The notes under the pieces: model-generated
What the model was told of the DNA's origin: nothing
Seen by the model: the letters and a program-made list of their open reading frames with translations, nothing else
Databases searched by the model: none
Position numbers and translations under genes: made by a program
In this document: piece after piece, positions 1-44,776 of the stretch
How positions within the stretch are numbered: the stretch's first letter is position 1
How the letters are laid out: each line of letters starts with the position of its first letter
Sequence record: NC_073075
DNA from: Escherichia phage ZCEC10
Length of the DNA stretch: 44,776 nucleotides
Strand: one strand, 5' to 3'

Positions 1-77
1 GCGTCCTGCATCCTGTCGACGGGGGGAATAATAGATTGGTTGCAGGATGGGTGTCAACAACTAATTTCAAAAAAAAA
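1..77. repeat. Terminal direct repeat, left copy, identical to 44700..44776; probable circular-assembly overlap
   Basis: First 77 nt read identically at the last 77 nt of the window. Confidence 0.85.
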
Positions 78-104
78 AGCGCCGAGGCAAAATGCGACGG
101 CGCT
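69..104 (-). terminator. Putative rho-independent terminator on the minus strand (insulates the early leftward promoter)
   Basis: 7-bp GC-rich stem agcgccg/cggcgct at 79..104 preceded on plus strand by A10 (69..78), i.e. hairpin followed by U-run on the minus strand. Confidence 0.45.
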
Positions 105-174
105 AACCAATAAGAGACAATGAGACGGGGATTATTATTACACGCGTGCGCGCCCGTTTCAATATCCAAAGGAT

Positions 175-203
175 TTGACACCGTGCAGTTTTGGGTGTAG
201 TTT
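175..203 (+). promoter_or_regulatory. Possible sigma70-like promoter for the 235..564 gene
   Basis: TTGACA at 175..180, 17-nt spacer, TAGTTT at 198..203; weak -10. Confidence 0.3.
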
Positions 204-234
204 CGTTGGTCATTAACCAACTGAGGGCAGAGCA

Positions 235-564
235 ATGAATGTAAACGACGCAATCGAAATGTTAACGAAGACTGTTTGCAGTGAGACAAGCCGGTCATGG
301 GCTTATACCGATGCCGTGGGTGCGGTGTTATTTGAAATCGAGCGCCTGCGCAGTGTCGAAAAAGAATTGCGCGCCCGGCTGGAATTACTCAACGGTACGG
401 CAGCAAGCAAGCTGCAAAAACACAATGAAGAAATGGAAGAATACAAAAAGCAGGTTATCCGTTTGCGCGCCGAGGGTAAATCGTGGGCGATGATTGCCGA
501 GTTGACCGGAATTAATCAGAGCACAGTGCGCTCTTGGGTACGCAATAATAAAACTTCTAAGTAA
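235..564 (+). CDS. Helix-turn-helix DNA-binding protein, putative transcriptional regulator
   Basis: 109-aa ORF; C-terminal GKSWAMIAELTGINQSTVRSWVRN is a classic HTH; GAGGG RBS upstream. Confidence 0.6.
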   Translation: MNVNDAIEMLTKTVCSETSRSWAYTDAVGAVLFEIERLRSVEKELRARLELLNGTAASKLQKHNEEMEEYKKQVIRLRAEGKSWAMIAELTGINQSTVRSWVRNNKTSK

Positions 565-574
565 GGCCACGGCA

Positions 575-2839
575 ATGAGCTTAATTAAATTCGCTGTAAC
601 ACGACCCGCTAAAAAAGGCGAAAAAGCCAGGGCGGAAAACTTCCAGATGACTACCGAAGAGTTTTTCGAATTTATCAATGATGCGAAAGAAATATCCTCG
701 GTGCATATCAATAAGACGGAAGATAAAGCCGAGTATGCGCGCCGCAAGCGTAAGGCCGATGGCATCGTGGCGTATACCAGTGACGGATTGCGTCGTAAGA
801 CCAGTGCGGTGGACCGCTCGATCCTGTTCTTTGATATTGACCGCACCGACACCCGCACCCTACGCCGCTGCCGTAAGGCGTTCATCGACGCGGGACTGGA
901 GCACGTATTTCACACCACAACCGGCGACCGCCACCCGCTGAAAGGCGGCACGCGTTGCGCCCGTTTCCTGGTGCTCACGGACAAGCCTGTACCGGCTGAA
1001 GACCTGGGCCGCGTCCAGTATGCACTATTACACCAACTGGGTCTGTCAGATGTGGACTTCGACGACTGTACAAAAGACACAAACCGCCTTATGTACCTGC
1101 CACATCAGCAGTCTGTCGTTAAGTGCCACTACGGCAAACGCGCCAGCGTCCGTCGTCTGCTCCGTCGGGCGGATAAGCTGGGGGTGGAAAAAGAGGAAGT
1201 ACGCCGCGAACTAACCCAGGGCGATGACGGCGTGGCGGACGGCATTCTGGACTGGTGCTTCCAGGCAGGATTCGAGGAGTTATCTTCCGGTCGCGGTTAT
1301 GAAGTGCCGTGCCCGAACGAACATCTGCACAGCGGCGAAGGGTCGACGGCTATCATGGTCAAGGATGGCGAGACCCGTTTCAAGTGTATGCACACCGGCA
1401 ACGAGTGTTGCTCGGAACTGAACAGACACCAGCACCTGGCGCTGCGTCTTATCGGGATCCCGGACCACCTGAACGTCGAGCCACACAATATGTCACGCAA
1501 GCAAATCGCCGCCATCCTTCCGGGACTGGACGACGAGGAAGTGGAATCCTGCTATGAACATATCGTTGATGCAGTTGGCGACGGCGAAGAATACGGCGTG
1601 TGCACCGATGCCGACCTGGACAACGAGCCGGTTGCGCTGTTCAGTAAGCACGACCCGATCATCGAGGGGTTGATTAACTTTAAATCGACCTGGTACATGG
1701 CTGGCGAATCGAACATCGGTAAATCGTTCTACGTGCTGGGGCAGATGGGTGCGGTTGCCGCGGGTATTCCGTTTGGCGGTGCGAAGGTCGTCCAGTCTCA
1801 TTGCTTCTATTTCGACGCGGAAGGTGGCGAAGCCTCCAACCAGCGTAAGGAAGCATTGCAAATTAAATATGAGCACGACCTGGACAAGCTGCACATTATC
1901 GATCTGCAATCACGCGGCTGGGATATCACCAGCAAGTCCGGCTTGCGCGAAGTTATCAGCTTCATCAACCGCACCGCTAACGGCGAACCGGTTGGCCTGG
2001 TGGCGTTCGACTCACTCAACCAGACGGTTGCGTTGCGGTCCGCCGATGCCAAACCGTTCGACGAGAACAACGCCAGCGATATGGGCGAAGTGGTCAAGGC
2101 ACTGAAGGCCATCGCGGAAAACACAGGCGGCAGTGCGGGCGTCATCCACCACCCGGCGAAGGGTGCAAACGGAAGCAGATCCCCCCGCGGGTCCGGCGCG
2201 CTGCATGGCGCTGTCGATTCTGCGTTCTTCCTGGAACAGCCGGACGACAACCAGCCGGGACAACTTAACCTGTATCACGAAAAGGCACGTAACGGCATCA
2301 AGCAAGCGCCGCGCGGCTTCGTCCTGCTCAAGTGCAAGGTTAAGGTGGATCTCCGCAAGTCCGAGGCGTTCGAAGCCCACCAGTCCACCAGCACCGGGCC
2401 GGACTTCGGTGATGTGGTCGCCGGTTGGGACGTCAAGCCGATTGCCTCCACGCCTCGCGACGAGACTCTGTACCTCGTACCGGTCGCCCTGGCACCGTTC
2501 GCCATCGAACAGGCGAAGGCCGCGGGCAAGGCAGCAGTTAAGGAAGAGAACGCCGCGGGACCGCGCAACGAAAAAGAGAAAGTGCTCTATGCGGCACTGG
2601 AAAAACTGATGGAAGATAACCCGGACCATACCGGATTCAGTAAATCGGCAATTGTCCGCCAGGCTGGACTGGCGAAAGGTGGTACATCGACGAAGGCAAT
2701 TGACGATATGATCGAGCGCGGCGTACTCGGTTTTTATACAGACCCACACACCGGGGCCATCTATGGGTCGTCGAATATCGTCATAAAAACGAATATACCA
2801 ATCACGCTTTCTGCGACCGATGATGATTTGAAAGATTAA
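575..2839 (+). CDS. Bifunctional primase-polymerase / P-loop replicative helicase
   Basis: 754 aa; N-terminal FFDIDRTD prim-pol-like motif, Cys/His zinc-binding cluster (CPNEHLHSG...CMHTGNEC), Walker A GESNIGKS and Walker B-like VAFDSL. Confidence 0.8.
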   Translation: MSLIKFAVTRPAKKGEKARAENFQMTTEEFFEFINDAKEISSVHINKTEDKAEYARRKRKADGIVAYTSDGLRRKTSAVDRSILFFDIDRTDTRTLRRCRKAFIDAGLEHVFHTTTGDRHPLKGGTRCARFLVLTDKPVPAEDLGRVQYALLHQLGLSDVDFDDCTKDTNRLMYLPHQQSVVKCHYGKRASVRRLLRRADKLGVEKEEVRRELTQGDDGVADGILDWCFQAGFEELSSGRGYEVPCPNEHLHSGEGSTAIMVKDGETRFKCMHTGNECCSELNRHQHLALRLIGIPDHLNVEPHNMSRKQIAAILPGLDDEEVESCYEHIVDAVGDGEEYGVCTDADLDNEPVALFSKHDPIIEGLINFKSTWYMAGESNIGKSFYVLGQMGAVAAGIPFGGAKVVQSHCFYFDAEGGEASNQRKEALQIKYEHDLDKLHIIDLQSRGWDITSKSGLREVISFINRTANGEPVGLVAFDSLNQTVALRSADAKPFDENNASDMGEVVKALKAIAENTGGSAGVIHHPAKGANGSRSPRGSGALHGAVDSAFFLEQPDDNQPGQLNLYHEKARNGIKQAPRGFVLLKCKVKVDLRKSEAFEAHQSTSTGPDFGDVVAGWDVKPIASTPRDETLYLVPVALAPFAIEQAKAAGKAAVKEENAAGPRNEKEKVLYAALEKLMEDNPDHTGFSKSAIVRQAGLAKGGTSTKAIDDMIERGVLGFYTDPHTGAIYGSSNIVIKTNIPITLSATDDDLKD

Positions 2840-2933
2840 ATTTTGCGCGCATTGGTTGCCATTTTGGGTGTTTTTATCCGGTCGTATTGGTTGCCGTGTA
2901 GTGTAAATATAGTGAATAGTTATGCAATAAAAC

Positions 2934-3110
2934 TGCATAAAGTAAGCGGGACAGAAAGCGGGACAAACAAGGGGCGGGACAAAGCGGGACAGCACCCCCG
3001 TCCCGCCCCGGATGGCGCGGCCTGGCGAGGAGCGGGACAGCGGGACAGCACCCCAGTCTTTCAGACTAGACGGGGGGTCAATGGCCCCCCTCGTCTGAGA
3101 CTGCATAAAA
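2934..3110. repeat. Iteron-rich GC repeat R1 (six GCGGGACA(A/G) units plus long imperfect hairpin), paralogous to 20084..20253
   Basis: About 90 percent identical by eye to the second copy; both begin TGCATAAAGTAAGCGGGACAG and end in the hairpin cagactagacgggggg...cccccctcgtctgagactg. Confidence 0.8.
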
Positions 3111-3263
3111 TCCGGGGATTGCAAAATACACGGCAGCAGGATGCGAATCGCGGTCGTGGGCGAACTAGGCAACCAATGCGATATGTATTATGTGGAGTGA
3201 AAAACGCAGTTTGCAGCCACAGCAGATAGCGATCAACTTTTTCATGCGCGTGATTAATATTGG

Positions 3264-3292
3264 TTGCACTTGACCCGGCACCTTGCTATATT
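3264..3292 (+). promoter_or_regulatory. Sigma70-like promoter (TTGCAC-17-TATATT) flanked by two ATTGGTTGCAC motif copies
   Basis: -35 TTGCAC 3264..3269, 17-nt spacer, -10 TATATT 3287..3292; downstream gene starts at 3320. Confidence 0.5.
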
Positions 3293-3319
3293 GGTTGCAC
3301 ACCAACAGGAGGGCAGAAC

Positions 3320-3499
3320 ATGAAAACCGAAATGGTTAATAAGCGCGAAATCAAGATCGGCGATACGGTAGTCCACAACGGGGAGCTTCGCACTGTGTGC
3401 AAGCGGGCGTTTAGCATAGATGAATTTATGGGCCTGCTACTTTGGGGCGACAGCTATCGTTTAGGGCATAAACTGGTTGAGAGGGTTACGGAACTATGA
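3320..3499 (+). CDS. Hypothetical protein (59 aa)
   Basis: ATG preceded by AGGAGGG RBS; stop overlaps next gene start (ATGA). Confidence 0.45.
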   Translation: MKTEMVNKREIKIGDTVVHNGELRTVCKRAFSIDEFMGLLLWGDSYRLGHKLVERVTEL

Positions 3500-3801
3500 A
3501 AGCACTAATCTGGAATTACACAATGGCCGTGGCAAAGCTGGACGAAGCGAAGGCACTCAACGGCAACGTAGATCAGGCGCTTCAGGTTGCGATAATGGCA
3601 CATCAATCAATCCGGAGCGCGCTTTATGGTATGGACGCCAGCCTGGACGAACTGAAGCCGTTGCGTATGGCAATCCACGAATACGCGATGGCATTCTCCC
3701 GTGAGCGCCTGGCCTATCGCTTCGGTATTGGCGATAAGGCAGTGACAAACGTCGCCCGGATTAAAGCCCAGCGCGAACTATTCGCCCAGCTTGCGAAATA
3801 A
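3496..3801 (+). CDS. Hypothetical protein
   Basis: 101-aa ORF, translationally coupled to upstream gene. Confidence 0.55.
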   Translation: MKALIWNYTMAVAKLDEAKALNGNVDQALQVAIMAHQSIRSALYGMDASLDELKPLRMAIHEYAMAFSRERLAYRFGIGDKAVTNVARIKAQRELFAQLAK

Positions 3802-3810
3802 GGGGCCAAA

Positions 3811-4080
3811 ATGAGCCGTAGGCGCGCCAAACAGCTTTCGTGGCATATTCCCCTGCATTGCATACGAATATGGGCTGAGAATGCGAATGCGGGCGAATCG
3901 GTATTCTGGTGCTATCGCGATGACGTGAAGCCACTGACGCAGACTCGCTACTTGCACCAGTTTGCAGCACAACACGATTTCAGGGTGCGGACTTCCTTGC
4001 AACCAATGGGGGTCCGTATTACATTACGCCGGAAGCCCGCCGTTGAGAGGGTAGGCAAACACTGGAGACTGGCAAAATGA
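3811..4080 (+). CDS. Hypothetical basic protein
   Basis: 89-aa ORF, RBS-like GGGGCC upstream. Confidence 0.45.
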   Translation: MSRRRAKQLSWHIPLHCIRIWAENANAGESVFWCYRDDVKPLTQTRYLHQFAAQHDFRVRTSLQPMGVRITLRRKPAVERVGKHWRLAK

Positions 4081-4241
4081 ACAAGCAACCTGAACGCTGG
4101 CGGAGTAAGGCCACGCGACTGACTTACTTCGTGACAGAAGAAGCAAACGGCAACGTGACTATTTCACACCCTAAGTGTGGTACTCGACGCACTATCTCGC
4201 GCCTCACATTAGTTCGTAACTACAGGAGATTGACAGAATGA
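4077..4241 (+). CDS. Hypothetical small protein (54 aa)
   Basis: ORF below the track cutoff; ATGA overlaps with both neighbours. Confidence 0.3.
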   Translation: MNKQPERWRSKATRLTYFVTEEANGNVTISHPKCGTRRTISRLTLVRNYRRLTE

Positions 4242-4780
4242 AATTACTATTTCGCCGTAAGCACGATGGCAAAATCCTGAAGCCGAGCCAGACCCTGGAT
4301 TCCTACGTCCGCCTACAAAACGCGGCAGGCAATCGGGTGTGGCGGGCGCCGAAACACACGCTGCCGCAGTTCTTCGACGTACTCACGCACGATATTGAGC
4401 GCGGCGATGTGCTGCGTGATATCCGCGACGGGCAACTGTGGATCGTGGGGTATGTTGGTTTTTACCGCATTCGTATGCAGACCCGCGCGGGTGGAGTTGC
4501 GGGCAACATACAGAGGGGTATGACCTACTTCGAGCTGGTCAACTACGAGCGCGTAGGCCGCAAATACTGCCTGCGCAACCGCCAGCCGCATGAGCGCGCT
4601 ACTTACGACGCTACCCAGGTGCAATCTAAAATTCGCCATGCCACGCGTGAGATAGTCAATCGCTTTGATGCCGTGACGAATGCACAGCGCCAGGCGCGGG
4701 AATACGGCGTGGGATTCATCCGTGTCGAACAAGACGGCAGCATGAACGCCATTGACCCGCGCTCGGTGATTCTGAAATGA
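4238..4780 (+). CDS. Hypothetical protein
   Basis: 180-aa ORF with AGGAG RBS 7 nt upstream; opposite-strand ORF 4313..4786 judged a shadow. Confidence 0.6.
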   Translation: MKLLFRRKHDGKILKPSQTLDSYVRLQNAAGNRVWRAPKHTLPQFFDVLTHDIERGDVLRDIRDGQLWIVGYVGFYRIRMQTRAGGVAGNIQRGMTYFELVNYERVGRKYCLRNRQPHERATYDATQVQSKIRHATREIVNRFDAVTNAQRQAREYGVGFIRVEQDGSMNAIDPRSVILK

Positions 4781-4914
4781 GCGCAACTATCCGTGATATG
4801 CTCATGCATAACCGCTTTGAGATAGGCGGTAGGGTGTTTCGCAATTACTTCGTGGCGCGTGCCTGGGCGCGCCATATTGGAAAACCAGAGGGGGCAATAC
4901 GATGCTACACGATT
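4777..4914 (+). CDS. Hypothetical small protein (45 aa)
   Basis: ATGA overlap with upstream stop; low confidence. Confidence 0.25.
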
Positions 4915-4972
4915 TGATATATTGGTTTGGATTGGCCTGCGCGGTACTCCTGATCGGTGTCATGGGGCGTTG
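4901..4972 (+). CDS. Possible 23-aa transmembrane mini-ORF, paralogous to the N-terminus of the next gene
   Basis: MLHDLIYWFGLACAVLLIGVMGR with AGAGGGGG RBS; resembles MIHDVIYWFGMASMLCMVTGVLG of the 4996 ORF. Confidence 0.25.
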
Positions 4973-4995
4973 ATTATTAGTCTGGTTAAATACCT

Positions 4996-5295
4996 ATGGA
5001 GCAGATTATGATTCATGATGTGATTTATTGGTTTGGTATGGCCAGCATGTTATGCATGGTTACGGGAGTGCTGGGCGCAATATGGGTATTCCTAGTATGG
5101 CCTGCGGTGGAAGCTGCCAGCATTACCCGGATGACATTCCAGATATACAAGCGCCGTGGAATCACGGAGCACCCGACCAGGTTGCGCATGTGGTGGCTGT
5201 GGTATCGGGATATGATAGGCGGGCGAACATTCGAAGCCGTCCGGTCGAGTGGATGGGAGTGGAAAGGCGTCGGCAAGTGGTCCGTTTTCGATTAA
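4996..5295 (+). CDS. Small membrane protein (single N-terminal TM), possible lysis regulator
   Basis: 99 aa, hydrophobic N-terminus, basic and Trp-rich C-terminus. Confidence 0.5.
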   Translation: MEQIMIHDVIYWFGMASMLCMVTGVLGAIWVFLVWPAVEAASITRMTFQIYKRRGITEHPTRLRMWWLWYRDMIGGRTFEAVRSSGWEWKGVGKWSVFD

Positions 5296-5314
5296 TTATG
5301 CAAGCGTGATATAG

Positions 5315-5347
5315 TCCCAGTGAGCTAAAACTTACTGGGACTTTTTT
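5315..5347 (+). terminator. Rho-independent terminator
   Basis: 9-bp stem cccagtgag/cttactggg (1 mismatch) followed by CTTTTTT. Confidence 0.55.
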
Positions 5348-5638
5348 ATGGATAAGCTAAACGAGTGGTTATTCGCCCTTGCGTGTCTTGCTGGTGGCTT
5401 CGTGGGCGCACGCATTCACGGCGAGGCAACGAAAGGGCCGTTGAACTTCGTTTTATATGTCGTAGTTGGCTTCCTGTGTGCCATATTTGGTGCGCCAGCT
5501 ATTGCCGAGTGGTCTGGTTTGTCTGGCGAGCGCACTGTCGCCGGTTTGGGCTTCGTAACTGCCATCTTCTGGATGCCAATCGCCGACCGGATCCGGGAGA
5601 CAATTGCGACGCTACACCTTCCGGGGGGCGCAAAATGA
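5348..5638 (+). CDS. Holin-like membrane protein
   Basis: 96 aa with two or three hydrophobic segments, immediately upstream of endolysin. Confidence 0.55.
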   Translation: MDKLNEWLFALACLAGGFVGARIHGEATKGPLNFVLYVVVGFLCAIFGAPAIAEWSGLSGERTVAGLGFVTAIFWMPIADRIRETIATLHLPGGAK

Positions 5639-5880
5639 TTATCTCCGTCCTGTTGTTTGTTATCATAGGGGCTTCGTCCCTGTTTAACGTGTATGCGCCG
5701 TCCGTTCAGGATGGCTTCTTCGGTCGGGTGTTATATCTGCTAACAGCAATGACCTGTATTGTCGGGCTGTTGCAAACGGGAGACGTATCTGATGCCACCT
5801 GGACCGCGTTAATCTGGCTGTTTGCATTGCGCACGCTGCGCAATGCTGTTTTAAATGGGGTAAAACATGCGATTCAGTGA
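5635..5880 (+). CDS. Second small membrane protein (holin or antiholin candidate)
   Basis: 81 aa, two hydrophobic segments; ATGA overlap upstream and overlap with endolysin start. Confidence 0.5.
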   Translation: MIISVLLFVIIGASSLFNVYAPSVQDGFFGRVLYLLTAMTCIVGLLQTGDVSDATWTALIWLFALRTLRNAVLNGVKHAIQ

Positions 5881-6358
5881 CAACGGTCTAAGATTTACGG
5901 CAGCATGGGAGGCTTTCAGCCCAGTGCCGTATTTCGCGACTAAGAAAGAGCAGGCCCGCGGCCTGTATACCTGGGGCTATGGTCACACCGGCACTAATCC
6001 GCCACGAAGCATTACCCGTGCGGAAGCACTGGAGCTACTCAAGCGCGATGTGGCATATGCCGAGAACTGGGTGAACAAGTACGCACACCCGAGCATCAAT
6101 CAGGCGCAATTCGACGCGCTGGTGGACCTGGTAATCAATGCCGGTCCTGGTCCGATCATGCCGGACGACGTAGCCGGTGATTTCGACGATGCGATCCGCC
6201 TGGGCGACTGGGCAAAGGTGCGGGCTATACTGCCACAATTCCGCAAGCAAGGTGGGGAAGTGCTGAAGGGGTTAGTCCGTCGAGCAATCGGCAGGCAGGC
6301 GCTATTCGATGGTAAGCAGTGGGACGTTGCCGAGAAGATCGGACGTAACGCAGCATAA
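5867..6358 (+). CDS. Endolysin, GH24 lysozyme family
   Basis: 163 aa with lysozyme-like motifs (YTWGYGHT...NAGPG). Confidence 0.8.
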   Translation: MRFSDNGLRFTAAWEAFSPVPYFATKKEQARGLYTWGYGHTGTNPPRSITRAEALELLKRDVAYAENWVNKYAHPSINQAQFDALVDLVINAGPGPIMPDDVAGDFDDAIRLGDWAKVRAILPQFRKQGGEVLKGLVRRAIGRQALFDGKQWDVAEKIGRNAA

Positions 6359-6374
6359 TACGGGGTAACACAGT

Positions 6375-6782
6375 ATGTTAAAAAGTATTCTTGATCATAA
6401 CGCCGACGCGCTCGCCGCGCTGGCTAAAACCGAAGACCCAGGCGCACGCGCTATTGTAGCGGATACGATCAGCCATGCGGGGGTGTTTGGCGCAAGCCTT
6501 CCGGGTCCGAAACCAGAGGTGAAAGTGACAAGCGCCACGGTAACGGTAGCTCCCGAGGCGGTTACAATCGGCACCCCGGCGAAGGCTACTGCGGCGGTAC
6601 AACCGGCAGGGGCGACCAATAAATCCGGCGTGTGGGTCAGCGGGTCGCCGACCATTGCCACCGTGGATGCTTCTGGCAATATCACGGGTAAAGCACCTGG
6701 ATCTGTCGATATTATTTGGGTGGCTAAGGATGGAAGCGGGGTGTCGGGCCGCAAAACGGTAACTGTGGCAAACGCAGAGTAA
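6375..6782 (+). CDS. Bacterial Ig-like (Big_2-type) domain protein
   Basis: 135 aa; C-terminal TVTVAPEAVTIG...ATAAVQP...TIATVDASGNITGKAPGSVDIIWVAKDGSGVSGRKTVTV matches the Big_2 beta-sandwich pattern. Confidence 0.55.
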   Translation: MLKSILDHNADALAALAKTEDPGARAIVADTISHAGVFGASLPGPKPEVKVTSATVTVAPEAVTIGTPAKATAAVQPAGATNKSGVWVSGSPTIATVDASGNITGKAPGSVDIIWVAKDGSGVSGRKTVTVANAE

Positions 6783-6787
6783 TGAGC

Positions 6788-6815
6788 AAGCCCGCCGTAT
6801 TGGCGGGCTTTTTAT
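6788..6815 (+). terminator. Rho-independent terminator
   Basis: Stem agcccgcc/ggcgggct with loop gtatt, followed by TTTTTATT. Confidence 0.75.
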
Positions 6816-6900
6816 TGTTCGACCTGCGACCAATTAATATCCCATACTGCGGTCGCCGTGATATATTGACCGCGGACAATCTGAATCAGGAAGATATGCA

Positions 6901-8043
6901 ATGCACCCGCAAACTAAAATCACCGACGAGCAATTGATCGCCGAGTTGCAATCCGGCACTACCGCGAAAGAGATTGCGAAGAAGTACGGCCTTTCCCTCC
7001 GAAATGTCTACATGCGAAAAGCCCGCCTTTCGAAGAAAGGGATTGGTCACGGCAACGATGCCGTAATCCGTAAGCGCGTTGCCGATGGCTTCGGCGTTAA
7101 GCGCGTATCCGCCCTGGTGCGCGGCAATGGCGAGGAGGTCATGTCCTGGGTCATCACCGAGCAGGACAAGGAGCGCCAACTCGAGGCAATGCGCGCCGTT
7201 GTCGAAGGGATGAACAGCGAAATCACACCGGCAGCGCCAGTAAACGCCCCGCCAGTACCGATCCAGGCGCTCGACTTACTCAACCTGTACACCGTGTCAG
7301 ACTTCCACCTGGGCATGTTGGCCTGGGGCGAGGAGACTGGCGAAGACTGGGATATGGCGATTGCCGAAGACCTGTTCTACCGCTGGTTTGTCGAAGCCTT
7401 CGCACGCGCACCAGATGCAGGCACTGCCGTAATTAATATCCTCGGTGATATGGCGCACTTTGATAGCCTTGATGCCGTCACACCTGCCAGCGGTCACATA
7501 CTGGACGCTGACACCCGCTACCAGAAACTGGTCCGATACATGATTCGCATGGTGCGCAACGTAGTCGAACTGGCGCTGCAAAAACACCACAAAGTCAAAC
7601 TGCTAATCGTCCAGGGGAATCATGACGAGTCGGGTATGATTTGGCTGGCTGAGATGTTCAATACTCTGTACGAGAACGAGCCGCGCGTCGATGTGGATAC
7701 GTCCCCTGACGTCTACAAAATGGTGCAGCACGGCAAGACCACGCTATTCTTCCACCACGGGCACAAAGCGCGATTCGATGCGATCGAGCAGGTTATGATT
7801 TCTAAATTCAGACAGGCTTTCGGGTCCAGTGAGTACAGCTACGCGCACGTAGGCCACTTGCACCACCAGAAGATTGTAGAATCCCGCAACATGATTGTTG
7901 AACAGCACCGAACACTCGCCGCGAAAGACGCATATGCCAGCCGTGGTGGTTGGATGTCCGGTCGCAGCGCAAACGTCATCACCTACAGCGCCAACTACGG
8001 CGAAGTAGCGCGCTTAACCATTAGCCCGGAAATGTTGAAGTAA
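6901..8043 (+). CDS. HTH domain fused to a calcineurin-like metallophosphoesterase
   Basis: 380 aa; N-terminal HTH (TAKEIAKKYGLSLRNVYMRKARL); metallophosphatase motifs DFHLG, GDMAHFD, QGNHDE, HHGHK, GHLHHQ. Confidence 0.7.
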   Translation: MHPQTKITDEQLIAELQSGTTAKEIAKKYGLSLRNVYMRKARLSKKGIGHGNDAVIRKRVADGFGVKRVSALVRGNGEEVMSWVITEQDKERQLEAMRAVVEGMNSEITPAAPVNAPPVPIQALDLLNLYTVSDFHLGMLAWGEETGEDWDMAIAEDLFYRWFVEAFARAPDAGTAVINILGDMAHFDSLDAVTPASGHILDADTRYQKLVRYMIRMVRNVVELALQKHHKVKLLIVQGNHDESGMIWLAEMFNTLYENEPRVDVDTSPDVYKMVQHGKTTLFFHHGHKARFDAIEQVMISKFRQAFGSSEYSYAHVGHLHHQKIVESRNMIVEQHRTLAAKDAYASRGGWMSGRSANVITYSANYGEVARLTISPEMLK

Positions 8044-8062
8044 CGGCGACCCGTAACCCTCC

Positions 8063-8089
8063 CAGCCTGCCGATTTGGTGGGCTTTTTT
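8063..8089 (+). terminator. Putative rho-independent terminator
   Basis: Imperfect stem agcctgcc/ggtgggct followed by TTTTTT. Confidence 0.45.
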
Positions 8090-8094
8090 GTGCC

Positions 8095-8103
8095 TGTTAT
8101 AAT
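8095..8103 (+). promoter_or_regulatory. Possible extended -10 promoter element (TGtTATAAT) upstream of terminase small subunit
   Basis: TGTTATAAT at 8095..8103 about 70 nt upstream of the ATG at 8174. Confidence 0.35.
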
Positions 8104-8173
8104 CCCAATTAGATGGCAGGGCCGTCTCCTATGTTGCCGATGGTCGGCGCATATGCACAAAAGGGCTTATATC

Positions 8174-8725
8174 ATGGCAGAAATCAAAGTTAAGGGCCGA
8201 CGCGCCAAACTGGACGGACGAGTGGCAGTAACCCCGCGCCGTAAACCAGGCGAGCAAACAGAACATACCAATCTCGGACCTGAGATCGAATATGGCAAGC
8301 GTCGTAAAGGCGGCAAATGTGGGCGCCCTACTGACTACCGATCCGTTTACTGCGACCAGCTTCGCCGCTATTTTGCCGACGCCGACGCCTGGCAGGTAAA
8401 CTACTCCGATAAAGGCGCTGCGCAAGTAATCCCCCGCAACAAAATGCCAACCTTCGGTCGATTTGCCGCGGAAATCGGCGTGGGCGTAGCTTGCCTGTAT
8501 CGCTGGGCGCGTGCGCATGAGGAGTTCGCCGAGGCGATGGCGGACGCTATGGAGTTGCAGAAAACATTCCTGATGGAAGCTGGCGGCGTGACCATCGCGG
8601 CAGGCTTCGCTACGTTCCTACTTAAAGCCAACCACGGCGTCCGCGATGATGTTCCACTGGATGACGACGAAGATGATAACGGCGACGTCGTTGTGGAACC
8701 TACCGGCAAAGGCCAGGGTGAGTAA
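8174..8725 (+). CDS. Terminase small subunit
   Basis: 183 aa directly upstream of and overlapping the large terminase; HTH-like segment PTFGRFAAEIGVGVACLYRWARAHEEFAEA; acidic C-terminus. Confidence 0.6.
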   Translation: MAEIKVKGRRAKLDGRVAVTPRRKPGEQTEHTNLGPEIEYGKRRKGGKCGRPTDYRSVYCDQLRRYFADADAWQVNYSDKGAAQVIPRNKMPTFGRFAAEIGVGVACLYRWARAHEEFAEAMADAMELQKTFLMEAGGVTIAAGFATFLLKANHGVRDDVPLDDDEDDNGDVVVEPTGKGQGE

Positions 8726-10110
8726 TGCGTAACTATGCGGCAGAACATCGCGCCCTTGAACGAGCGATCGCAAAGCGAAACCGACCGCCGCGCCCGACAC
8801 GCGTTGCGCAGGCAGTCCGCCTTTACCAGCCTGATTGCCTTCCCCACCAGGTTGAACTACTGCGCGACACGAAGACTAAAATCCTCGGCCTGTGTTCCGG
8901 CTTCGGTGGCGGCAAGTCATGGGTTGCGGCGAGAAAGGTCATCCAGCTTCTGACACTGAACCCTGGTCATGACGGCATCGTGACCGAGCCGACTATCCCA
9001 CTCCTGGTTAAAATCATGTACCCGGAATTGGAAAAGGCGTTTGACGAGGCTGGCTTCCGGTGGAAGTTCAATAAGCAGGACAAGATTTATAGCGTTCTGG
9101 TGAAAGGAAAATGGACCCGCGTTATCTGCGAGTCAATGGAGAACTACACCCGCCTAATCGGGGTTAACGCCGCGTGGATTGTTGCCGATGAATTCGATAC
9201 CACGAAGCAAGACGTCGCGATGGCGGCATATCACAAATTGCTTGGTCGTCTGCGTGCTGGCTTGGTGCGCCAGTTCGTCATCGTGTCCACGCCTGAAGGC
9301 TTCCGGGCGATGTACCAGATTTTCGAAGTGGAGAAGGATAGCCAGAAGCGTTTGATCCGGGCGAAGACTACCGATAATCACCACTTACCGGCAGACTTCA
9401 TCGACACGCTGCGCAGTCAGTACCCGGCTAACCTGATTGATGCGTACCTGAACGGCCTGTTTGTCAACCTTACGTCTGGCGCGGTGTACAAGATGTTCAA
9501 CCGGGAGGAGAACGCCAGCACCGAAGAAGTGCAGCCGGAAGACACGCTGATTATCGGTATGGACTTTAACGTCACGAAAATGGCGGCGGTCGTGTACGTC
9601 CGACGGCAGCGCATCACCGAAAACAAGGAGTTCCGCGACGAGATACACGCAGTGGATGAATTTGTGGACCTGTTTGACACCCCGGCTATGATTGAGGCGA
9701 TCGAGGAGCGCTACCCCGATCATTGTGCTGCCGGTCGGGTCGTCGTTTACCCGGATAGCAGCGGCAAGTCCCGCAAGACTGTCAACGCATCGTCGTCAGA
9801 TATCGCACAACTGGAAGACGCGGGCTTCGAGGTGGAGTACGACAGCGTTAACCCACCTGTGAAAGACCGATTGATCGCGATGAATACGATGATGTGCAAC
9901 TCGAAGGGCGTGCGCCAGTATTTTGTCAACCTGGATAAATGCCCTACACTAGCGAAATGCCTGGAACAGCAGGTTTACGACCTGAAGAAAGGCGAGCCGG
10001 ATAAAACCGCTGGGGTGGACCACATGAACGATGCCGCGGGCTATCCAATTGCGCACCTGTTCCCAGTAATTCGTCCGATCGCCGTTGTTCCAACTGTAGA
10101 CTTCTACTAA
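8725..10110 (+). CDS. Terminase large subunit
   Basis: 461 aa; Walker A-like LCSGFGGGKSW, ATPase and nuclease layout, position between terS and portal. Confidence 0.9.
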   Translation: MRNYAAEHRALERAIAKRNRPPRPTRVAQAVRLYQPDCLPHQVELLRDTKTKILGLCSGFGGGKSWVAARKVIQLLTLNPGHDGIVTEPTIPLLVKIMYPELEKAFDEAGFRWKFNKQDKIYSVLVKGKWTRVICESMENYTRLIGVNAAWIVADEFDTTKQDVAMAAYHKLLGRLRAGLVRQFVIVSTPEGFRAMYQIFEVEKDSQKRLIRAKTTDNHHLPADFIDTLRSQYPANLIDAYLNGLFVNLTSGAVYKMFNREENASTEEVQPEDTLIIGMDFNVTKMAAVVYVRRQRITENKEFRDEIHAVDEFVDLFDTPAMIEAIEERYPDHCAAGRVVVYPDSSGKSRKTVNASSSDIAQLEDAGFEVEYDSVNPPVKDRLIAMNTMMCNSKGVRQYFVNLDKCPTLAKCLEQQVYDLKKGEPDKTAGVDHMNDAAGYPIAHLFPVIRPIAVVPTVDFY

Positions 10111-10121
10111 GGAAAACGACC

Positions 10122-11642
10122 ATGACCGTTAACGTTGACAACCAGCACCCACTATATGCGCGCATCGCGCCAGAGTGGAAGATGATTCGTGACTGTGTAG
10201 CAGGCGAGCGCGCCGTGAAGGCGTGTGGTCCTTTGTACCTGCCTCATCCCGCCAGTGGCGATAACACTGACCCGAAAGCACGGGCGCGGTATAAGGCGTA
10301 CAAGCAACGCGCTGTATTCCTGAACGCCACCGCCCGCACACTTAACGCGCTGTTAGGCGTTGCCTTTGCTAAACCGGTAAGTCTGGACCTTTCCGGGGCG
10401 ATGGCTGACCTGATTGACGACGTAGACGGCAGTGGTATGCCGCTGCCGCAACTCCTGCGCGGTGCTATGTCGGAAGTGCTGCAATCAGGCCGTGCGGGCT
10501 TTATGGTTGACTACGACCGCCAGGCGCATTTTGATGAACTGGGTAACGTAGTGCCGCAGACAGCCGCCGAGATGGCGTCACACCGCCCGCTTATCCGCTT
10601 ATATACGGCAGAACAGATCATCAACTGGCGGCAGACCCACGGCGTCGATACGCTGATTGTTCTGAAGGAAACGGACGAAATCAGCACCGAAGACCCGGAC
10701 GACTTCGCAAACCACGAAGTAACAATCTGGACCGAGCTTCGCATGATTAACGGTGCGGCACACGCCCGCCGCTGGTTTTATAATGCGGACACGTCCGAGG
10801 TGCAAATGGACTTGCCGCGGGGGTTTACCCGTACCGATCTTGTGCCGCTGGTGGATGCCGCCGGTAAGGCGCTGACACAACTCCCGTTTTGCTGGTGTGG
10901 TGCGGTGGACAACAACGCAACGCCGGACGCCGCGCCGCTGGCTGATATTGCGTCCATCAACATTAAGCACTACAACGCCGAAGCGGACGTCGCCGAGATT
11001 GCGCACATAGTGGGCCAACCAACCCTGGTTGCGACGGGCTTGACTCAATCATGGGCGGACAAAAACCTGAAAGGCGGCATCGCGCTCGGTGCGACTAAGG
11101 GCGTTATCCTGGGCCAGAACATGGACGCTAAACTGATCCAGGCGGAGGAGCGCAACTTGTCGGTTGCACTGTGTGAGCGTCGCGAATTGCAAATGGCTAA
11201 ACTTGGTGCGGCCCTGGTTGAGAAGGGGACTGCACCTAAGACGGCAACTGAAGCGGCCTACGATGCGCAGACTGATAACAGTATCTTGTCCCTGATTGCC
11301 GGTAACGTTGAGAAGGCTTTCAACCGCGCGTTGCAAATCGTCCAGCTATTCACGGGAGACACCGCCGACCAGCGTGTGACGCTGAATAAGTTCTACACCG
11401 AAATCACGGTTGATGCGCAGCTTATGACCGCGATGATGTCGGGGGTGCAGACTGGCACGGTCCGCCTGGCCGATTTCATCAAGTGGATGATGGCGCAGGG
11501 CGTCATCGACGACTCGCAAACCGTCGAGCAGGTGGAAGACGAATTGCGAAATCAGAATCCATTGCCTCAAATGTCCCCTGATGCGGTAGAATCTACCGAA
11601 GAAGACCCGGACAAGGTAGCGGACAATGGCGAAGACAATTAA
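10122..11642 (+). CDS. Portal protein
   Basis: 506 aa immediately after terminase, acidic C-terminus. Confidence 0.8.
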   Translation: MTVNVDNQHPLYARIAPEWKMIRDCVAGERAVKACGPLYLPHPASGDNTDPKARARYKAYKQRAVFLNATARTLNALLGVAFAKPVSLDLSGAMADLIDDVDGSGMPLPQLLRGAMSEVLQSGRAGFMVDYDRQAHFDELGNVVPQTAAEMASHRPLIRLYTAEQIINWRQTHGVDTLIVLKETDEISTEDPDDFANHEVTIWTELRMINGAAHARRWFYNADTSEVQMDLPRGFTRTDLVPLVDAAGKALTQLPFCWCGAVDNNATPDAAPLADIASINIKHYNAEADVAEIAHIVGQPTLVATGLTQSWADKNLKGGIALGATKGVILGQNMDAKLIQAEERNLSVALCERRELQMAKLGAALVEKGTAPKTATEAAYDAQTDNSILSLIAGNVEKAFNRALQIVQLFTGDTADQRVTLNKFYTEITVDAQLMTAMMSGVQTGTVRLADFIKWMMAQGVIDDSQTVEQVEDELRNQNPLPQMSPDAVESTEEDPDKVADNGEDN

Positions 11643-12729
11643 TCAATATATGGCGGATCGAATGATTCGCCGGCACATCTTCACCCAGCGCCTGAGCAAT
11701 GACCAGGCGCGGAGGGTGCTGGCTATGTGGGAGAAGTTCCGGCCCACGTTACTGGGTAAGCTGACCGAGTTACTTGATGGCAAAAAGTCCATGAACAACA
11801 AGGCACTTACCACACTATTAACGCAACTCGACAAGACCGTAAAAACGGAACTGCGCGCCGAGTTTAAAGTGCTGGCGGAGCGCCTTCAGGAGTTCGCCGA
11901 CACCGAGGCTGATTATCTCGCTGACACACTAACGGCAGCGATCCAGCCCGTTGTCGCCGTACCCGCTGTTGAAGTAGTTGGCGTTGTTACCGGCGCGCAG
12001 ATTGCAGCGACGGCAATGAAAAACCCGTTCCAGGGTAATACTATGATGCAATGGCCTGATTCCCTTTCCGAGTGGACCAGGACGCAGATCGGCAATCAGG
12101 TGCGCGCCGGATTCATCCAGGGCAAGCCAACGATGGAAATTATCGCGGACGTGAGGCGCGCGCTCGGCGGTCGTAGTGCGCAAGCAATCTCAAGCGTTGT
12201 TAAGTCCGCGGTCAACCACTATGCGGCGACCGCCCGCGAATTAATGGTAAAAGCTAATGACGATATTCTCGAAGGTCGCCAATGGTTGGCTACATTGGAC
12301 ACGCATACTTCTCCCATGTGCCAGCTACGCGATCGCCTGTTTTATCCGGTTGATGTTACTCCCGACACCAAAGGCAAGCGCGGCGGGAAAGTGGTGGCTG
12401 GATCACAATATGGCGCTGGTCCGGGCAAGCTGCATTATTGCTGCCGTTCGACGGAGACGTGGACAGTTAAGGGCATGGAAGATTGGCCCAGTGGTAAGCG
12501 TCCGGCACTGAAGGCTGAAGCGGGCAGATTGCTGAGTGAGCAGGTCGACGCGCAGACTGATTTCTTCTCATGGGTGCAGCGCCAGCCGCGCCATATTCTG
12601 GAGGAATTATATGGAGTGCAGCGCGCCGACCAGATTATGCGCGGCGTGAAAGTGCCGAAGATGTTCACTGACACCGGCGAACTGATGACTATTGCACAGC
12701 TTAAAAACCGGGGGTTATGGCGTGATTAA
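11626..12729 (+). CDS. Head morphogenesis / minor capsid protein (Mu F / SPP1 gp7-like)
   Basis: 367 aa following portal with start overlapping portal stop. Confidence 0.7.
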   Translation: MAKTINQYMADRMIRRHIFTQRLSNDQARRVLAMWEKFRPTLLGKLTELLDGKKSMNNKALTTLLTQLDKTVKTELRAEFKVLAERLQEFADTEADYLADTLTAAIQPVVAVPAVEVVGVVTGAQIAATAMKNPFQGNTMMQWPDSLSEWTRTQIGNQVRAGFIQGKPTMEIIADVRRALGGRSAQAISSVVKSAVNHYAATARELMVKANDDILEGRQWLATLDTHTSPMCQLRDRLFYPVDVTPDTKGKRGGKVVAGSQYGAGPGKLHYCCRSTETWTVKGMEDWPSGKRPALKAEAGRLLSEQVDAQTDFFSWVQRQPRHILEELYGVQRADQIMRGVKVPKMFTDTGELMTIAQLKNRGLWRD

Positions 12730-13051
12730 ATATGCAGCGATTGGACTGGTTATCGGTCTGGCGGTAGGATTCTGGCTGGGTGACTCCTATCGCGCTGGCG
12801 TAGTGGCGGAGGCGGCGCAAGAAGCGCAAGCCAAAGCCCAACGGCAGCAAACTAAAGTTGTTGAGCGCTCCGTGCAGGCAGAACAAGCCCGCGACGTGGA
12901 ATACCGGACTATCACGAAAGAGGTTGTTAAATATGTTACGCGCCCTAACCGCCCTGATTGTAGTTTTGATGCTGAGCGCGTGCGGATCAAGCAACGTGCC
13001 GTTGATGCCGCTAACGGAGTCGGCACTGCGACCGCCGTGCAAGTTCGATAA
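12722..13051 (+). CDS. i-spanin (Rz-like); start uncertain (GTG 12722 or TTG 12692)
   Basis: N-terminal TM AAIGLVIGLAVGFWLG followed by a charged coiled-coil region; contains an embedded out-of-frame lipoprotein gene. Confidence 0.5.
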   Translation: MIKYAAIGLVIGLAVGFWLGDSYRAGVVAEAAQEAQAKAQRQQTKVVERSVQAEQARDVEYRTITKEVVKYVTRPNRPDCSFDAERVRIKQRAVDAANGVGTATAVQVR

Positions 13052-13163
13052 CCCGTCCGCAGACCCCGACGAGGATTTGATGATTGACGTGAAAAATATG
13101 GAATGCGGGGCGAAGCTGAGGGCGCAGGTCCTGGAGTTGCAGCAAATAATTAAGGGGCCGTAA
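12933..13163 (+). CDS. o-spanin (Rz1-like lipoprotein) embedded in/overlapping the i-spanin gene
   Basis: 76 aa, signal peptide with lipobox LSAC, Pro-rich mature part; RBS AAAGAGG. Confidence 0.55.
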   Translation: MLRALTALIVVLMLSACGSSNVPLMPLTESALRPPCKFDNPSADPDEDLMIDVKNMECGAKLRAQVLELQQIIKGP

Positions 13164-13177
13164 TGGCCCCCTTTTGT
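13153..13177. terminator. Bidirectional rho-independent terminator between convergent genes
   Basis: Stem ggggcc/ggcccc with loop gtaat, AT-rich on both flanks. Confidence 0.7.
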
Positions 13178-13941
13178 TAGCGCGGAATACCGCAGATTTC
13201 GTTTAACGTCTTCACGTCCAGCGCCACCGCCGTGGACTTCAGCTTATCCGGGTATGGAATAAACTGTTCAACTTCAGGCCATGCTTTGATCAGCTTCTTA
13301 TCGGTATTGTGCATATCCAGCACGCCGGTAACAGTAAGTTTGAACGCGTCATACTTAGCTCGCAAATCGCGGCGGGCCTTGTCGTTACGGTCTAGTCGCT
13401 TGCAGAAATCGTGGTCCGCTGGGTAGTCTACACGACCGCGCGGAAGATATATCGGCAGCGCTTTCCCGTCCTCGTCGACTTCGCACACTGACGCGAGCAT
13501 AACTGTCTCGAACCCCGGAACGATATCGCCGAGATCAGGAGCGAGCTTATCCATATATTTCTCTTCCCAGTACCCGCGACGTACTCGGAATCGGTGTCCG
13601 TCTCCGCTCAATGACAGTGTGCGCACATTTCCGCCTGCGTTGATTTCGAAAGTGGCGTCGTAAACGCTGCCGATGCCTTTTGGGCGGTCGGCGTTATAAC
13701 TATACGTCGCCTTGTTGGTGTATACGCATACTCCGTACATCTGCGACGGGTCATCGCCGATTGCTTCAATGCGCGCGAGTAGCTCGGCGAATGTGCGAAT
13801 GCCTTCCGGCATACAGTCCAGCGTAATGTCATACGCCAGGTCGCGTGAGTCCATCATTATTGATTTGGCTTCGGTCGCGATTTCGTGGTCGCGCAGGATG
13901 TTAGCCAGAATCTGGTTTTTAATGTCTTTCGTCAGTCTCAT
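13177..13941 (-). CDS. Hypothetical protein (254 aa), antisense island within the head module
   Basis: Long clean ORF on the minus strand; no recognisable motifs. Confidence 0.7.
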   Translation of the reverse strand: MRLTKDIKNQILANILRDHEIATEAKSIMMDSRDLAYDITLDCMPEGIRTFAELLARIEAIGDDPSQMYGVCVYTNKATYSYNADRPKGIGSVYDATFEINAGGNVRTLSLSGDGHRFRVRRGYWEEKYMDKLAPDLGDIVPGFETVMLASVCEVDEDGKALPIYLPRGRVDYPADHDFCKRLDRNDKARRDLRAKYDAFKLTVTGVLDMHNTDKKLIKAWPEVEQFIPYPDKLKSTAVALDVKTLNEICGIPR

Positions 13942-13980
13942 TTGTGTGTCCTCGTGGTGGGGGCTTTCGCCCCGTTTGGT

Positions 13981-14295
13981 TTAGTTAAACTTGATGTTGC
14001 CGCCGGTGGAAGTTAAGCGAGCGCATACAGCTTCAACGGCATCGACGCACATGAAATCGTTAAAGGCTTCTACCAGGGCTTTGATGAAAGATGCCGGAAC
14101 CAGACCGCAAGCCGGATTGTCGAAGGTTGCAGAATTGATTGCGGCCTTCGCGGCTTCAGTAGCGTTCATGCTCTGGCACAGATTCAACGCTTCGGCGTTA
14201 CGCATTGCGTGAAAGGTAAAGGTATTGGCTACGGTAGCTTTATTGAAACGGGTCATTGCTACGTCTACTGGAGTTGCTACGGTCATGTTAGTCAT
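13981..14295 (-). CDS. Hypothetical protein (104 aa), first gene of the antisense island
   Basis: ATG at 14295 with AAGGAAAA RBS; the longer track ORF extending to 14748 is an N-terminal shadow over the scaffold gene. Confidence 0.55.
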   Translation of the reverse strand: MTNMTVATPVDVAMTRFNKATVANTFTFHAMRNAEALNLCQSMNATEAAKAAINSATFDNPACGLVPASFIKALVEAFNDFMCVDAVEAVCARLTSTGGNIKFN

Positions 14296-14330
14296 TTTGT
14301 TTTCCTTCATATCTCTGTTGGTGTGCAACC

Positions 14331-14359
14331 AATATATGCAACCAATACGAGGATTGCAA
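14331..14359 (-). promoter_or_regulatory. Sigma70-like promoter for the antisense island (TTGCAA-17-TATATT, minus strand)
   Basis: Minus-strand -35 TTGCAA (14354..14359), 17-nt spacer containing ATTGGTTGCA, -10 TATATT (14331..14336). Confidence 0.5.
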
Positions 14360-14449
14360 GCGAATTTTGCGATTATTTTTATCGCTGATAATATTAGAAG
14401 CGTGAAGTCGAGCGGGTGGCCCGCTCTGCCACAATCCCAGGGGGATAGC

Positions 14450-15154
14450 ATGAAACTTACTAAAGCAGAATATGACGCGTTGCCGGAAGGTATGAAGGCG
14501 CTTTTTGTTGCCGATGGCGACGGGTATAAATCAACGTTCATGACCGCAGAAGAAGTACAGGCGGAAATTAAGGGTCTGAAAGACAACAACGCGAAGCTGG
14601 TGAGCGAGAAGAAAGCAGAAGCCGAACGCCGCGCAGAAGCTGAGCGCCTTGCGAAAGAGAAAGAGGAAGCCGCCGCGCGCAAAAATGGCGACCTCGAAGC
14701 GATCGACAAGTCCTGGAAAGATAAGTTTGCGAAACACGAAGCAGACACATCGGGAAAAATCGAAGCCTACCGCAAGCAGATCCACGATCTAACCATCGGC
14801 AGCGCTGCCAAAGACCTGGCGTCGAAGCTGTTCGGTAAGAATGCGGGCATCATGCAACGCCACGTAATGGACCGCCTGACGCTGGAAGACGGCGAAGACG
14901 GCAGCTTGAAAGTGCGAGTATTGCAGGATGGCAAACCGTCCGCGCTGACTATGGAAGAGCTGGAAAAAGAGTTCCGTAATAACGCCGATTTTGCATCCGT
15001 CCTGGCTGGCACGCCAGCAGGCGGCGCGCCTAGCAAACCGACGCAGGTTGTCGAAGATGTGAAGTCGAAAATTACGATGGGCCATAGCTTCGGTATCACC
15101 GATCTCACCAAACAGGCGGGGGATATCATCGCGAAGATGGGCGACGACGAGTAA
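14450..15154 (+). CDS. Scaffolding-like protein
   Basis: 234 aa, Ala/Glu/Lys-rich coiled coil, directly upstream of major capsid gene; RBS AGGGGG. Confidence 0.6.
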   Translation: MKLTKAEYDALPEGMKALFVADGDGYKSTFMTAEEVQAEIKGLKDNNAKLVSEKKAEAERRAEAERLAKEKEEAAARKNGDLEAIDKSWKDKFAKHEADTSGKIEAYRKQIHDLTIGSAAKDLASKLFGKNAGIMQRHVMDRLTLEDGEDGSLKVRVLQDGKPSALTMEELEKEFRNNADFASVLAGTPAGGAPSKPTQVVEDVKSKITMGHSFGITDLTKQAGDIIAKMGDDE

Positions 15155-15251
15155 GCAGATCGCCCGCTTTCGCGGGCGATTTTGCTAGCGCGGAAATCTA
15201 AGGTAACATTAACGTCACTGGGCGAATGCTCACAACTCAAAGGATTTCGAT

Positions 15252-16352
15252 ATGTCTTTAACAGTGTTCCAGCGTAAACTCGTTACCGCGGTTACGCAAA
15301 TGATCCCCGACAACCTGAACGTTTTCAACGCCGCCGCCAATGGCGCTGTTGTTCTCGGTACTGGTGAAGTGCTGAAGGACGTTATTGAGAAAATGTCCGT
15401 AGGCTTGATCGCCAACCTCGTTACCGACCGTAACGCCTACGCCCCTGTTGGCACTCCGGCAACCGCGAAAGTGCTGGCGCGTATGCTGACCAACTCGGTT
15501 AACCTTTCCGCAAAAGTGGGTCCGGTAGCAATCACTAAGGCTATGATGGCTAAGATCGAAACCAACGTTAACAGCGTTGCGGCTGAGATCGCGGCACAGG
15601 CTACTCAAGCGATTATGCTGCACTACCTGAAAGCTGGTATCGGCGCAAGTAAAGCGGCGATCGAAAGCAACGCAGCGGCAAAATACACCCAACCGGCGCG
15701 CGTTGACGGCGTTGGCGGTCGTACCTTCCCGACCCTGGCAGACTTCCCGCTGGCGGCTTCTAAGTTCGGCGATCAGGCGTCTTTGATTAAGTCCTGGTTT
15801 ATGGACGGCGTTACCTGGGCAAACTTCATTGCGTACCAGGCACTCCCTTCCGCTGAACAGGTATTCGCAATTGGCGATCTCCAGGTAATGGGTGATGGCC
15901 TGGGCCGTCGCTTCATTATCTCCGATGCCGCTGCCGATGCTATGGGGGCTGGTAACATGCTGGGTCTGGTCCCTGGCGCGGTTGCAGTTACCACCAACGG
16001 CCTCGATATGCTGGCGCAGGAGAAAGGCGGTAACGAGAACATCGAGCGCTGGTGGCAGGGCGAGTTCGACTTCAACGTGGCTGTTAAAGGCTACCGTCTG
16101 AAGGCGTCCGCTCGTACCCCGATCGAAGGCGTCCGCTCGTTCAAGCTGGACGATATCACCACTTCCGCTAACTGGGAGCTGGACCAGGGCCAGGTAGACA
16201 ACGCACCGGCAACCGTTCAGGATGTTGGCGCTGTGGGTGACGGCGATACTAAAGGCCGTCGTAAGACCCAGGCCGCACAGGCAGTGCCTACCCGCCACAT
16301 CAAGGAAACCGCTGGTGTACTGGTTACGCTGACGGCGACCACAGCGTCCTGA
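15252..16352 (+). CDS. Major capsid protein
   Basis: 366 aa after the scaffold gene, followed by a strong terminator; the antisense ORF 15258..16361 is a shadow. Confidence 0.75.
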   Translation: MSLTVFQRKLVTAVTQMIPDNLNVFNAAANGAVVLGTGEVLKDVIEKMSVGLIANLVTDRNAYAPVGTPATAKVLARMLTNSVNLSAKVGPVAITKAMMAKIETNVNSVAAEIAAQATQAIMLHYLKAGIGASKAAIESNAAAKYTQPARVDGVGGRTFPTLADFPLAASKFGDQASLIKSWFMDGVTWANFIAYQALPSAEQVFAIGDLQVMGDGLGRRFIISDAAADAMGAGNMLGLVPGAVAVTTNGLDMLAQEKGGNENIERWWQGEFDFNVAVKGYRLKASARTPIEGVRSFKLDDITTSANWELDQGQVDNAPATVQDVGAVGDGDTKGRRKTQAAQAVPTRHIKETAGVLVTLTATTAS

Positions 16353-16372
16353 TCTACGCACATCCCAAATGG

Positions 16373-16396
16373 GCGGGCTTATGCCCGCCTTTTTTA
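16373..16396 (+). terminator. Rho-independent terminator after the capsid gene
   Basis: Stem ggcgggc/gcccgcc, loop ttat, followed by TTTTTT. Confidence 0.75.
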
Positions 16397-16410
16397 TAGG
16401 AGCAAATAAG

Positions 16411-16911
16411 ATGTATGGCGACCCGCAAACCTTTGTTGTTTATGCCGCTGCGCGAGGCGTTGAAATTACGCAGAGCGACGCAACGCGACACCTTACCATT
16501 GTTAATGACTTCCTTAACGGCATCGACTGGATCGGCGAACAAGCGGACCCGACCGGAATTGACGCATGGCCCCGCGTCAACTACCCGTCAGACGGTAAGC
16601 CGGTGCAAAACACGCTTACTGAAGATTTGGCAGTAGTTCCCGCTGGGCAGATTGTAGACTTCGCATCAATCCCTGTTGCCGTTGAACAAGCCGTTTACCG
16701 GCTGGCAATGTTGGTGGCGGACGATGTTGATATTTCTCCGATCGGAGACGGTAAGGAGACTATCCGCGAAACTGTAGGCCCGATCACGATGGAATATGAC
16801 CCGGCGTCGATTGGTAGCGGGGTGTCGTTCCCGTGGTGGGATGGCTTGTTAGGCCACTGGGTTGATTCAGGCGGCAACGCCGCAGGCAATTTCGACGTAT
16901 TCAGGGGGTAA
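16411..16911 (+). CDS. Head-tail adaptor/connector-like protein
   Basis: 166 aa immediately after the capsid gene. Confidence 0.5.
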   Translation: MYGDPQTFVVYAAARGVEITQSDATRHLTIVNDFLNGIDWIGEQADPTGIDAWPRVNYPSDGKPVQNTLTEDLAVVPAGQIVDFASIPVAVEQAVYRLAMLVADDVDISPIGDGKETIRETVGPITMEYDPASIGSGVSFPWWDGLLGHWVDSGGNAAGNFDVFRG

Positions 16912-16912
16912 T

Positions 16913-17044
16913 ATGAATCCTGCATTACTGGCGGCTATTATCGCCGCAAATACTAAACAGCCGACGGAACAAGAACCGGATCCAGAACCAGTACCAGTAC
17001 CAGTACCACCGGCACAGGAGAGCGAAGAAGATGGCGGGCTTTAA
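16913..17044 (+). CDS. Hypothetical small Pro/Glu-rich protein (43 aa)
   Basis: Short ORF between head-tail genes; low confidence. Confidence 0.3.
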   Translation: MNPALLAAIIAANTKQPTEQEPDPEPVPVPVPPAQESEEDGGL

Positions 17045-17384
17045 TTACGCGGGATTAAAGCGGAAAGTGAATCCGCTGATTAAAAAATTCGGCATGACCG
17101 TTATGGTTACGCGTCCTGGGTCTGTTGACCGCGTAGACGGCGAAGAAGTTGTCATCCCACCGACCTCGTTTGATGTCATCGGTCTTCGCGAGGAGTACAA
17201 GCCTAGCGAGATCGACGGAACGCGTATCGTTGCCGGTGATGTGAAGTTTTTATGTCGGGCGGTTGAGCAATTGCGGGTGGGCGACCTTGTTAACCTGAAC
17301 GGCACTGACTACCGGGTCGTCAACCCGAACCCACTGCAACCGGCAGGCACTACCATGCTGTTTCAACTACAGCTAAGGGGCTAA
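17031..17384 (+). CDS. Head-tail joining / head closure protein
   Basis: 117 aa in the neck gene block. Confidence 0.5.
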   Translation: MAGFNYAGLKRKVNPLIKKFGMTVMVTRPGSVDRVDGEEVVIPPTSFDVIGLREEYKPSEIDGTRIVAGDVKFLCRAVEQLRVGDLVNLNGTDYRVVNPNPLQPAGTTMLFQLQLRG

Positions 17385-17385
17385 C

Positions 17386-17979
17386 GTGGCTGAAGTCTAC
17401 TCATTCGCCGCCACTATTGCTACGTGGGTGGATAAGACGAAGGAGAACAACGATAAGGCGGTGCGGGCGTACGGGATGCAAATACTCGGACGCCTTATTG
17501 AGATCTCCCCGGTGGGCGACCCCCGCCGGTGGAAAATTAACAGGGCTTACGCGCTGGCCCGCCAGCACGCGAACAAGGTGAACGCCGCGCAGCGTCGCAA
17601 GAATGGTGGCAAACTGAAGCGCGGGCAGAAAAAGCACGCCAGCGTGCTGGTATCATTCAAGACTAAAAACGGCAACGTCACGTTCCGCCAGCGTGGCTGG
17701 GCTGCGAAGAATTACACCGGCGGACGCTTCCGGGGAAACTGGCAGGTTACGTTCGACCGACCGGCGGTTGGCGCTATAGACCGCGTGGACAAGGCCGGAA
17801 CGGCAACATTAGCCGCTGGGCGTGAAGTGCTGGCGCATTACGATTCAAGTGAATACGGGTCGATCTGGTTTACTAACAACGTGCCATACGCGCAGCGACT
17901 TGAGTATGGCTGGAGTAAACAAGCGCCCGCGGGGATTGTTCGCGTCGTAGCGGCAGAAATTAATTCGAAGGTGAAATAA
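17386..17979 (+). CDS. Neck/tail component
   Basis: 197 aa in the neck gene block; GTG start likely. Confidence 0.5.
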   Translation: MAEVYSFAATIATWVDKTKENNDKAVRAYGMQILGRLIEISPVGDPRRWKINRAYALARQHANKVNAAQRRKNGGKLKRGQKKHASVLVSFKTKNGNVTFRQRGWAAKNYTGGRFRGNWQVTFDRPAVGAIDRVDKAGTATLAAGREVLAHYDSSEYGSIWFTNNVPYAQRLEYGWSKQAPAGIVRVVAAEINSKVK

Positions 17980-18401
17980 TGAGCAATACCGCAATCCGCA
18001 AAGCGCTTAACAGCGTGGTTGATGAGTTATCGGCAAGCCTGAGCACAAGCCAGCGTCCGATTAGGGTTAACTGGGAGAACGTGAGCGGCGACCACGCAAA
18101 CGGCAGCGGTGTCTACCTGGAGCCGTACCTGCTACCGGCCCCGACCCAGTTTGTGGGCTTACAGCAGAAGGGCCGGATCTATGCTGGCGTATATCAGGTT
18201 GCCGTGGTGTTTCCGGCTGGCACTGGCACACAGTACGCGAGCGAACTGGCGGACGCCATCGCTACGTCGGATAAGTGGCTGGCGGTGAAGATTTCCGGCG
18301 CGTCATTTCAGCTTCAGGACGCGCCATACACCAGTTCAGTGATTGAAGACGTTGATCGCGCCCGCATTGTGGTTACAGTCCCCTACACCTGTTGCGCCTG
18401 A
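17979..18401 (+). CDS. Tail completion / terminator protein
   Basis: 140 aa directly upstream of major tail protein. Confidence 0.5.
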   Translation: MSNTAIRKALNSVVDELSASLSTSQRPIRVNWENVSGDHANGSGVYLEPYLLPAPTQFVGLQQKGRIYAGVYQVAVVFPAGTGTQYASELADAIATSDKWLAVKISGASFQLQDAPYTSSVIEDVDRARIVVTVPYTCCA

Positions 18402-18461
18402 TTTGGCGCATTTCTGCGCGTGCTGTATCATTAATCCGTATATCTAAACAGGAGCTTCATT

Positions 18462-19187
18462 ATGGGTTATCAACTTCCTAACGGGTCCAGCGTCCAGATT
18501 GGGTCCGTACTGGGTAGCGGCATCGCTGTTACGGCGGCTACCAACGCCGCAGCGTCGATCTCCGACCTTACGCAAGGTTGCGTAATTACCTGTGCGGCTT
18601 CGCATGGTCTGGTTGTTGGCGACGTTGTTATGTTCACTAAAACCCCGTGGGTCCGAGCGCTTAACCGCGCATTCATCGTGGGTAAAGTGGACACCAACAA
18701 CGTTACGCTGGCGCGCTTCGACACCGAAGACGTCACAAAATACCCGACCGGCGCTTTCAGCGTAGGCACTCCGGGCGAAGTGGTGAAGGTGTCGGGCTTT
18801 ATCGACTTCCCTTTCATTACTAACGTTGCCGTGTCTGGTGGCGACCAGCAGACGACTACCTTCCAGCCGTTGCAGGTGAACACCGCAATCAGTCTGAACA
18901 CCACGAAAAACCCGTTGGTACAGACTTACACTTTCACCCACGACGAAGAAGACCCGATCCGCCCAATCCTGGAAGACCTGGACGACACACAGAAAACCAC
19001 TGTGATTAAGTTCACGAACCCAGCGGCAGCAAGCGGCAAAGGTGAAATCCGTATTTACCCTGCTAAGGTATCTTTCCAGAAGATTCCGTCCGCTGAAGTA
19101 AACAACGTGGAAACAGTACAATCCACTCTGACCATGCAGTCTGATATGGTTATCTACCGTAAGGATCTGGTCGAGGCATTGTCTTGA
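18462..19187 (+). CDS. Major tail (tube) protein
   Basis: 241 aa; AGGAG RBS; followed by strong terminator and the chaperone frameshift pair. Confidence 0.7.
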   Translation: MGYQLPNGSSVQIGSVLGSGIAVTAATNAAASISDLTQGCVITCAASHGLVVGDVVMFTKTPWVRALNRAFIVGKVDTNNVTLARFDTEDVTKYPTGAFSVGTPGEVVKVSGFIDFPFITNVAVSGGDQQTTTFQPLQVNTAISLNTTKNPLVQTYTFTHDEEDPIRPILEDLDDTQKTTVIKFTNPAAASGKGEIRIYPAKVSFQKIPSAEVNNVETVQSTLTMQSDMVIYRKDLVEALS

Positions 19188-19217
19188 TTTGGTCGCTTAA
19201 ATAGCGAGTGATAATAT

Positions 19218-19244
19218 GGGGCCAGCACGGCCCCTTTTTTTTTT
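19218..19244 (+). terminator. Rho-independent terminator after major tail gene
   Basis: Stem ggggcc/ggcccc followed by T10. Confidence 0.75.
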
Positions 19245-19260
19245 ATTGGAGAATATTACA

Positions 19261-19623
19261 ATGGCTAAAGCACCACTCTTCACACTTGACCCTAAGCCAA
19301 CCTTTAAGCTGCCGATTGAGATTCCGCGCCCTGGTGAGAACGAACCCGGCAAGATGACGTTTACCGTCCGTCACCGCCCGATCGACGAATTTTCGCAAAC
19401 CATGCAGGACACCGAACGGAAGTTGTCGGAATATGACGACAATGACCCGGACGGATTTAACGTTATGGTCGAGGCCATCATGCACGTCGCTGAAGGCTGG
19501 AATCTGCCGGACGAATTTAACGCAGAGAACGTCCGCCGCCTGGTGGTCAACTACCCACGCGCGTTCGGTGTGTTCCACACGTCGTACTATCTCGAGCTGA
19601 TGGGGTTGCGTGAAAAAAACTAA
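19261..19623 (+). CDS. Tail assembly chaperone (G-like)
   Basis: 120 aa between major tail and tape measure genes; ends at slippery AAAAAAC. Confidence 0.7.
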   Translation: MAKAPLFTLDPKPTFKLPIEIPRPGENEPGKMTFTVRHRPIDEFSQTMQDTERKLSEYDDNDPDGFNVMVEAIMHVAEGWNLPDEFNAENVRRLVVNYPRAFGVFHTSYYLELMGLREKN

Positions 19624-19937
19624 TTGAGGCGGCGCGACGCTTTTATGGCCCGCCGCCACCCTCCGAAGATTTAGCCGCAAGTTTATGGGGAGCGGCCCCC
19701 GAAGATGTTTGTCCGCCTGTTGCGCTATGGCCCGACAACGCGAAGGTAGTCGCAGTCTTCACAGATTGCTCCACGCAATGGCGCACCGGATTTGGTGGCG
19801 CATACGGCATCGACTACGGCGTGCTGGCGTGGTTATTTAAGATGCACGGTATCGAAAACGAGCAGCGAGCGTTTAAAGATATCAAGCTAATGGAACGAAT
19901 CGCGCTTGATGAGATGGCGCAGCAGAACCCCGCATAA
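19261..19937 (+). CDS. Tail assembly chaperone GT-like fusion made by programmed -1 frameshift at 19614..19620
   Basis: Slippery heptamer A_AAA_AAC immediately before the G stop; the -1 frame is open for 105 more codons to TAA at 19935..19937 with no ATG start of its own. Confidence 0.6.
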
Positions 19938-19943
19938 TGAAGC

Positions 19944-19973
19944 GGGACAAAGCGGGACGTCCCGCTTTGTCCC
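19944..19973. repeat. Perfect 30-bp palindrome GGGACAAAGCGGGAC|GTCCCGCTTTGTCCC
   Basis: Arms are exact reverse complements with no loop; built from the same GCGGGACA unit as the iteron repeats. Confidence 0.8.
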
Positions 19974-20083
19974 TACCTGTAAAACCGCATATCTAATCAC
20001 TATTATTGCATAAACTCAAAGCGGGACAGGCGGGGCGTCCCGTTTTGTCCCACCCCGAAATGTGCATACCTATTCGAATTTCG

Positions 20084-20253
20084 TGCATAAAGTAAGCGGG
20101 ACAGAAAGCGGGACAGCCAAGGGGCGGGACAAAGCGGGACAGCACCCCGTCCCCGCCAGTGCTGCCGCGGGTTTTAGCCGATCGGGACAGCGGGACAGCA
20201 CCCCAGTCTTTCAGACTAGACGGGGGGTCAACGGCCCCCCTCGTCTGAGACTG
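20084..20253. repeat. Iteron-rich GC repeat R2, paralogous to 2934..3110
   Basis: Same unit order and terminal hairpin as R1. Confidence 0.8.
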
Positions 20254-20320
20254 AATAAGGATTGTTTTAAAATCGCTGATACAATGTCAATCGGCAACTG
20301 CATAAAAAGGGGACTGCATA

Positions 20321-22963
20321 ATGGCAGATCAAGCGGCAGGCATCACGCTGAAGGCTGATGTTGCACAAATCAGAACGGCAAATACTGTGCTGGACTCCTT
20401 CGCACAGAAATCCGAGAACACAGAAAACAAGGTTAAGAAATTAAACGACACCCTCGGCAAATCCAAAAAGGTTACTGGCGACGCCGCGGGCGGAATGGAG
20501 AAGCTGGCGACTGAATCGCAGCGCGCCGCCGATGGCATGACGAAACAAGAGCGACTTGCCAACAGGTTAGGCATGTCGACCAAAAACCTGGGCTTTGCCT
20601 CGCGTAACGCCGCATTCCAGTTACAGGATATCGCAGTTACGCTTGAGATGGGGATGCCGGTACACCGCGTTATGCTTCAGCAGCTACCACAGCTAACCGG
20701 CGCATTTGGCGGACTGGGTAACACGCTGCGTTATGTTGCAGGCTTCCTCGGCCCAGTAGGGATCGGACTTGCTGCCGTAACGGCGACGTTAGGCGTGGGC
20801 GTGGCAATTACGTCACGGGCAGAGAACCAGGTAGCCGCGCTTAATAAGACGCTGGCGCTGTCCGGTAATATCTCCGGCCTCACAGCTAACCAGATCCTGG
20901 TGCTGTCCGAGAACGCTGAGCGCATGGGCGGGTCATTTCGCAAGACGCGTGACACAATCCAGGCGCTGGCGGCGGCGGGTGTGAAAGCGGGTGGTGACTT
21001 CGGCGCATTGGCTAAGGTAGTTAATGACTTTGCGAAGGTGTCCAGCCAGCCGATCGAGGATGTGGTAGCGGCGGTGGCGAAGCTGTCAACCGACCCCGTT
21101 GGCGGACTGCGTGCGCTGGCGGATAAGTATCACGTCGTAAACGAAGCGCAGATCCAGCAGGTACAGTCGCTCGTTGATGCGGGTCGTGAGACAGACGCAG
21201 TTGCGTTGGCTAACAAAACAGCCGCTGCGTCGTTCACCAGCATGACCAATGAGATCAAGGCGAACATGGGTACGCTTGAGCGGTCGATGAACGTCGTCAC
21301 ATCGGCAGCCAAATCGATGTGGGACGCTATCCTGGATGTGGGTCGCGCGCAGTCCTCCAATGAATCCGAGATGAAAGCGCGCGAATCACTGCAGCGGCTG
21401 ACCACGGCTTACTATGCCGAGATGAAAGCGGTAAACGCTGCCGGTGGGGTAATGACTGAAGCGCAGAAAGCACGTATTAACATGCTTTACAGCGAACTGG
21501 TCGCCCAGGAAAAAGTGGTGGCGTCGCTCACCCTGCGTAACCGTGCTGAGCGAGACAACGCCCGCGCCGCAGACGAATCCGCAAAGGCGAACGAGGAGGC
21601 CAACCGCACTGCCCGTGACCGCGCCGCGTTCGAGAAGGAATACGCCACCAACGCTAAGAAGCGCGCCGACGAGATCGCCCGCCTCAATTTGCTGAATAAG
21701 CGCGGCGTTATTGATGAGAAAGAACTAGCCGAGGCGGTGAAGCAGGTTAACAAGCGCTACAAAGACCCGGCACCGAAGAAGGCTGCGGCTGTTCGCGTGG
21801 ATGCTGGTATGAAAATGCTGGAAGTCGCACGGAGCGAACTGGCCCAGCTTCGAGAATCCGGCAAGCAGATCGAAGCCAACGCATCGACGCAGACCCGCAC
21901 GCAACGCGCTCAAGCGGCCTTAAACAAGCTGATCGCGGATAATGAGCAGTTAATCGCCGCAAGCAAAGAAAGGGCGCTAACGGCAGCCGAAAAGCAGCAG
22001 ATGGTCGAATTCGGACGCGTGAAGGAAGTGCGCGAGCAGATCGTCGAAGAAGCCAAATTGCTGGACGCGAAAGAGAAGCAGGTCAAGGCGCACGCGCAGA
22101 TCGATGCCTTCGTTAAGAACCAGAACGCCGAACTAAAAGCCACCGCCGCGGGTTATGCGCTTTCCACTCGCGAAGCGGCAAACCTGCGTGAAGAATTGCA
22201 GCTAATTGACCGCTTGAAGCGGGTTGGCGCTAACGATACCGATATTGACAAGGCGGTGTCTAAGCTGCGCGAAGTGCAGGAGGCACAGACCGGCGCTAAC
22301 GCCTCGCTATGGGATGGCTTCAGCCGCGGGCTTAAGGATAGCGTGGATGATATGGGTAACGGATATACGCAGATGGCGTCGCTCACAAAATTCACGTTCA
22401 GCGCTATGCAAGACACGATGAACGAGTTTTTCGAGACGGGCAAGCTGAACGCAAAGGATATGGTTAAGTCCATCCTTAGCGAATTAATAAAGCTGGCTAC
22501 CTCGCAGGCATTCAAGTCCATCGTTAGCGCTTTCGGCGGTGACGGCGGCAAAAACGGATTGTTCGGCGCTATCTTCTCTGGCCTCACTAAGAATGCGGAC
22601 GGCGGAGCGTACGCAGGAGGCAATCTCGCGGCCTATTCGGGGAAAGTGGTAAGCCAGCCTACCTTTTTCAGTTATGGCGTCCAGGCGTTCGCTAAGGGCG
22701 CCGGGTTGATGGGTGAGGCCGGACCTGAGGCCATCATGCCGCTGAAGCGCGGGCCAGACGGTAAACTTGGCGTTGCCGCGTCGGGCGCAGGCGGTGGTAT
22801 GGTCGTGACGACTAACGTTTACACGGGGGCCGGTAAAACAGATACCAGTGTCAGTGGGCCAGACCCACGTACCGCGCAGGCGTTCGGGAAGCAAATCACC
22901 GAGGCGGTCAAGGCCGAGATCGTGAAGGCGACGAAACCGGGTGGTGTACTTTACAAACGATGA
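20321..22963 (+). CDS. Tail tape measure protein
   Basis: 880 aa, Ala/Glu/Lys-rich coiled coil, Gly-rich C-terminus, located after the chaperone pair. Confidence 0.85.
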   Translation: MADQAAGITLKADVAQIRTANTVLDSFAQKSENTENKVKKLNDTLGKSKKVTGDAAGGMEKLATESQRAADGMTKQERLANRLGMSTKNLGFASRNAAFQLQDIAVTLEMGMPVHRVMLQQLPQLTGAFGGLGNTLRYVAGFLGPVGIGLAAVTATLGVGVAITSRAENQVAALNKTLALSGNISGLTANQILVLSENAERMGGSFRKTRDTIQALAAAGVKAGGDFGALAKVVNDFAKVSSQPIEDVVAAVAKLSTDPVGGLRALADKYHVVNEAQIQQVQSLVDAGRETDAVALANKTAAASFTSMTNEIKANMGTLERSMNVVTSAAKSMWDAILDVGRAQSSNESEMKARESLQRLTTAYYAEMKAVNAAGGVMTEAQKARINMLYSELVAQEKVVASLTLRNRAERDNARAADESAKANEEANRTARDRAAFEKEYATNAKKRADEIARLNLLNKRGVIDEKELAEAVKQVNKRYKDPAPKKAAAVRVDAGMKMLEVARSELAQLRESGKQIEANASTQTRTQRAQAALNKLIADNEQLIAASKERALTAAEKQQMVEFGRVKEVREQIVEEAKLLDAKEKQVKAHAQIDAFVKNQNAELKATAAGYALSTREAANLREELQLIDRLKRVGANDTDIDKAVSKLREVQEAQTGANASLWDGFSRGLKDSVDDMGNGYTQMASLTKFTFSAMQDTMNEFFETGKLNAKDMVKSILSELIKLATSQAFKSIVSAFGGDGGKNGLFGAIFSGLTKNADGGAYAGGNLAAYSGKVVSQPTFFSYGVQAFAKGAGLMGEAGPEAIMPLKRGPDGKLGVAASGAGGGMVVTTNVYTGAGKTDTSVSGPDPRTAQAFGKQITEAVKAEIVKATKPGGVLYKR

Positions 22964-22970
22964 TAAAATG

Positions 22971-22998
22971 GCCCTCACTACAGCGTGGGGGCTTTTTT
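22971..22998 (+). terminator. Putative terminator/attenuator between tape measure and tail tip genes
   Basis: Stem gccctcac/gtgggggc (1 mismatch) followed by TTTTTT. Confidence 0.4.
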
Positions 22999-23598
22999 AT
23001 GTCACAAGGTACAATCACACTAACGAAAGGAAGTAAGACCGTCACGGGCGCGGGAACGGCGTTCTTGAGCGAGGTCGGGAAGGTACGCGTATTCGCCCGC
23101 ATCGACGGCAACGACTACACCGGCAAAATCGCGGCATTCAACTCTAACACCGTCATCACCCTGGCGGATAACTGGGCCGGACCGACAAAAGCCGGTGTGG
23201 CTTATGAGCTAATCGAAGCGCACGACCCGCGGTCAAACGAATGGCCATATTACTGGCACATGCAGTTGCAGGGCGGCGGTGACGTGCAGCTGGCTTTCCG
23301 GTCCGAGGAATTGCAATTCGGTAACGGTTACGGTCAGAACATCGCGGACGGCCCGAACGCCGAAACGAAACAGTTCCCCGTGCAATTCATCGGACTGACT
23401 ACTGACAAGTGGTGTGACCCTAAACTGGTTTACAACTTCCTTCGCGGGCACTTCGTCAAACCGTTTGTTGTCACCGCGCCGGATGGCGAAACAGGTTTGT
23501 TCGTGGTCGAGCGTTCGAGCTTGTCGTACACTGACAACGGGCACTACACGGCAACGGTGTCCGCCACCCTTAAGACAGCTATCGGATTCGTAAGATGA
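22999..23598 (+). CDS. Minor tail protein (lambda M-like); alternative coupled start at 22960
   Basis: 199 aa at the head of an M-L-K-I-J-like gene order. Confidence 0.7.
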   Translation: MSQGTITLTKGSKTVTGAGTAFLSEVGKVRVFARIDGNDYTGKIAAFNSNTVITLADNWAGPTKAGVAYELIEAHDPRSNEWPYYWHMQLQGGGDVQLAFRSEELQFGNGYGQNIADGPNAETKQFPVQFIGLTTDKWCDPKLVYNFLRGHFVKPFVVTAPDGETGLFVVERSSLSYTDNGHYTATVSATLKTAIGFVR

Positions 23599-24383
23599 AT
23601 AAACTATATCGCGAGGCGACGCGCTTTGACCCATCGGGACGCGTTCGCCTGATTCACATTGACGCGCAGGACGTGGAGCCGGGCGACGGCGCGATCGGCG
23701 CGGGTCATCACTATTTTCACTATTGCTTTATCCCGCACACTGCCGAAGATATTGCCGCTGCGGGTGGCGACGAGGACAAGCTAAAACCTAAATCCATCTT
23801 CTTCGGCGGGCAGGAGTTCGAATTCTGGCCCTTCGATCTGTCCGGCCTTAACTTCTCCACATCAACGGCAGCAGAACCGCAGCTAACAATCGTCGATATT
23901 GGCGGCATAATAACCCGGCTGTCGCTGAATCACGACCAGCTACTGGGCGCGAAGGTTGAGATCATTGATACGTTCGCGAAGTTCCTTGATAACGGGTCGG
24001 ATCCAGACCCGACGCAAAAACGTGTCCAGGAGTATTACATCGACTCACAGGTTGGTCGCAATCCTGGCAAGCAAATCACCTTCGCATTATCCTCACCCGC
24101 GGATATGGAGGGGCAAGTAGTTCCCCGCCGCCAAATCATGAATATGTGCGAATGGGCGTTAAATGGGAAGTACGCCAGCGGGGACGGGTGTACCTGGAAC
24201 CTTGCGAAGCCAGGTATCAAGTATTACGACGAGCGGGGTAATGAAGTCATCGCGATGAACATGGACCGATGCGGCGGCTGTTTGTCCGACTGTTATCTTA
24301 GATTTGGGCAAGGGCTTGCGGACCCTAAAGCGGCGGTGCTGGACTTCGGCGGTTTTCCGGGGTCCAGATTAATTAAGGGGTAG
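23595..24383 (+). CDS. Minor tail protein (lambda L-like)
   Basis: 262 aa; conserved Cys/His cluster (HYFHYCF...CGGCLSDC). Confidence 0.75.
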   Translation: MNKLYREATRFDPSGRVRLIHIDAQDVEPGDGAIGAGHHYFHYCFIPHTAEDIAAAGGDEDKLKPKSIFFGGQEFEFWPFDLSGLNFSTSTAAEPQLTIVDIGGIITRLSLNHDQLLGAKVEIIDTFAKFLDNGSDPDPTQKRVQEYYIDSQVGRNPGKQITFALSSPADMEGQVVPRRQIMNMCEWALNGKYASGDGCTWNLAKPGIKYYDERGNEVIAMNMDRCGGCLSDCYLRFGQGLADPKAAVLDFGGFPGSRLIKG

Positions 24384-24385
24384 TC

Positions 24386-25126
24386 ATGTTAACGAAGAAG
24401 GTTAAAAGCGATATCGCCGCACACGTCGCGGCATGTCTTCCGGAAGAAGCCTGCGGCCTGGTTGTCATGGTGGGCCGTAAGCAAGTATTCGTCCCGTGCG
24501 TTAACGTATTCGAAGACCCTACCGGTGCGCGCTCGCGTAAGGACGCGTTTACAATCAGTGATACGGCCTGGATGGATGCGGAGGATATGGGCGACGTCGT
24601 GCGTGTAGTCCACTCGCACCCAGGTCAGCGAGAGCTAACCCCGTCGTTGGGCGACGTTAACGGATGCAACGGCAGCGGCGTCGTCTGGACCATAACTAAC
24701 GAATATGGCGACTTTATCGAGATCGACCCGGAAGACCCGCCACTGGTAGGTCGCCGATTTGTTCTCGGAATTACGGATTGTTACGGCCTCGTCATGGACT
24801 GGCACAAAAAGCAGGGAGTAAGACTGCCTGACTTCCGCGTGCCGTATAACTGGTGGGAGACAGGCGAGAATCTGTATATGGATAATTGGTACGGCGCGGG
24901 CTTCAGGGAGTGTGAGGAAAATACGCCGGGGGCAATGGTAATTATGCAAATCAGCGCGCCAGTACCTAACCATGCCGGGATATTCCTTCCGGGCAACCAA
25001 CTACTACACCATATCTACGGCAGTCTGTCGAGTGTGATACCCTTCCGGTCAGGATTTTTCCGGGACAATGTGGTTAAATGGGTACGTCATAAAGACCTAC
25101 CGGGGAATATAACAGAATGGCAATGA
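24386..25126 (+). CDS. Tail assembly protein (lambda K-like; MPN/JAMM plus NlpC/P60 domains)
   Basis: 246 aa; HSHPG metalloprotease-like motif and Cys-His pair (ITDCYGLVMDWH). Confidence 0.8.
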   Translation: MLTKKVKSDIAAHVAACLPEEACGLVVMVGRKQVFVPCVNVFEDPTGARSRKDAFTISDTAWMDAEDMGDVVRVVHSHPGQRELTPSLGDVNGCNGSGVVWTITNEYGDFIEIDPEDPPLVGRRFVLGITDCYGLVMDWHKKQGVRLPDFRVPYNWWETGENLYMDNWYGAGFRECEENTPGAMVIMQISAPVPNHAGIFLPGNQLLHHIYGSLSSVIPFRSGFFRDNVVKWVRHKDLPGNITEWQ

Positions 25127-25734
25127 CCACATTTAAATTATACGGCGTTTTAGGACGTCGATTCGGTAAAGTGCATAAGCTGGACTGCTTCACTCCGGGC
25201 GAGGGTATCACCGGCCTGTGCGTGAAGTTACCCGGCTTACAGGACTTTCTAATGTCGGCACACCTGGACAATATGATGTTCAAGGTGCGCAAAGGCGACC
25301 ACACGATGACCAGCTATGATGAGCTGGGAGAGTTCCACGGCAACCGCGTCGTTACCATCGCGCCAGTTATGACTGGCGCAAAAAGGGGATTGGGACAATT
25401 GCTGGCTGGTGTCGCGATTGTGGTGGCGTCGTTCTATACGGGCGGACTTGCTACTGCCGCTTTCGGGGCTTCGGCGGCAACCGCTGCCGCAATCGGGACG
25501 GCGACGTTTTCGTTCGGCATGTCGCTTGCGCTGGGCGGTGCTATGCAATTGCTGTCCCCACAGCCAAAAGGATTGCAGACCCGGCAGGACGTGGATAACA
25601 AAGCGTCGTACGCGTTCGGCGGGCCAGTGAATACAACCGCGCAAGGCACGGCACTTGGTGTATTATGGGGCGAGCGTGAGATCGGCGGCGCTATTATTTC
25701 AGCCGGAATCGTAACCGAGGACTTAAACGAATGA
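25117..25734 (+). CDS. Tail assembly protein (lambda I-like)
   Basis: 205 aa, N-terminal ubiquitin-like segment and Gly/Ala-rich hydrophobic C-terminus. Confidence 0.7.
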   Translation: MAMTTFKLYGVLGRRFGKVHKLDCFTPGEGITGLCVKLPGLQDFLMSAHLDNMMFKVRKGDHTMTSYDELGEFHGNRVVTIAPVMTGAKRGLGQLLAGVAIVVASFYTGGLATAAFGASAATAAAIGTATFSFGMSLALGGAMQLLSPQPKGLQTRQDVDNKASYAFGGPVNTTAQGTALGVLWGEREIGGAIISAGIVTEDLNE

Positions 25735-28700
25735 CGATTATCTACGACGTCACTGGGCATAAAGGCGGCGGCGGCAAACAGCACACCCCACAGGAGACGC
25801 CCGATAGCCTGCATTCGCTGGCTAAAATCCGCATCTTGCTCGCACTGGGCGAAGGGGAATTCGAAAGTATTACCAGCGCCAGCGAATTACGGCAGCGAGT
25901 ATATCTGGACGGCACGCCGATCCAGAACGCCGATCTGTCGGAAAACTTCCCCGGCGCGCGCGTGGAGTTCCGCCCCGGCACACAACACCAGGACGTGATC
26001 CACGGATTTTCAGCGGTGGAAAGTGAGCAATCCGTAGGCGTAAAACTGGAAAACGGCACGCCGTGGGTGCGCCAGATTAATGACACCAGTCTTGACGCCG
26101 TGCGCATTCGAATCGGCATTCCCGCCCTGTACACAAACGAAGATAATGGCGACCTGGTGGGCGGGCGCATCGACTATAAGATCGTTGTGTATACGGATAA
26201 CGCAGACCCGCGTGAGTTCAGATTCGCCGCCGTTGGTAAAACAATGTCGCTATATGAGCGCGACCACCGCATCGAATTACCGCCGAACGTGAATACCGGC
26301 TGGCGGGTGGAGGTGCACCGCATAACGGCAGACTCCACATCGGCGAAAGTGGTTAATGATATCCGGGTGCAATCCATCACTGAGATTATCGACGCCCGCC
26401 TGCGATACCCGCTAACCGCGCTGTTGTTCGTGGAGTTCGACGCCAAAGCGTTCCAGAACATCCCGCGCGTGTCCATCAAGTGCAAAGGGCGTAAAGTGCT
26501 GGTGCCGAACAACTATGACCCGATTAATCATACCTATTCGGGAAACTGGGATGGCACGTTTAAACGCGCATGGACGGATAACCCCGCGTGGCACTGGTAC
26601 GATATTTGTATTACTGAGCGCTTCGGCCTCGGTCGGCGTATCAAACCGCAAATGTTAAACCGGTACGCGCTCTACCAGATTGCGCAGCGCTGCGATCAGT
26701 TGGTCAGCGACGGCAACGGTGGTCGAGAAATCCGCTTTAAGAATGATATGTACATTCAGTCACAGACGGATGCCTGGACCGTGCTTAAGGATTTAGCCGC
26801 TATCTTTGCTGGTATGACCTGGTGGGGAAATCAGATGTTGAATATCGTCAGCGACCAGCCGGTCGCAGCGGTATCGCACACCATCACCAACGCCTCGGTC
26901 ATTGATGGTCGATTCGACTACGCGTCCGGTAGCCAGAAAACTCGGTATTCCACGTTCGCGGTAGCCTACGGCAACCCAAAGAACCACTATGAAGATGCTA
27001 TCGCAACGGGACAACGTGTTGAACTGGTACGCCGCCATAAGATTAACCGTCTTGATATCACGGCGATCGGCTGTACGCGTGAATCAGAAGCGCAACGCCG
27101 CGGTCACTGGGCTCTAATCTCCAACCAGCTTGACCAGCAAGTTAGCTTTAAGGTTGGCATGGAGGGACTTTTCTTTATTCCTGGTAGCGTAGTCGCGATC
27201 GCCGATACAAACATTTCTGGCGGCTTCGAGACACGCGGCGGTCGCCTGTTGACAGATCCTGGCACGCGGACGGTGCTGAACACAGACAGCGAAATCACGT
27301 TCCGCCCCGGTGATAAATTCCTGGTACGCACCGATAGCGGTAATGTGGAGACTCGCGAGATCGCCAGCGTCAACGGCAACAAGGTAACGCTAAAAACCGC
27401 ACTGGACGCAGACCCGATTCCTGATCAGCCGTTTTGCGTTGATGGCAACGATATCCAGTTGCAGAAGTTCCGCATCACCGACCTGGAATATGACGACTCT
27501 ACCAGCACTTTTTCAGTGCGCGGGATCGAGTACAACGATAGCAAATATGATGCCGTTGATAATGGCGCTCGCCTTGATCCGGGCATCTTCACGCAAGTGC
27601 CTGACGGCGTAATGAAGGGGCCGGAGTCCGTGACCATCACCCCGTCGCAGATTTCATCGCAAGGCCAGCTAATCACCAACGTTGATATTGTATTCCCGCC
27701 GGTGAAGGATGCCGTGGTGTATGAAATCCAGTGGCGACGTACCAGCTTGCAGAATATGGAAATCCAGTGGGGTAACGACTGGGTAAACATCCCACGTACG
27801 GCATCGAACGGCGCGCACATCCCTAACGTGTTCTCCGGTAACTACCAGGCACGCGTCCGCGCAATCGGTATGGGCGAGATTTCGTCCCCGTGGGTGTCGT
27901 CCGCTATCACGCCGATCGAAGGTCGTCTCGGCGGGCTTAACGCGCCTATCATCACCAACGCGATTTCGGGCCTCCACCAGATTTTGTGGAAGTGGAACCA
28001 TAACAACGCCGCGACGGATATCTCCTACACCGAGCTTGAAGTGCGCAAGACTGGTGAGACGGAATGGAATTTCTTAACCAACGTCCCATATCCTGGGTCG
28101 GAGTATGCGCAAACGTCGCTGGAGTTCGGCATTTACCAGCAGTTGCGCGCCCGCGTAGCTGATAAAATCGGCAACCTGTCGGACTGGTCCGCCCTGTTTG
28201 AAGGCCAGGTGAGTGACAAAGTTGACGAGTACATGAAGGGGCTTGATGACGAGTTCTTGACTTCCGAGGACGGTAAACGCTTCCAGGAAGCGATCGACAC
28301 CATGCCGCAAGGTATCTATGAGTCTATGCTTACGGACGCCCAGCAGCTATTCAATGCCCGCGCCGAGTATAAAGGGATTTATGCGGAAATCACGGTGGCG
28401 TATAACGTGGCGGCGGACGCGCATAAAGCCGTAGCGCAACTGGAAACGTTGATCGGCACGCGCCTTGATGACGCCGAAGCATCAATCCACACGTTGCAGA
28501 CTGCGCAAAGCACACATGAACAAGCGTTCGCCCAGTACCAGCAAACTGTTGCCGCTAAGTTTTCGGAACAGGAAGCAGCCATCCAGCAGGTACAAACGGC
28601 AACGGCGGACGTGGCTGGCGCGCTAGCGGAGTACAAAACCCAGGTCGCGGCACAGTTCGATCAGCAGTCCGCCGCTATTGAGCAGAAGATGACGTCATCG

Positions 28701-29150
28701 TTTAACCATGCTGGCGGTAGCGCTACATATAGCCTTAAAGCTGGCGTGACGTATAACGGGACTTACTATGATGCCGGTATGCAGCTTTCCGTCGTGGCGG
28801 AAGGTGGCGCGGTTAAATCCCGCATCGCGTTCAAGGCGGACCAGTTCTACATCATGCACCCATCTAACGGGTCGCTTTCGTCCGCGTTTATCGTGGACGG
28901 CGGCGCGGTGTATATTGACACGGCACGCATCAAGGACGCGACTATCAACTTCGCGCAGATCACGGACACGCTGCAATCGAATAACTATGACGGCTACTCG
29001 CGTGGCTGGCGCTTAGGGAAAGACGGAACGTTTATCAACCTGGGAACCGGTAACGGTGGTGGGATGAAGCAGACAAACACGCAAATCAGCGTCAGGGATG
29101 GAAACGGCGTGCTCCGCGTGCAGATTGGTGAAATCACAGGTTATTGGTAA
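25731..29150 (+). CDS. Tail tip / host specificity protein (lambda J-like central fibre)
   Basis: 1139 aa, largest ORF, follows the I-like gene with overlapping start. Confidence 0.85.
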   Translation: MTIIYDVTGHKGGGGKQHTPQETPDSLHSLAKIRILLALGEGEFESITSASELRQRVYLDGTPIQNADLSENFPGARVEFRPGTQHQDVIHGFSAVESEQSVGVKLENGTPWVRQINDTSLDAVRIRIGIPALYTNEDNGDLVGGRIDYKIVVYTDNADPREFRFAAVGKTMSLYERDHRIELPPNVNTGWRVEVHRITADSTSAKVVNDIRVQSITEIIDARLRYPLTALLFVEFDAKAFQNIPRVSIKCKGRKVLVPNNYDPINHTYSGNWDGTFKRAWTDNPAWHWYDICITERFGLGRRIKPQMLNRYALYQIAQRCDQLVSDGNGGREIRFKNDMYIQSQTDAWTVLKDLAAIFAGMTWWGNQMLNIVSDQPVAAVSHTITNASVIDGRFDYASGSQKTRYSTFAVAYGNPKNHYEDAIATGQRVELVRRHKINRLDITAIGCTRESEAQRRGHWALISNQLDQQVSFKVGMEGLFFIPGSVVAIADTNISGGFETRGGRLLTDPGTRTVLNTDSEITFRPGDKFLVRTDSGNVETREIASVNGNKVTLKTALDADPIPDQPFCVDGNDIQLQKFRITDLEYDDSTSTFSVRGIEYNDSKYDAVDNGARLDPGIFTQVPDGVMKGPESVTITPSQISSQGQLITNVDIVFPPVKDAVVYEIQWRRTSLQNMEIQWGNDWVNIPRTASNGAHIPNVFSGNYQARVRAIGMGEISSPWVSSAITPIEGRLGGLNAPIITNAISGLHQILWKWNHNNAATDISYTELEVRKTGETEWNFLTNVPYPGSEYAQTSLEFGIYQQLRARVADKIGNLSDWSALFEGQVSDKVDEYMKGLDDEFLTSEDGKRFQEAIDTMPQGIYESMLTDAQQLFNARAEYKGIYAEITVAYNVAADAHKAVAQLETLIGTRLDDAEASIHTLQTAQSTHEQAFAQYQQTVAAKFSEQEAAIQQVQTATADVAGALAEYKTQVAAQFDQQSAAIEQKMTSSFNHAGGSATYSLKAGVTYNGTYYDAGMQLSVVAEGGAVKSRIAFKADQFYIMHPSNGSLSSAFIVDGGAVYIDTARIKDATINFAQITDTLQSNNYDGYSRGWRLGKDGTFINLGTGNGGGMKQTNTQISVRDGNGVLRVQIGEITGYW

Positions 29151-29153
29151 CAC

Positions 29154-29175
29154 AGGGGCTTCGGCCCCTTTCTTA
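29154..29175 (+). terminator. Putative terminator after the J-like gene
   Basis: Stem aggggc/gcccct with loop ttcg, weak T-tract. Confidence 0.5.
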
Positions 29176-29187
29176 GGGAGGTATTGC

Positions 29188-29490
29188 ATGGCTTTCGGCG
29201 TAGCAACATGGGACGCGCAAGGGCGACCAAACAACTACGGGATCAAGCCCGTTTCGGTTGTCGGAATTATTAAACTGACTCAAGGTCAAACATGGGGGGC
29301 GTGGTCGTTCGATATTCCGTCCGGTATGAAAGTAGGTTTTGCGGTTACGCTGGACGTAGGCGGCACTACGGTCGGTCGGGCGATCCGCGCCAGCGGGAAC
29401 ACGATAACAGTATCTGCGGCAAACAGCGCCGGTATTGGAAACTACCCGGCATCAGAATGTGAGGTAGTAGTTTTTGTGGAGAAAGCGTAA
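29188..29490 (+). CDS. Hypothetical tail-associated protein
   Basis: 100 aa with GGGAGG RBS. Confidence 0.5.
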   Translation: MAFGVATWDAQGRPNNYGIKPVSVVGIIKLTQGQTWGAWSFDIPSGMKVGFAVTLDVGGTTVGRAIRASGNTITVSAANSAGIGNYPASECEVVVFVEKA

Positions 29491-29492
29491 AA

Positions 29493-30164
29493 ATGGCAAA
29501 CTTCGGCGCGTTAATCGATAACAACAACGGCAACCCATTCATTACGCCAAACTCAACGCCGTTCGTCCTCTACGCTAAAGTGTCGGCAAATTCAGTGGAC
29601 GCCGGTGCAGATTATAAAACAGCAAGCGGTGGAGTGGATATCCCCGCGAACTATCCGGCGATGGTGTTCATGCGGTCCAATAACCGTTGCGTCCTGGCGG
29701 CGTCACGATCAGGTAACCGGATCATATTTAGCGGAAGCATTCAGGGTCAGAATAACCCACATTTTACCGTCACGGCGTACATATTCGCGCGATTCCCGCA
29801 ACCGCTGCCGAGATGGGGGTTTGCTATTTGGGACGCCAGCGGGACGTGCATACTCACCAACGAGAGCAAGGTACTCACTGATTTAGTCACAGTTGGCAGC
29901 TTCGGCAATAATGGGGGGATCAACATAGACCAGACGCTGCCGGGTAAATACGCGGTATCCCCTATGTTAATGGGCGCTACTCTGATCCAGATCTTTGTAC
30001 AAGGGCAGCCGCAGATTATCCAGATCTCGGCGGGGGCCGGTGCTTACGACAACGGAAGCGGCACTCGTATTAACGCGGTCGCTACGCAGGCGGGGTCGGG
30101 GAGCATCGCTGGGTATCAAAACACCGGCGTTGCGCTGACCGCAATTAACGTTGATGGGATATGA
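29493..30164 (+). CDS. Hypothetical tail-associated protein
   Basis: 223 aa clean ORF. Confidence 0.55.
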   Translation: MANFGALIDNNNGNPFITPNSTPFVLYAKVSANSVDAGADYKTASGGVDIPANYPAMVFMRSNNRCVLAASRSGNRIIFSGSIQGQNNPHFTVTAYIFARFPQPLPRWGFAIWDASGTCILTNESKVLTDLVTVGSFGNNGGINIDQTLPGKYAVSPMLMGATLIQIFVQGQPQIIQISAGAGAYDNGSGTRINAVATQAGSGSIAGYQNTGVALTAINVDGI

Positions 30165-30190
30165 AAAAGCCCCGTTCGGGGCTTATTTGC
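30164..30190. terminator. Bidirectional terminator between convergent genes
   Basis: A-run, stem gcccc/ggggc with loop gttc, then T-rich tract. Confidence 0.65.
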
Positions 30191-30401
30191 AGGTTGTTCT
30201 TTTGAAGTTGTCGATAGACACATACTGGAAGTTGAATGGGTATCCCGCCCGTAACATTTTATGACCGCTAACGTCTGCAACCCCAAACACAGGGACGGAA
30301 TACTCCATACCACTATTCATGTATGTTGCGTCGCAGATTTTAGACGGCATGTCGGCACAACCGGACAAAAGAACCGCACAAATCATAATTAAAGTTTTCA
30401 T
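30183..30401 (-). CDS. Small lipoprotein, candidate Cor/Llp-like superinfection exclusion protein
   Basis: 72 aa from the ATG at 30401 (AGGAG RBS); signal peptide with lipobox LLSGC; antisense gene beside the receptor-binding genes. Confidence 0.55.
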   Translation of the reverse strand: MKTLIMICAVLLSGCADMPSKICDATYMNSGMEYSVPVFGVADVSGHKMLRAGYPFNFQYVSIDNFKRTTCK

Positions 30402-30482
30402 GGTATCATCTCCTATATTTGGTTGAGTTTTAGTATTGCACCTCTCAATCAAGAATGCAACCAATTTTATGAGGATTCAGCT

Positions 30483-32315
30483 ATGGCAGCGGGTACACTC
30501 TCCGTAACGAATAACAGCAAGGCGGTTGTCGGGGCAGGCACGACGTTTACCGCGTTTACCGCTGGCGACTTCTTAACTCTGGTGGTGGGGCAAGTCCCCT
30601 ACACCGTGGCGATCTCTTCCGTCGAGAGCGACACCGCGCTTACTTTGGTGCTGCCGTTCGATGGACCAACGGCAACCGGCCTTGCGTGGGATGGGGTTAA
30701 GCGCGATACCATGTCACTGGCAACGATGGGCGTTACCGTACAGGCACAGAAAGCATTGCGCTTGATGATTGCGGATGAAAACAACTGGCGTGCAATCTTC
30801 GGCGACGCTGAAGAAATCACAGTGACGTTACCTAACGGGCAGGTTATGCAGGGTATGTCATGGGGCTACCTGTCATCCTTGATGAAGGAAGTAGACCCCG
30901 TCGAGATGCGCAACCTGCAACAACAAGCCGCCGCATCGGAAGCCGCCGCGCAAGGATTTCGTAATGAGGCCGAAGGCTTCAAGACTGAGACGGCTGGGAT
31001 TCGCGACGCCACCAACCAGATTAAGGCGGATACGCAGGCGGTCCACGACGCCACTAATACCATCAAGACGCAAACCGATCAGATTAAATCTGATACGCAG
31101 GCCATAAAAGACCAGACCAACCAGATTAAGACGGATACCGGCGTTATTCGCGACGAAGCTAATACAGCGAAGACCGACGCGCAAGCCGCCCGCGATGCCG
31201 CGCGAGGGTTTCGCGATCAGGCGGAAGAATGGGCGCAAAGCGTAAACCCCGACAATCTGCTAACCAAATCCGGCAACCTCGCCGGGCTTGCGGACAAAAG
31301 TGCGTCGTGGGCTAACCTTATGCCGTCAGGACCGCTTCGCGTAGGCGCGGACCCCATTGAGGATCTGGATGCCGCGACTAAGCGCTGGACTCTGGCGCTT
31401 TTAGACGCAGGCACGGCGAATACGTCGTGGAGTGTTAAGAACGCAGATGGTAGCGCACCTCCACTCGGCACTGTCGTCCGTGGCGGCGAGGTGGTATCGG
31501 AATATTCCAACCCAACAGCTACGCAGTTCGCCCGTCTGTACTCAAGCTCGGTATTTGGTTCTTCTGTCGGGGCTGTTGTTGAGTCTCAGGGGGCAGACGT
31601 ACACCAATTCAGGTTCTATGAGAACGGTAACATGGACTTCCGAAAGTCCGGTCATGGAAACGCTTTGGGGATGTATTCTGCCCAGGTCGCCTGGGATTCG
31701 ATACTCCGTGCGGGGCCGTCCGACTTGGTTACGGGCGGGGTTGATCGTGTGTCGGAAGGTGCTGGCTCGGATATCGTACTACTTGGTTATTCACTCGGTG
31801 CGGCTGGTCCAACAGGGTATCCGACTAAAGTAGGCTTCCACCAATACATGCCAGGAAGTCCAGCATTCGGTTCGGCGGTCATTACTGTTGGTGGTGATAA
31901 CAACTTCTGGTCGCGGTACTTCTTCGATATCACCGGGCAGATTTACGGGGCTACAAACAACGGCGAGTTCAGCTACGCGCGTAATGGCGTATCTGATGAG
32001 CGGGTTAAGCATGATATCGCCCCTGTAGGTGTTGAAAAGTCGTATTCTAATATTCGGGGTCTGGAGTTTGTAAAGTTCGTCTACAATAACGACGAGCAGG
32101 AGCGCGTCCGGCATGGTGTAATTGCGCAGCAGGCGGAGACTGTGGAACCTCTATACGTTAAGACTCGTAAGTACGTGGGTATTAATCCGGGAGAGGTTGT
32201 GGAGCAGAAGGAACTGGACACCACGCCGATGTTGCTGGATACTATGCACGTTGTGCAGACGTTGATGCAGAAGATCGAGGCTATGGAGGCCGAGATCGCG
32301 GCGCTGAAGAAATAA
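30483..32315 (+). CDS. Tail fibre protein with C-terminal intramolecular chaperone (peptidase S74-like) domain
   Basis: 610 aa; tandem IKxDTQAxxDxTN repeat segment; C-terminal SDERVKHDI...VVQTLMQKIEAMEAEIAALKK resembles auto-cleaving chaperone domains. Confidence 0.75.
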   Translation: MAAGTLSVTNNSKAVVGAGTTFTAFTAGDFLTLVVGQVPYTVAISSVESDTALTLVLPFDGPTATGLAWDGVKRDTMSLATMGVTVQAQKALRLMIADENNWRAIFGDAEEITVTLPNGQVMQGMSWGYLSSLMKEVDPVEMRNLQQQAAASEAAAQGFRNEAEGFKTETAGIRDATNQIKADTQAVHDATNTIKTQTDQIKSDTQAIKDQTNQIKTDTGVIRDEANTAKTDAQAARDAARGFRDQAEEWAQSVNPDNLLTKSGNLAGLADKSASWANLMPSGPLRVGADPIEDLDAATKRWTLALLDAGTANTSWSVKNADGSAPPLGTVVRGGEVVSEYSNPTATQFARLYSSSVFGSSVGAVVESQGADVHQFRFYENGNMDFRKSGHGNALGMYSAQVAWDSILRAGPSDLVTGGVDRVSEGAGSDIVLLGYSLGAAGPTGYPTKVGFHQYMPGSPAFGSAVITVGGDNNFWSRYFFDITGQIYGATNNGEFSYARNGVSDERVKHDIAPVGVEKSYSNIRGLEFVKFVYNNDEQERVRHGVIAQQAETVEPLYVKTRKYVGINPGEVVEQKELDTTPMLLDTMHVVQTLMQKIEAMEAEIAALKK

Positions 32316-32322
32316 ACAGAAT

Positions 32323-32346
32323 GGGGCCATACGGCCCCTTTTTTTA
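32323..32346. terminator. Bidirectional terminator at the switch between the plus and minus gene blocks
   Basis: Stem ggggcc/ggcccc with loop atac, followed by T8. Confidence 0.7.
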
Positions 32347-32919
32347 GTTTGAGTTTTCCCAATCCATCTTGCGCCTCACTAGCGGGCTTTCGTAGTATTC
32401 CTTGCCCTCTACTTCCACCAAAGGCCAGTCGTTCACAATCACGTAAGGCTCTGCGATATCCTCGATCACGCCGTGCGCGCTATGTTGTCCGAACGATACG
32501 CCCACCAGGATAACACCGGCAACGCGACGGGTCAGATATTCGCGAGCGCAACGGGCCTCCACCAGTCCGCGACGGATGCCGCTGGTGGCCTTAACCTCGT
32601 AGGTCCATACAGCATCGATCACATGCTCGCGGAAGTCTGGGCCGGACTTTACCTTGCGCTTGCCGACCATGATGATATCGCCGCGGTCGATGGTGTTAGC
32701 GCTGAACAGACCGGTACGCATTAGTAAGCCTTGCGGTATGCAACTACGCCCGCCCGCCTGCCCCTCAAGGTACATACCTGCAAACATCTCGCCCAGAACA
32801 CCGACAAGACGGCTTTGTTTGCACGCGTCAGACTTTAGGCGCCACTGGTCAAACTCGATGCTTGCGATCATTGCCGCCAGGTGGAATTGTTTACCGGATA
32901 TTTCATATTCGCCGTGCAT
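32344..32919 (-). CDS. Putative PD-(D/E)xK-type nuclease
   Basis: 191 aa; GDIIMV ... WTYEVKATSG fits a D...(E)xK active-site arrangement (motif level only). Confidence 0.45.
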   Translation of the reverse strand: MHGEYEISGKQFHLAAMIASIEFDQWRLKSDACKQSRLVGVLGEMFAGMYLEGQAGGRSCIPQGLLMRTGLFSANTIDRGDIIMVGKRKVKSGPDFREHVIDAVWTYEVKATSGIRRGLVEARCAREYLTRRVAGVILVGVSFGQHSAHGVIEDIAEPYVIVNDWPLVEVEGKEYYESPLVRRKMDWENSN

Positions 32920-32961
32920 TGTGTTGCCCTCATTGATGCGGGCCGAAGCCCGCGATTAGAA

Positions 32962-33516
32962 TTATTTAAGTGCGCCAGTCACCAGTGTTTTTTCCATGTT
33001 ACGGAAATCTTCCTGCGTCATGCAGATTTTCGATCCGTCTTCGCCGGTGAGCACGACCATAGGCTGGACGTCTTGCGCTACAACCCCAAAATCGTGGGCC
33101 TTCACCGTCTTGCCGAACGAGGCCACCGTATCTTCTGCAACGCGAATTGCGCTGTTATACGCATTAATCTCACCGTCAAGACGTACGGACAGTCCTTTGA
33201 GGCTGTCGAATTGTGCTGCCGTTGTATCGATCTGAATCTCGTCATGCACGGTCATGTAAGACTCGCCCAGCAGGGCGGCATACGCCACCAGGTCCACGAT
33301 ATTATCTTCCTGGTGCTTACGGTGCTGGCGCACCAGCTTCAGGCAGATTAAGAAGGTCCAGGCTTCTTGCTCGGTCAGGTCGCGACCGGTAAGCGCGTTA
33401 AACACGGCAGCGATTTGCTTAGCGCTGCGTTCCTCTTTCGCGTTGTCATAGCCGTTTTCTTTCCCGCGCTGTTCCATAGTGGCGGCCGCGTTTTTGCAGT
33501 ATTCGTATGCTTTCAT
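32962..33516 (-). CDS. Hypothetical protein
   Basis: 184 aa clean ORF. Confidence 0.6.
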   Translation of the reverse strand: MKAYEYCKNAAATMEQRGKENGYDNAKEERSAKQIAAVFNALTGRDLTEQEAWTFLICLKLVRQHRKHQEDNIVDLVAYAALLGESYMTVHDEIQIDTTAAQFDSLKGLSVRLDGEINAYNSAIRVAEDTVASFGKTVKAHDFGVVAQDVQPMVVLTGEDGSKICMTQEDFRNMEKTLVTGALK

Positions 33517-33562
33517 TGTGTGGTCCTTTTAGTGGGAGGCGGTATTGCCTCCCGACGTGATT

Positions 33563-33592
33563 AAGATACTGCAACCAACCTATTGGTTGCAA
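33563..33592 (-). promoter_or_regulatory. Putative sigma70-like promoter (TTGCAA-18-TATCTT, minus strand) inside a palindromic TGCAACCAA..TTGGTTGCA element
   Basis: Minus-strand -35 at 33587..33592, -10 at 33563..33568. Confidence 0.4.
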
Positions 33593-34050
33593 GTGAATTT
33601 TGCAACGTTTATCGCATAAATTTTCGGGACCAGATCGCCGCACGCCCGACGAATTGCCGCGATGTTCTTCGGACAGTCTTCAATGATGACCAGTTCCGAC
33701 ACGTCCGCATAGCATACCATTTTGAACACGGCGCACGCCTTAAACTCTGGCGGCGGGGTGTCGTCCAGCATGTGGCGCATAAACAACCGGCCGTTCGGGA
33801 ATACTTCCAGTTGCTCGGCGGTGGTTTCCCAACATTCGCGCTGCCGGTTGGTCAGGTACGCGATCTCGAAGCCTTGCTCTTTGTACATGGTCAGCAGCGG
33901 CAGCATATCCATGTTCAGATCTTCGCGTATATGCGCTTTGTGCCACTTCGCCCAAAAGGTGGATTTTGTTTTTATGCCCGGAACCAGGTCGGCACGCGCA
34001 TCGCTTGAACCGTTAATAACGCCATCCAAATCGCAAATCAGTAGTTTCAT
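33580..34050 (-). CDS. HAD-superfamily hydrolase-like protein
   Basis: 156 aa; N-terminal LICDLDGVI matches HAD motif I (DxDG); Thr and Asp motifs downstream. Confidence 0.6.
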   Translation of the reverse strand: MKLLICDLDGVINGSSDARADLVPGIKTKSTFWAKWHKAHIREDLNMDMLPLLTMYKEQGFEIAYLTNRQRECWETTAEQLEVFPNGRLFMRHMLDDTPPPEFKACAVFKMVCYADVSELVIIEDCPKNIAAIRRACGDLVPKIYAINVAKFTCNQ

Positions 34051-34280
34051 TTTAAGCTCTCAATAAGGGTGTATCGGGCGCTGCGCGCGGTGAAGGAGTT
34101 GCACACGAAATGGCAACGCTGAGTCATGACAAGCCAACCGGTGAGGTCAAGGCCCAAGATGTATTCGGGGCGAGACGCGCGCACCACACGATTGCGTCGC
34201 GGGTCGATGTTATAGTCTCTTTGCATTTGGTCTACGACCGCGGGGTCGCGGTCAACGATTAAGATATTCATGTAACTCAC
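34047..34280 (-). CDS. Hypothetical protein (77 aa)
   Basis: Start/stop coupled to neighbours. Confidence 0.4.
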   Translation of the reverse strand: MSYMNILIVDRDPAVVDQMQRDYNIDPRRNRVVRASRPEYILGLDLTGWLVMTQRCHFVCNSFTARSARYTLIESLK

Positions 34281-34737
34281 TCTCGCTCATTATTTCAATT
34301 TGTGCGCCGCCGCTGGGCGTCGCTTCGTCAAATATTATTAATTGCTGGCACTTGTTATTGCTCGGCCCGACTTCACCGGTGACAGCGTGTATAAATCGGA
34401 TACGCCAGTCCAGCAGAATTATCAGGTTTGCAGTCTTCCGGGCCAGCTTCGCCCACTTCGTCGACGTGTCCTGATTAAGTAGCATGACGGTCCGGCGTCC
34501 GTGCGCTGCGCACTTGACCCACGGCAGTGGATCGGAATACGGCGGGTTGCACCACTTCCACCCTTTCAACTCTGACCAGTCCACCTCAAGCGCGCTGTGC
34601 TCTGCCGTGAAGTAACGCGGCAGCAGGTGGTTTGTGTCGCTTGCCGCCATATCGTAACGGAATCGGTACTTCCGCCGAAGCGGTTTAAATAAAGCTGGCG
34701 GCGTGCGCCAGCTATCCTTCTGCTCACTCTTCTGCAT
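34252..34737 (-). CDS. DNA N6-adenine methyltransferase (phage Dam-type)
   Basis: 161 aa; WRTPP near N-terminus and catalytic CNPPYS motif. Confidence 0.8.
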   Translation of the reverse strand: MQKSEQKDSWRTPPALFKPLRRKYRFRYDMAASDTNHLLPRYFTAEHSALEVDWSELKGWKWCNPPYSDPLPWVKCAAHGRRTVMLLNQDTSTKWAKLARKTANLIILLDWRIRFIHAVTGEVGPSNNKCQQLIIFDEATPSGGAQIEIMSESELHEYLNR

Positions 34738-35188
34738 GGTCGGTGTCTATCGCATACAGGGCGATTTTATTGCCGGTCTTGAGAATGCGTTGCACGCGCT
34801 TTGTCTCCTCGACACTAAGCGGGCGCGCGTCCGGGTAGAAGCTGCCATTTGTAGGGTTGCGCCACGCCATAAGCACCAAATCTTTACGGTCAACCTTAGA
34901 CTGGCGACCCTTCGGACGCACGTACTCCTCGGCCCGTTTGCAATGCTCACGCAGCCCGTCGGCAGTGATGCGGTTTAGTGCGACGCTGGTGGTGTATCCG
35001 GTGCGCTGCATAATCCCCATCAATTCGAATAGCAGTTCGAAGCGCTCCTCTAATTCCTTGCGCATCTTCTCCTCGCCTTCATAGCTCGCCAGGTAGGTAT
35101 CCGCCAGCGCGTTCGCACGTTCGGCCTGTTCGCGGGCTTCGAGGCATTGCGCGGCCCAGTAATTTTTCTCTTCTTGTAAAATTTTCAT
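34724..35188 (-). CDS. Hypothetical protein (154 aa)
   Basis: ATG at 35188 with GGAG RBS directly downstream of a promoter; longer track ORF to 35299 lacks an RBS. Confidence 0.55.
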   Translation of the reverse strand: MKILQEEKNYWAAQCLEAREQAERANALADTYLASYEGEEKMRKELEERFELLFELMGIMQRTGYTTSVALNRITADGLREHCKRAEEYVRPKGRQSKVDRKDLVLMAWRNPTNGSFYPDARPLSVEETKRVQRILKTGNKIALYAIDTDHAEE

Positions 35189-35236
35189 CGTGTCGTCTCC
35201 AGGTATTAAAAAAGGGCGCCCAAACCGGACACCCTC

Positions 35237-35265
35237 AATATACTGCAACCAATCTAATTGTGCAA
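35237..35265 (-). promoter_or_regulatory. Sigma70-like promoter (TTGCAC-17-TATATT, minus strand) with two ATTGGTTGCA copies
   Basis: Minus-strand -35 at 35260..35265, spacer carrying ATTGGTTGCAG, -10 at 35237..35242. Confidence 0.5.
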
Positions 35266-35270
35266 CCAAT

Positions 35271-35594
35271 TTACGAATAAAAATTTGGGTCGCGCGCAAC
35301 GTCTACCAGATACAGGTTACTAATGCGGTTGCCGTAATGGCCTGGTGTGCGTTGACGGCACACTACGGCATAGCCTGGAGGGATTGTATTGCCAGTCTCA
35401 ATAATCCACGCCACGCGTGCGCCAGACAGCGTCTTGCCGTTGCATTCGATACGAGTACCGCCATCGGCGGTATTGAGGTTGCCAATCTTGCAGCCTGTGG
35501 ACTTCAGACGAATGACGCCGGTTTTGCTGTCGTAGGAGAATAACTGGTTAGTCATTGCGACCGAAAAATCGATGGCTTCGAATGTAGTGTTCAT
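35271..35594 (-). CDS. HNH/AP2-like endonuclease-related protein, possibly degenerate
   Basis: 107 aa; YDSKTGVIRLK...GARVAWIIETG...NRISNLYLV resembles the HNH_3 pattern but lacks a clear catalytic His. Confidence 0.4.
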   Translation of the reverse strand: MNTTFEAIDFSVAMTNQLFSYDSKTGVIRLKSTGCKIGNLNTADGGTRIECNGKTLSGARVAWIIETGNTIPPGYAVVCRQRTPGHYGNRISNLYLVDVARDPNFYS

Positions 35595-36301
35595 TCTAAA
35601 TTTTCCTCATTGACTGCTATCGCGAAGCCGCGCGGGGTGAGCGACCGGATTAATTTTGTGCGGGCTGATTTGCCTCCGAGGCGACTATACTGCTTCGAGT
35701 ACCCTTTTTCAACGAATACAGGCTTTTTCTCCGGCATACGGAAGCCGTTGCCGGTCCACAAGCAGGTCAGCTTCGGATATGAATCGCGGGCGTTGATGTA
35801 TTCCGGGAAGAGCGGGTGTACGTCATCCTCCGGCAGATATCCCCCATACTCCCACGGGTCAAACGAGTGGTCTGGCTTGCGCCACTTGGTGGAAAGCACA
35901 CTGCGCGGATTCTCAATCATGTACGGCACTTCGAAGAAATCACCCAGGTAAGCGGCGATCTTCGCGGTGCGCACCGCCTTAAGCTGGAAGGCAGGGTCTT
36001 TTGCACGCTTGCGCGGGAAAGCTGGCGCGCCGCTCACGGCCAGATCCGTACACGGAGGGAACGCATAGATGATATCCGGCGTTCCAAAATCACCATTCAT
36101 CGCGCGGTCCACGAAGTCAAGATCGATAAACTCATTACGATAGCGGATTCCGCGACCATAGATCCGGTAGTCAAGGTAAGACCCGTGATCGGCTTCGGAG
36201 TAGTTGAAGCAATAACACTTATGCCCCATCTCGGCAGCACGCTCAATCATCAACCCGCTGCCGTCGAATAATGACCAGATTGTCATTTTAGCAATAGTCA
36301 T
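35591..36301 (-). CDS. Short DNA cytosine-C5 methyltransferase-like protein
   Basis: 236 aa; motif I-like LFDGSG, catalytic-type FPPCTDLAVSG, ENV-like MIENP; too short for a standard target-recognition domain. Confidence 0.55.
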   Translation of the reverse strand: MTIAKMTIWSLFDGSGLMIERAAEMGHKCYCFNYSEADHGSYLDYRIYGRGIRYRNEFIDLDFVDRAMNGDFGTPDIIYAFPPCTDLAVSGAPAFPRKRAKDPAFQLKAVRTAKIAAYLGDFFEVPYMIENPRSVLSTKWRKPDHSFDPWEYGGYLPEDDVHPLFPEYINARDSYPKLTCLWTGNGFRMPEKKPVFVEKGYSKQYSRLGGKSARTKLIRSLTPRGFAIAVNEENLE

Positions 36302-37722
36302 TTGCGCGCCTTTTTAGCTTTCATGTATTCCATCAAATCGTCCTGGATATCTCGCTTACTGTCGCGACGCTCGGCGACCAGTTCGTCCAGTGTTCCGCGC
36401 GCCTGGATAATGTAGACGAATACCGGTCGAGGGTGTCCGGCCTGCATCTGGCGAACCGGCCCGATACGTTCAACGATCTGCGAAAAGTGCTCAAAGTTCC
36501 AGGTATCGGAGAAGATTGCCAGGTGGTGTCCGCCGTCCTGCAAGTTAAGTCCATGACCCGCCGATGCCGGGTGCGCGAACATGATGGGGATCTCGCCCCT
36601 GTTCCACGCTTCCATATCCTTATTGCCCTGCTTTCCTTTACCCAACGCAACGCCGTGCGGAAATTTCTTCTTAAGACGAGCCAGGTCATGTTTATACTGA
36701 TACGCGACGAGCAACGGCGCACCGTTCAACTCCTCCACGATACTTTCCAGCGCGTCCAGCTTCGCGTCGTGAATCTTCACCCACTCGTCGGTCCGTTCGC
36801 CGTCTTCATCCACCTTATACACAGCGCCGGAAGCAAGCTGAAGGCACTTAATTGTCTTCGATGCCGCGTTCGCCGCTTCCACTGTTCCGCTTTCCAGTTC
36901 TGCAAATAGCTCGCTTTCAAACTGGTCGTAAATCTTGCGGGCTTTCTTCGGCAGATCCACAACAACCGGCGTATATATTGGCTTGTCACATCCGAAGTAT
37001 TCAGCCGCGTCAACGGTGAGGGATACATCAGACAGGCGTTGTTGTATTTCTTTCTCGGAGTTCTTTAGCGGAGCGTGCTGCATCGTGAAGCTGCCAGGCT
37101 TAACAGGCTTGCTAATGAACCAACGATCGGTAAATGCCTTATAGCTACTGCCGAGGCGTTCTCCGCCGTCGACAAACCACGTCTGACCCCATAAGTCTTT
37201 CAAGCCATTTGGTGCGGGCGTGCCGGTCAGGTTAATCCAGCGCTTGACGTGCTTATGTGCAATCGCTGCCAGTGCGCGTGCGCGCTTGCTCCCCTGCTTG
37301 CTACGATAGCCTTTCAGCTTAGTCGATTCATCGGCAACAACGACCGTAAACGGCCACGCATCGCCGTAATAGTCAACCAGCCACTCAACCACATCGTAGT
37401 TAACACAAACCACGTTAGCGTCGCTCTCAAGCGCTGCAATACGGTCCTTCTCCGACCCAGTGCCATCTACGACCAGCAGGGATGAGAACCGCCATTTCTC
37501 CTGCTCCGGGGGCCATGTACCTGACGCAACACGCAGCGGGGCCAGCACCAGTACGCGGTCCTCGTGATGGGACAGGACGCCAGTCTGGAACATTTTATTC
37601 AGCGCCCACATTGTCGCGCCGGTTTTCCCGGATCCCATTGTCGCCCATATATTGCATCGCTTATGCTTGAGGATGAACGCGGTAATCAACTTCTGATATT
37701 CGCGGCGTCGGAATCGTGCCAT
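36298..37722 (-). CDS. SNF2/DEAD-like superfamily 2 helicase
   Basis: Walker A MGSGKTG, DExx-box VVADEST, motif III LTGTP; start taken at the ATG with AAAGAG RBS (alternative 37812). Confidence 0.8.
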   Translation of the reverse strand: MARFRRREYQKLITAFILKHKRCNIWATMGSGKTGATMWALNKMFQTGVLSHHEDRVLVLAPLRVASGTWPPEQEKWRFSSLLVVDGTGSEKDRIAALESDANVVCVNYDVVEWLVDYYGDAWPFTVVVADESTKLKGYRSKQGSKRARALAAIAHKHVKRWINLTGTPAPNGLKDLWGQTWFVDGGERLGSSYKAFTDRWFISKPVKPGSFTMQHAPLKNSEKEIQQRLSDVSLTVDAAEYFGCDKPIYTPVVVDLPKKARKIYDQFESELFAELESGTVEAANAASKTIKCLQLASGAVYKVDEDGERTDEWVKIHDAKLDALESIVEELNGAPLLVAYQYKHDLARLKKKFPHGVALGKGKQGNKDMEAWNRGEIPIMFAHPASAGHGLNLQDGGHHLAIFSDTWNFEHFSQIVERIGPVRQMQAGHPRPVFVYIIQARGTLDELVAERRDSKRDIQDDLMEYMKAKKARK

Positions 37723-37729
37723 CTCTTTA

Positions 37730-37951
37730 TTACGCCTTTTTCCAGACTTCAGTTTCACTATCCCAGTTCCTCTTTGTGGCGTCGTAGTTGGTGGCGTGTC
37801 CGACGTGGACACCGGTAGCCCGGAAGCTCTTAAACTTCTGCCAGCACACCGTCAACGGCAGCGGGTAGTTCATGCCCGCAATAAACCACACGCGATCGCC
37901 CGGTTTACATTCGCCCAGCTTGGTGAGTCGGTAATGTTCTTTCATCGTCAT
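37730..37951 (-). CDS. Hypothetical protein
   Basis: ATG at 37951 with GGGAGA RBS; track ORF start at 37960 uses TTG. Confidence 0.45.
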   Translation of the reverse strand: MTMKEHYRLTKLGECKPGDRVWFIAGMNYPLPLTVCWQKFKSFRATGVHVGHATNYDATKRNWDSETEVWKKA

Positions 37952-37956
37952 GTCTC

Positions 37957-37981
37957 CCAAAAAGGGCGGGACAAGCCCGCC
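37957..37981 (-). terminator. Putative minus-strand terminator/attenuator
   Basis: Stem ggcggg/cccgcc with loop acaag; T-run on the minus strand. Confidence 0.4.
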
Positions 37982-37988
37982 GTATTAA

Positions 37989-38162
37989 TTATTTTTGCTC
38001 TGCGCGATAGCGGCGCTGCCGTTCGCGCTCTTTTTTATTGCGGCACGATTTGCACTCGGCCCGATATCCGTCCGGGCTGCGTGCAGTCTTACCGGTGTAT
38101 TTGTGGAACTGGGATAGCGGTTTAACGCAGCCGCAATTACTGCAACGTTTTTCTTCAATCAT
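37989..38162 (-). CDS. Small zinc-ribbon protein (57 aa)
   Basis: CxxC ... CxxC pattern (CSNCGC...CKSC); GAGGG RBS. Confidence 0.4.
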   Translation of the reverse strand: MIEEKRCSNCGCVKPLSQFHKYTGKTARSPDGYRAECKSCRNKKERERQRRYRAEQK

Positions 38163-38202
38163 CTCTAAAACCCTCGATATGGCTAACCGGCACACTATAC
38201 CG

Positions 38203-38481
38203 CTATGCGACCAATTCAGCAACCAATAAATCACAGTCGGCGATGTTGTCTATAACGCGAACGTCCGCGCCGCGGCGGGCCATCCGCTCATGTTCACGTA
38301 CCTGGTGCGGCTTCGGTTTTCCTCCGGGGCGCTTCACTTCGACGAACACTATTTTGCCGTTGATGATGATAATCAGATCGGGCGCACCTGCGCGCCCCTC
38401 CCATGCCACTTTTCGGCAGAATCCGCCGACGGCTTTAACCAACTTCATAAGGTGACTTTGGATCTTGCCTTCTGGTGTCAT
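38203..38481 (-). CDS. VRR-NUC domain nuclease
   Basis: 92 aa; PDLIIIINGKIVFVEVKRPGG is a PD-(D/E)xK core typical of VRR-NUC; start overlaps polymerase stop. Confidence 0.7.
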   Translation of the reverse strand: MTPEGKIQSHLMKLVKAVGGFCRKVAWEGRAGAPDLIIIINGKIVFVEVKRPGGKPKPHQVREHERMARRGADVRVIDNIADCDLLVAELVA

Positions 38482-40772
38482 TATTTTCTGTACCTGTACA
38501 TGATGTCGCCTTCCGCGGCAAGCGGGAAGCCTTTCGCCCAAATAGGCAGGTCGCACATCAGCGCGCAAAGCTCCTCGGTCGTGTAGTCGTCGGTGTCCGG
38601 CACTTCGGTTATCAGTTCATCGTGAACGGACAGTACGATCTCATAGCCCGCAGCCTCAACGCCGGGCATGGACCACGCGAGGATATCGCGACACAGCGCC
38701 TGTACGATGTTTTCCGTCAGTTTGCCGCCGTAGGTGTACTGGAACCCCCACTGGCGCGTCGTCTGATTCTCGCCCTGGTATTTGATGCGGGTACTGGTGC
38801 GCTTCTTGCCGGTGTCTTCGTCGATCTCGGTCGTGACAGACAGTGCGATGCCTGGGTAGCTCATTATGCGCCCTGACGGCAACTCAATTTTAAGCCACCA
38901 CCCTGCCGCGTTCGGGTCGTCTCGCTCCTCGTCGAAGGTTGGGTCATGCTTCGCCTTCGTTCTAACAATTTTGAGCGCTTTTCTGCCGTCCGGGCGAACG
39001 TTCGCGCCCGCCCAGTATGCTTTGCCCGGATTGCGGATTGCACACAACACCGCGTCCTCAAGCTCGGCCCAAAAGGCTACCGTCTTCGGGTGAGCCTCAC
39101 GCCACATACGTTTGATCGCGTCACAAGTCAGCCACACGTTTTTAGGCAGTATGTAAGTCGGGCGCTCGTCCTTCTTGCCCGGCTTCGGTGGGCGCTTCGC
39201 TTCGTTAATGCGGGCGTACTCATAACCGCGTTTCGCCGCCGCCCAAATGTGATCCGGGAACGTGCCTTTCATAACGTCCGCCATAGTGTAAAGGTCGAGG
39301 CCCAGGTTTTTAGCGAACTGCAAGAACGCCGCGACGCCGCCACCATAGCCCAGTCCCAATTCGCACGCCTTACCGATCTGGCGTAAGTCCTTGCGGTTAG
39401 CTTTGATGTAATCCGGGTCAAGGCCGAACATTTTACCGGCAGTCTCGCAATAGATATCTCGTCCGGCCTTAAACACCATTAGCGCGGTTTTCTCTCCCGC
39501 GATCCAGGCAAGCCCACGCCCTTCCACGTTGGAGTAGTCCGCTACGACAAACTTCTTGCCCTTAGCCGGGATAATGCACCCGCGAACGGTCGAGGCTGTC
39601 AGCTTAGATATGTCATACGCCCAGTGCGCGGTCCCGCGTAACAGGGAATTGATGCCGTTGGTGAGCATGTGCGACCGGACCCAAAAAGCAACGTCGCTCT
39701 CGCCTTCGCGGCGTTTAATCTTCCCTTCGTGGTCGTCGCTATACTCGCCGCGTGCCAGGTTTTGAGGCTGGAAGCCTTTACCCGCCCAGCGTAACGTGCG
39801 CTTTGCGCCACCATACTGAAGACACCCACGGCGGCGACCATCGGCGGAGAGGCCATTAACGAGCGGATTGTACTTAGTCGATGCCGTTGATGACGCCCCG
39901 AGGCGCATTTCGATAAGCGCTTTGCCCTCGTCTGGGAAGTCCGGGTCTTCCAGTAGGTCGTTTAGCGTGGATTTCTGCGCGTTGTGTATTGTGAATGCTG
40001 GCGCAATATCACGCAGGATTGGCAGGAAGTCATTGCCGGTCAGCTTACCGCCAAATCGCTCCCAGGCTTCTTCCTTCAATTCTTCCTTATGCGCCTGCAC
40101 CGCTTTGATCGCGGCGTTCGCCAGGTCAACGTCCACATAGAAGCCTCGGTCATTAATCATCTGGTCGATGAGCAGGATTTCGTCTTCCTTCGGTGAGTTG
40201 CCCCAGTCCGGTATGCGCCAGTAGACTTCACGCATCGCGATAATATCCAGCGCGGCATATCGCAGAAATTTGGCCCATTCTTCAGGGTGAGTCTCGCGCG
40301 TGTAGCGGCGTATTTTGTAGGTCTTAGGGGTAGGCTTACAGAATCGTTTGATCAGCGCCTTGCCTGCCTTATCCTTCGCGTGCTCTGCGTCAACGCCCAG
40401 CACCTGACACTGCATATCGAGGCTGCCTGGCAGCGCGTGCCGAAAGGCCATAATCATGGTGTCTTCGATCTGGCTTACCGGCAGGTCAATACCCCACTTC
40501 TCACGGATAACCAGGCGGTCAAACAGGAGGCCGTTAGCCATCACGATTTTTGCTTTCTTGCGGGATACCTGACGGAGCGCCTTGCGCAGTTCACGCGGCA
40601 TTGTCGGGGATTCAGTGGCATCCCATGTCTGCACGCGGCCCTCGTCGATGGCGTATGTGCAAATCATAATCGCGGTCGATGGGTGTTCTGCGTAGGCGTA
40701 AGCGCCTACTTTCTTCAGGTCCACATCGCTAAATGTCTCGGTGTCGAGAAACAGACGTTCGAAGTCTTTCAT
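38481..40772 (-). CDS. Family A DNA polymerase with 3'-5' exonuclease domain
   Basis: 763 aa; Exo I motif FLDTETFS near N-terminus; Pol A motif C LSVHDELITEV. Confidence 0.9.
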   Translation of the reverse strand: MKDFERLFLDTETFSDVDLKKVGAYAYAEHPSTAIMICTYAIDEGRVQTWDATESPTMPRELRKALRQVSRKKAKIVMANGLLFDRLVIREKWGIDLPVSQIEDTMIMAFRHALPGSLDMQCQVLGVDAEHAKDKAGKALIKRFCKPTPKTYKIRRYTRETHPEEWAKFLRYAALDIIAMREVYWRIPDWGNSPKEDEILLIDQMINDRGFYVDVDLANAAIKAVQAHKEELKEEAWERFGGKLTGNDFLPILRDIAPAFTIHNAQKSTLNDLLEDPDFPDEGKALIEMRLGASSTASTKYNPLVNGLSADGRRRGCLQYGGAKRTLRWAGKGFQPQNLARGEYSDDHEGKIKRREGESDVAFWVRSHMLTNGINSLLRGTAHWAYDISKLTASTVRGCIIPAKGKKFVVADYSNVEGRGLAWIAGEKTALMVFKAGRDIYCETAGKMFGLDPDYIKANRKDLRQIGKACELGLGYGGGVAAFLQFAKNLGLDLYTMADVMKGTFPDHIWAAAKRGYEYARINEAKRPPKPGKKDERPTYILPKNVWLTCDAIKRMWREAHPKTVAFWAELEDAVLCAIRNPGKAYWAGANVRPDGRKALKIVRTKAKHDPTFDEERDDPNAAGWWLKIELPSGRIMSYPGIALSVTTEIDEDTGKKRTSTRIKYQGENQTTRQWGFQYTYGGKLTENIVQALCRDILAWSMPGVEAAGYEIVLSVHDELITEVPDTDDYTTEELCALMCDLPIWAKGFPLAAEGDIMYRYRK

Positions 40773-40939
40773 TGCTTAATCCTCACTACGGCGTCAGCGC
40801 TGCCGATCATGGAGAAGATGCCGTCTGACAGGGCGATCTCTTCGCCGTTGTTGCGAATCTCGGCAACCGTGAAATATTCCCCCAGTAGCTTGGACCATAC
40901 TTGCATTCCGACTTTTACTTCGCTGGCTTTAATACGCAT
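40769..40939 (-). CDS. Hypothetical small protein (56 aa)
   Basis: ATG at 40939 just downstream of a minus-strand terminator; ATGA overlap with the polymerase start. Confidence 0.4.
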   Translation of the reverse strand: MRIKASEVKVGMQVWSKLLGEYFTVAEIRNNGEEIALSDGIFSMIGSADAVVRIKQ

Positions 40940-40954
40940 TTTTCGTTGTCCTAT

Positions 40955-40978
40955 TAAAAAGCCCGCATTAAGCGGGCT
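40955..40978 (-). terminator. Minus-strand rho-independent terminator after the SSB-like gene
   Basis: Stem agcccgc/gcgggct with loop atta, T-run on the minus strand. Confidence 0.6.
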
Positions 40979-40997
40979 TGAATAGTGGGCTTTGCCC

Positions 40998-41783
40998 TTA
41001 ACGGCGACGACGTTTACGTGGTGCTTCGTCTTCGTCGTCTTCGTCCTCATCTTCGTCATCGCGGGACTTGCGGCGTTTGCGAGGTTTTTCATCTTCCTCA
41101 TCGTCGTCGTCATCGCGGCGCTTGGATTTCTTGGACTTGCGCGGCTTGTCATCTTCATCATCGTCATCACGACGTTTTGACTTCTTAGCCTTGCGCGGTG
41201 CTTCGTCTTCGTCGTCGTTGTCCAGGTCTTCATCGGAGCAAGAAGACCCGCCACCCCCGAAGGCTTCACCGTCATCACGGAAGCGTAAACCCAGCAAGCC
41301 AGCACCGAGTCCCTTGCCGTTGGTGTTGTTCCACGCCCAAATATCAAGGGACACGTTGCAATAACAACCAGAGTAGATCTCCTGGCCTTCAATCTCGTCG
41401 CCTTCTACGGTCAGACCCTGTTCGGTCTGCTTCTCACCGAGTGACGTTTGAATGTTTGGCTGTTTGAACGATTTAGCGTTGATGTACAACATGCCTTCGA
41501 ATTCTTCAGTCACTTCGTCGCGCTCGTCACCGTCGCGGACTGCGCATTCCTTCGAATCCTGGGCGTAGTGGCGGTCCATCCACTTATCGGCATTCTTCTC
41601 GGATTTCAGCTTGTCGGTGAGCACTGCGCGCGCTGCCGCTTCCACTTTGTCCACCTGCGGATCTTCTTTATCCAGAAGAATCACGGCACGATATGCCGGT
41701 TTTTGTCCATCCTGTTTAGGGGTGTCACGTTCCCAAATTTTCAGGAAGCATACGCGCACATTTTTCAGGTTGACTTTAGCCAT
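40998..41783 (-). CDS. Single-stranded DNA-binding protein-like (T7 gp2.5 / DUF2815-type) with a long acid/basic repeat tail
   Basis: Start MAKVNLKNVRVCF with GAGGAA RBS; position between exonuclease and polymerase; C-terminal 80 aa of alternating DDDDEDD and KPRKSKKSKRR blocks. Confidence 0.6.
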   Translation of the reverse strand: MAKVNLKNVRVCFLKIWERDTPKQDGQKPAYRAVILLDKEDPQVDKVEAAARAVLTDKLKSEKNADKWMDRHYAQDSKECAVRDGDERDEVTEEFEGMLYINAKSFKQPNIQTSLGEKQTEQGLTVEGDEIEGQEIYSGCYCNVSLDIWAWNNTNGKGLGAGLLGLRFRDDGEAFGGGGSSCSDEDLDNDDEDEAPRKAKKSKRRDDDDEDDKPRKSKKSKRRDDDDDEEDEKPRKRRKSRDDEDEDEDDEDEAPRKRRRR

Positions 41784-41873
41784 TTTCCAATTCCTCATTC
41801 TCACATGTATCGGGGTTATTGGAAGCCACCCCGTTCGGCTTGGTTGCTAATCTACTTGGTTGCGCCTAAGCGG

Positions 41874-42116
41874 TCAAGCATTTTCATTAAAAAGATTTCT
41901 GGTAACGTAGTTGGTGGCGTTATCGATCCAGCTTAACGGCGGGCGATTAATGTTCTTCTCCACCCAATCGACGGCAGCGTCGCTATAACCGTCGTCCAGC
42001 CAGCGGGTTGGATGACGAATCATCCAGGCCACCATTAACACGCCTTGCACGCAATGCAGGAGAAAGCCCAGCGCGCCGATAACAAACATCAATAAGATTG
42101 CGAATACTTTATTCAT
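41874..42116 (-). CDS. Small membrane protein
   Basis: 80 aa with N-terminal TM (FAILLMFVIGALGFLL). Confidence 0.45.
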   Translation of the reverse strand: MNKVFAILLMFVIGALGFLLHCVQGVLMVAWMIRHPTRWLDDGYSDAAVDWVEKNINRPPLSWIDNATNYVTRNLFNENA

Positions 42117-43539
42117 TGCTTAAGTCCTCGTCAGTAGCTTCAGACCACGCAGGGCGCGGGTCGTCAATTGGTGCTAATACAGGTTTAGCCGGTGCGCGCG
42201 TGATTTTATCACACAACTTCGCCCACACTTTCGGCTTCTCGTCCTTAAGTACCTTCTCGGCATCCGTAGGACTGAGCAATGTTTCTTTGTACATCACATC
42301 GCGCTTGATCCGGGCCTTCGTGAAGATTTCAATCACTTCGCTCTCGTCCGCCCACTTACGGATCCCTTCCTTACCGGCAACCATCTTGAGGCCCAGCGAT
42401 TCGCCATCGCCCGCCATGACCGCCTTGAATACCGCGGACTCGATAGCCTTGATGTGCTGGCGCATTGCGTCCAGGCCTTCATAAGCCTTGCGAAGTTCCG
42501 CCGCGCTCATAGCTCCGGGGGCCGCTTCTTTCTTACCACGCTTCGCACGTCGTGCCGCCTTCCTGGCTTCGCGGGCCATATTGCGGTCATGGTTGGCGCA
42601 TTCTTCCTCTGTCGCAATACTCACGTCGTCGCCCAGGTCTTCGTCGGTTGCCGTTGGGGGTGTCATCGTGTCGATTGCGGCCTTAGCGCGGGCACTACAC
42701 TGATCCGCAAATCGACACCACTGGCACGCATCAACGCTGGGCCGGAAGTCTGCGCGGGTGAGTCCCTTCTTGCCGCGGGAGTACGCTTCCAGGGCGGCGA
42801 CAGCACGCTTGGACGCAAACTTCGCGAATATCTCCAGGGCTTCTACCGTAATATCCCACTCCGACGCCCCGCCGCAATACGGCTGGAAGATAACCAGGCG
42901 CACGGTCGTAATGTCGTACATGGTTTTCAGCTTGCGCAGCAGGCCCAGCGCATACAACATAAGCTGTTTGTTCTCTTTCGCCTCGACCTTATGCCGCCCG
43001 GTCTTCAGGTCGCCAACAATCAGCATGTACGTCCCATCGGTCTTTTTCATGACCATGACCATATCGGCAGTACCGAACGTTTTAATCCTGTTGCCGTCGA
43101 TCTCGTAGCCTGAGTGAAGGACGCGGGTCAGATCGGCGCGCATCTCAAGCTGGACAAACTCCGCCACTTCGAGGAGCGGTCGCCAGTGGTCGATGTACGC
43201 GTCGCACTGTTTCACCATGTCGTCGTTGACCAGTACGCCGCCTTTCGGTGCTTTAGGGTGTGCCTTTACCGGCCCCTTTCCTTCGTTCTCGACGTAGCAC
43301 CCTTTATACGTCTTCGCGGTTATCAGCTTCTCACCGGCGATAATGCGGTTTAGCACCACCTCCGATACGGTGTGCATACTCGTACCGTTAATCGCGGCTT
43401 GCCCGGATTCGTTCGGGATATCTTTTTCAACCACCAGGGCGGCGGGGCAACCCATCCACTTTTTAGCACCAGATGGCCCAAGTAATGAGTGTTCCGTATT
43501 GCTGCCGGATTGCGTCTTACGTTTTGGTTTAATCGCCAT
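42109..43539 (-). CDS. Cas4/RecB-like exonuclease (DUF2800-type) with Fe-S cysteine cluster
   Basis: 476 aa; nuclease core IVGDLKTG; cysteine motif CQWCRFADQC; typical partner of the SSB-like and Pol A genes. Confidence 0.7.
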   Translation of the reverse strand: MAIKPKRKTQSGSNTEHSLLGPSGAKKWMGCPAALVVEKDIPNESGQAAINGTSMHTVSEVVLNRIIAGEKLITAKTYKGCYVENEGKGPVKAHPKAPKGGVLVNDDMVKQCDAYIDHWRPLLEVAEFVQLEMRADLTRVLHSGYEIDGNRIKTFGTADMVMVMKKTDGTYMLIVGDLKTGRHKVEAKENKQLMLYALGLLRKLKTMYDITTVRLVIFQPYCGGASEWDITVEALEIFAKFASKRAVAALEAYSRGKKGLTRADFRPSVDACQWCRFADQCSARAKAAIDTMTPPTATDEDLGDDVSIATEEECANHDRNMAREARKAARRAKRGKKEAAPGAMSAAELRKAYEGLDAMRQHIKAIESAVFKAVMAGDGESLGLKMVAGKEGIRKWADESEVIEIFTKARIKRDVMYKETLLSPTDAEKVLKDEKPKVWAKLCDKITRAPAKPVLAPIDDPRPAWSEATDEDLSNE

Positions 43540-43718
43540 TATTCCACCCGTGTAAACTGGACAATTACATATTTCACATTAGCCATGCCCGCTTTTTCGA
43601 CGCGGCGCTTAACTTCATTTTGTGCGTCAACAAAGCAATTGCTTGCGTTGGTGTTTTCAACAATAAAAGAGCAATGGTCGTCTAATTCGTGGCATGTTGC
43701 CAGGACGAAGAATTTCAT
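43539..43718 (-). CDS. Hypothetical early protein (59 aa)
   Basis: ATG at 43718 with GGGAGA RBS. Confidence 0.4.
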   Translation of the reverse strand: MKFFVLATCHELDDHCSFIVENTNASNCFVDAQNEVKRRVEKAGMANVKYVIVQFTRVE

Positions 43719-43969
43719 TATTTTGTCTCCCAGCGGTCGATTGTTTTTGCTTCTGATGCAACTGCGAAGCGAACAAATTCCAGATTGGAATCCGCCCAAA
43801 TATAAAAGTCGGGATTAATAAAGGTGGTGCGCTTAATTTGCGCGGGGGTATTGCGGCGCTTGTCTATTACGGCAACGCGTGACTGAAAATTGCCGATGCG
43901 TTCGAATAGCCAATAATATGGGCGCTGGTCGCGGGAGTCCACCGCCTCGATTAGCGTGAAACGTGCCAT
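43718..43969 (-). CDS. Hypothetical early protein (83 aa)
   Basis: Clean ORF, stop overlaps downstream start. Confidence 0.45.
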   Translation of the reverse strand: MARFTLIEAVDSRDQRPYYWLFERIGNFQSRVAVIDKRRNTPAQIKRTTFINPDFYIWADSNLEFVRFAVASEAKTIDRWETK

Positions 43970-44017
43970 TGTCTCGTCCTCTAAAAAGAGGCCCGCAGAT
44001 TAGCGGGCCGGAATATA

Positions 44018-44530
44018 TTAATCTTCCAATTCGAAATAGGTTTCGACGATTTCTTTTAGCTCTGTGTGGAAGTCTTCGACGTCGTCATCTTCCAGCTTGG
44101 CGATTGATTTGATCTCGAACGACTCCAGCAGGTCGTCGAATTCGTCGTTCGCGTCGTCGTCATCACCGCCAGCGATAATCGCGGCATATTGTTTGATCTC
44201 GTCGCGCATCTCTGCCAGCGGATCGGCATCTTTCTTACCTTTGCCTTTCGCCGGTGCTTTCTTAGCCTTAGCCGGTTTTTCGTCTTCGGCATCGTCGTCG
44301 TCTTCTACGACTTCTTTTTTGGCCTTGCCTTTCGCCGGGGCTTTTTTAGATTTAGCCGGTTTTTCGTCATCGTCGTCATCGTCGTCATCTTCGACAACTT
44401 CTTTTTTGGCCTTAGACGGCTTCTTGTCTTCCTGCTTACCAACGGCAGCGCCAGCGGTTTCATAATGTTTAGCGATGGTTTCCAGTGCTACTACGCCGCG
44501 AGTGATCAGGTTTACGATTTGCTCAAACAT
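44018..44530 (-). CDS. Acidic early protein with tandem acid/basic repeats; first gene of the leftward operon (alternative start at 44710)
   Basis: 170 aa from the ATG at 44530 with GGAG RBS; two near-identical 25-aa units (KKEVVEDDDD..EKPAK.KKAPAKGK.KK); Asp/Glu-rich C-terminus. Confidence 0.55.
   Translation of the reverse strand: MFEQIVNLITRGVVALETIAKHYETAGAAVGKQEDKKPSKAKKEVVEDDDDDDDDEKPAKSKKAPAKGKAKKEVVEDDDDAEDEKPAKAKKAPAKGKGKKDADPLAEMRDEIKQYAAIIAGGDDDDANDEFDDLLESFEIKSIAKLEDDDVEDFHTELKEIVETYFELED
44225..44410. repeat. Tandem direct repeat (about 87 bp, two copies) inside the acidic early gene
   Basis: Two adjacent units sharing ...ggccttgcctttcgccgg..ctttttta.(a/c)(t/c)ttagccggtttttcgtc... 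Confidence 0.6.
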
Positions 44531-44699
44531 GGTATATCTCCGATTGGTTAAGTTTAGGTGTCGGCAGTTAACTTCGTCGGTGGCCTTAACATATTGCCAG
44601 GTTACGCGTTCTCCCGTTCGGGTAGTGGACCTGGTTATATCATCACGGTTGGGAATCCTGACACTTCGATCCGGCCCCTGCGTTGCCCCTCTCCAGTTT

Positions 44700-44776
44700 G
44701 CGTCCTGCATCCTGTCGACGGGGGGAATAATAGATTGGTTGCAGGATGGGTGTCAACAACTAATTTCAAAAAAAAA
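44700..44776. repeat. Terminal direct repeat, right copy
   Basis: Exact match to 1..77. Confidence 0.85.
44727..44756 (-). promoter_or_regulatory. Sigma70-like early leftward promoter (TTGACA-18-TATTAT, minus strand) inside the terminal repeat
   Basis: Minus-strand -35 TTGACA at 44751..44756, -10 TATTAT at 44727..44732, spacer containing TGCAACCAAT; identical copy at 28..58. Confidence 0.45.

Follow-up and report, generated by a model that had tools for sequence, protein, structure and literature searches.

Twin iteron and hairpin elements in a Dhillonvirus genome as possible duplicated replication-origin-type sites

The genome of Escherichia phage ZCEC10 (NC_073075; the window, as the term is used here, is this whole stretch of 44,776 nucleotides) carries two copies of a non-coding element in which an array of six short direct repeats, interrupted by an inverted unit, precedes a GC-rich hairpin. 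Sequence comparison suggests that the repeats and the hairpin obey different rules: the repeats are replaced wholesale from one lineage to another, whereas the hairpin is almost frozen. The favoured reading, which is given somewhat less than even odds (a probability of roughly 0.45), is that the two elements are duplicated replication-origin-type sites, whose iterons would serve for recruitment and whose hairpin would serve as a primase/helicase entry signal.

Both repeats had been noticed before. Repeat regions A and B in the GenBank record of Sodalis phage SO-1 (GQ502199) are these elements in the same positions, and a portion of that record's text speaks of mutually similar 'direct, inverted and palindromic repeat sequences' with a 'possible' function. 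What is added here is (i) a two-part logic suggested by swappable iterons and a frozen hairpin, (ii) the deep conservation of the element, the probable ancestry of copy B and an apparent rule of two copies per genome, and (iii) the predicted AEP/RepA/winged-helix make-up of the protein encoded next to copy B. Within the literature searched, no functional study of the twin elements was found, and none on their conservation, iteron swaps or mechanism; likewise, no published replication origin was found for Dhillonviruses or for their Eiauvirus/Guernseyvirinae relatives, and neither origins nor transcripts of these phages were found to have been mapped in print.

Results and discussion

Anatomy and setting of the two copies

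The window is 100% identical to Escherichia phage ZCEC11 (OK310512) and belongs to the genus Dhillonvirus, a virulent siphophage group. Its first and last 77 bp form an exact terminal repeat (1-77 = 44700-44776), which resembles the k=77 assembler overlap of a circular contig.

Within the window a repeat finder returned a single two-copy family: a direct repeat of 175 nt (2934-3108 versus 20084-20258) that aligns without gaps at 89% identity. The twin non-coding pair noticed in a preliminary description of this DNA is thereby confirmed at both of its loci, except that copy A ends at 20258 rather than at 20253. The gene context is also as that description had it, with copy B after the primase-helicase gene and copy A, about 17 kb away, between the tail chaperone and tape measure genes (Table 1). 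Copy B starts 95 nt past the stop codon of the primase-helicase gene, a position kept in all relatives examined.

Each copy runs from a border through units 1-4, an inverted unit, a middle segment, units 5-6 and a hairpin module to a second border. The octamer GCGGGACA occurs 14 times in the genome, always on the + strand, where 2.4 occurrences are expected and none of 100 shuffles reaches 14; 13 of the 14 sites fall within the two intergenic regions. Six direct units and an inverted copy had been ascribed to each element. Copy B has indeed six exact GCGGGACA units and a clean inverted unit (GTCCCGC), whereas copy A has five exact units plus one TCGGGACA, and its inverted unit is degenerate (GTCCCCGCC). 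Because of that one TCGGGACA among the six units of copy A, the conserved core is the 7-mer CGGGACA, six of which are found per copy, where at least three short direct repeats are looked for in an iteron-type origin. In the phages Ioannina and LM40P1 the inverted unit is replaced by GGGACGTCCCG together with an additional GTCCC.

The left border is marked by TTATGCA and/or (C/G)TGCATAAA and the right border by CTG(C/A)ATAA; CTGCATAA reappears at the right border of copy B (3101-3108), and GAATAGTTATGCA is common to the window phage and distant relatives. The middle segment, between the inverted unit and unit 5, is variable and about 25 nt long. In this phage it is GC-rich and the element has no AT-rich unwinding segment, its flanks being moderately AT-rich, whereas several relatives have an AT-rich TGATTTATAAGGAG block in place of the GC-rich middle.

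Some further features of these regions are recorded here as observations. The two palindromes that precede copy A (Table 1) were absent from the preliminary description. The border sequence TTATGCA(C/A/G)N resembles a DnaA box at 7-8 of 9 positions, and TGAATAGTTATGCA resembles an ARG box at 12 of 14. The G-rich sense strand has the potential to form a G-quadruplex or an R-loop, against which the C-rich version of the element in Edwardsiella phage eiAU (described below) counts.

Table 1. Coordinates of the twin element, its parts and its neighbours in the window
Feature	Position	Strand	Basis or remarks
Twin element, copy B	2934..3108	+	Repeat family; A/B alignment; presence in all 157 Dhillonvirus records
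Twin element, copy A	20084..20258	+	Repeat family; A/B alignment; syntenic with SO-1 'region A'
Iteron units 1-4, copy B	2946..2991	+	GCGGGACA at 2946, 2958, 2974 and 2984
Inverted iteron unit, copy B	3000..3006	-	GTCCCGC; able to pair with unit 3 or unit 4
Iteron units 5-6, copy B	3032..3047	+	
Six iteron units, copy A	20096..20197	+	Starts at 20096, 20108, 20124, 20134, 20182 (= TCGGGACA) and 20190
Two iteron-unit palindromes upstream of copy A	19942-19975 and 20021-20050	.	A comparable cluster lies ahead of copy A in an IMG/VR relative
Left border motifs, copy B	2920..2941	.	TTATGCA 2920-2926, CTGCATAAA 2933-2941; motif search 6 sites versus 1.1 expected
Copy B setting	intergenic 2840-3319	+	After the primase-helicase gene (575-2839)
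Copy A setting	intergenic 19938-20320	+	Between tail-chaperone T part (19623-19937, DUF1799) and tape measure gene (20321-22963)
Hairpin module B	3054..3103	+	CAGTCT-TTC-AGACT-AGAC-G6-loop(3078-3084)-C6-TC-GTCT-G-AGACTG; folding and covariance-model match, 78 bits
Hairpin module A	20204..20253	+	Folding and covariance-model match, 79 bits
Putative sigma-70 promoter P_B	3264..3292	+	TTGCAC, 17 nt, TATATT, within TTGGTTGC motifs; read from sequence; would serve genes after copy B
Putative extended -10 promoter P_A	20277..20285	+	TGATACAAT, upstream of the tape measure gene; read from sequence
Primase-helicase	575..2839	+	Predicted AEP primase fold ~1-205, Zn ribbon, RepA-type helicase 357-531, C-terminal winged-helix-like ~660-740
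Small HTH protein	235..564	+	Pfam HTH_23, Sigma70_r4_2; upstream of primase-helicase

Conservation and copy number

The element occurs in all 157 related GenBank records, every one of them a Dhillonvirus and each with at least two places. The search of related genomes that had been suggested as a check thus finds the element kept, with exactly two copies at unchanged loci in almost all complete genomes or contigs. Among IMG/VR contigs, 15 of 16 have exactly two exact matches to the hairpin motif; metagenome contigs have mostly two such matches, with extra matches at contig ends. Many of the metagenomic contigs of relatives begin or end inside the element, as is expected of a repeat.

Six CGGGAC units are present in every copy for which the full upstream sequence is available. 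Over 52 unique copies, the majority-base fraction is 0.98 in the hairpin stem and its flanks and 0.93 in the iteron units, as against 0.79 in the inter-unit spacers, 0.79 in the middle segment and 0.71 in the hairpin loop. When this phage is compared with relatives whose primase-helicase is ~70% identical, the iteron and hairpin blocks retain 54-80% identity, versus 22-52% for flanking non-coding DNA. The A and B copies within one genome share derived states, and region B of phage SM_S22 has an A-type middle and a tandem duplication, from which it appears that the two copies exchange sequence. Neither 5,426 E. coli genomes nor, by blastn, the PLSDB plasmids contain a match to the element, and its origin from a host or plasmid is rejected on that account. 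Taken together, its presence, copy number and position-specific conservation suggest that the twin element is under selection.

Replacement of the iterons and ancestry of copy B

More distant relatives keep the arrangement while altering its letters. The IMG/VR phage UViG_3300045988_050407, whose primase-helicase and tape measure proteins are 68% and 57% identical to those of the window phage, has the twin element at both loci with CGGGACA units. In Edwardsiella phage eiAU the identities of these two proteins fall to 47% and 38%; large gaps are found at both syntenic loci, each with a unit (T)CGCCCCG or GCCCGCCCC, whose sense strand is C-rich and not G-rich as in the other lineages. Copy A lies beside an inserted minus-strand ORF in two relatives. 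Salmonella phage sp9 and Klebsiella phage 37P2 are matched by only the primase-helicase among six window proteins tested, and still a repeat-rich gap follows that gene in both (in sp9 with a unit GGGGAG(A) and C-rich inverted copies); a second locus was not found in sp9. In every relative examined the gene order is a small HTH gene, the primase-helicase gene and then a gene-free gap of ~320-900 bp, and most of these gaps contain short repeats. Because relatives that share only the replication module keep an iteron-rich gap there, copy B would be ancestral and part of that module; copy A, on the same comparison, is probably a later duplicate common to Dhillonvirus and Eiauvirus.

The unit of the array differs by lineage: CGGGACA in Dhillonvirus, L148 and L155; GTGTGGCA in L149 and L153; GTGTGCCA (in full, GTGTGCCA(A)) in L152; GGTGCCA in L154; CGCCCCG in eiAU; and GGGGAG(A) in sp9. 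Several of the cores fit a series G[GT]G[AGC]CA, namely GGGACA, GTGGCA and GTGCCA. In L149 and L153, whose primase-helicase is ~70% identical to that of the window phage, the borders and the hairpin module are kept nearly letter for letter, yet every unit has become GTGTGGCA(A) and one of them is flipped; more generally, single units change orientation between lineages. Wholesale replacement of units within a conserved frame, combined with these orientation flips, points to the iterons being double-stranded DNA sites that co-evolve with a sequence-specific reader, and such changes would be hard to square with the iteron half acting through a fixed RNA fold or an RNA-binding motif.

The hairpin module

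The general layout of the module is CAGTCT-TTC-AGACT-AGAC-G5-6-loop-C5-6-TC-GTCT-G-AGACTG, in which two pairing partners are available to AGTCT: the AGACT next to it, and a distal AGACT by which the G/C stem is enclosed. The GC-rich hairpin without a T-tract that had been described is confirmed, as a G6/C6 stem-loop followed by GAGACTGCATAAAA. It has the features sought in an ssi-type site, for which a hairpin of ~20 nt between conserved single-stranded flanks is looked for: a 29-nt stem-loop with invariant flanks (AGTCTTTCAGACT and AGACTG) and a variable loop, the invariant stretch extending over 14 nt before the stem and 6 nt after it. Searched with a covariance model of the module, the window yields these two hairpins and no others (79 and 78 bits; E ~1e-19), the opposite strand reaching only 19 bits; the model is narrow, such that the eiAU and L152 versions are barely detected by it. 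Against shuffled sequences the + strand folds with z-scores of -2.3 and -2.5 and the - strand with -1.7.

A covariance analysis across homologues, proposed with the original observation, gave a divided answer. Among 18 close variants, 94.8% of alignment cells pair, versus 41-57% when the partners are slid, but covariation in this set is not significant (two pairs with double changes; 28 of 500 shuffles match), the close set having too little variation for a significant score. Distant relatives supply a few compensatory changes: copy A of the IMG/VR relative has GGAC/GTCC in place of stem AGAC/GTCT (A-U to G-C), and L149 has GGGGTG/CACCC in place of GGGGGG/CCCCCC (G-C to U-A), pairing being kept in each case. 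In L152 the stem is rebuilt (GGGAG/CTCCC, GAGAT/GTCTC) and the 3-nt loop TTC has become AAG. Copy A of eiAU ends in GAGGAGACGGGGG-loop-CCCCTCGTCCTC, which forms the same GACGGGGG...CCCCTCGTC hairpin, TC bulge included. Two variants yield U-G wobbles on the sense strand. The pairing thus appears to have been preserved, in a manner compatible with either RNA or single-stranded DNA, and the nearly frozen sequence of this half suggests that it is read by something that is itself conserved.

Transcription signals and coding capacity

The layout of the putative promoter P_B is repeated in relatives, although a consensus promoter scan did not call it. Downstream of copy A, CTGATACAAT is kept after every Dhillonvirus copy with enough sequence and is absent in the IMG/VR relative. 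A terminator scan returned no + strand site in 2500-3600 or in 19600-20600, whereas canonical terminator-like hairpins with T-runs occur elsewhere in this phage (13144-13175 and 19213-19244). An intrinsic terminator was rejected, given that the hairpin has no T-tract, is followed by GAGACTGCATAAAA and received no + strand call; one GenBank record nevertheless calls a terminator inside copy B. Rfam 15 gave no match at the gathering score and only hairpin noise from miRNA models at E-value thresholds, and no tRNA or tmRNA was found.

Open reading frames span both elements (2843-3229 and 20062-20358), and some annotators call hypothetical proteins there; a coding function was rejected because every frame is interrupted by one-nucleotide indels when copies or genomes are compared. 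In L149 and L152, short ORFs that follow an AAGGAG-like block are not conserved.

The adjacent protein as a candidate reader

In the 754-residue primase-helicase Pfam detects only AAA_25; the protein is predicted to combine an AEP primase fold, for which RepB' of plasmid RSF1010 is among the top matches, with a helicase core that matches RSF1010 RepA. Residues 660-740, comprising three helices and a beta-hairpin, are winged-helix-like by topology and differ more between lineages than any other part of the protein. This C-terminal domain is put forward as the candidate iteron reader. Eleven columns of the primase-helicase distinguish the CGGGACA group, the C-terminal domain accounting for five, and control groupings yield 9 and 11; residues that track iteron type are therefore in no excess over control groupings. 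The dipeptide that follows G702-G703 and opens helix 703-714 reads T[SN], SS or ST and tracks the iteron core, in a sample of eight sequences that is too small to weigh.

Two other proteins had been put forward as HTH-containing candidates. The small HTH protein encoded at 235-564 is unlikely to be the iteron binder, inasmuch as phages with four different iteron types have essentially the same recognition region in this protein; it probably reads TTGGTTGC instead, a separate motif with 19 sites against ~1.2 expected, located at promoters genome-wide. The product of 6901-8043 proves to be metallophosphoesterase-like rather than an HTH protein. No separate replication initiator was identified in this phage, nor was a RepC homologue found.

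The origin reading and its alternatives

According to the favoured reading, the iteron array (the six CGGGACA units and the inverted units) would form a double-stranded landing pad for a sequence-specific reader; a replication protein recruited there would open the DNA and expose the stem-loop; and the stem-loop, with its invariant flanks, would act as an entry or priming signal for the AEP-primase/RepA-helicase, much as ssiA and ssiB do for RepB' in RSF1010. Copy B, beside the replication genes, would be the ancestral site, and copy A a duplicate placed in the tail operon, where a promoter downstream of it would restore expression of the tape measure gene; copy A itself might be a second origin or an initiator-bound fork-arrest site, as has been proposed for oriR of phage SPP1. 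Among the functions offered in the preliminary description, that of iterons for a DNA-binding protein at an origin is favoured by unit replacement, by flips and by linkage to the replication module, origin activity itself being what we infer from these. Several findings count against this reading: the GC-rich middle of this phage without an AT-rich segment; the location of the two copies on the sense strand, at the junctions of operons and shortly before putative promoters; the placement of both hairpins on the same strand 17 kb apart, unlike IncQ ssi sites; the lack of any excess of primase-helicase residues tracking iteron type over controls; and the non-significant covariation of the close set. 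Cumulative GC skew turns at ~1 and ~33 kb, which are gene-orientation switches, and not at the twin elements; since the skew tracks gene orientation, it is uninformative on them, although the position of its turns was likewise counted against the origin reading.

Control at operon boundaries is a less probable account, in which the iterons would bind a phage transcription factor that controls P_B and P_A or blocks read-through, and the stem-loop would be a factor-dependent terminator, an attenuator, an RNase site or a 3' stabiliser. It draws on the location of each copy, past the end of one transcription unit and ahead of a putative promoter (at 3264-3292 for B and 20277-20285 for A), on the sense-strand orientation of all units but one, on the somewhat better folding of the + strand than of shuffles or of the - strand, on the terminator that one annotator called inside copy B, and on the sense-strand U-G wobbles. 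Yet the T-tract and the + strand terminator call are absent here while canonical terminators occur elsewhere in the phage, invariant stretches of 14 nt before and 6 nt after a stem would be unusual for a terminator, and the ancestral copy follows the replication module across lineages whose genes are otherwise different; a purely transcriptional role would, moreover, leave the duplication into the tail operon unexplained. Given the sense-strand, operon-boundary setting of the two copies, the hairpin may act in transcription or as RNA, a role that it fits as well as an origin role. By the same token, the attenuator and structured-RNA options raised earlier are compatible with the hairpin half but leave iteron swaps and flips unexplained. 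Such changes also count against a cis-acting structured RNA, whether an antitermination signal such as putL/putR of HK022 or nutL/nutR of lambda, or a non-coding RNA that titrates an RNA-binding protein via GGGACA repeats: unit flips and the C-rich sense-strand unit of eiAU would each alter the RNA sequence, the loop is free to vary in a way that boxB-type protein-binding loops are not, there is no Rfam match, and pairing in the left half is not kept between lineages. Two similar sense-strand sites in one long rightward gene block, one of them downstream of the canonical terminator-like hairpin at 19213-19244, together with a conserved hairpin having alternative AGTCT/AGACT pairings, are what such an RNA would predict, and it is nonetheless judged improbable.

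Least of all do the data resemble a functionless repeat, be it neutral or selfish (left over from a duplication, or inserted in the manner of a MITE), or else a site for packaging or partition; jointly these are regarded as very improbable. Short repeats do flank the copies (CTGCATAAA on both sides of B, and TTATGCA/TGCATAA in inverted orientation), and recombination between copies A and B, as in region B of SM_S22, would be in keeping with a repeat of this kind. However, the copy number is almost invariably two and the pair of loci never changes, even in relatives at 38-47% protein identity, with strong position-specific conservation and with no copies in hosts or plasmids. A MITE or other mobile repeat was rejected on the fixed syntenic loci of the two copies and their absence from E. 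coli genomes and plasmids, and a diversity-generating retroelement because both copies are intergenic and their differences cluster in the middle without being adenine-specific; no reverse transcriptase is listed in the SO-1 annotation. The packaging option of the preliminary description gains no support, headful packaging having been reported for Dhillonviruses (PMC9022532), and both copies are far from the small terminase gene at 8075-8725. Nor does the partition option: neither among the scanned proteins nor in the annotation of SO-1 was a partition gene seen. On anatomical grounds, Chi-like sites, cos/pac sites and a T5-type injection-stop signal were also rejected.

Significance

A more specific form of the origin reading, which is put forward as a doubtful proposal, is that of a modular duplicated origin: the hairpin would serve the fused AEP-primase/RepA-helicase, the iteron types would act like plasmid incompatibility groups, and the tail-operon copy would set the switch from theta replication to concatemers. 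If the incompatibility-like behaviour were real, then co-infecting relatives would neither compete for nor hijack each other's initiator; and if the proposal as a whole were true, it would represent a new origin architecture and an instance of the evolution of replicon specificity in lytic phages.

Should the elements be origins of whatever form, they would provide a testable map of replication start sites and a cis target for a widespread, uncharacterised AEP-primase/RepA-helicase fusion, for which the natural iteron-swap variants are ready reagents in specificity experiments. Several Dhillonviruses, namely the SECphi and BASEL phages, serve in studies of anti-phage defence. Anyone engineering such phages would have to retain the elements, and recombination between the 175-bp direct repeats would delete 17 kb of essential genes. 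The twin repeat also breaks metagenomic assemblies of these phages.

Comparison with known systems

The twin layout resembles that of Bacillus phage SPP1, which has two similar origins: oriL, located in a replication gene, and oriR, located in the late region beside moron genes (PMC6316719). Both consist of direct repeats, lie 13 kb apart on the circle and are bound by one initiator; oriR has been proposed to stall forks and to trigger the theta-to-sigma switch and concatemer synthesis, and it interrupts late morphogenesis genes within a segment bracketed by transcription signals (PMC6316719). The window phage similarly has twin direct-repeat sites, here 17 kb apart, one by the replication genes and the other in the tail operon. 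SPP1 differs in having a dedicated initiator (gp38), a helicase loader, a DnaB-type helicase and an AT-rich unwinding element, whereas in the window phage a separate initiator was not found, the middle is GC-rich, and there is a conserved hairpin of a kind not described for the SPP1 origins.

The hairpin and the adjacent protein instead recall the IncQ plasmid RSF1010, in which RepC is the iteron-binding protein, RepA the unwinding helicase and RepB' the primase, acting at hairpin ssi sites that it recognises through nucleotides flanking the stem (PMC8567376). There, two inverted 40-nt ssi sites occupy opposite strands of one origin, while here each element has one hairpin, both on the + strand and 17 kb apart; and primase and helicase are fused in one protein, as opposed to the separate RepA helicase and RepB' primase of RSF1010. 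IncQ iterons are roughly 20 bp long, and the units of this phage are 7-8 bp. A blastn comparison with the PLSDB plasmids gave no nucleotide match.

Satellite phage P4 offers a further parallel. Its ori and crr are two separate cis sites, each having several octamer copies in both orientations, and its alpha protein is a single primase-helicase whose C-terminal winged-helix domain binds those octamers. The alpha protein combines a different primase with an SF3 helicase and has no sequence relation to the system described here; to our knowledge, no conserved hairpin module has been described for ori or crr. By analogy with alpha, nevertheless, the primase-helicase of the window phage may bind the iterons of both of its elements.

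Exchange between the twin copies

Direct evidence that copies A and B exchange sequence comes from the relative Escherichia phage SM_S22 (PP627283), in which the region corresponding to that of copy B (39461-39753) carries an A-type middle segment and, in addition, has its left and middle parts tandemly duplicated; hence the twin copies recombine or undergo gene conversion. The repeat also systematically breaks assemblies of these phages: many metagenome and Logan contigs begin or stop within the element (L153, L154, L155, L159, L163, L169, L177 and L179), one of which, at 27,589 bp, is the same length as the genome's A-to-B arc.

The middle segment itself occurs in two types, and one relative carries both, a different type in each copy. 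Where ZCEC11 has the GC-rich middle GGCGCGG, an AT-rich block that is conserved, TGATTTATAAGGAG, stands instead in copy A of an IMG/VR relative (L080), in L149, L150, L152 and L154, and at both loci of Edwardsiella phage eiAU (L074). This block may be an unwinding element or the site of another factor; short ORFs lying 3' of its Shine-Dalgarno-like AAGGAG are not conserved. Two near-perfect palindromes made from iteron units lie directly past the tail-chaperone stop codon, 5' of copy A (see the table), and have no counterpart in region B.

Repeat features of the window
Feature	Position	Remarks
Iteron palindrome	19942-19975	unit order +,+,-,-
Iteron palindrome	20021-20050	unit order +,+,-,-
TTGGTTGC sites	36, 2852, 2887, 3169(-), 3260, 3291, 3999(-), 14325/14338(-), 24993(-), 30457(-), 33571(-)/33583, 35245/35262(-), 38219(-), 41840, 41856, 44735	(-), minus strand
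Terminal direct repeat	1-77, 44700-44776	77 bp, exact
TCGTCG-rich repeat	41014-41234	minus-strand coding
TCGTCG-rich repeat	44073-44404	minus-strand coding
Tandem 59-nt unit (ACCAACCAGATTAAG...)	31011-31174	three copies, 68-71% identical

Candidate DNA-binding proteins and a dispersed motif

Within the primase-helicase (575-2839), residues 702-705 consist of a nearly invariant G702-G703 followed by a dipeptide that opens a putative recognition helix. Phages with GGGACA iterons have T[SN] here, those with GTGGCA have SS and those with GTGCCA have ST; this correlation with the iteron core is perfect, though over only eight sequences. The preliminary description had also proposed an HTH protein at 6901-8043, which Pfam does not bear out, giving no HTH match and only weak metallophosphoesterase matches; the SO-1 annotation of this protein is 'putative transcriptional regulator'.

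A further motif, TTGGTTGC, occurs at 19 sites on both strands (versus about 1.2 expected), frequently in pairs; at sigma-70-like promoters it often overlaps the -35 and the spacer or the start region. A phage regulator, perhaps the small HTH protein encoded at 235-564, probably uses this motif as its operator. Relatives carry the variants TTGGCTGC, TTGGCAGC and TTGGCCGC, and possibly, in Klebsiella phage 37P2, TTGCGAGT.

Coding repeats and genome ends

The TCGTCG-rich repeats, which probably encode Asp/Glu-rich stretches, fall where relatives have the acidic C-terminal part of their first leftward early protein, and the gene holding the 59-nt tandem units is probably a tail fibre gene. The terminal direct repeat is most likely not biological but a product of assembly, the k=77 overlap of a circular contig; for the genus Dhillonvirus, headful packaging has been reported (PMC9022532).

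Follow-up and report, generated by a model that had tools for sequence, protein, structure and literature searches.

Why should the same ten bases stand twice within one predicted phage promoter, and what reads them there? The question arises at P_gp49, upstream of gene gp49, in the phage of record NC_073075, a Dhillonvirus (HK578/SO-1-like lytic siphovirus) that we analyzed over its whole recorded stretch of 44,776 nt, hereafter the window. Few siphoviruses turn up on E. coli as often as Dhillonviruses, which are included in the BASEL reference collection and are being engineered for therapy. A first-pass annotation of this DNA had noticed the 10-mer in sigma70-like promoters across the genome and proposed two roles for it: the mark of a promoter class specific to the phage, or the operator of a regulator that the phage encodes, perhaps the HTH protein at 235..564. 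The motif is apparently undescribed in the literature, though its kind is familiar: a search for the motif string returned primer matches only, with no paper in the library searched mentioning the motif, and a search there for promoter, binding, transcription-start, RNA-seq or expression data on Dhillonvirus/HK578 returned nothing relevant.

The motif is real. Allowing up to one mismatch, ATTGGTTGCA occurs at 18 sites in the window, compared with 3.14 +/- 1.63 in 100 dinucleotide shuffles, none of which reached 18, and the recurrence first reported is thus enrichment over shuffled controls. The unique genome holds 10 exact copies where a third-order Markov model expects 0.08, and 17 sites with at most one mismatch where it expects 3.1; together, the shuffles and the Markov model rule out chance or low complexity as the origin of the motif. 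Thirteen of these 17 sites are intergenic, compared with an intergenic share of the DNA of 5.8% (binomial p = 1.6e-13, with a gene list hand-curated from annotations of relatives), and three further sites lie within the last codons of genes. The motif is the commonest 10-mer in this genome as well as in six other Dhillonviruses. Its consensus, RTTGGTYGCR, is asymmetric and non-palindromic, and since the information is confined to these 10 bp, with flanks that carry none, the sites are not copies of one duplicated promoter cassette, and a longer duplicated promoter is ruled out as their source. A longer shared stretch, of 22 nt, is found at P_gp49 and P_moron only. The window exceeds the unique genome by an exact 77-bp overlap (1-77 = 44700-44776), which had been taken for a terminal repeat; once one copy is removed the join matches the circular phage SO-1 without a gap, so it is an assembly overlap rather than a biological feature, and its two motif copies are one site. 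Several coordinates quoted for the motif were also off (29 becomes 35, 44728 becomes 44734, and 41851/41866 become 41839/41855), and the sites at 3168, 3998, 6825 and 38206 had been overlooked (Table).

Table. Motif sites, predicted promoters and the candidate regulator gene in the window, with leftward elements given in descending coordinates.
Feature	Position	Strand	Details
Motif sites, at most one mismatch	35-44 (= 44734-44743), 2851, 2886, 3168(-), 3259, 3290, 3998(-), 6825(-), 14324(-), 14337(-), 30456(-), 33570(-), 33582(+), 35244(-), 35261(-), 38206(-), 38218(-)
Two-mismatch copies	41839 and 41855	+	bring the site total to 19
Motif ATTGGTTGCA	35..44	+	= 44734-44743; on the - strand TGCAACCAAT fills the spacer of leftward predicted P_gp46: -35 TTGACA 57-52, 18-nt spacer, -10 TATTAT 33-28; gp46 start codon ATG at 11-9
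P_gp47, predicted promoter of HTH gene	175..221	+	-35 TTGACA 175-180, 17-nt spacer, -10 TAGTTT 198-203; degenerate inverted site ATTAACCAAC (212-221) forms palindrome GTTGGT-N5-ACCAAC (205-221)
gp47, 109 aa	235..564	+	long helix (coiled coil), then C-terminal helix-turn-helix; candidate motif-binding regulator
Two direct copies of ATTGGTTGCC	2851-2860 and 2886-2895	+	left edge of non-coding region B, directly after primase/helicase gene
Copy ATTGGTTGCC	3168..3177	-	region B; 9 nt downstream of weak leftward promoter-like TGCAAA-17-CATAAT
P_gp49, predicted promoter (flagged locus)	3259..3299	+	17 distinct sequences compared; copy 1 (3259-3268) supplies -35 TTGCAC (3264-3269), 17-nt spacer, -10 TATATT (3287-3292); copy 2 (3290-3299) overlaps -10 and start point and extends to palindrome TTGGT-N5-ACCAA (3291-3305); gp49 start codon ATG at 3320
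Copy inside gene gp51	3998..4007	-	+ strand TTGCAA is possible -35 of internal promoter TTGCAA-17-TACATT
Copy ATTGGTCGCA	6825..6834	-	inverted in spacer of predicted rightward P_gp58 (TCGACC-18-CATACT); directly follows lysis-cassette terminator 6788-6810
P_moron, predicted, leftward	14324..14346	-	drives small gene 14295-13981 and Nmad5 gene; -35 TTGCAA 14359-14354, copy 1 (14346-14337) in spacer, -10 TATATT 14336-14331, copy 2 (14333-14324) over -10 and start point
P_cor, predicted, leftward	30456..30465	-	drives superinfection-exclusion gene 30401-30183; motif supplies -35 TTGCAT (30460-30455), 17-nt spacer, then TGc-AATACT (30437-30432)
Inverted pair TGCAACCAAC-ct-ATTGGTTGCA	33570..33591	both	in predicted leftward P_gp27: -35 TTGCAA 33592-33587, 18-nt spacer with copy 33579-33570, -10 TATCTT 33568-33563
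P_gp30, predicted, leftward	35244..35270	-	copy 1 (35270-35261) is -35 TTGCAC (35265-35260), copy 2 (35253-35244) in spacer, -10 TATATT 35242-35237; terminator hairpin 35236-35212 directly after
P_gp35, predicted, leftward	38206..38227	-	copy 1 ATTGGTTGCT (38227-38218) supplies -35 TTGCTG (38222-38217), copy 2 ATTGGTCGCA (38215-38206) in spacer, -10 TATAGT 38199-38194; copies double as coding sequence (last residues LLVAELVA* of VRR-NUC gene)
Two inverted two-mismatch copies CTTGGTTGCT and CTTGGTTGCG	41839..41864	+	in predicted leftward P_gp41: -35 TTGACC 41877-41872, copy 41864-41855 in spacer and abutting -10 TAGATT (41854-41849), copy 41848-41839 over start point

The association of these sites with sigma70-like promoters also stands. 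The best promoter score overlapping a site averages 8.16, compared with 6.00 +/- 0.36 after transplanting of these 10-mers to random positions in the genome (300 controls, none of which reached the observed score), and the association is therefore not a by-product of the motif's own sequence. Ten loci qualify as predicted sigma70-type promoters, with -35-like and -10-like hexamers 16-18 nt apart and a same-strand gene downstream (for example TTGACA-18-TATTAT, TTGCAA-17-TATATT, TTGACC-17-TAGATT, TTGCAC-17-TATATT and TTGCTG-17-TATAGT), and the hexamers around the motif are ordinary sigma70 hexamers. The more specific arrangement proposed at the outset, TTGCA(A/C)-17/18-TATATT, is literally present at 3259/3290, 14324/14337 and 35244/35261, but elsewhere it is replaced by near-variants (TTGCTG-17-TATAGT at 38206/18, TTGCAA-18-TATCTT at 33570 and TTGCAT-17-AATACT at 30456) or by other hexamers (leftward TTGACA-18-TATTAT at site 35 and leftward TTGACC-17-TAGATT at 41855). 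Within the cores of about ten promoters, from roughly -40 to +12, the motif supplies the -35 (TTGCA), fills the spacer beside the -10 or covers the start site, and it does so in both orientations and in no fewer than four registers (at -40..-31; within the spacer, mostly abutting the -10; at -9..+1; and at -6..+4 or +2..+11); copies that do not themselves serve as a -35 are surrounded by independent -35 and -10 hexamers. The first-pass annotation held the motif to be nearly always oriented with the downstream gene, which is wrong for about a third of sites, as seven of the 19 (35, 3168, 3998, 6825, 33582, 41839 and 41855) are inverted with respect to the accompanying promoter or gene.

Conservation singles out the same ten bases. 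Across 16-18 distinct Dhillonvirus sequences the motif columns are invariant while neighboring non-coding columns fall to 0-50%, and the copies in spacers and over start sites are thereby conserved beyond what polymerase requires. At P_gp49, both copies are unchanged in all 17 distinct sequences, the bases between them being conserved in only ~0-90% of sequences; both P_gp41 copies are likewise invariant in 17, and at site 35 the motif is invariant in 16 distinct sequences with variable spacer bases adjoining it. The 7 nt between the P_gp30 copies vary among phages (caattag, taattag, tagtcat, ttgcgag, taaccct) and the copies are kept, and in Gluttony the center of the P_gp27 pair is flipped with the palindrome retained. 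At 3998, conservation is uninformative because the copy lies within coding sequence. In relatives of ~72% identity the motif is still the top k-mer, with its last base mostly G, and the arrangement of sites differs between orthologous promoters: at P_gp49 the two copies are kept at a spacing of 13 or 16 bp, compared with 31 here. That the motif is kept but repositioned suggests that what is selected is an occupied promoter and not one set geometry. At P_gp58, relatives have TTGACT-18-CATACT with two inverted copies. A scan of viral contigs for paired motifs returned mostly chance matches or unrelated tandem arrays and was useless for finding outgroups. No convincing promoter could be assigned to the copies at 2851, 2886 and 3168 in region B (the names region A and region B reportedly come from the original SO-1 paper); the 3168 copy is invariant in 17 distinct sequences and its flanks vary. 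KarlBarth and Gluttony carry a third copy at the 2851..2895 locus, through a 54-bp duplication.

Since it is present in about ten promoter cores and conserved throughout the genus, the motif is most likely bound by a single regulator of the phage. On balance, and with modest confidence, we read RTTGGTYGCR as the operator of one phage DNA-binding protein, likely gp47, that acts mainly as a global negative regulator. This half of the original proposal would account for the varied registers, both orientations and the turnover of sites in orthologous promoters of the ~72%-identical relatives. One or two operator copies would be built into the core of each of about ten ordinary sigma70-type promoters heading early and middle transcription units, namely the leftward DNA-metabolism operons (P_gp46, P_gp41, P_gp35, P_gp30 and P_gp27), the rightward small-gene/lysis unit (P_gp49), P_gp58 and the leftward inserts in the structural module (P_moron and P_cor). 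Repression is the direction of control that we infer. RNA polymerase needs no specific sequence in spacers or at start sites, and sites in the spacer or at +1 are typical repressor positions in bacterial promoter architecture. A protein bound over the -35, spacer or start point would keep host RNA polymerase out or hold it fast, and by this route the regulator would be mainly negative and global, shutting off or tuning all of these promoters together. If all promoters feeding the lysis and packaging genes were repressed, late expression would need another route, and we identified none; this, like the region B copies that have no convincing promoter, tells against the model. In any case, about ten likely promoters can be mapped from the motif, which also points to one candidate regulator and yields predictions open to direct test, and it flags sequences to keep, or to exploit, when genes are inserted or re-timed in engineered phages.

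The candidacy of gp47 is suggested by its co-distribution with the motif and by the position of its gene, which make it the most likely binder. The gene is the first beside the divergent control region and lies immediately upstream of the primase/helicase gene, and in Pfam and PHROG scans of the small proteins gp47 is the only recognizable HTH or DNA-binding regulator, the same scans yielding neither a sigma factor or RNA polymerase of the phage nor a pair resembling MotA/AsiA. For many small phage proteins no fold could be assigned, and the real binder could be one of these. Pfam matches of gp47 are to HTH_23, HTH_28 and Sigma70_r4_2, the last of them above threshold, and it belongs to PHROG 9366; the AF2 model (pLDDT 87) places a helix at residues 21-79 and the HTH at 84-107. 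Foldseek with this model gave no significant global match, and its local matches, to LuxR/GerE, resolvase and DeoR HTHs, all had E > 0.6. Among 24 protein clusters the C-terminal 60 residues, the HTH half, are nearly invariant and the N-terminus is hypervariable. The long helix probably mediates dimerization, and a three-helix HTH of homeodomain/resolvase-like type would typically read ~10 bp per domain; two such domains, flexibly attached, would explain spacings of 12 to 35 bp and pairs that are direct, inverted or everted. The degenerate site at P_gp47 is matched in the ~72%-identical relatives by a perfect inverted copy (CGCAACCAAT or TGCAACCAAT) at the corresponding place, over the start point and 8 nt after the -10, and there the regulator may also control its own gene. 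Searches for gp47 relatives outside the group found only Dhillonvirus-like, motif-bearing phages and contigs; within the group both motif and gp47 are universal, so that finding the two together discriminates nothing. In phage CHD5UKE2, gp47 has been replaced by a homologue whose HTH region is only 47% identical (recognition helix NRSTIRQW compared with NQSTVRSW), and despite this change the motif sites of this phage are the same as in its near-twin WF5505. No clean covariation between recognition helix and motif variants was found; relatives with Q95V favor the terminal G in L129 but not in L133.

The same sites could instead serve positive control, with gp47 or another phage factor recruiting or remodeling host RNA polymerase at a phage-specific promoter class. 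Such a factor would resemble a class II activator, T4 MotA or a substitute for sigma region 4, and would turn middle genes on where the motif forms the -35. We consider this unlikely, though deserving of weight, given that at least five promoters, and distant orthologues, hold TTGCA(N) in the same register 17 nt upstream of the -10 and that the motif-derived -35s TTGCAC, TTGCAT and TTGCTG match consensus at only three of six positions. The exact register of the -35 copies (-40..-31) is compatible with an activator overlapping the -35, which speaks against the operator model, but it is equally explained by sigma70 using TTGCA. Copies also stand in spacers, over start points and in inverted orientation, including at near-consensus promoters such as P_gp46, which matches consensus at 11 of 12 positions, and the second copies change position between relatives. 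Near-consensus promoters require no activator. Nor does the Sigma70_r4_2 match of gp47 weigh heavily for activation, as it amounts to generic HTH similarity, with LuxR/GerE, resolvase and DeoR domains scoring equally in Foldseek. The position and orientation of the motif are not fixed, and the registers, the two orientations and the second copies conserved in spacers and over start sites disfavor a distinct phage-specific promoter class, the other reading first offered. A related idea, which we hold to be more doubtful still, is that a lytic coliphage genus runs nearly all of its early and middle program through one 10-bp asymmetric operator that doubles as the -35, and that its reader, a minimal protein of coiled coil and sigma-region-4-like HTH, competes with or replaces region 4 of sigma70. 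The hypervariable N-terminus of this protein would then link the switch to a partner in rapid evolution, for example a host factor or defense system, and a virulent enterobacterial phage would possess a stoperator-like system for global silencing or appropriation.

If the reader of the motif were a host (Enterobacterales) protein, exploited by the phage for timing or host sensing, one would understand why the motif does not differ among phages with E. coli, Shigella, Salmonella or Sodalis as isolation host, or in a phage whose gp47 has been swapped for a distant homologue; the half-site ATTGGT also presumably resembles half of GntR-type operators, for example those of UxuR/ExuR. We nevertheless judge this improbable, as the motif drifts with phage lineage, shown by its last base in the 72% relatives, and, as weaker evidence, a paired-copy scan of one genome per bacterial species gave, among the matches listed, only scattered, unrelated taxa; we also know of no E. 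coli regulator whose consensus matches the invariant TGC(A) extension and the isolated asymmetric copies. Very improbable, in our estimate, is a role outside transcription, whether in loading of a replication initiator or primase-helicase, in packaging, as nuclease or nickase targets or as recombination hot spots, with the motif merely happening to occupy AT-richer intergenic DNA. Three copies do flank the repeat-rich region B beside the primase/helicase gene, the gp47 gene adjoins that same gene, and the WF5505 record is bounded on both sides by a 2026-bp repeat, the left edge of which is 39 nt away from the P_gp49 copies; yet region A, a duplicate of the region B repeat block, is without a motif copy, some ten loci place the motif at base-pair-exact positions relative to the -35 and -10 hexamers, and the transplant control separates this placement from the motif's own sequence. 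There is scarcely any likelihood, finally, that the motif acts as RNA, through TTGGT-N5-ACCAA 5' hairpins serving antitermination (like lambda boxB) or transcript stability. An inverted repeat of 5-6 bp around a 5-nt loop is present in three leaders (P_gp47, P_gp49 and P_moron), and the genome is rich in intrinsic terminators, but transcription should start ~7 nt after the -10, which would leave the palindromes at P_gp49 and P_moron without a transcribed 5' arm, the majority of copies are upstream of start points or inverted, distant relatives do not keep the hairpin, and an Rfam search of the whole window gave no match.

Returning to the operator reading, the closest analogues of the motif are the operators and stoperators of mycobacteriophage L5 and the 21-nt repeats of T1/TLS phages. 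The L5 (cluster A) repressor gp71 binds 13-bp asymmetric operators and stoperators in promoters and in short intergenic gaps (PMC9283540). The two systems are alike in that a short asymmetric site (13 bp in L5, 10 bp here, where 17-19 sites are spread over many places) recurs ~20-30 times in the genome of a siphovirus, that a single small HTH protein of the phage, here the candidate gp47, would silence many units at once, and that the site overlaps the -35 at the main early promoter. L5, however, is temperate and gp71 is its immunity repressor, whereas Dhillonviruses are described as lytic (PMC5945888), and the annotations of seven genomes list neither an integrase nor a CI-like repressor. L5 sites are strictly co-oriented with transcription, are inactive when reversed and in many cases act on elongation (PMC9283540); here, in contrast, the inverted sites break co-orientation, and nearly all sites are in core promoters rather than between co-transcribed genes. 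The L5 repressor has two DNA-binding domains in a 183-aa monomer, while gp47 has one HTH on a long helix, and family scans revealed no homology to gp71. In the Drexlerviridae TLS, T1 and Rtp, 21-nt direct repeats (aaATAGCACnnnTTGnTAAAA) occur in ~20 conserved intergenic copies upstream of genes, for which the authors discuss roles as stoperators, enhancers or UP elements (PMC11447400). These phages are relatives of Dhillonviruses, use host RNA polymerase and organize their genomes in terminator-bounded units; their repeats differ in sequence and length, with no report of pairs or of overlap with a -10 or start point, and the present motif offers a point of comparison for them.

Other systems share single traits. 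T4 MotA boxes are 9-10-bp asymmetric motifs that take up the -35 region in many phage promoters dependent on sigma70, and the phage protein that recognizes them is a monomer; they have a fixed position (~-30) and orientation, replace the -35 and need the co-factor AsiA, whereas here positions and orientation vary, the -35 and -10 hexamers look self-sufficient and we detected no homologue of MotA or AsiA. Lambda Cro and Mu Ner are small HTH proteins whose genes lead an early operon next to a divergent control region; they turn down early promoters in lytic growth and regulate their own gene through a few palindromic operators at one or two loci, in contrast to an asymmetric site over about ten promoters. 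Resolvase DNA-binding domains read 9-12-bp half-sites at variable spacing, which the present sites would also demand, and the only extended Foldseek alignments of gp47, although not significant (E > 0.6), are to the E-helix and DNA-binding-domain half of serine recombinases (gamma-delta/Tn3 resolvase, Hin and Sin); gp47 differs in having no catalytic domain, and its sites show no evidence of recombination. Annotations often name gp47 a resolvase/transposase.

The ten-base motif RTTGGTYGCR (ATTGGTTGCA and its variants) is a genuine, strongly non-random feature, kept throughout the genus and beyond it. At up to one mismatch, 18 copies of ATTGGTTGCA lie in the window, against 3.14 +/- 1.63 in dinucleotide-preserving shuffles, which bears out the recurrence claimed by the first-pass annotation. 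For the unique genome (the window less one copy of its 77-bp end overlap), a third-order Markov model predicts 0.08 exact motif copies and 3.1 sites at up to one mismatch; 10 and 17 are found, respectively. The same sequence is the commonest 10-mer of this genome and of six other Dhillonvirus genomes. With genes defined by a list curated from related phages' annotations, intergenic DNA makes up 5.8% of the genome yet holds 13 of the 17 sites (p = 1.6e-13), and 3 more lie within the last few codons of genes. Position counts around the core confine the information to ten positions, R-TTGGT-Y-GC-R, with no conservation in the flanks, so the copies are not relics of a single, longer cassette that was duplicated. 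The original list of sites was essentially correct, except that some coordinates were off by 6-12 nt and sites 3168, 3998, 6825 and 38206 had been missed.

The first 8 kb of the window are identical (100%) to Escherichia phage ZCEC11 (OK310512.1) and match over 100 phages of Dhillonvirus, the genus of HK578/SO-1-like siphoviruses, at 89-92% identity. The annotations of ZCEC11 and of six related phages follow the usual Dhillonvirus layout and include neither an integrase nor a CI-type repressor; a lytic lifestyle has been described for relatives (PMC5945888). Bases 1-77 are repeated exactly at 44700-44776. With one copy taken out, the join aligns without gaps to the circular SO-1 record; what had been called a terminal repeat is thus an assembly overlap, apparently of a circular genome left uncollapsed rather than phage biology, and the copies at 35 and 44734 count as a single site. 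The GenBank record equals the window in length, but simple rotation of one does not give the other. Two leftward inserts break up the rightward structural module, and near both, as elsewhere, several ZCEC11 CDS calls are over-extended or on the wrong strand relative to relatives.

Site-by-site reading and a consensus scan place one or two motif copies in the core of about ten predicted sigma70-type promoters, named here after the gene driven. Among them is P_gp46, which scores higher against the promoter consensus (11/12) than any other site in the genome. Since the motif itself contains TTGCA, the control consisted of the same 10-mers transplanted to random genome positions 300 times. The mean best promoter score is 8.16 at the real sites and 6.00 +/- 0.36 in the transplants, and 0 of 300 controls reached 8.16, so the proposed link to sigma70-like promoters holds. 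Structural-module intergenic gaps that carry only terminators contain no copies. The proposed co-orientation with the downstream gene fails, as both orientations occur (e.g., the inverted copies at 35, 41855 and 6825).

Genome layout, repeat regions and placement of motif copies relative to predicted promoters
Feature	Position	Strand	Details
Rightward arm	to ~32.3 kb		HTH gene 235-564, primase/helicase 575-2839, small genes, lysis cassette, packaging, head, tail genes
Leftward arm	44.7 to 32.3 kb		recombination, polymerase, helicase, methylase genes
Insert	13177-14295	-	Nmad5 (nucleotide-modification-associated) gene and small gene; own predicted motif-bearing promoter
Insert	30183-30401	-	Cor-like superinfection-exclusion gene; own predicted motif-bearing promoter
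Region B	2930-3110		non-coding, 3' of primase/helicase gene
Region A	19941-20320		380-bp non-coding gap between tail chaperone (G/GT) genes and tape-measure gene
Motif supplies -35 (TTGCA + N, 17-nt spacer)	3259		-10 TATATT
Motif supplies -35 (TTGCA + N, 17-nt spacer)	35261		-10 TATATT
Motif supplies -35 (TTGCA + N, 17-nt spacer)	38218		-10 TATAGT
Motif supplies -35 (TTGCA + N, 17-nt spacer)	30456		-10 TGc-AATACT
Motif fills spacer, co-oriented with transcription	14337, 35244, 33570		adjoining -10
Motif fills spacer, co-oriented with transcription	38206		not adjoining -10
Motif over -10 and start point	3290, 14324		extending to palindrome TTGGT-N5-ACCAA
Inverted motif in spacer	35		leftward P_gp46, TTGACA-18-TATTAT
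Inverted motif in spacer	41855		leftward P_gp41, TTGACC-17-TAGATT
Second inverted copy of P_gp41	41839		over start point
Inverted motif in spacer	6825		P_gp58

Several promoters have further local features. The -10 of P_gp30 directly precedes a strong intrinsic terminator hairpin (the two together spanning 35212-35242, -), which puts the predicted start inside the 5' arm; incoming upstream transcripts would terminate, and those started locally, lacking the full hairpin, would read through. A comparable order of motif-like TTTGGTCGCT, GATAAT and terminator occurs at 19189-19245 (+), 3' of the major tail gene. At P_gp35 (38203-38227, -) the two motif copies double as codons for the C-terminal residues LLVAELVA* of the VRR-NUC nuclease, which places this predicted promoter and its putative operator inside the end of a gene. 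Back-to-back with P_moron, the leftward promoter predicted for the Nmad5 insert, lies a well-conserved, motif-free TTGCGA-16-TAATAT (14354-14394, +), a candidate late promoter facing the genes for scaffold and major capsid.

Each locus was aligned in seven genomes and then in 16-18 distinct sequences, including IMG/VR contigs. At the originally flagged locus, P_gp49, both copies are invariant, whereas conservation of the intervening bases ranges over only ~0-90% of sequences; at P_gp30 both are kept around a 7-nt separation reading caattag, taattag, tagtcat, taatcat, ttgcgag or taaccct; and at P_gp46 the spacer motif is invariant beside seven variable bases. Three contigs with divergent homologues of gp47, the 109-aa HTH protein encoded at 235..564 (+), retain the gene order at only ~72% identity to the window where alignable. 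RTTGGTYGC is the top-ranked k-mer there too, at orthologous intergenic places, and the distance between the P_gp49 copies, 31 bp in the window, is 16 bp in one of these contigs (L131) and 13 bp in another (L133).

An element read by polymerase would keep one position and one orientation, and polymerase has no sequence requirement in spacers or at start sites. The motif occupies at least four registers in both orientations, conserved copies lie in spacers and over start sites, and copy positions turn over among relatives while the promoter retains one or two. Several of the motif-bearing host-type promoters are also near consensus and should fire unaided. Together these features make an operator, the putative site of one sequence-specific protein, the simplest and most likely reading of the motif; of the original alternatives, promoter class or operator, registers, orientations and turnover favor the latter and speak against a fixed promoter element. 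A protein occupying the sites would interfere with polymerase at all these promoters together, and repression is the effect favored by the site positions. A phage activator or sigma-appropriating factor that turns the promoters on would also suit the exact -40 to -31 register of the "-35" copies, although sigma70 using TTGCA as its -35 explains that register equally well.

It is possible that a host factor binds the motif, which is unchanged across phages of several enterobacterial hosts, but a paired-copy scan of one genome per bacterial species returned scattered unrelated taxa among the matches listed, and we know of no E. coli regulator whose consensus matches. The Anaerolineales MAG bin100123 carries the paired pattern on many separate contigs (L156, L160, L161, L175, L203, L206, L221, L223), which suggests an unrelated repeat family of that organism. 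A replication or packaging role is suggested by a single observation, the three copies in region B adjoining the primase gene, and leaves the base-pair registration with promoter hexamers unexplained. The palindromic versions are unlikely to act as RNA hairpins, as the 5' arm would fall upstream of the predicted start, the palindrome is not retained in the ~72% relatives and Rfam gave no match. The sites are most probably the operators of a single phage regulator, for which gp47 is the best candidate.

Among 30 phage proteins, mostly small, scanned against Pfam and PHROG, gp47 is the sole recognizable DNA-binding regulator (HTH_23, HTH_28, Sigma70_r4_2; PHROG 9366, labelled "transposase"). Databases name it variously transposase, resolvase and "DNA recombination nuclease inhibitor gamma". 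In its AlphaFold2 model (pLDDT 87) a short helix precedes one of 59 residues (21-79), and a helix-turn-helix (84-107) forms the C-terminal part. Foldseek found no significant global match in the PDB; its matches were either local ones to the HTHs of LuxR/GerE, DeoR and sigma region 4, or long, poor alignments to the serine recombinase E-helix and DNA-binding domain. The family is small (24 clusters) and occurs only in Dhillonvirus-like contigs; residues 47-106 are almost invariant, and the N-terminal ~45 are hypervariable and in several lineages replaced outright. The gene is first in the rightward operon, adjoining the divergent control region. The promoter predicted for it in the ~72% relatives (TTGACG or TTGCAC, 17-nt spacer, TATATT) is followed 8 nt downstream by a perfect inverted motif; the window's counterpart is the degenerate ATTAACCAAC, giving GTTGGT-N5-ACCAAC.

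A single HTH of this type reads ~10 bp, and a dimeric helix with two of them flexibly attached would tolerate the observed spacings of 12-35 bp as well as direct, inverted and everted pairs. The link between gp47 and the motif is circumstantial, and their co-occurrence cannot discriminate, as both are universal in the group. The homologue in CHD5UKE2, a near-twin of phage WF5505, is only 47% identical in the HTH region and has a changed recognition helix, yet the motif sites are the same in both phages, which weighs against the suggested role of the HTH protein as reader even as it stands as best candidate. The CHD5UKE2 version is 149 aa long, with an unrelated N-terminal domain.

The closest working analogue is the repressor of mycobacteriophage L5 and relatives, a monomer that binds more than 20 asymmetric 13-bp sites, called operators where they lie in promoters and stoperators where they lie in intergenic gaps, and whose action depends on site orientation (PMC9283540). 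Both systems have an asymmetric genome-wide site and a single small HTH protein (here the candidate gp47), but the present case lacks co-orientation and a temperate immunity function; with these two defining features absent, it is not a member of the L5 system. In related Drexlerviridae, a 21-nt direct repeat of unexplained function, aaATAGCACnnnTTGnTAAAA, is present in T1, in Rtp and in TLS, the last with 21 occurrences (PMC11447400). Our motif, which differs in sequence and is more tightly tied to core promoters, is probably this genus's counterpart. T4 MotA boxes are alike in taking the place of the -35 but differ in that their placement does not vary. The literature searched made no mention of the motif or of any Dhillonvirus promoter analysis. 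The system would be a new member of a familiar type, not a novel type; it is readily testable and of use to those who study or engineer these common coliphages.

There are also 9-11 copies of a second, different repeat family, (A)AGCGGGACA(G/A); among 10-mers, AGCGGGACAG ranks second in frequency. The family lies within a ~190-bp block present in both regions A and B, each copy ending in the long inverted repeat CCCAGTCTTTCAGACTAGACGGGGGGTCAA(T/C)GGCCCCCCTCGTCTGAGACTG. Region A contains no ATTGGTTGCA copies. The SO-1 record annotates these "region A/B" repeats, which may be an origin, a packaging site or something else. The deposited WF5505 genome (L007) has an exact 2026-bp direct terminal repeat (1-2026 and 45057-47082), on which its source paper does not comment. 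It corresponds to window 3220 to ~5079, spans the small genes gp49-gp53 and has its left end 39 nt upstream of the first P_gp49 motif copy. This could be a true terminal redundancy or an assembly overlap of a permuted genome; if the former, the first-entering gp49-gp53 would be present in two doses.

What the first reader, a model, noticed from the sequence alone, without database searches (positions are those of the whole stretch)
6375..6782. Stand-alone Ig-like domain protein encoded at the end of the lysis operon
Phage Ig-like (Big_2) domains are normally parts of virion proteins, but this 135-aa protein is encoded right after the endolysin and before a strong terminator, far from the structural genes. 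It could be a capsid or tail decoration protein expressed from an unusual place, or a secreted/periplasmic adhesin-like factor.
Basis: partly seen in the sequence, partly recalled or inferred. Interest (0 to 1): 0.4.

Follow-up and report, generated by a model that had tools for sequence, protein, structure and literature searches.

The report
Capsid decoration protein carrying Ig domain
The 135-aa gene after the endolysin of this E. coli phage (ZCEC11, genus Dhillonvirus) is most likely a small head-decoration protein: a 45-residue helical anchor, already seen bound in a solved capsid of a near-identical phage, joined by a proline linker to an optional, swappable Ig-like domain that would stick out from the head.

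Summary
The ORF is real: 6375-6782 (+), 135 aa, with a Big_2 domain at residues 51-122. It lies 16 nt after the endolysin and 5 nt before a strong hairpin terminator. The window is Escherichia phage ZCEC11/ZCEC12 (Dhillonvirus).

The protein is not a bare Ig domain. Residues 1-48 are near-identical to PDB 9zys chain H, "Decoration protein gp64" (55 aa). That chain is deposited together with seven chains of a major capsid protein that is 362/366 identical to the window's.

About 145 Dhillonvirus records carry the anchor. Most encode only a 53-aa form (anchor plus proline tail). About 40 add an Ig domain, in at least three divergent classes. Anchor and Ig domain recombine independently, and both are under purifying selection.

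In phage EE09, published mass spectrometry found the 137-aa orthologue in filtered lysate. It was also one of only four phage proteins detected in infected cells.

The spanins lie elsewhere, inside the head module, so this is not a lysis gene. It has no signal peptide, so it is not secreted. The GenBank label "major tail protein" is an Ig-domain artefact.

It is an Ig-bearing variant of a very recently solved decoration family, built like T5 pb10. Interest is moderate to low.

The parts
6375..6782 (+). Whole gene: 135-aa two-module capsid decoration protein (anchor, Pro linker, Ig domain), including the stop codon
   Evidence: ORF list and sequence. 100% identical to the CDS of OK310512 ZCEC11. 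35 homologous protein clusters.
6362..6365 (+). GGGG Shine-Dalgarno-like element 9 nt before the ATG. The gene starts 16 nt after the endolysin stop, with no promoter-like site between them.
   Evidence: Read from the sequence. The promoter scan found no + strand site in 4700-9000.
6375..6500 (+). Anchor module, residues 1-42: two short helices (2-17 and 22-34) followed by the conserved GVF motif. Proposed capsid-binding part.
   Evidence: phrog_11068 E=3.8e-30. PDB 9zys_H 'Decoration protein gp64' E=2.6e-21, residues 1-48. Helices from the AF2 model. dN/dS <=0.12 among non-HK578 alleles. Present in 145 phage records.
6501..6524 (+). Pro-rich linker, residues 43-50 (PGPKPEVK). This is where short and long forms diverge and where recombination joins the modules.
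   Evidence: Alignments A1 and A2. The megablast match to short-form phages ends at window 6509. AF2 model shows coil at residues 35-52.
6525..6779 (+). Big_2 Ig-like display domain, residues 51-135 (pI 9.3)
   Evidence: Pfam Big_2 E=8.4e-12. AF2 pLDDT 83-91. Foldseek hits to T5 pb6, lambda gpV and Big_2-CBM56. dN/dS 0.1-0.3. No paralogue elsewhere in the window.
6788..6818 (+). Intrinsic-terminator-like hairpin plus T-run that closes the holin-holin-endolysin-decoration unit
   Evidence: Terminator scan. RNA fold -24.4 kcal/mol, z=-4.05.
5348..6358 (+). Upstream genes of the same unit: holin (5348-5638), holin (5635-5880) and endolysin (5867-6358). They give the context and the presumed co-transcription.
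   Evidence: PHROG holin families E=1e-30 and 3e-27; endolysin phrog_7 and Pfam Phage_lysozyme. A terminator-like hairpin at 5313-5342 lies upstream of the unit.
15252..16352 (+). Major capsid protein, the inferred binding partner of the anchor
   Evidence: 362/366 identical to PDB 9zys_A 'Major capsid protein gp09', which has 7 chains in the same entry as gp64.

Best explanation
The gene encodes an auxiliary head-decoration protein of a Dhillonvirus.

Shown:
- The N-terminal ~45 residues are essentially the same sequence as a 55-aa chain modelled as 'Decoration protein gp64' in a solved capsid. That capsid's major capsid protein is 99% identical to this phage's.
- The C-terminal 85 residues are a Big_2 Ig-like beta-sandwich.
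- The long form is made in infected cells and is present in lysates of a sister phage.
- Most relatives carry only the anchor.

Inferred:
- The gene is transcribed late, together with the holins and endolysin.
- The protein stays cytoplasmic. Its helical hairpin docks on the outside of expanded capsids. The PDB entry holds two gp64 chains per seven capsid chains, so there may be up to about 120 copies per T=7 head.
- The Pro-rich linker lets the basic Ig domain project into solvent.
- The anchor is the conserved, possibly capsid-stabilising part.
- The Ig domain is a dispensable, exchangeable add-on. By analogy with T4 Hoc, T5 pb10 and lambda gpV it probably makes weak contacts with surface glycans of the host or of mucus, which would raise the encounter rate in the gut.
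For: - Anchor matches a solved decoration protein: phmmer against PDB hits 9zys_H 'Decoration protein gp64' (55 aa) at E=2.6e-21 over residues 1-48, with only conservative changes in residues 1-38.
- Same capsid: window MCP versus 9zys_A is 362/366 identical. The entry holds 7 MCP chains and 2 gp64 chains.
- Other virion parts of the same phage type are also solved and near-identical: tail tube 10lj and portal 10ec.
- Ig domain: Pfam Big_2 E=8e-12; AF2 pLDDT 83-91; Foldseek top hits are virion Ig domains.
- Architecture: helix 2-17, helix 22-34, coil with PGPKP, then the Ig domain. [quoted passage not shown]
- Expression: EE09 CDS40 (137 aa, same locus) gave 3 peptides and 28% coverage in filtered lysate. 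It was one of only 4 phage proteins detected in infected cells at 25 min, whereas the adjacent endolysin was not detected there (PMC10673088).
- Selection: anchor omega <=0.12; Ig omega 0.1-0.3 in unsaturated comparisons.
- Dispensable, modular Ig domain. Short 53-aa forms occur in Gluttony and JLBYU60. About 40 of about 145 records have the long form. Truncated or frameshifted remnants exist: P0031-P0033. The window's anchor is 95% identical to the 137-aa class while its Ig domain is only ~50% identical. Against P0002 the pattern reverses: Ig 98%, anchor 81%.
- Spanin function is covered elsewhere, at 12692-13163.
Against: - I could not see the 9zys coordinates or any paper describing it. The binding site, the copy number and how the depositors identified the chain are therefore unknown to me.
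- The solved chain is the short form. Nobody has shown that the Ig-bearing form occupies the same sites or that the Ig domain fits sterically.
- The EE09 lysate was only filtered at 0.2 um, not purified. Endolysin, terminase and the phosphoesterase were also detected, so virion association of the long form is not proven.
- HK578 has a very divergent anchor allele (~35-40% identity) despite a capsid protein 363/366 identical to the window's. This is unexpected for a tight, specific interface unless only a few positions (R25, G36-V37-F38 and the hydrophobic face) make the contact.
- AF2 confidence for the anchor is only 56-70.
- Glycan binding by the Ig domain is pure analogy.
Confidence: 0.8

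Rival explanations
1. It is a tail protein (a major tail or tail-tube accessory), as annotated in GenBank for ZCEC11, JLBYU60, phiEco273 and Gluttony_ev152.
For: PHROG hits to 'major tail protein' families over residues 46-134. The closest Ig domains by sequence and by fold are the C-terminal domains of the T5-like tail tube protein pb6 and of lambda gpV.
Against: All of these matches cover only the Ig domain, which is promiscuous among virion proteins. The real tail tube protein is 18462-19187: Pfam Phage_tail_3 E=6e-32, and near-identical to PDB 10lj_C 'Tail protein gp15'. It has no Ig domain. The 53-aa forms labelled 'major tail protein' have no tail-like sequence at all. The anchor was modelled in a capsid entry together with MCP chains.
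Confidence: 0.04
2. It is a lysis accessory that occupies the usual spanin slot after the endolysin. For example it could substitute for a spanin or disruptin, or regulate the endolysin or holins.
For: Its position directly after holin-holin-endolysin, in one terminator-bounded unit. A source names one homologue 'lysozyme downstream ORF'.
Against: A canonical overlapping i-spanin/o-spanin pair exists at 12692-13163 (phrog_2536 E=3e-37; phrog_5672 E=2e-26; lipobox LSAC) and is annotated in KarlBarth. The protein has no transmembrane segment, signal peptide, lipobox or cationic amphipathic peptide; the anchor has pI 5.3. The anchor is modelled on a capsid. An Ig domain has no precedent in lysis proteins (my own knowledge).
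Confidence: 0.04
3. It is a secreted or periplasmic adhesin-like factor, or a moron acting on the host surface.
For: Big_2 domains are typical of bacterial surface adhesins such as intimin and LigA, which appear among weaker structural hits. The lysis-to-terminase junction is a classic moron site in lambdoid phages (my own knowledge).
Against: There is no export signal. The first 35 residues form two acidic amphipathic helices. The phage is virulent-type, with no integrase seen in the annotated relatives. The gene shares strand and transcription unit with late genes. The anchor is found on the capsid.
Confidence: 0.02
4. The anchor is the functional decoration protein, and the Ig extension is a neutral or decaying passenger with no function of its own.
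For: Most Dhillonviruses (about 105 of 145) lack it. Truncated and frameshifted remnants exist: P0031-P0033. Ig domains of T4 Hoc and lambda gpV are dispensable in the laboratory (my own knowledge; PMC5292684 discussion).
Against: Intact Ig domains persist in at least three classes that have diverged to ~45-50% identity while keeping the Big_2 core. dN/dS is 0.1-0.3 in unsaturated pairs, for example KarlBarth-EE09 with dS 0.44, dN 0.094. The domain is reassorted as an intact module onto different anchor alleles. This argues that it is maintained by selection where it is present.
Confidence: 0.1

Closest known systems
Decoration protein gp64 of the Dhillonvirus capsid structure PDB 9zys (chain H, 55 aa)
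   Same: Residues 1-48 are near-identical (E=2.6e-21). The genomic slot is the same: gene ~64 at the right end of the map, after the endolysin. The partner capsid protein is 362/366 identical.
   Different: gp64 is the short form, which ends in a Pro-rich tail. The window protein continues through PGPKPE into an 85-residue Big_2 domain that is absent from the solved chain.
Bacteriophage T5 decoration protein pb10 (164 aa; PMC5292684)
   Same: The same three-part layout: N-terminal alpha-helical capsid-binding domain, proline-rich linker, C-terminal solvent-exposed Ig-like domain. In both, the N-terminal part is more conserved than the Ig part.
   Different: No detectable sequence similarity: no pb10 chain appeared among PDB hits at E<=1. 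The pb10 anchor has about 70 residues and five helices and binds as one copy at the hexamer centre of a T=13 capsid. This anchor has about 40 residues and two helices, and the PDB entry holds two copies per asymmetric unit of what is presumably a T=7 capsid. Membership is not claimed; the resemblance is in mechanism only.
T4 Hoc and Hoc-like Ig decoration proteins
   Same: Non-essential capsid decoration that displays Ig-like domains. The proposed role is weak glycan or mucus adherence (own knowledge; cited in PMC5292684). A Hoc-like chain, 7x30_P, is a weak sequence hit to the Ig domain.
   Different: Hoc has three or four Ig domains and a C-terminal anchor. This protein has one Ig domain and an N-terminal anchor. 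The anchors share no homology.
C-terminal Ig-like domains of siphophage tail tube proteins (T5 pb6, DT57C, lambda gpV)
   Same: They are the best sequence and fold matches to residues 46-135: 30-48% identity, Foldseek E about 1e-7, rmsd 1.5-2.4 A. In those proteins too the Ig domain is a dispensable add-on.
   Different: In those proteins the Ig domain is fused to a tail tube fold. Here it is fused to a capsid anchor, and this phage's own tail tube protein has no Ig domain.
Big_2-bearing decoration protein gp29 (255 aa) of PDB 9kmh / 9kzj, and the 337-aa head-module protein of Drexlerviridae phage tinuso
   Same: These are capsid-associated proteins of related siphophages that end in a Big_2 domain similar to this one (E=4e-5 to 9e-5; 42% identity).
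   Different: They have larger, unrelated N-terminal parts and are encoded next to the major capsid gene rather than in the lysis cassette.

Membership tests
Dhillonvirus gp64-type capsid decoration protein (PDB 9zys chain H; phrog_11068) | Sequence homology of the anchor module to the solved chain or family profile | tested here: met
   phmmer E=2.6e-21 over residues 1-48. phrog_11068 E=3.8e-30 over residues 1-49 of a 55-position profile.
Dhillonvirus gp64-type capsid decoration protein (PDB 9zys chain H; phrog_11068) | Conserved genomic slot: the first gene after the endolysin, followed by a terminator | tested here: met
   The same slot is used in ZCEC11, KarlBarth, JLBYU60, Gluttony, EE09, Kenya-K19, StarDew, HK578, Zar3M and Gluttony_ev152.
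Dhillonvirus gp64-type capsid decoration protein (PDB 9zys chain H; phrog_11068) | Cognate capsid protein present | tested here: met
   The window MCP (15252-16352) is 362/366 identical to 9zys_A.
Dhillonvirus gp64-type capsid decoration protein (PDB 9zys chain H; phrog_11068) | Physical binding of this long-form protein to the capsid surface | not testable with these tools
   Only indirect evidence is available: EE09 CDS40 (137 aa) was found in unpurified lysate (PMC10673088). This needs purified virions or cryo-EM.
Pfam Big_2 (PF02368) bacterial/phage Ig-like domain | Score above the Pfam gathering threshold, and a beta-sandwich fold | tested here: met
   45.3 bits against a cut-off of 22.8. 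The AF2 model has 8 strands with pLDDT 83-91. Foldseek probability 1.00 to Big_2 domains.
T5 pb10 decoration protein family | Sequence homology to pb10 | tested here: not met
   No pb10 chain among PDB sequence hits at E<=1, and none among the top Foldseek hits. The similarity lies in architecture and mechanism only.
Siphophage major tail / tail tube protein (GenBank annotation of this ORF) | Tail tube fold (Phage_tail_3 or equivalent) outside the Ig domain | tested here: not met
   Only residues ~46-134 match tail-protein families. The true tail tube protein is 18462-19187.
Spanin (Rz/Rz1) or other lysis accessory | N-terminal transmembrane segment with a periplasmic coiled coil (i-spanin), or a lipobox signal (o-spanin) | tested here: not met
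   A lipobox scan finds none in this ORF. The ORF has no spanin PHROG or Pfam hit. The true spanin pair is at 12692-13163.

The most novel reading that the evidence does not exclude
The ~45-residue anchor would be a genus-specific, minimal capsid tag that evolution uses as a natural phage-display platform. Different Ig alleles would be swapped onto it by recombination, and lost again, to tune adherence to particular host surfaces or mucosal niches. The ZCEC11 allele would then contribute to infection of encapsulated avian-pathogenic O18 E. coli. Its placement in the lysis cassette, with the spanins conversely placed in the head module, would be a functional rewiring that times decoration to the end of the cycle rather than a historical accident.
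Probability: 0.15. Interest if true: 0.6.

Novelty: new variant of a known kind. Interest (0 to 1): 0.33.

Why it matters
- It corrects a widespread misannotation. This gene is variously labelled 'major tail protein', 'putative lysozyme' or 'hypothetical protein' in about 145 Dhillonvirus genomes, several of which are therapy candidates.
- It assigns a function to a genus-wide ORFan (phrog_11068).
- It documents one of the smallest known decoration anchors, one that tolerates a C-terminal fusion in nature. That makes it a ready-made display site on a T=7 HK97-fold capsid for phage engineering.
- Natural pairs of short and long forms on nearly identical capsids offer a clean system for a long-standing question: do phage Ig domains really improve adsorption or mucus retention?
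- It gives no new mechanistic principle. Ig-bearing decoration proteins are well known.

Tried and rejected
- Paralogue search. tblastn of the anchor and of the Ig domain against the window found no second copy, so the domain was not duplicated from this phage's own tail or head genes.
- Spanin or lysis role. Rejected after finding the true spanin pair at 12692-13163.
- Tail protein annotation. Rejected.
- Distant relatives or other fusions of the anchor. An exhaustive phmmer search of 1.84e9 representatives gave 7 hits. All were Dhillonvirus-type except P0038, an actinobacterial repeat wall protein that is spurious. There are therefore no informative fusions outside the genus.
- Literature for the 9zys structure. 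Five searches found no paper: gp64/decoration/cryo-EM, Dhillonvirus with cryo-EM or decoration, and PDB ids. The Shigella phage Sf11 paper was a false lead; its gp64 is an unrelated 52-kDa protein. PMC12309495 deals with a different small Ig-like protein, encoded downstream of the tail-tip J gene.
- The ZCEC11 description paper says nothing about this gene.
- The cos sequence reported for EE09 (ATCTTAAGGG) gives no informative match in the window, so I did not place the genome ends.
- Capsid/anchor co-variation. HK578 has a divergent anchor but a 99% identical MCP, so there is no co-variation signal. I record this as evidence against a very extensive interface.

Full report
**Identity of the window.** The window is the complete 44,776-bp genome of Escherichia phage ZCEC11/ZCEC12. 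These are OK310512 and OK310513, 100% identical over the query, genus Dhillonvirus, host E. coli O18.

**The observation.** An ATG ORF at 6375-6782 (+) encodes 135 aa.
- Pfam Big_2 matches residues 51-122: E=8.4e-12, 45.3 bits, cut-off 22.8.
- The ORF begins 16 nt after the stop of a Phage_lysozyme endolysin (5867-6358). Two holins precede the endolysin, at 5348-5638 and 5635-5880.
- A terminator-like hairpin follows at 6788-6810. It has a 10-bp stem, 7 G-C pairs and a T-run. Its energy is -24.4 kcal/mol, z=-4.05, and 0 of 200 shuffles folded as well.
- Another terminator-like hairpin at 5313-5342 precedes the first holin. Holin-holin-endolysin-ORF therefore looks like one bounded unit.

- The gene is not far from the structural module in any functional sense. 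On the same strand come an HTH-metallophosphatase (6901-8043), the small terminase (ending at 8725), the large terminase (8725-10110), the portal (10122-11642) and the major capsid protein (15252-16352). This is the lambda-like order of lysis genes followed by packaging genes.
- The protein is not a bare Ig domain.

**Two modules.** PHROGs splits the protein.
- Residues 1-49 match phrog_11068, a 55-position family of unknown function, at E=3.8e-30.
- Residues ~46-135 match many 'major tail protein' and 'structural protein with Ig domain' families.

An AlphaFold2 model built from a 27-sequence family alignment shows helix 2-17, helix 22-34 and a coil at 35-52 that contains PGPKPE. An eight-stranded beta-sandwich follows at 53-132. 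pLDDT is 56-70 for the helices and 83-91 for the sandwich. The best Foldseek matches of the sandwich are:
- the Ig domain of the T5 tail tube protein pb6 (E=7e-8, rmsd 1.5 A);
- the DT57C tail tube protein;
- lambda gpV;
- a Big_2-CBM56 pair.

**The decisive result.** A sequence search of the PDB hits 9zys chain H, 'Decoration protein gp64', 55 aa, at E=2.6e-21. Residues 1-48 align without gaps, and residues 1-38 carry only two conservative changes. The window's major capsid protein is 362/366 identical to 9zys chain A, 'Major capsid protein gp09'. The entry holds seven capsid chains and two gp64 chains. The tail tube (10lj, 10xw, 23gd) and the portal (10ec, 11cq) of the same kind of phage are also solved and near-identical to the window's proteins. 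So the anchor module has been modelled on the capsid of a virtually identical virion. I found no paper describing these entries. The binding site and the stoichiometry therefore remain inferences from the chain counts.

**Comparative anatomy.**
- The anchor occurs in 145 phage records, all of them Dhillonvirus-type.
- An exhaustive HMMER scan of 1.84 billion representative proteins finds it nowhere else.
- Most phages encode only a 53-aa form, anchor plus ...LPSPPPPEDPEV, followed directly by a terminator. Examples are Gluttony and JLBYU60.
- About 40 records have a long form. There are at least three classes:
  - the 135-aa ZCEC11 / Kenya-K19 / StarDew / Ioannina class;
  - the 137-aa KarlBarth (Bas17) / EE09 / Zar3M class, whose Ig domain is ~50% identical to the window's;
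  - the HK578 class.
- The modules reassort. The window's anchor is 95% identical to the 137-aa class although its Ig domain is only ~50% identical. Against P0002 the Ig domain is 98% identical but the anchor only 81%. At the DNA level, similarity to short-form phages stops at window 6509, inside the linker.
- Truncated or frameshifted Ig remnants exist: P0031, P0032 and P0033.
- Nei-Gojobori dN/dS is <=0.12 for the anchor. For the Ig domain it is 0.1-0.3 in unsaturated pairs, for example KarlBarth-EE09 with dS 0.44 and dN 0.094.

Both parts are therefore maintained by selection where present, but the Ig part is optional.

**Expression.** Proteomics of phage EE09 (PMC10673088) lists CDS40, a 'hypothetical protein' of 137 aa and 13.6 kDa, with 3 peptides and 28% coverage in cell-free lysate. 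It was one of only four phage proteins seen in infected cells at 25 min. The adjacent lysin was seen only in lysate. EE09_40 lies between the lysin and the phosphoesterase, and its sequence is the 137-aa orthologue. The lysate was filtered, not purified. This shows abundant expression and is consistent with virion association, but does not prove it.

**Alternatives.**
- Lysis role. The slot after the endolysin usually holds spanins. Here an overlapping i-spanin/o-spanin pair sits at 12692-13163, inside the head-morphogenesis module. It matches phrog_2536 at E=3e-37 and phrog_5672 at E=2e-26, has the lipobox LSAC, and is annotated in KarlBarth. The ORF has no transmembrane segment, signal peptide or lipobox.
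- Tail protein. The GenBank label comes from the promiscuous Ig domain. The real tube protein is 18462-19187: Phage_tail_3 at E=6e-32 and PDB 10lj_C. It lacks an Ig domain.
- Secreted adhesin. There is no export signal, and the anchor is found on the capsid.
- Neutral passenger. This is partly plausible given frequent loss, but purifying selection and intact-module reassortment argue against it.

**Mechanism.** The anchor matches a capsid-bound decoration chain, the C-terminal part is an Ig fold, and the protein is expressed in a sister phage; these are shown. The rest is inferred. The protein would be made late, with the lysis genes. Its two-helix hairpin would dock on the expanded capsid, with up to 2 x 60 copies if the PDB entry is the icosahedral asymmetric unit. 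The proline linker would hold the basic Ig domain (pI 9.3) away from the shell. [quoted passage not shown] In pb10 the N-terminal part is more conserved than the Ig part, and the proposed roles are capsid reinforcement and glycan or mucus adherence (PMC5292684). There is no sequence homology to pb10, so this is convergence of design, not family membership.

One oddity remains. HK578 carries a very divergent anchor allele although its capsid protein is 363/366 identical to the window's. Conserved positions are M1, L2, S4, I5, L6, L16, P22, A24, R25, I27, A29, G36-V37-F38 and P43. These are my candidates for the fold core and the contact.

**Verdict.** The adhesin alternative is not. The protein is an Ig-bearing variant of a decoration family that has only just been solved structurally. 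It belongs to the well-known class of Ig-displaying decoration proteins. It is useful for annotation and as a natural display scaffold, but it is not a new principle.

Noticed in passing
window 12692-13163 (+): An overlapping i-spanin/o-spanin pair is embedded in the head-morphogenesis module, between the minor capsid/head-morphogenesis gene and the scaffold. It matches phrog_2536 at E=3e-37 and phrog_5672 at E=2e-26, and has the lipobox LSAC. It lies about 6 kb from the holin-endolysin cassette. Lysis and head genes have in effect swapped one slot each.
   Followed up: partly
window 30183-30401 (-): A 72-aa lipoprotein (MKTLIMICAVLLSGC...) matches the Cor superinfection-exclusion family phrog_1119 at E=4e-26. 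Cor blocks FhuA-dependent phages, which would fit an FhuA-using Dhillonvirus.
   Followed up: partly
window 6375-6782, 8075-8725; L008:1377-1784: Public annotations of this locus are inconsistent. ZCEC11 labels the decoration gene 'major tail protein' and the small terminase 'terminase large subunit'. StarDew labels its orthologue 'putative lysozyme'. The 53-aa forms in JLBYU60 and phiEco273 are labelled 'putative major tail protein'.
   Followed up: yes
window 6901-8043 (+), hairpins 6788-6810 and 8064-8084: A 380-aa protein with an N-terminal HTH and a metallophosphatase domain (phrog_704 'DNA repair exonuclease', E=1e-161) sits alone between two terminator-like hairpins, just upstream of the small terminase. 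Its EE09 orthologue (CDS39) was detected in lysate. Its role, perhaps in packaging or cos processing, is unknown. KarlBarth lacks it at this position and has two small ORFs instead.
   Followed up: no
L009:1501-1902 (HK578) versus window 6375-6500: The type phage HK578 has a strongly divergent anchor allele (MLDSILRRKERIIKTLPAVQNPEARRILAGDMNVSGVF...). Its capsid protein is nevertheless 363/366 identical to the window's, and its Ig domain is close to the 137-aa class. The anchor therefore tolerates much change, or only a few residues contact the capsid.
   Followed up: partly
window 4996-5295 (+), hairpin 5313-5342: A 99-aa protein with an N-terminal hydrophobic segment (phrog_2531, unknown function, E=1e-35) lies immediately upstream of the holins. 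A terminator-like hairpin separates it from them. It could be a further lysis or membrane factor.
   Followed up: no
L013:1763-2776 (phage tinuso, Drexlerviridae): The nearest Ig domains outside the genus include the C-terminus of a 337-aa protein encoded directly upstream of the major capsid gene in Warwickvirus tinuso. This suggests that the same Ig module decorates heads in T1-like phages through a different, larger anchor.
   Followed up: no
PMC12309495; window region downstream of the J-like tail tip gene: Dhillonviruses also encode a different small Ig-like protein (about 11 kDa) just after the tail-tip J gene. [quoted passage not shown] It is unrelated to the ORF studied here and should not be confused with it.
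   Followed up: no

Follow-up and report, generated by a model that had tools for sequence, protein, structure and literature searches.

In coliphage T5, the protein A1 combines an N-terminal GcrA-like DNA-binding domain with a C-terminal predicted nuclease. A1 is a pre-early gene situated in the terminal repeat, is also required for second-step DNA transfer, and has been reported as largely confined to Demerecviridae. A factor of the A1 type is defined as necessary and sufficient for the degradation of host DNA and as toxic on expression. In mycobacteriophages, Gp48 of A10ZJ24 (homologous to Bxb1 gp47) displays phosphodiesterase and DNase activity, is toxic, and degrades host DNA (PMC12287305). 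Other relevant members of the metallophosphoesterase (MPE) superfamily are the nucleases Mre11/SbcD and, on the phosphatase side, lambda NinI, a Ser/Thr protein phosphatase of the PPP family.

The window considered here is the whole stretch of 44,776 nucleotides from Escherichia phage ZCEC10 (NC_073075). Its open reading frame 6901..8043 (+) encodes a protein of 380 amino acids in which a helix-turn-helix (HTH) is joined to a metallophosphoesterase domain. GenBank record OK310512.1 (Escherichia phage ZCEC11, Dhillonvirus) shows 100% identity to the window over the 1.5 kb tested, rotated by 3,560 bases, and lists the same frame as UJQ87862.1, "calcineurin-like phosphoesterase superfamily domain protein". 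Both gene and family are already known, being annotated in the deposited record and catalogued since the T1 genome annotation. A first-pass annotation of the DNA had described an HTH fused to a complete metallophosphoesterase motif set, standing alone between a terminator and a possible terminator just upstream of the terminase. This observation on gene and architecture is accurate: the motifs DFHLG (134), GDMAHFD (182), GNHDE (239), HHGH (285) and GHLHH (318) are all present, hairpins with T runs are found at both flanks, and the gene for the small terminase (PHROG 3064, E=2e-73) comes next in the 3′ direction, followed by that for the large terminase at 8725..10110. The coordinates of the features are collected in Table 1.

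Table 1. Features of the HTH-metallophosphoesterase gene and its flanks in the window, and HNH genes next to family members in other phage and prophage loci (L numbers).
Feature	Coordinates	Strand	Remarks
Intrinsic-terminator-like hairpin and T run	6788..6815 (hairpin 6788..6810)	+	10-bp stem with 7 GC pairs, then TTTATTGTT
Extended -10-like promoter element TGaTATATT	6859..6867	+	about 35 nt 5′ of the ATG
Ribosome-binding site AGGAAG	6888..6893	+	7 nt 5′ of the ATG; read from the sequence
N-terminal three-helix HTH	6925..7035	+	residues 9-45 (AlphaFold2)
Beta-hairpin and long helix	7090..7221	+	hairpin residues 64-88, motif KGxS...WVKT; helix residues 90-107; conserved, family-specific
Proline-rich linker	7222..7260	+	residues 108-120; poorly conserved, no secondary structure
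Metallophosphoesterase catalytic domain	7261..8040	+	residues 121-380; motifs I-V; no further domain
Intrinsic-terminator-like hairpin and T run ending the gene	8064..8090 (hairpin 8064..8084)	+	9-bp stem, then TTTTTTGTG
HNH genes 3′ of family members	L002 42028..42510; L004 6159..6659; L006 11290..11847; L009 9199..10299; L016 4510..5019		

Some labels around the gene deserve comment. The frame 8075..8725 (+), which gives the PHROG 3064 match, is labelled "terminase large subunit" in GenBank, yet its relatives carry a small-subunit annotation; its likely true start is at 8153 or 8174. On the other side, 6375..6782 (+) follows the endolysin gene and encodes a 135-aa Ig-like-domain protein annotated as "major tail protein", the first 49 residues of which match PHROG 11068. 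Most Dhillonviruses have unrelated sequence at this place and homology returns abruptly at about 6856, which locates a mosaic junction near this position.

An alignment of 102 homologs with identity down to 27% was used for conservation analysis and for an AlphaFold2 model, which is confident (mean pLDDT 89.1, pTM 0.77). In the model, the HTH is followed by a short helix and by the hairpin, with strands at residues 64-73 and 79-88, in which S70 and W83 do not vary and K85 hardly does; for the region of beta-hairpin and long helix no specific structural match was found. The catalytic domain has the MPE beta-sandwich fold and the five motifs D134-x-H136, G182-D183, G239-N240-H241-D242, H286 and G318-H319-x-H321, all invariant in the 102 homologs, as are the metal ligands D134, H136, D183, N240, H241, H286, H319 and H321. 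Further invariant positions are specific to the family (W83, E145, H186, D202, D204, R206, R262 and D343). The loops 139-151 and 187-205 have lower model confidence yet are highly conserved, a behavior that may mark them as substrate-contact loops.

The HTH is the least conserved part of the protein and is swapped between lineages. It weakly matches GerE/LuxR and sigma-70 region 4; a profile search of the PDB returned marginal GerE and Mre11 matches only, and a single-sequence PDB search spurious repeat-protein matches only. Distant relatives whose N-terminus falls off the family profile still have an HTH there, of LysR, Fis or sigma-region-4 type and sometimes in tandem, which suggests that DNA binding is kept while the specificity module is exchanged.

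The protein matches PHROG 704 ("DNA repair exonuclease", a label that is itself based on homology) with E=1.2e-161 and 539 bits, residues 5-380 corresponding to profile positions 2-390 of 390. Members of this family include ST16 of phage T1 (YP_003929.1), Jerseyvirus gp23 and gp21 of Kagunavirus K1ind2, which share 44-76% identity with the window protein across the entire length and the same HTH-hairpin-MPE architecture with no structural difference. Genomic position alone differs: in Dhillonvirus the gene adjoins the terminase, in T1 it precedes the lysis cassette, and in Guernseyvirinae it lies within the tail module. Homologs were detected by tblastn in 2,061 of 50,697 phage records, with at least 80% of the query covered in 1,668 of them. 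A word-seeded search matched 3,649 cluster representatives; an exhaustive profile search yielded 6,276 clusters (50% level) at E<=1e-3 and 2,329 at E<=1e-30, almost all of 375-420 aa and matched over the full length. About 150 Dhillonvirus genomes have copies with 92-100% DNA identity; in this genus, as well as in Drexlerviridae (PMC13164509), the gene has near-core status. The Pfam models PF00149 and PF12850 score just under their gathering cut-offs (20.7 vs 21.5 bits and 22.8 vs 27), which points to a divergent MPE clade; some relatives do reach the cut-off, e.g. P0497 with 25.1 bits. Experimental work on the PHROG 704-type HTH-MPE family was not found in the literature.

Which branch of the MPE superfamily the catalytic core belongs to was addressed by three kinds of comparison. 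The ranking of fold neighbours is led by S. aureus SbcD and T. maritima Mre11 (14.5 each), followed by the PolD DP1 proofreading exonuclease (14.4), MJ0936 (13.9), LpxH (12.9), the cyclic-nucleotide and diester phosphodiesterases Rv0805 and GpdQ (11.8), and PPP protein phosphatases (8.3-8.9). Foldseek places E. coli SbcD and T. maritima Mre11 on top, with purple acid phosphatases and GpdQ at nearly the same E-values. In profile-to-sequence comparison (hhalign), SbcD gives the sole non-trivial alignment (E=4e-4, motifs I-III), against E=0.016 for Bxb1 gp47 and E=0.41 for lambda NinI. On these three grounds the core leans, not decisively, to the DNA-nuclease branch. Class III cyclic-nucleotide phosphodiesterases (CpdA, Rv0805) and GpdQ are not the closest fold or sequence neighbours among the MPEs, and the protein has neither the PPP-type signatures (GDxHG, GDxVDRG, GNHE) nor the PPP fold. 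The first-pass annotation had proposed such a structural comparison and had named a DNA-targeted nuclease and a second-messenger hydrolase among the possible activities. The comparison favours the former, SbcD/Mre11 standing first with a lead that is not decisive, and leaves the latter unsupported (11.8 vs 14.5).

The protein is nevertheless not an Mre11/SbcD orthologue. About 186-190 residues can be aligned with E. coli SbcD (4m0v), S. aureus SbcD (7dog) and T. maritima Mre11 (3qg5) at 12-15% identity, out of 319-362 residues in these targets. In contrast to Mre11/SbcD, the window protein has no capping domain, its chain closing with the final MPE-core strands at residue 380, and no Rad50/SbcC-binding helices; it carries the HTH-hairpin module at its N-terminus instead. 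A Rad50/SbcC gene was not found in the 44.8-kb genome or in the sampled contexts of the family.

T5 A1 (AAS77051.1) resembles the window protein in having an N-terminal DNA-binding domain and a C-terminal MPE-like nuclease domain, and it contains all five MPE motifs (D304-x-H306, D340, N396-H397, H476/478 and H501-x-H503). Unlike the window protein it is 556 aa long, with a middle region of about 240 residues and different motif spacing, and there is no significant similarity between A1 and the HTH-MPE family (hhalign E=0.14, motif III only; no significant domain in hmmsearch). We regard A1 as an architectural and probably functional analogue of the family, as distinct from a demonstrated homologue. 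The MPEs of cluster A mycobacteriophages (A10ZJ24 Gp48, Bxb1 gp47, L5 gp54) are likewise phage-encoded, standalone and without Rad50, but they comprise about 255 aa and no HTH, and their similarity to the family is not significant (hhalign E=0.016, motifs IV-V only). The Bxb1 RefSeq record NC_002656 (L010 7876..8788) labels gp46 "recombination directionality factor" and gp47 "metallo-phosphoesterase"; the published directionality factor of Bxb1 is, as we take it, gp47, the metallophosphoesterase itself.

The hairpin upstream of the gene (Table 1) closes a block of lysis and Ig-domain genes. Alignment of four Dhillonviruses shows conservation beginning sharply at CCGTG(G/A)TATATTG, with unrelated sequence further upstream (before about 6856); the segment AATCAGGAAG at the ribosome-binding site, the start codon and the downstream terminator hairpin are all kept. 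A consensus scan found no full, canonical sigma-70 promoter, and the extended -10-like element may act as promoter, judging from its sequence. Given this conserved promoter-like element, ribosome-binding site, start codon and downstream terminator, the gene looks like a self-contained promoter-gene-terminator cassette. In three other Dhillonviruses (L018, L019, L020), a perfect inverted repeat CCGTGG-N8-CCACGG flanks the promoter-like TATATT box. The window has a degenerate version of it at 6857..6876 and, instead, a 16-bp near-palindrome ATTGACCGCGGACAAT (6865-6880). Such repeats at the promoter-like box could serve as an operator, perhaps one through which the HTH regulates its own gene. As a candidate for operator or HTH target, ATTGACCGCGGACAAT itself was rejected: with 8 matches in the genome against 5.3 expected it shows no enrichment, other Dhillonviruses do not conserve it, and the region upstream of T1 ST16 lacks it. 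Overlapping and just past the downstream terminator, 8075..8103 (+) contains TTGGTG-17 nt-TATAAT, which is invariant in four Dhillonviruses and was not flagged by the consensus scanner; this is a possible promoter for the packaging operon.

Adjacency to the terminase is specific to Dhillonvirus. In T1, ST16 follows dam, precedes an HNH gene and the lysis cassette, and has its own terminator. In Guernseyvirinae, the gene forms an opposite-strand island within the tail region; what comes after it is either HNH or a Pnkp-phosphatase together with a P-loop protein. In the Autographivirid mellemsur it lies between T7-type exonuclease and endonuclease genes on one side and Pnkp-phosphatase and MazZ-like genes on the other. 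A Campylobacter phage has a family member near RusA and DNA ligase, lambdoid prophages have one in the nin region (a neighbourhood that some members thus have in common with NinI) beside NinG/Rap and near the recombination genes Erf and YqaJ, and in alphaproteobacterial prophages and a Vibrio phage it adjoins endolysin genes. What recurs across these contexts is an association with the metabolism of DNA and nucleotides, at the boundary between early and late genes. Three side observations concern these contexts. T1, a Jerseyvirus, a Vibrio phage and two prophages each have a free-standing HNH endonuclease gene directly 3′ of the family member (Table 1), which fits homing endonucleases targeting a highly conserved gene. 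In three phages that are otherwise unrelated (L005 11230..11595; L009 7508..7999; L014 5329..5907), a protein with a dGTP_diPhyd_N domain, known from MazZ-type dATP/dGTP pyrophosphohydrolases, is encoded no more than two genes away from the family member. Finally, a Novosphingobium prophage with a family member (L006) encodes, about 5 kb away at 5368..5607, a protein with the Acb2/Tad1 hairpin domain, which belongs to an anti-CBASS/anti-Thoeris sponge family.

The gene, its domains and intact active site, the distribution of the family, its fold neighbours and its gene contexts are established by this analysis. We tentatively propose, as the reading we prefer though hold at somewhat under even confidence, that the protein is a DNA-tethered, Rad50-independent two-metal nuclease, plausibly one that supplies nucleotide salvage by degrading host DNA; what we infer here is that it acts as a nuclease, that its substrate is DNA and that its target is the host chromosome. 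Expressed from its own small promoter-gene-terminator cassette, the protein would be kept on double-stranded DNA by its HTH, aided by the conserved beta-hairpin, and the C-terminal MPE domain with its complete, invariant metal ligands would cut DNA phosphodiester bonds without a Rad50/SbcC partner. Its most probable task would be the breakdown of the host chromosome during takeover, feeding nucleotide salvage. T1-like, Dhillonvirus, Jersey-like and related phages would thereby have in it their counterpart of pre-early A1 in T5 and of the Gp48 MPE in mycobacteriophages.

On the other hand, a Rad50-independent SbcD/Mre11-like nuclease might act on the phage's own DNA, at ends, hairpins or stalled intermediates, while this DNA replicates, recombines or matures from concatemers; its HTH would read a phage-specific site. 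The fold evidence for this is identical to that for host DNA. Neighbouring genes (NinG/Rap, Erf and YqaJ in the lambdoid nin region, RusA and DNA ligase in the Campylobacter phage) and the lineage-swapped, least conserved HTH, a pattern to be expected from co-evolution with a phage-specific site, suit an own-DNA target and a host-DNA target equally well. The window phage has a Gam-like "DNA recombination nuclease inhibitor gamma", so that a phage replacement for inhibited host nucleases is conceivable, and the mycobacteriophage MPE (Bxb1 gp47, L5 gp54) is required for phage DNA replication. Still, a target site was not found, the upstream palindrome being neither enriched nor conserved in relatives, and the protein has neither capping domain nor Rad50 partner. 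A role on the phage's own DNA is the main rival reading, yet we consider it unlikely.

Quite improbable, in our opinion, is a regulator whose HTH would bind phage or host promoters, or RNA polymerase by virtue of a sigma-region-4-like fold, with the MPE domain serving as protein phosphatase or as ligand-sensing or -processing module in a switch to late expression. Its position at the early/late boundary, adjoining lysis and packaging genes in many lineages (PMC13164509), would agree with such a role, as would the weak HTH matches to GerE/LuxR and sigma-70 region 4, the inverted repeat overlapping the gene's own promoter-like element, and the annotation of homologs as "transcriptional regulator" by some depositors. 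Two narrower candidates were rejected. A late-gene regulator analogous to Q was suggested by a Microbulbifer prophage in which the gene precedes those for lysis and terminase; in a related lambdoid phage, Phage_antitermQ is a separate gene two genes downstream of the family member. The same lambdoid phage has a separate NinI-like Metallophos gene, no NinI alignment is obtained, and PPP fold scores are low. Equivalence to Q or NinI is ruled out, as both genes are present separately in one lambdoid phage.

A very improbable reading is that of an end-healing enzyme, a 3′-phosphatase or 2′,3′-cyclic phosphodiesterase comparable to the MPE domain of Clostridium thermocellum Pnkp, which would join phage Pnkp-like and ligase-like proteins in repairing defence-cut RNA or DNA. 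Genes for "polynucleotide kinase" do lie directly 3′ of family members in Kagunavirus, an Autographivirid and many Drexlerviridae. The window phage itself encodes matches to PHROG 415 "polynucleotide kinase" at 33580..34050 (-), with a HAD phosphatase-like domain by Pfam, and to PHROG 10530 "DNA ligase" at 34724..35299 (-), both hypothetical in GenBank and, on profile matches, hinting at a nucleic-acid end-repair capability. However, the neighbouring "polynucleotide kinase" is the HAD 3′-phosphatase half of Pnkp (Pfam HAD_PNKP, E=7e-20 and 1e-14), hence 3′-end healing is already supplied, and the idea of an end-healing partner for a kinase-only Pnk is weakened. Moreover, lambda-phosphatase-like folds, among which the CthPnkp MPE domain belongs, rank low, and the Pnkp-like and ligase-like genes of the window phage are about 26 kb distant.

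The least probable reading is that of an anti-defence phosphodiesterase destroying the cyclic nucleotides or oligonucleotides that serve as immune signals in CBASS, Pycsar, Thoeris or type III CRISPR, a speculation of the first-pass annotation for which no positive evidence emerged: nuclease folds rank higher, the HTH retained across the family has no obvious role with a soluble small-molecule substrate, the gene is near-core in Drexlerviridae and Dhillonvirus, unlike typical anti-defence genes, which are accessory, its neighbours are DNA-metabolism genes, and a link of the HTH-MPE family to defence evasion or escape was not found in the literature. Acb1 and Apyc1, phage enzymes known to degrade such signals, have other folds. 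The protein itself matched no PADLOC defence-system HMM at E<=0.01. In an escape-mutant study with SECphi4/18, no mutations were reported in the HTH-MPE gene.

Returning to the proposed host-DNA nuclease, within the window the gene adds nothing to the existing annotation, and its biochemical function is a reasonable experimental question. In several groups of lytic coliphages and of phages infecting Salmonella and Klebsiella, few non-structural genes are as persistent as this one, and its carriers are common in therapy and in the testing of defence systems (T1, BASEL Drexlerviridae, SECphi4/18, Jersey-like phages). A bolder form of the hypothesis, which we put forward as a doubtful possibility, is that the family in T1 (ST16), Dhillonvirus, Jerseyvirus, Kagunavirus, Webervirus and some N4-like and T7-like phages is the long-unidentified nuclease that degrades the host chromosome in T1-type phages, the counterpart of T5 A1. 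Its interchangeable HTH might then discriminate host from phage DNA, and the protein could trigger bacterial immunity as A1 does with retron Ec67. If the family is indeed a host-chromosome nuclease, this would explain host takeover and nucleotide supply in the carrier phages, would bear on their transduction potential, which is an issue of therapy safety, and would single out a protein that is probably toxic and might be sensed by immune systems.

Follow-up and report, generated by a model that had tools for sequence, protein, structure and literature searches.

Overlapped i- and o-spanins of the Jersey families have been listed for the phages EK99P-1, EP23, HK578, JL1, SSL-2009a, and SO-1, with the entries from EP23 to SO-1 forming a shorter subfamily in Fig. 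5a of that work (Kongari et al., 2018; PMC6139136). The spanins of phage lambda comprise the type II inner-membrane protein Rz and the outer-membrane lipoprotein Rz1, with periplasmic cysteines, and the Rz1 gene is wholly embedded in the +1 frame of Rz within the S-R-Rz/Rz1 cassette. In phage T7, the spanin genes gp18.5 and gp18.7 are situated between the terminase genes and are unlinked to the holin and endolysin genes. The T4 genes PseT.3 and PseT.2 are likewise a precedent for spanins unlinked to holin and endolysin (PMC6139136), and the separation of spanin and lysis genes was stated explicitly for phage Schulenberg (PMC6763661). Both the T4 and T7 proteins belong to spanin families other than the one described here and, in addition, the T4 genes have a separated architecture whereas the present pair is overlapped.

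A spanin locus was analyzed in the 44,776-nucleotide sequence of Escherichia phage ZCEC10 (NC_073075), hereafter the window, which is a complete Dhillonvirus genome in rotated form and gave a 100% match to Escherichia phage ZCEC11 (Dhillonvirus) over a 2,351-base query (positions 11600-13950). The locus very probably (probability about 0.93) carries the genes for a two-component spanin that belongs to the overlapped Jersey family and provides this Dhillonvirus with its normal outer-membrane disruption function; the functional assignment draws on protein signals, family membership, and gene neighborhood in relatives. The pair consists of two overlapping out-of-frame ORFs directly 3' of a MuF-like head morphogenesis gene (11626..12729, + strand; phrog_241 “head morphogenesis,” 1.6e-115, and a weak Phage_Mu_F match), and lies within the head gene block because the scaffold and major head genes come after it at about 14.2-16.35 kb; both placements had been given correctly in an earlier sequence-only reading of this DNA. 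The GTG start codon of the i-spanin overlaps the stop codon of the MuF-like gene (GTGATTAA), which suggests translational coupling. The pair was found at the same position in 150+ Dhillonvirus records and is universally conserved among them.

The i-spanin gene (12722..13051, + strand) codes for 109 amino acids and matched phrog_2536 “Rz-like spanin” with an E-value of 4.5e-37. Its GTG start at 12722 and a GGGGG Shine-Dalgarno sequence 7 nt upstream were conserved in 20 relatives. Position 12692, from which the gene had previously been taken to begin, is merely where the open frame has its first TTG; this codon was lost in two relatives and was followed by an in-frame stop in the relative L023, such that it was rejected as a start. 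The product is a predicted type II inner-membrane protein with Lys3 ahead of a transmembrane domain at about residues 4-20 (hydropathy maximum 2.33 at residues 5-19; Kyte-Doolittle, 15-residue mean), followed by an 87-amino acid polar periplasmic part rich in Ala, Gln, Arg, and Glu with a single periplasmic cysteine, Cys80, that was invariant in relatives. The C-terminal tail was dimorphic among relatives, giving proteins of either 109 or 102 amino acids. Single-sequence AlphaFold modeling placed helices at residues 5-72 and 84-97 with low confidence (pLDDT 58.6, pTM 0.18), a weak indication of two helices only. Thus, of the description “membrane-anchored coiled-coil protein” in the first reading, the membrane anchor was upheld by the N-terminal hydrophobic helix while the model is too uncertain (pLDDT 58.6) to establish that the periplasmic domain is helical or a coiled coil. 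Purifying selection was frame-specific, with dN/dS values of 0.04-0.23 in the i-spanin frame vs. 1.3-2.7 in the +1 frame.

The o-spanin gene (12933..13163, + strand) codes for 76 amino acids in the +1 frame relative to the i-spanin and matched phrog_5672 (2.4e-26) and phrog_1267 (9.5e-12), both described as “Rz-like spanin.” By regular expression and hydropathy, which define the lipoprotein call, its N-terminus (MLRALTALIVVLMLSAC|GSS) carries the lipobox LSAC that had been noticed earlier in the out-of-frame ORF, with Cys17 as the predicted lipidated residue and Gly rather than Asp at +2. The mature protein would comprise 60 amino acids and is Pro-rich with cysteines at mature positions 20 and 42. 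The two genes share 119 nt (12933..13051, + strand), in which the C-terminal part of the i-spanin is encoded together with the signal peptide and N-terminal linker of the o-spanin, and the o-spanin stop lies 112 nt beyond that of the i-spanin. The pair had been presented as a textbook embedded one, but the o-spanin gene starts inside the i-spanin gene at 12933 and its stop at 13163 is past the i-spanin stop at 13051; the architecture is therefore of the overlapped class and differs in this respect from the full embedding in lambda. Variable columns in the shared 119 nt were distributed over the i-spanin codon positions as 16/38, 5/39, and 16/39, with a clean third-position pattern absent from both frames within this region.

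That the i-spanin-like ORF is the only genuine gene and the lipoprotein ORF a chance untranslated frame might be suspected from database records, as many of them omit the o-spanin, a short frame overlapping another gene, or give it a wrong start (“hypothetical” in ZCEC11, truncated to 52 amino acids in the EK99P-1 RefSeq record, and absent in phage welsh). Against this, the 108 nt of non-overlapping sequence used by the o-spanin frame alone had dN/dS values of 0.05-0.21 in its own frame vs. 2.0-3.4 in the i-spanin frame, and both ORFs were intact in 20/20 distinct relatives, all of which also retained the o-spanin ATG, an AAGAGG Shine-Dalgarno sequence, a lipobox of the form [LM][ST]AC, and three cysteines. 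In distant phages, too, the i-spanin homologue is paired with a homologous lipoprotein, with identities of 36% to the o-spanin of L026 and 48% to that of K1ind2. A chance frame is consequently of negligible probability and already refuted at the sequence level. Strong lipoprotein-type N-termini were found for only two candidates genome-wide, the o-spanin and the Cor protein (30183..30401, - strand), and this scarcity together with frame-specific purifying selection on both ORFs indicates that the pair is more than a coincidence.

Compared to the Jersey family, nothing of substance was different. The proteins are the same (i-spanin 99% identical to that of JL1 and spanin DNA 96% identical to EK99P-1), as are the architecture, the conserved cysteine pattern, the i-spanin with its two helices and short linker, and the variability of the C-terminal tail; GenBank records of EK99P-1, Bas84, Oekolampad, and Opt212 also label the orthologues as spanins. 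Like Rz/Rz1, the pair has the signals of a type II inner-membrane protein and a +1-frame outer-membrane lipoprotein with periplasmic cysteines, but no Pfam match to lambda Rz (PF03245) or Rz1 (PF06085), nor any NCBIfam match, was obtained for either protein even at E<=1, with recognition coming from PHROGs alone. The pair is predicted to work like Rz/Rz1 but falls outside the lambda families by sequence. No published experimental test of this spanin family, such as complementation of lambda Rz/Rz1 amber mutants, was found.

Homologous spanins with shared conserved motifs (K1ind2 and S528) were also identified in the Guernseyvirinae, where Kagunavirus K1ind2, Jerseyvirus S528, and Schulenberg carry them after a MuF-like gene and before the scaffold gene. 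The same split was observed in K1ind2, with its holin-holin-endolysin genes about 7.7 kb upstream of the spanins and beyond the terminase genes. In contrast to the locus described here, the Guernseyvirinae i-spanins are longer (127-128 vs. 109 amino acids) and contain polyQ stretches, a Hoc-like decoration gene separates the MuF and spanin genes, and reverse-strand Nmad5 genes are lacking after the spanins. The pair has stayed between the MuF-like and scaffold genes although the MuF proteins have diverged to merely 25% identity, and in Dhillonvirus the MuF stop overlaps the start of the i-spanin. Functional need, as opposed to simple inheritance, is an unlikely reason for this fixed position; if it were the reason, linking spanin translation to a gene of early head assembly could, for example, control how much spanin is made, or when, without reference to the holin clock.

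The remaining lysis genes were identified at 5348..6358 as in the first reading. They encode two holins (5348..5638 and 5635..5880, + strand), which matched the PHROG “holin” families phrog_2359 and phrog_2508, and a soluble lysozyme-type endolysin (5867..6358, + strand; phrog_7 “endolysin,” Pfam Phage_lysozyme 2.1e-20). The i-spanin start lies 6.36 kb beyond the endolysin, in agreement with the roughly 6 kb originally proposed and unlike the contiguous lambda cassette. A different spanin beside the endolysin would have counted against the earlier claim; that place is occupied by a Big_2 Ig-domain protein (6375..6782) lacking a membrane or lipoprotein signal. A whole-genome search revealed no second spanin beside the endolysin or elsewhere, the other good lipoprotein being Cor, and a genome-wide lipobox scan gave no ORF of the unimolecular T1 gp11 type (N-terminal lipobox and C-terminal transmembrane domain), a type whose gene usually comes last in a lysis cassette.

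The distance from holin and endolysin, the location among structural genes beside reverse-strand Nmad5, and the presence in this phage of Cor as another small exclusion lipoprotein would suit a non-lysis membrane protein and lipoprotein moron, for example for superinfection exclusion or envelope modification, located in the head operon by chance. Such a role is highly improbable in view of the features found together in the pair, as a protein with an N-terminal transmembrane domain and an overlapping +1-frame lipoprotein with periplasmic cysteines available for disulfides constitute the defining spanin signature. Moreover, same-PHROG homologues were encoded directly 3' of a GH19 endolysin (L026 and L027) or a Hydrolase_2 endolysin (L028), and distant i-spanin homologues (39% identity) directly follow endolysin genes, showing that members of this family sit in classical, endolysin-containing lysis cassettes elsewhere. 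Assigning the pair to another function would leave the phage and its whole clade with no spanin, and its universal presence at one position is unlike typical morons.

The spanin reading implies the following sequence of events. The N-terminal helix of the i-spanin would hold it in the inner membrane, with a largely helical domain reaching into the periplasm, while the o-spanin, after export, would be lipidated at Cys17 and delivered to the outer membrane. The two proteins would bind through their C-terminal parts, with disulfides through the conserved cysteines probably stabilizing complexes that would bridge the periplasm across the meshwork of peptidoglycan. After release of the endolysin by the holins and degradation of the wall, these complexes would be free to act and may destroy the outer membrane by fusing it with the inner membrane, as in the lambda model. 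Their genes are placed at the 3' end of a terS-terL-portal-MuF string with i-spanin translation probably coupled to the MuF-like gene, and this position was probably inherited with a structural module common to Dhillonvirus and the Guernseyvirinae.

Expression of the spanin and holin-endolysin genes from separate transcription units, as proposed in the sequence-only reading, is plausible from terminator and promoter calls that are motif matches. A strong terminator-like hairpin (6788..6810, + strand; 10-bp stem, -20.9 kcal/mol, z -4.2) closes the holin-endolysin-Big_2 block and, in phage welsh, the sequence differs and still pairs via compensatory changes. Upstream of terS, a second strong hairpin with a T-run (8064..8084, + strand) was conserved in welsh, where a G-C pair replaces a G-U pair of the stem, and it is followed by the motif-level extended -10 match TGTTATAAT (8095..8103, + strand) located just before terS and also conserved in welsh. 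The motif TGNTATAAT has its single genome occurrence at 8095-8103 vs. 0.94 expected genome-wide, such that its weight comes from position and conservation alone. The region 8064..8103 is a candidate boundary and promoter for a terS-terL-portal-MuF-spanin unit.

A single long late transcript covering both gene sets, with a split that has no regulatory meaning, has a lower but appreciable probability. Every gene from 235 to 13163 lies on the + strand and the gaps are short, terminator read-through is common in phage late operons, and a two-hexamer scan gave no strong + strand sigma-70 match from 6358 to 12722, where the only hits were two 9/12 matches inside terL. The scan also gave no more sites than in shuffled sequences and none that was convincing upstream of the spanins. 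The conserved hairpins and T-runs with covarying stems at 6788-6810 and 8064-8084 and the conserved extended -10 motif argue against one transcript. This alternative concerns regulation only and is compatible with the spanin identity of the genes.

At the distal end, a consensus scan revealed a terminator-like GC hairpin that includes the o-spanin stop codon (13154..13170, both strands) and is common to a convergent Nmad5 gene, with folding energies of -13.4 kcal/mol on the + strand and -15.6 kcal/mol on the - strand. The hairpin and its T-run were conserved in all relatives examined, and as a motif-level terminator it would close the putative spanin unit, in line with separate transcription units. 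The reverse-strand genes that adjoin the spanin pair at this end, including the convergent Nmad5, are accessory-looking.

The spanin family and its split position are already catalogued for these Escherichia coli phages and the locus is real but ordinary; the layout, implied at first to be unusual, is shared across a large clade of phages and already in print, and the finding raises no new biological question. It is another example that spanins need not sit with the holin and endolysin, and this is consistent with the idea that spanins build up without harm until the peptidoglycan has been destroyed. For the engineering or assessment of therapeutic-candidate coliphages, it is relevant that the lysis set, though split, is complete. 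The locus is also of value for annotation, as many Dhillonvirus records have the spanins as “hypothetical,” mis-started, or with a truncated or mislabeled o-spanin, and the correct coordinates here are 12722..13051 and 12933..13163. In the ZCEC11 record, both spanin genes were annotated as “hypothetical protein” with longest-ORF starts.

A megablast of window:11600-13950 matched ZCEC11 (OK310512; genus Dhillonvirus; coordinate offset 3560) at 100% identity over that segment, and the ZCEC11 record, at 44776 bp, is as long as the window. The stretch is therefore a virulent HK578-like siphophage genome, complete but rotated. More than 130 further Dhillonvirus records matched the same segment at 90-95%. 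Directly 3' of the MuF-like head morphogenesis gene (11626..12729, + strand; phrog_241, 1.6e-115), where the sequence-only reading had placed it, lies a gene pair for which a function as inner- and outer-membrane spanins (i-spanin and o-spanin) is well supported by sequence comparisons. The i-spanin gene was assigned to 12722..13051 (+; 109 aa) since its GTG start and a GGGGG Shine-Dalgarno sequence 7 nt 5' of it were invariant among the relatives compared, whereas the TTG at 12692 that opens the longest ORF (119 aa), and from which the pair had initially been drawn, was absent in two relatives and followed by an in-frame stop in the compared sequence L023. The i-spanin start and the stop codon of the MuF-like gene overlap (GTGATTAA), suggesting that the two genes are translationally coupled.

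The o-spanin gene (12933..13163, +; 76 aa) has an ATG start preceded by an AAGAGG Shine-Dalgarno sequence. Its N-terminus (MLRALTALIVVLMLSAC|GSS...) bears out the earlier proposal of an out-of-frame lipoprotein with lipobox LSAC; the lipidated residue would be Cys17, and Gly at +2 leads to an expectation of sorting to the outer membrane. Among the 60 residues of the mature protein are seven Pro and two further Cys. It is encoded in the +1 frame relative to the i-spanin, sharing 119 nt and extending 112 nt beyond the i-spanin stop, so that the architecture is overlapped rather than embedded as in lambda. Pfam and NCBIfam scans recognized neither protein, with no Rz or Rz1 model matching even at E<=1; of the "textbook embedded Rz/Rz1-type pair" first described, the overlapping out-of-frame spanin pair stands, but not the embedded form or the Rz/Rz1 family.

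A chance lipoprotein frame was ruled out by comparison of 22 homologous 442-nt segments from the window, GenBank Dhillonvirus records, and IMG/VR contigs (80-100% identical, gapless, 20 distinct). Both ORFs were unbroken in all 22, and every segment kept the o-spanin ATG, the lipobox ([LM][ST]AC), all three o-spanin cysteines, and the i-spanin cysteine. Variable columns fell mostly at third codon positions of the respective frame, both in the segment coding for the i-spanin only (23/71, 12/70, and 45/70 for positions one to three) and in that coding for the o-spanin only (12/36, 5/36, and 23/37). Nei-Gojobori dN/dS against five relatives was 0.04-0.23 in the i frame versus 1.3-2.7 in the +1 frame for the former, and 0.05-0.21 in the o frame versus 2.0-3.4 in the i frame for the latter; these frame-specific low values indicate that both products are under purifying selection.

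Family assignment came from PHROGs, where the i-spanin matched phrog_2536 (4.5e-37) and the o-spanin phrog_5672 (2.4e-26) and phrog_1267 (9.5e-12), all labeled "Rz-like spanin." The overlapped "Jersey" i-/o-spanin families include EK99P-1, EP23, HK578, JL1, SSL-2009a, and SO-1 (Kongari et al., 2018; PMC6139136), and the i-spanin encoded here shares 99% identity with the JL1 protein. In the window's i-spanin, Lys3 precedes a hydrophobic helix that spans approximately residues 4-20 (Kyte-Doolittle 15-mer maximum of 2.33). The polar domain beyond it comprises 87 residues, is rich in Ala, Val, Arg, and Gln, and has one cysteine, Cys80. A low-confidence single-sequence AlphaFold model (pLDDT 58.6) placed helices at 5-72 and 84-97 around a conserved TRPNRPDCSFD linker. 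This agrees with the shorter Jersey subfamily (EP23 to SO-1 in the published figure), for which two helices, a linker with one predicted strand, conserved cysteines, and an extreme C-terminus that is variable and unstructured have been described (PMC6139136), but the model is no proof of a coiled coil. Owing to two lengths of its C-terminal tail, the i-spanin of Dhillonviruses has either 109 aa (ending ...GVGTATAVQVR) or 102 aa (ending ...RVGL or ...GIGN), a dimorphism recorded for window 13027..13051 and relatives L006-L008, L018, and L021-L023; it lies within the region common to the o-spanin frame and fits the published variable C-terminus.

A lysis role finds independent support in more distant homologues: in three IMG/VR contigs the pair adjoins an endolysin, so that members of the family also occur in classical lysis cassettes. 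In L026 (i-spanin 39% and o-spanin 36% identical to those of the window, matching the same PHROG families) and the closely similar L027, it lies directly 3' of a GH19-type endolysin, identified by a Pfam match in L026, and the endolysin stop codon overlaps the start of the i-spanin gene. In the weaker homologue L028 (i-spanin to phrog_2536, o-spanin to phrog_456, a different "Rz-like spanin" family), it follows a Hydrolase_2 (SleB-like) endolysin.

In the window, the holins (5348..5638, phrog_2359; 5635..5880, phrog_2508) and endolysin (5867..6358; Phage_lysozyme, 2.1e-20), all on the + strand, were confirmed at the site first proposed, and the i-spanin starts 6.36 kb downstream of the endolysin, in line with the 6 kb originally stated; the Big_2, phosphoesterase-like, terS, terL, portal, and MuF genes intervene. 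This split layout was found in all Dhillonvirus records examined and is not peculiar to ZCEC11. Kagunavirus K1ind2 has the same layout, with holin-holin-endolysin at 38693-39729, then terS, terL, portal, and MuF, followed by a Hoc-like gene, the spanins (4662-5157), and a scaffold gene, and Jerseyvirus S528 likewise has the spanins between head morphogenesis and scaffold genes. With MuF proteins only 25% identical between ZCEC11 and K1ind2, these comparisons identify the spanin position as an old, inherited trait of the structural module. The T4 spanin genes are likewise apart from those for holin and endolysin (Kongari et al., 2018; PMC6139136).

A second spanin was found neither in the gene next to the endolysin nor in a genome-wide scan for lipoprotein N-termini. 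The former (6375..6782, +; 135 aa) encodes a Big_2 Ig-like domain protein without targeting signal, and the only convincing lipoprotein N-terminus besides the o-spanin was that of the Cor superinfection-exclusion protein (30183..30401, - strand; 72 aa; lipobox LSGC, Cys15; phrog_1119, 3e-27), encoded on the opposite strand amid tail genes. The Big_2 product is named "major tail protein" in the ZCEC11 record; phage welsh has just the 55-aa N-terminal part (phrog_11068), which makes the Ig domain either dispensable or a recent gain. By analogy with studied spanins (PMC6139136), the i-spanin and lipidated o-spanin would bind via their C-terminal regions into complexes that span the periplasm and are restrained by peptidoglycan, and which, once holin-released endolysin removes the wall, would disrupt the outer membrane, with membrane fusion as the probable route. 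Spanins inert until wall removal would need no co-regulation with the holin, making the remote gene position unproblematic.

The + strand carries strong hairpin/T-run signals at 5313-5342 (-19.8 kcal/mol, z -6.2), 6788-6810 (-20.9 kcal/mol, z -4.2), and 8064-8084 (-12.3 kcal/mol), and both strands carry one at 13154-13170 (-13.4 kcal/mol on +, -15.6 on -), the last containing the o-spanin stop codon and conserved in all relatives examined. In welsh, the 6788 stem has changed sequence with pairing retained and the 8064 stem a G-U to G-C change. The extended -10 motif TGNTATAAT has a single genome copy, at 8095-8103, directly 3' of the terminator-like 8064 hairpin and 5' of terS, and is kept in welsh; chance alone predicts one copy in the genome, and only position and conservation give the motif weight. 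It is a candidate promoter for a packaging/head/spanin operon, and a terS-terL-portal-MuF-spanin transcription unit bounded at approximately 8095 and 13170 is a reasonable model. Separate transcription units for the spanins and holin-endolysin, as originally suggested, are rated no higher than plausible on this motif-level support, because all genes from cassette to spanins share one strand and transcriptional read-through is common. A 99-aa membrane protein gene (4996..5295, +; phrog_2531) lies just 5' of the 5313-5342 hairpin and the two holin genes.

Convergent with the spanin pair, and sharing the 13154-13170 hairpin, is a gene (13177..13941, -; phrog_1965, labeled function unknown) with a full-length Nmad5 ("nucleotide modification associated domain 5") domain (PF18757, 2.6e-57). 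This gene and a small ORF, also on the reverse strand, break up the Dhillonvirus head gene block at a spot empty in K1ind2 and S528. ZCEC11 annotates both strands at 13981..15154, where related records have only a short reverse ORF and the scaffold gene; the long reverse ORF (13981..14748, -) overlapping the scaffold gene region (14225..15154, +) is probably an over-annotation.

Catalogues and annotations of Dhillonvirus-type phages already cover the entire arrangement: orthologues are labeled i-spanin, o-spanin, or Rz-like spanin in GenBank for EK99P-1 (RefSeq), Bas84, Oekolampad, Opt212, and McMelon, and a 2025 paper on Dhillonvirus vB_EcoS_P78 placed the Rz-like spanin (ORF40) apart from holins and endolysin (ORF31-33). 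The remaining value lies in annotation fixes for ZCEC11, where both spanin genes are "hypothetical protein" with longest-ORF starts, and similar records. Errors in public spanin records were noted at L001 (4907..5065), L005 (6776..7271), and L003 (10093..10564): besides the ZCEC11 labels, the S528 i-spanin gene is mislabeled "o-spanin," and the welsh o-spanin lacks any annotation. In the EK99P-1 RefSeq record the o-spanin start is set too late (52 aa, lacking both signal peptide and lipobox), and truncated forms of this kind seem to underlie phrog_5672 (47 positions).

Follow-up and report, generated by a model that had tools for sequence, protein, structure and literature searches.

A polymorphic antisense slot at the spanin/scaffold junction of Dhillonvirus carries Nmad5, a candidate binding protein, behind an almost invariant control region

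Here we have examined a two-gene island on the minus strand of Escherichia phage ZCEC10 (NC_073075), a member of the genus Dhillonvirus whose complete genome of 44,776 nt forms the window analysed. The island is flanked by the spanin genes on one side and the scaffold gene on the other, and comprises an optional gene of 104 aa (13981-14295; RBS AAGGA at 14303-14307) followed by the 254-aa gene nmad5 (13177-13941; RBS GAGGA at 13949-13953). Both reading frames, put forward by a first-pass annotation made from the letters alone, can be taken as real genes because they are under strong purifying selection, with dN/dS of 0.05-0.15 at dS of 0.3-0.54 in comparisons with 4-7 relatives (0.09-0.15 for nmad5 and 0.05-0.09 for the 104-aa gene). 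The start of the shorter gene is backed both by its RBS and by homologues, which share the same first residue; the mechanically called ORF (255 aa, GTG start) and the deposited annotation (242 aa) both extend too far.

A sigma70-like promoter lies upstream of the pair on the minus strand (14331..14359), where a promoter scan places a -35 element, TTGCAA, at 14359-14354 and a -10 element, TATATT, at 14336-14331, separated by a 17-nt spacer; transcription would then start near 14324. The bare consensus does not exceed chance (2 sites found against 3.9 expected), but the promoter claimed in the first-pass annotation is indeed present and sits inside a control region that is 94-100% identical among relatives irrespective of the cargo downstream, as compared with a dS of 0.3-0.5 in the neighbouring coding DNA. 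This region is still recognisable in a relative (L005) whose Nmad5 is only 64% identical. Overlapping the promoter spacer, the -10 and the putative transcription start is a direct repeat on the same strand, formed by tandem copies of the 11-mer TATTGGTTGCA (14324..14347; on the plus strand, TGCAACCAATA at 14324-14334 and 14337-14347). The -35 (TTGCAn) and -10 are kept in L005 and in every cargo configuration except that of JL1, in which a 14-bp gap takes out one copy of the 11-mer together with the -10.

The 11-mer is far more frequent than expected, with 12-13 copies genome-wide against 0.67 expected and none of 100 shuffles reaching 13, and phage Zumzum likewise has 13 copies, at orthologous places. 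In its reading direction it gives ATTGG+TTGCAn as the -35, followed after 17 nt by TATATT, TATAGT or AATACT. Its sites always lie upstream of non-structural genes, never of structural operons; outside the island they are found ahead of replication genes and of small early genes, and also ahead of cor, an exclusion gene, and of one ligase-like and one Lar-like gene. The window also encodes a 109-aa protein that resembles sigma region 4 (235-564). Given this distribution, the island is most likely expressed with the early, or at least a non-late, class of genes, a class assignment read from promoter sequence; a search of the literature for Dhillonvirus transcription data found none.

At its distal end the island is closed by a convergent hairpin between nmad5 and the o-spanin gene (13152..13172), detected by a terminator scan on both strands, with the o-spanin stop codon (13161-13163) in its loop. 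It folds at -15.6 kcal/mol on the minus strand (z -2.9) and at -14 on the plus strand, bearing out in silico the bidirectional terminator proposed earlier; furthermore, it is conserved in relatives, and the PTXU06 and WF5505 records annotate a terminator at this place. The GC hairpin previously noted between the two genes also proves real: on the minus strand GGGGCGAAAGCCCC, with a GAAA loop (13960..13973), folds at -11.4 kcal/mol (z -2.4). It is followed on this strand by no U-tract and stands directly next to the nmad5 RBS. The same hairpin closes an unrelated 135-aa cassette in PTXU06, and in three other phages a GC hairpin likewise stands between the homologue of the 104-aa gene and the next RBS. 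As the hairpin at 13960-13973 also scores as a terminator-like site on the plus strand, it may act on either strand.

On the other side of the control region lies a divergent promoter-like site on the plus strand (14367..14394; TTGCGA, 16-nt spacer, TAATAT), which scores 8/12, under the threshold of the scan, and is invariant in 10/10 aligned relatives. We infer that it acts as a promoter for the scaffold/major-capsid unit. The presumed 5' leader of the scaffold mRNA contains the hairpin GAGCGGG-TGG-CCCGCTC (14410..14426, plus strand; -15.8 kcal/mol, z -2.2), which is conserved, some relatives differing at one position of stem or loop, and the scaffold gene (phrog_206, head scaffolding protein) begins with an ATG at 14450.

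Taken together, these features support the view that the island forms an accessory transcription unit of its own on the minus strand, complete with a conserved promoter and a terminator. Host RNA polymerase would start at TTGCAA-17-TATATT, transcribe a short leader and then the 104-aa gene, pass the stable GC hairpin with its missing U-tract, read nmad5 and stop at the convergent terminator; the GC hairpin may serve as an mRNA stabiliser or as a partial barrier favouring the promoter-proximal gene. The island would occupy a natural gap between two rightward structural units, of which the left would run from terminase through the spanins to the hairpin at 13152-13172 and the right from scaffold and capsid onward under its own conserved promoter-like site at 14367-14394.

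Comparison with relatives shows, from their sequences, that the spanin/scaffold junction is a polymorphic antisense swap slot: behind a single control region that hardly varies, the genus has at least 7 cargo arrangements. Every relative examined has both the slot and this region; control region and terminator are fixed and the transcribed cargo varies. Most Dhillonviruses have Nmad5 alone, others have the 104-aa or a different 135-aa gene ahead of Nmad5, and still others have Nmad5 with or without a beta-clamp-like protein in either order, the clamp-like protein alone, or a decayed Nmad5. JL1 retains the 104-aa gene beside a truncated Nmad5. In SM_S24 the junction carries a 184-aa gene that was considered as gp7-like and turned out to be a C-terminally truncated Nmad5, and a 184-aa gene that follows the 104-aa homologue in L004 shows neither similarity to the gp7-like clamp protein nor any PHROG match. 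As for Nmad5, Teewinot is the sole relative in which the junction is empty, through an internal deletion that leaves both gene ends.

The first-pass annotation had read the island as a moron cassette, and this reading stands in part. Morons, defined for lambdoid phages by Hendrix and colleagues, are autonomous promoter-gene-terminator insertions. The island shares with them, in silico, its own promoter and terminator, its antisense orientation to flanking structural genes and its variable cargo, which does differ between relatives as the annotation had proposed to check. The 104-aa gene fits in its lower GC content (49.5% against 54.7% genome-wide), the cor gene of this genome (30183-30464), which has the same promoter motif, is a further example, and gp7, which Sodalis phage SO-1 has in this slot, already bears the annotation "possible moron gene product". 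What does not fit is the main occupant: Nmad5 appears to be a relocated core-module gene, not foreign DNA, and the slot itself is ancestral to the genus. Moreover, the phage is treated as virulent, so that prophage expression would not apply; the genome maps of Zumzum and of this phage have no integrase or repressor annotated.

The 254-aa protein was initially described as having no recognisable motifs, which does not hold: it is a full-length Nmad5 (Pfam PF18757, E 2.6e-57, 194.7 bits against a cut-off of 27), matched over residues 1-253 on profile positions 1-206, and it belongs to phrog_1965 (E 5.3e-60). The family was reportedly defined in 2013 by Iyer, Zhang, Burroughs and Aravind through gene-neighbourhood association with modification genes. 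This protein shares the N-terminal MRLT... and C-terminal ...TLNxxCG[IL]P motifs of the family; inserts in its central beta-rich part make the Dhillonvirus protein ~50 residues longer than typical members (186-232 aa). Unlike the context that named the family, it is encoded away from any nucleotide-modification cluster; since that neighbourhood is contextual rather than sequence-defining, family membership stands.

The AF2 model of Nmad5 has an elongated helical-hairpin architecture (pLDDT 74.7, pTM 0.71), confident for residues 1-40 and 171-230, with two central segments below pLDDT 50 and with residues 233-254 scoring 47-61 despite a near-invariant sequence. Conservation is strong in the N-terminal helices and in the C-terminal helices, which include K216, and the beta-rich insert in the middle varies; the conserved columns hold mainly hydrophobic or small residues, with no set that looks catalytic. 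The remote-homology and structure-prediction checks suggested for the pair placed both proteins in families and matched neither to a solved fold: a PDB sequence-profile search gave no match for either at E <= 1. NCBIfam returned nothing for Nmad5, the 104-aa protein or the 135-aa cargo. For Nmad5, the named Foldseek matches in BFVD at E <= 1e-3 were Nmad5-annotated or conserved or unnamed phage proteins (top TM-score 0.79), none bearing any other functional annotation. A helix-turn-helix at the C-terminus (TLNEICGIPR) was rejected from the sequence, as the protein stops right after the turn, leaving no possibility of a recognition helix.

The 104-aa product, small, acidic and mainly helical in its model, belongs to a PHROG of function unknown (phrog_24635, E 1.5e-65). 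Its gene shows a precise presence/absence boundary among relatives and is found in ~59 Dhillonvirus-type records, ~40% of those carrying Nmad5. A full-library HMMER search with its profile returned 4 matches among 1.84 billion representative proteins, one of which, a repetitive 2421-aa protein, we treat as spurious. A Cys3-His metal site was considered and dropped, as the more distant homologues P0078 and P0079 have V or Q in place of C83. Nor, on indirect evidence, is this the published anti-Tmn factor: phages SM_A8 and SM_A2 carry the 104-aa gene and are Tmn-sensitive, anti-Tmn (ORF35 of SMS22) is a different gene that SM_A8 lacks, and its described fold, a rod of helices with a C-terminal 3-stranded sheet, differs from the 104-aa model. 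The 104-aa protein would be a small cargo in its own right, optional and broadly of the same kind as Nmad5.

Nmad5 itself is widespread, with 339 phage records in the collection searched, including Stx-converting, Pseudomonas and Vibrio phages. At the slot it is near-universal (~148 records at >= 60% identity; ~90% of Dhillonvirus records). In related phages, by contrast with its place here, it lies within the homologous early replication operon, whose exonuclease and SSB are 55% and 49% identical to the Dhillonvirus genes; this position is fixed in three related lineages, and in a fourth Nmad5 adjoins PolA and DUF2800. This placement makes Nmad5 look like an early gene that has been relocated, not like cargo of foreign origin, and it is probably an ancestral companion of the DUF2800-exonuclease/SSB/PolA early replication module that moved into the slot. 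In lambda, the pL accessory region between N and kil/cIII is the home of ral and sieB. A Nmad5 homologue occupies the pL operon of lambdoid phage mEp235, between N and kil and upstream of Erf, SSB and an exonuclease, and tblastn places homologues in the corresponding region of Stx phages. These pL homologues adjoin recombination and anti-RecBCD genes, although the genome architecture differs from that of the Dhillonvirus slot.

Published genetics exist for the Dhillonvirus nmad5 of phages SM_A8 and SMS22 (Yamashita et al. 2025, Commun Biol 8:290; PMC11846954). There, deletion of nmad5 was viable and left the phage Tmn-sensitive, the substitutions K216E (SM_A8) and K296E (SMS22) escaped Tmn, and the gene was toxic and could not be cloned; the same study labels it a DNA modification enzyme, a label that our fold and context analyses do not support. 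The SM_A8 gene is an orthologue at the same position near the capsid gene, also of 254 aa and preceded by the same 104-aa gene; its K216 and DKKLIKAWPEVEQ segment are identical to those here, and the two copies differ slightly in sequence (dN ~0.056). Judging from this likeness, the SM_A8 properties (dispensable, toxic when cloned, escape from Tmn by K216E) should transfer to the present protein. The idea of an undescribed accessory system consequently falls for the larger gene, a curated Pfam family member whose orthologue already has Tmn genetics, and the finding is only moderately new.

Our overall best explanation, which we hold with about as much confidence as doubt, combines an accessory unit in a swap slot with a relocated Nmad5 that works as a binding protein. 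Nmad5 would be a non-enzymatic helical bundle whose last ~20 residues form a docking tail; that this tail is highly conserved and modelled at low confidence is as expected for such a role. It may dock early in infection onto a conserved host (or phage) protein of DNA metabolism or defence and so act as a host-takeover or counter-defence factor. A docking role would account for the toxicity of Nmad5, its dispensability, its frequent loss and the escape from Tmn by the charge reversal K216E but not by deletion, and the natural C-terminal truncation in SM_S24, a phage that is Tmn-sensitive (PMC11846954), fits the same picture. This mechanism takes its cue from the lack of a recognisable fold in search and model, which would also be compatible with a new enzyme fold.

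It is conceivable, if doubtful, that the whole junction is an early-promoter expression site for swapped small proteins directed against host replisome or defence NTPases, the set comprising Nmad5, the 104-aa and 135-aa proteins and a two-domain beta-clamp mimic. Nmad5 would then be an evolvable non-enzymatic adaptor, docking through its conserved helical scaffold and flexible C-terminal tail and retargeted by surface substitutions such as K216E towards Tmn, and "nucleotide modification associated" would reflect early-operon co-location only; this doubt applies to the proposal as a whole.

A second way to read the early-operon history is that Nmad5 serves the phage's own replication or recombination machinery, loading, protecting or organising DNA together with the DUF2800 exonuclease, SSB and PolA. 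Its fixed position in the early replication operons of related lineages, the Erf, SSB and exonuclease genes downstream of it in mEp235, the elongated helical-hairpin model and the use of a beta-clamp-like protein as alternative cargo all speak for such a role. We nevertheless consider it unlikely: the gene is dispensable for plaques and repeatedly lost or truncated in natural Dhillonviruses, its toxicity in uninfected E. coli suggests a host target, and a point mutation in it alters the outcome against a host defence protein.

The name of the family invites the idea that Nmad5 is a base-modification enzyme, or an essential non-catalytic part of such a pathway, and that Tmn senses the modified DNA. 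Both Pfam and PMC11846954 treat it as a modification protein, the family having been drawn from modification-gene neighbourhoods. In thymidine hypermodification clusters of the M6, YuA and SN1 type, Nmad5 does lie beside the enzymes: in Yuavirus PAC5 it stands between aGPT-Pplase1 and a thymidylate-synthase-like gene, and the SN1/M6 cluster lists it among the thymidine-hypermodification genes. Because of this mid-cluster position in Yuavirus and M6-like phages (PMC9476957), a role linked to modification stays in play. Here, however, those enzymes are absent: neither this genome nor its well-annotated relatives have an aGPT-Pplase, a 5-hmU DNA kinase or a dUMP hydroxymethylase, their base-modification genes being Dam- and Dcm-type methylases only, and most phage records with Nmad5 (lambdoid/Stx, Vibrio, Dhillonvirus) lack a hypermodification cluster. 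The BASEL study found Dhillonviruses restriction-sensitive in comparison with the deazaguanine-modified Queuovirinae, which counts against a modification made by Nmad5, and the protein resembles no enzyme in fold or motif. Finally, Tmn sensitivity is unchanged by deletion of nmad5, which argues against Tmn sensing a Nmad5-made modification, and we regard this account as improbable.

Still less probable, and in our judgement quite far-fetched, is a dedicated two-component system in which the 104-aa protein neutralises Nmad5 or joins it in an anti-defence complex, a pairing that the first-pass annotation had implied. The two genes are adjacent, co-oriented and under one promoter in ~59 records, and on one metagenomic contig the N-terminal half of the 104-aa protein is fused in frame to the C-terminal Nmad5 module. 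Set against this, Nmad5 mostly occurs without the 104-aa gene in Dhillonviruses, the different 135-aa gene can take its position, JL1 has it next to a truncated Nmad5, and the SM_A8 and SM_A2 phages that carry it remain Tmn-sensitive. Homologues of the 104-aa gene also occur with no adjacent Nmad5 in Dibbivirus, in Agtrevirus and in an unrelated metagenomic phage, with Pantoea phage AAM37, Agtrevirus Gloob and the metagenomic phage L004 as the examples. Optional at the slot and found without Nmad5 in unrelated phages, the 104-aa gene is therefore not half of a dedicated pair.

That the two proteins are conserved components of the virion or of head assembly whose genes lie on the opposite strand, as their location between the head-morphogenesis/spanin and scaffold/capsid genes and the presence of Nmad5 at the slot in ~90% of Dhillonvirus records might suggest, is largely refuted and has next to no chance of being right, given the viable deletion (PMC11846954), the natural genomes that lack one or both genes or carry truncations, the Nmad5 homologues in early replication or pL operons elsewhere and the non-structural class of the island promoter.

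The wider interest lies in Nmad5 itself, a widespread protein with a published and unexplained genetic link to Tmn. Nothing here comes as a major surprise, and the main gene has been described before. Its lack of an enzyme-like fold, the missing tie to modification genes in most phages, its ancestral early-operon membership and a conserved C-terminal tail that, going by the model, is probably flexible and lies next to the escape residue shift the question to "what does Nmad5 bind?". Beyond Nmad5, the slot offers Dhillonvirus engineering a natural place for cargo insertion, dispensable and already furnished with a promoter, and the 11-mer promoter motif provides a handle on the temporal programme of the genus.

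ZCEC11 (OK310512.1, genus Dhillonvirus; 100% identical to the window over the queried stretches and rotated by 3,560 bases) carries two minus-strand genes, nmad5 (13177-13941, 254 aa) and a 104-aa gene (13981-14295), as an island whose best-supported reading is that of an accessory unit, autonomous and of the early class, in a swap slot. Both open reading frames lie where the first-pass annotation had placed them, and PHROG matches bear out the flanks it named, with a head-morphogenesis protein and then Rz-like i- and o-spanins on the left, and the head scaffolding protein (ATG at 14450) and then the major head protein on the right. Against four to seven relatives, at dS 0.3-0.54, dN/dS is 0.09-0.15 for nmad5 and 0.05-0.09 for the 104-aa gene; judged from sequence, both are real genes. 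Two things back the 104-aa start: an AAGGA ribosome-binding site lies seven bases ahead of it, and homologues start at the same position. The deposited annotation labels both genes "hypothetical", stretches the 104-aa gene to 242 aa (window 13981-14709, record 17541-18269) across the scaffold promoter, and stretches the scaffold gene to 309 aa (window 14225-15154); the two over-extended annotations overlap each other across the intergenic promoters.

A moron-type cargo site had been suspected here, and a comparison of relatives proposed; the junction is indeed polymorphic and its cargo differs, but the control region beside it is fixed and ancestral. The 104-aa gene and nmad5 occur together in ZCEC11, YD-2008.s, Zumzum and SM_A8, and Nmad5 stands alone in BF9, Oekolampad and most others. 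PTXU06 pairs Nmad5 with an unrelated 135-aa gene; in WF5505 Nmad5 is followed by a 184-aa beta-clamp-like protein, an order reversed in EP23, and SO-1 (annotated "possible moron gene product") and JLBYU27 hold the clamp-like protein alone. By tblastn, about 148 records hold Nmad5 at at least 60% identity and about 59 the 104-aa protein at at least 80%, counts inflated by GenBank/RefSeq duplicates. The alternative cargo, a 172-186-aa protein (phrog_3007; L007 1583-2137, L008 2082-2600, L009 2083-2643, EP23 JN984867.1 5929-6471), resembles, below threshold, the central domain of the DnaN beta-clamp (Pfam E about 5e-5; TIGR00663 E 4.5e-7) and may be a truncated clamp mimic; it occurs in 272 phage records under labels that vary between "DNA pol III beta" and "RusA-like". 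Degraded forms of nmad5 are also found: JL1 has the 104-aa gene with a 74-aa Nmad5 stump (L018 1517-1741), SM_S24 an Nmad5 cut at its C-terminus (L025 1520-2074), and Teewinot an internal deletion that leaves only the two nmad5 ends (L010 about 2064-2200), while in the product of a metagenomic contig the first ~45 residues of the 104-aa protein are fused in frame to the last ~42 of Nmad5 (P0055, L020 1299-1562). This repeated natural loss suggests that intact Nmad5 is costly to carry, or selected against.

Between the island and the scaffold gene, 130 bp of control region are 94-100% identical among relatives whatever gene comes next, with the cargo boundary at GTTGGTG near 14320, just downstream of the inferred transcription start; the layout is the same in a metagenomic relative with just 64% identity in Nmad5. 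It is this comparison that makes the proposed sigma70-like island promoter (TTGCAA-17-TATATT, minus strand, 14359..14331) credible: the site is there and is kept in relatives, but sigma70-like consensus matches as such are not above chance (2 found vs 3.9 expected). Facing the other way, the scaffold gene has a promoter-like site of its own in this region (TTGCGA-16-TAATAT, 14367-14394), along with a leader hairpin (14410-14426, -15.8 kcal/mol). At the other end, the bidirectional terminator placed at 13153..13177 corresponds to a convergent hairpin at 13152-13172 that folds well on both strands and was annotated as a terminator by other authors in two relatives. The loop of this hairpin (13154-13170) includes the o-spanin stop codon (13161-13163), so the 5' arm of the stem also codes for the C-terminus of the lipoprotein spanin. 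Given this terminator and the scaffold promoter-like site, the "late operon" is two units, and the island, although antisense as claimed, sits in the gap between them rather than inside one operon. The GC hairpin noted between the island genes is present (GGGGCGAAAGCCCC, 13960-13973, minus strand); on that strand it lacks a U-tract, and the nmad5 ribosome-binding site comes immediately after it. PTXU06 has the same hairpin at the end of its unrelated 135-aa cassette, and in three other phages a GC hairpin, with the next ribosome-binding site behind it, comes after the homologue of the 104-aa gene. The element may stabilise the transcript between the two genes or act as a partial barrier.

The island promoter contains two tandem copies of an 11-mer, TATTGGTTGCA (reverse complement TGCAACCAATA), which at up to one mismatch has 13 genome sites against 0.67 expected, a number reached in 0/100 shuffles; two of the 13 represent a single site, since the window's last 77 bases repeat its first 77. 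Sites lie at 34-44, 2885-2895, 3258-3268, 3289-3299, 3998-4008, 14324-14347, 30456-30466, 33581-33591, 35244-35271, 38218-38228 and 44733-44743, and Zumzum also has 13, at orthologous places. In reading direction the 11-mer gives a -35 of ATTGG+TTGCAn, then 17 bases, then TATATT, TATAGT or AATACT, and it overlaps the -35 of sigma70-like promoter sites of non-structural genes only: small genes that follow the primase-helicase, one ligase-like and one Lar-like gene, the divergent early control region and antisense cor. The terminase, scaffold/capsid and tail units have no such site in front of them, and the island promoter accordingly seems to be one of the non-structural class, presumably with early timing; the 11-mer is probably a genus-wide early-promoter or operator element.

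Several further features relate to this motif. Within the tail module, the superinfection-exclusion gene cor (phrog_1119, 30183-30464, minus strand) makes up a second antisense unit, and the same motif, ATTGGTTGCA, forms the -35 of its promoter-like site. At 33570-33591, at the 3' end of a HAD/PNK-like gene, two copies make a near-perfect palindrome, TGCAACCAAcctaTTGGTTGCA, that resembles an operator bound by a dimer. The rightward primase-helicase operon opens with a gene (235-564, plus strand) for a 109-aa protein recorded as "gamma nuclease inhibitor" or "transposase"; the helix-turn-helix at its C-terminus scores above gathering thresholds for both HTH_23 and Sigma70 region 4_2, and the protein is a candidate to bind the motif that overlaps the -35. 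Window 44700-44776 is an exact copy of 1-77, the mark that an assembler overlap at k=77 leaves on a circular contig. In the deposited genome the divergent early control region, where Zumzum has a single motif copy, probably includes an artefactual tandem duplication of 77 bp.

The larger protein had been described as lacking recognisable motifs and the pair as the best candidate for an undescribed accessory system. Neither description holds for it: the 254-aa protein matches Pfam Nmad5 ("nucleotide modification associated domain 5", PF18757) end to end (E 2.6e-57), as well as phrog_1965, and a 2025 paper studied exactly the Dhillonvirus nmad5 gene (PMC11846954), so that this is a known family member with genetics already published in the same genus. 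Mutants escaping the Tmn defence system, selected on cells expressing it, carried Nmad5 K216E in SM_A8 and the equivalent K296E in SMS22 with its anti-Tmn deleted; reversion restored Tmn sensitivity, an nmad5 deletion phage was viable and still Tmn-sensitive, nmad5 could not be cloned owing to toxicity, and the anti-Tmn factor is a different gene, ORF35 (PMC11846954). SM_A8 shares the 104-aa plus 254-aa arrangement with ZCEC11, and K216 and its surrounding segment are identical between the two. In the AF2 model (pLDDT 74.7, pTM 0.71) the helices of the N-terminus and one long helix of the C-terminus form a bundle; the beta-rich middle is poorly modelled, and K216 falls in a confident short helix beside invariant L217 and W221. 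Conserved columns cluster at both termini, and no obvious catalytic residue set emerged among them. The last ~20 residues, nearly invariant in sequence and of low model confidence, are for that reason interpreted as a possible docking tail. We propose that Nmad5 would be a non-enzymatic binding protein whose target would be a conserved host (or phage) component of DNA metabolism or defence, which fits its toxicity, dispensability and frequent natural decay, and an escape from Tmn gained by one charge reversal where deletion gives none.

The strongest rival is that Nmad5 serves the phage's own replication or recombination, and its genomic neighbourhoods bear on this. In three related metagenomic phage lineages it lies in the early rightward operon just after a homologue of the Dhillonvirus 172-aa gene, followed by homologues of the Dhillonvirus 83-aa gene, DUF2800 exonuclease (55% identity) and SSB (49%), then PolA; in a fourth it adjoins PolA. 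Dhillonviruses have the same operon without Nmad5, and for this reason relocation into the antisense slot is most likely. Lambdoid phage mEp235 has Nmad5 in the pL operon between N and kil, and in Yuavirus it lies between aGPT-Pplase1 and a thymidylate-synthase-like gene (PMC9476957). From these contexts, early DNA-metabolism operons are the shared setting and hypermodification clusters the minority. A modification enzyme is a weakened alternative: lack of a known fold is no proof against one, but no partner enzymes are encoded, the genus is reported restriction-sensitive, and the deletion phenotype does not fit.

The 104-aa protein (phrog_24635, function unknown in PHROG) is modelled as a small helical bundle, confident in one of five models, and structure and sequence searches returned no relatives of known function. 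Its family is tiny (four matches among 1.84 billion representative proteins) and restricted to phages of enterobacteria, namely Dhillonvirus, Pantoea Dibbivirus AAM37, Agtrevirus Gloob and several phages of ~150 kb, and one 47-kb metagenomic phage, L004. There (L004 3344-5287 and 8001-8309) the homologue (75% identity) shares the genome with an adenylosuccinate-synthetase-like (PurZ-type) gene, an HD/YfbR-like phosphohydrolase and a weak, sub-threshold MazG-like/dATP-dGTP pyrophosphohydrolase, a set suggestive of a 2-aminoadenine (Z-base) genome. Across these sequences adjacency to Nmad5 is never obligatory, and a dedicated two-gene system of the 104-aa protein and Nmad5 is unlikely. A virion role for the island proteins, whose promoter appears in the non-structural class, is likewise unlikely.

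Taken as a whole, the unit belongs to a known kind, the moron-like accessory slot. What it adds is new but modest: an Nmad5 without any enzyme-like fold, a 104-aa protein that is a narrow orphan, an 11-mer promoter family, a list of the cargo arrangements that the slot holds behind its invariant control region, and the inferred relocation of Nmad5 out of a replication operon.
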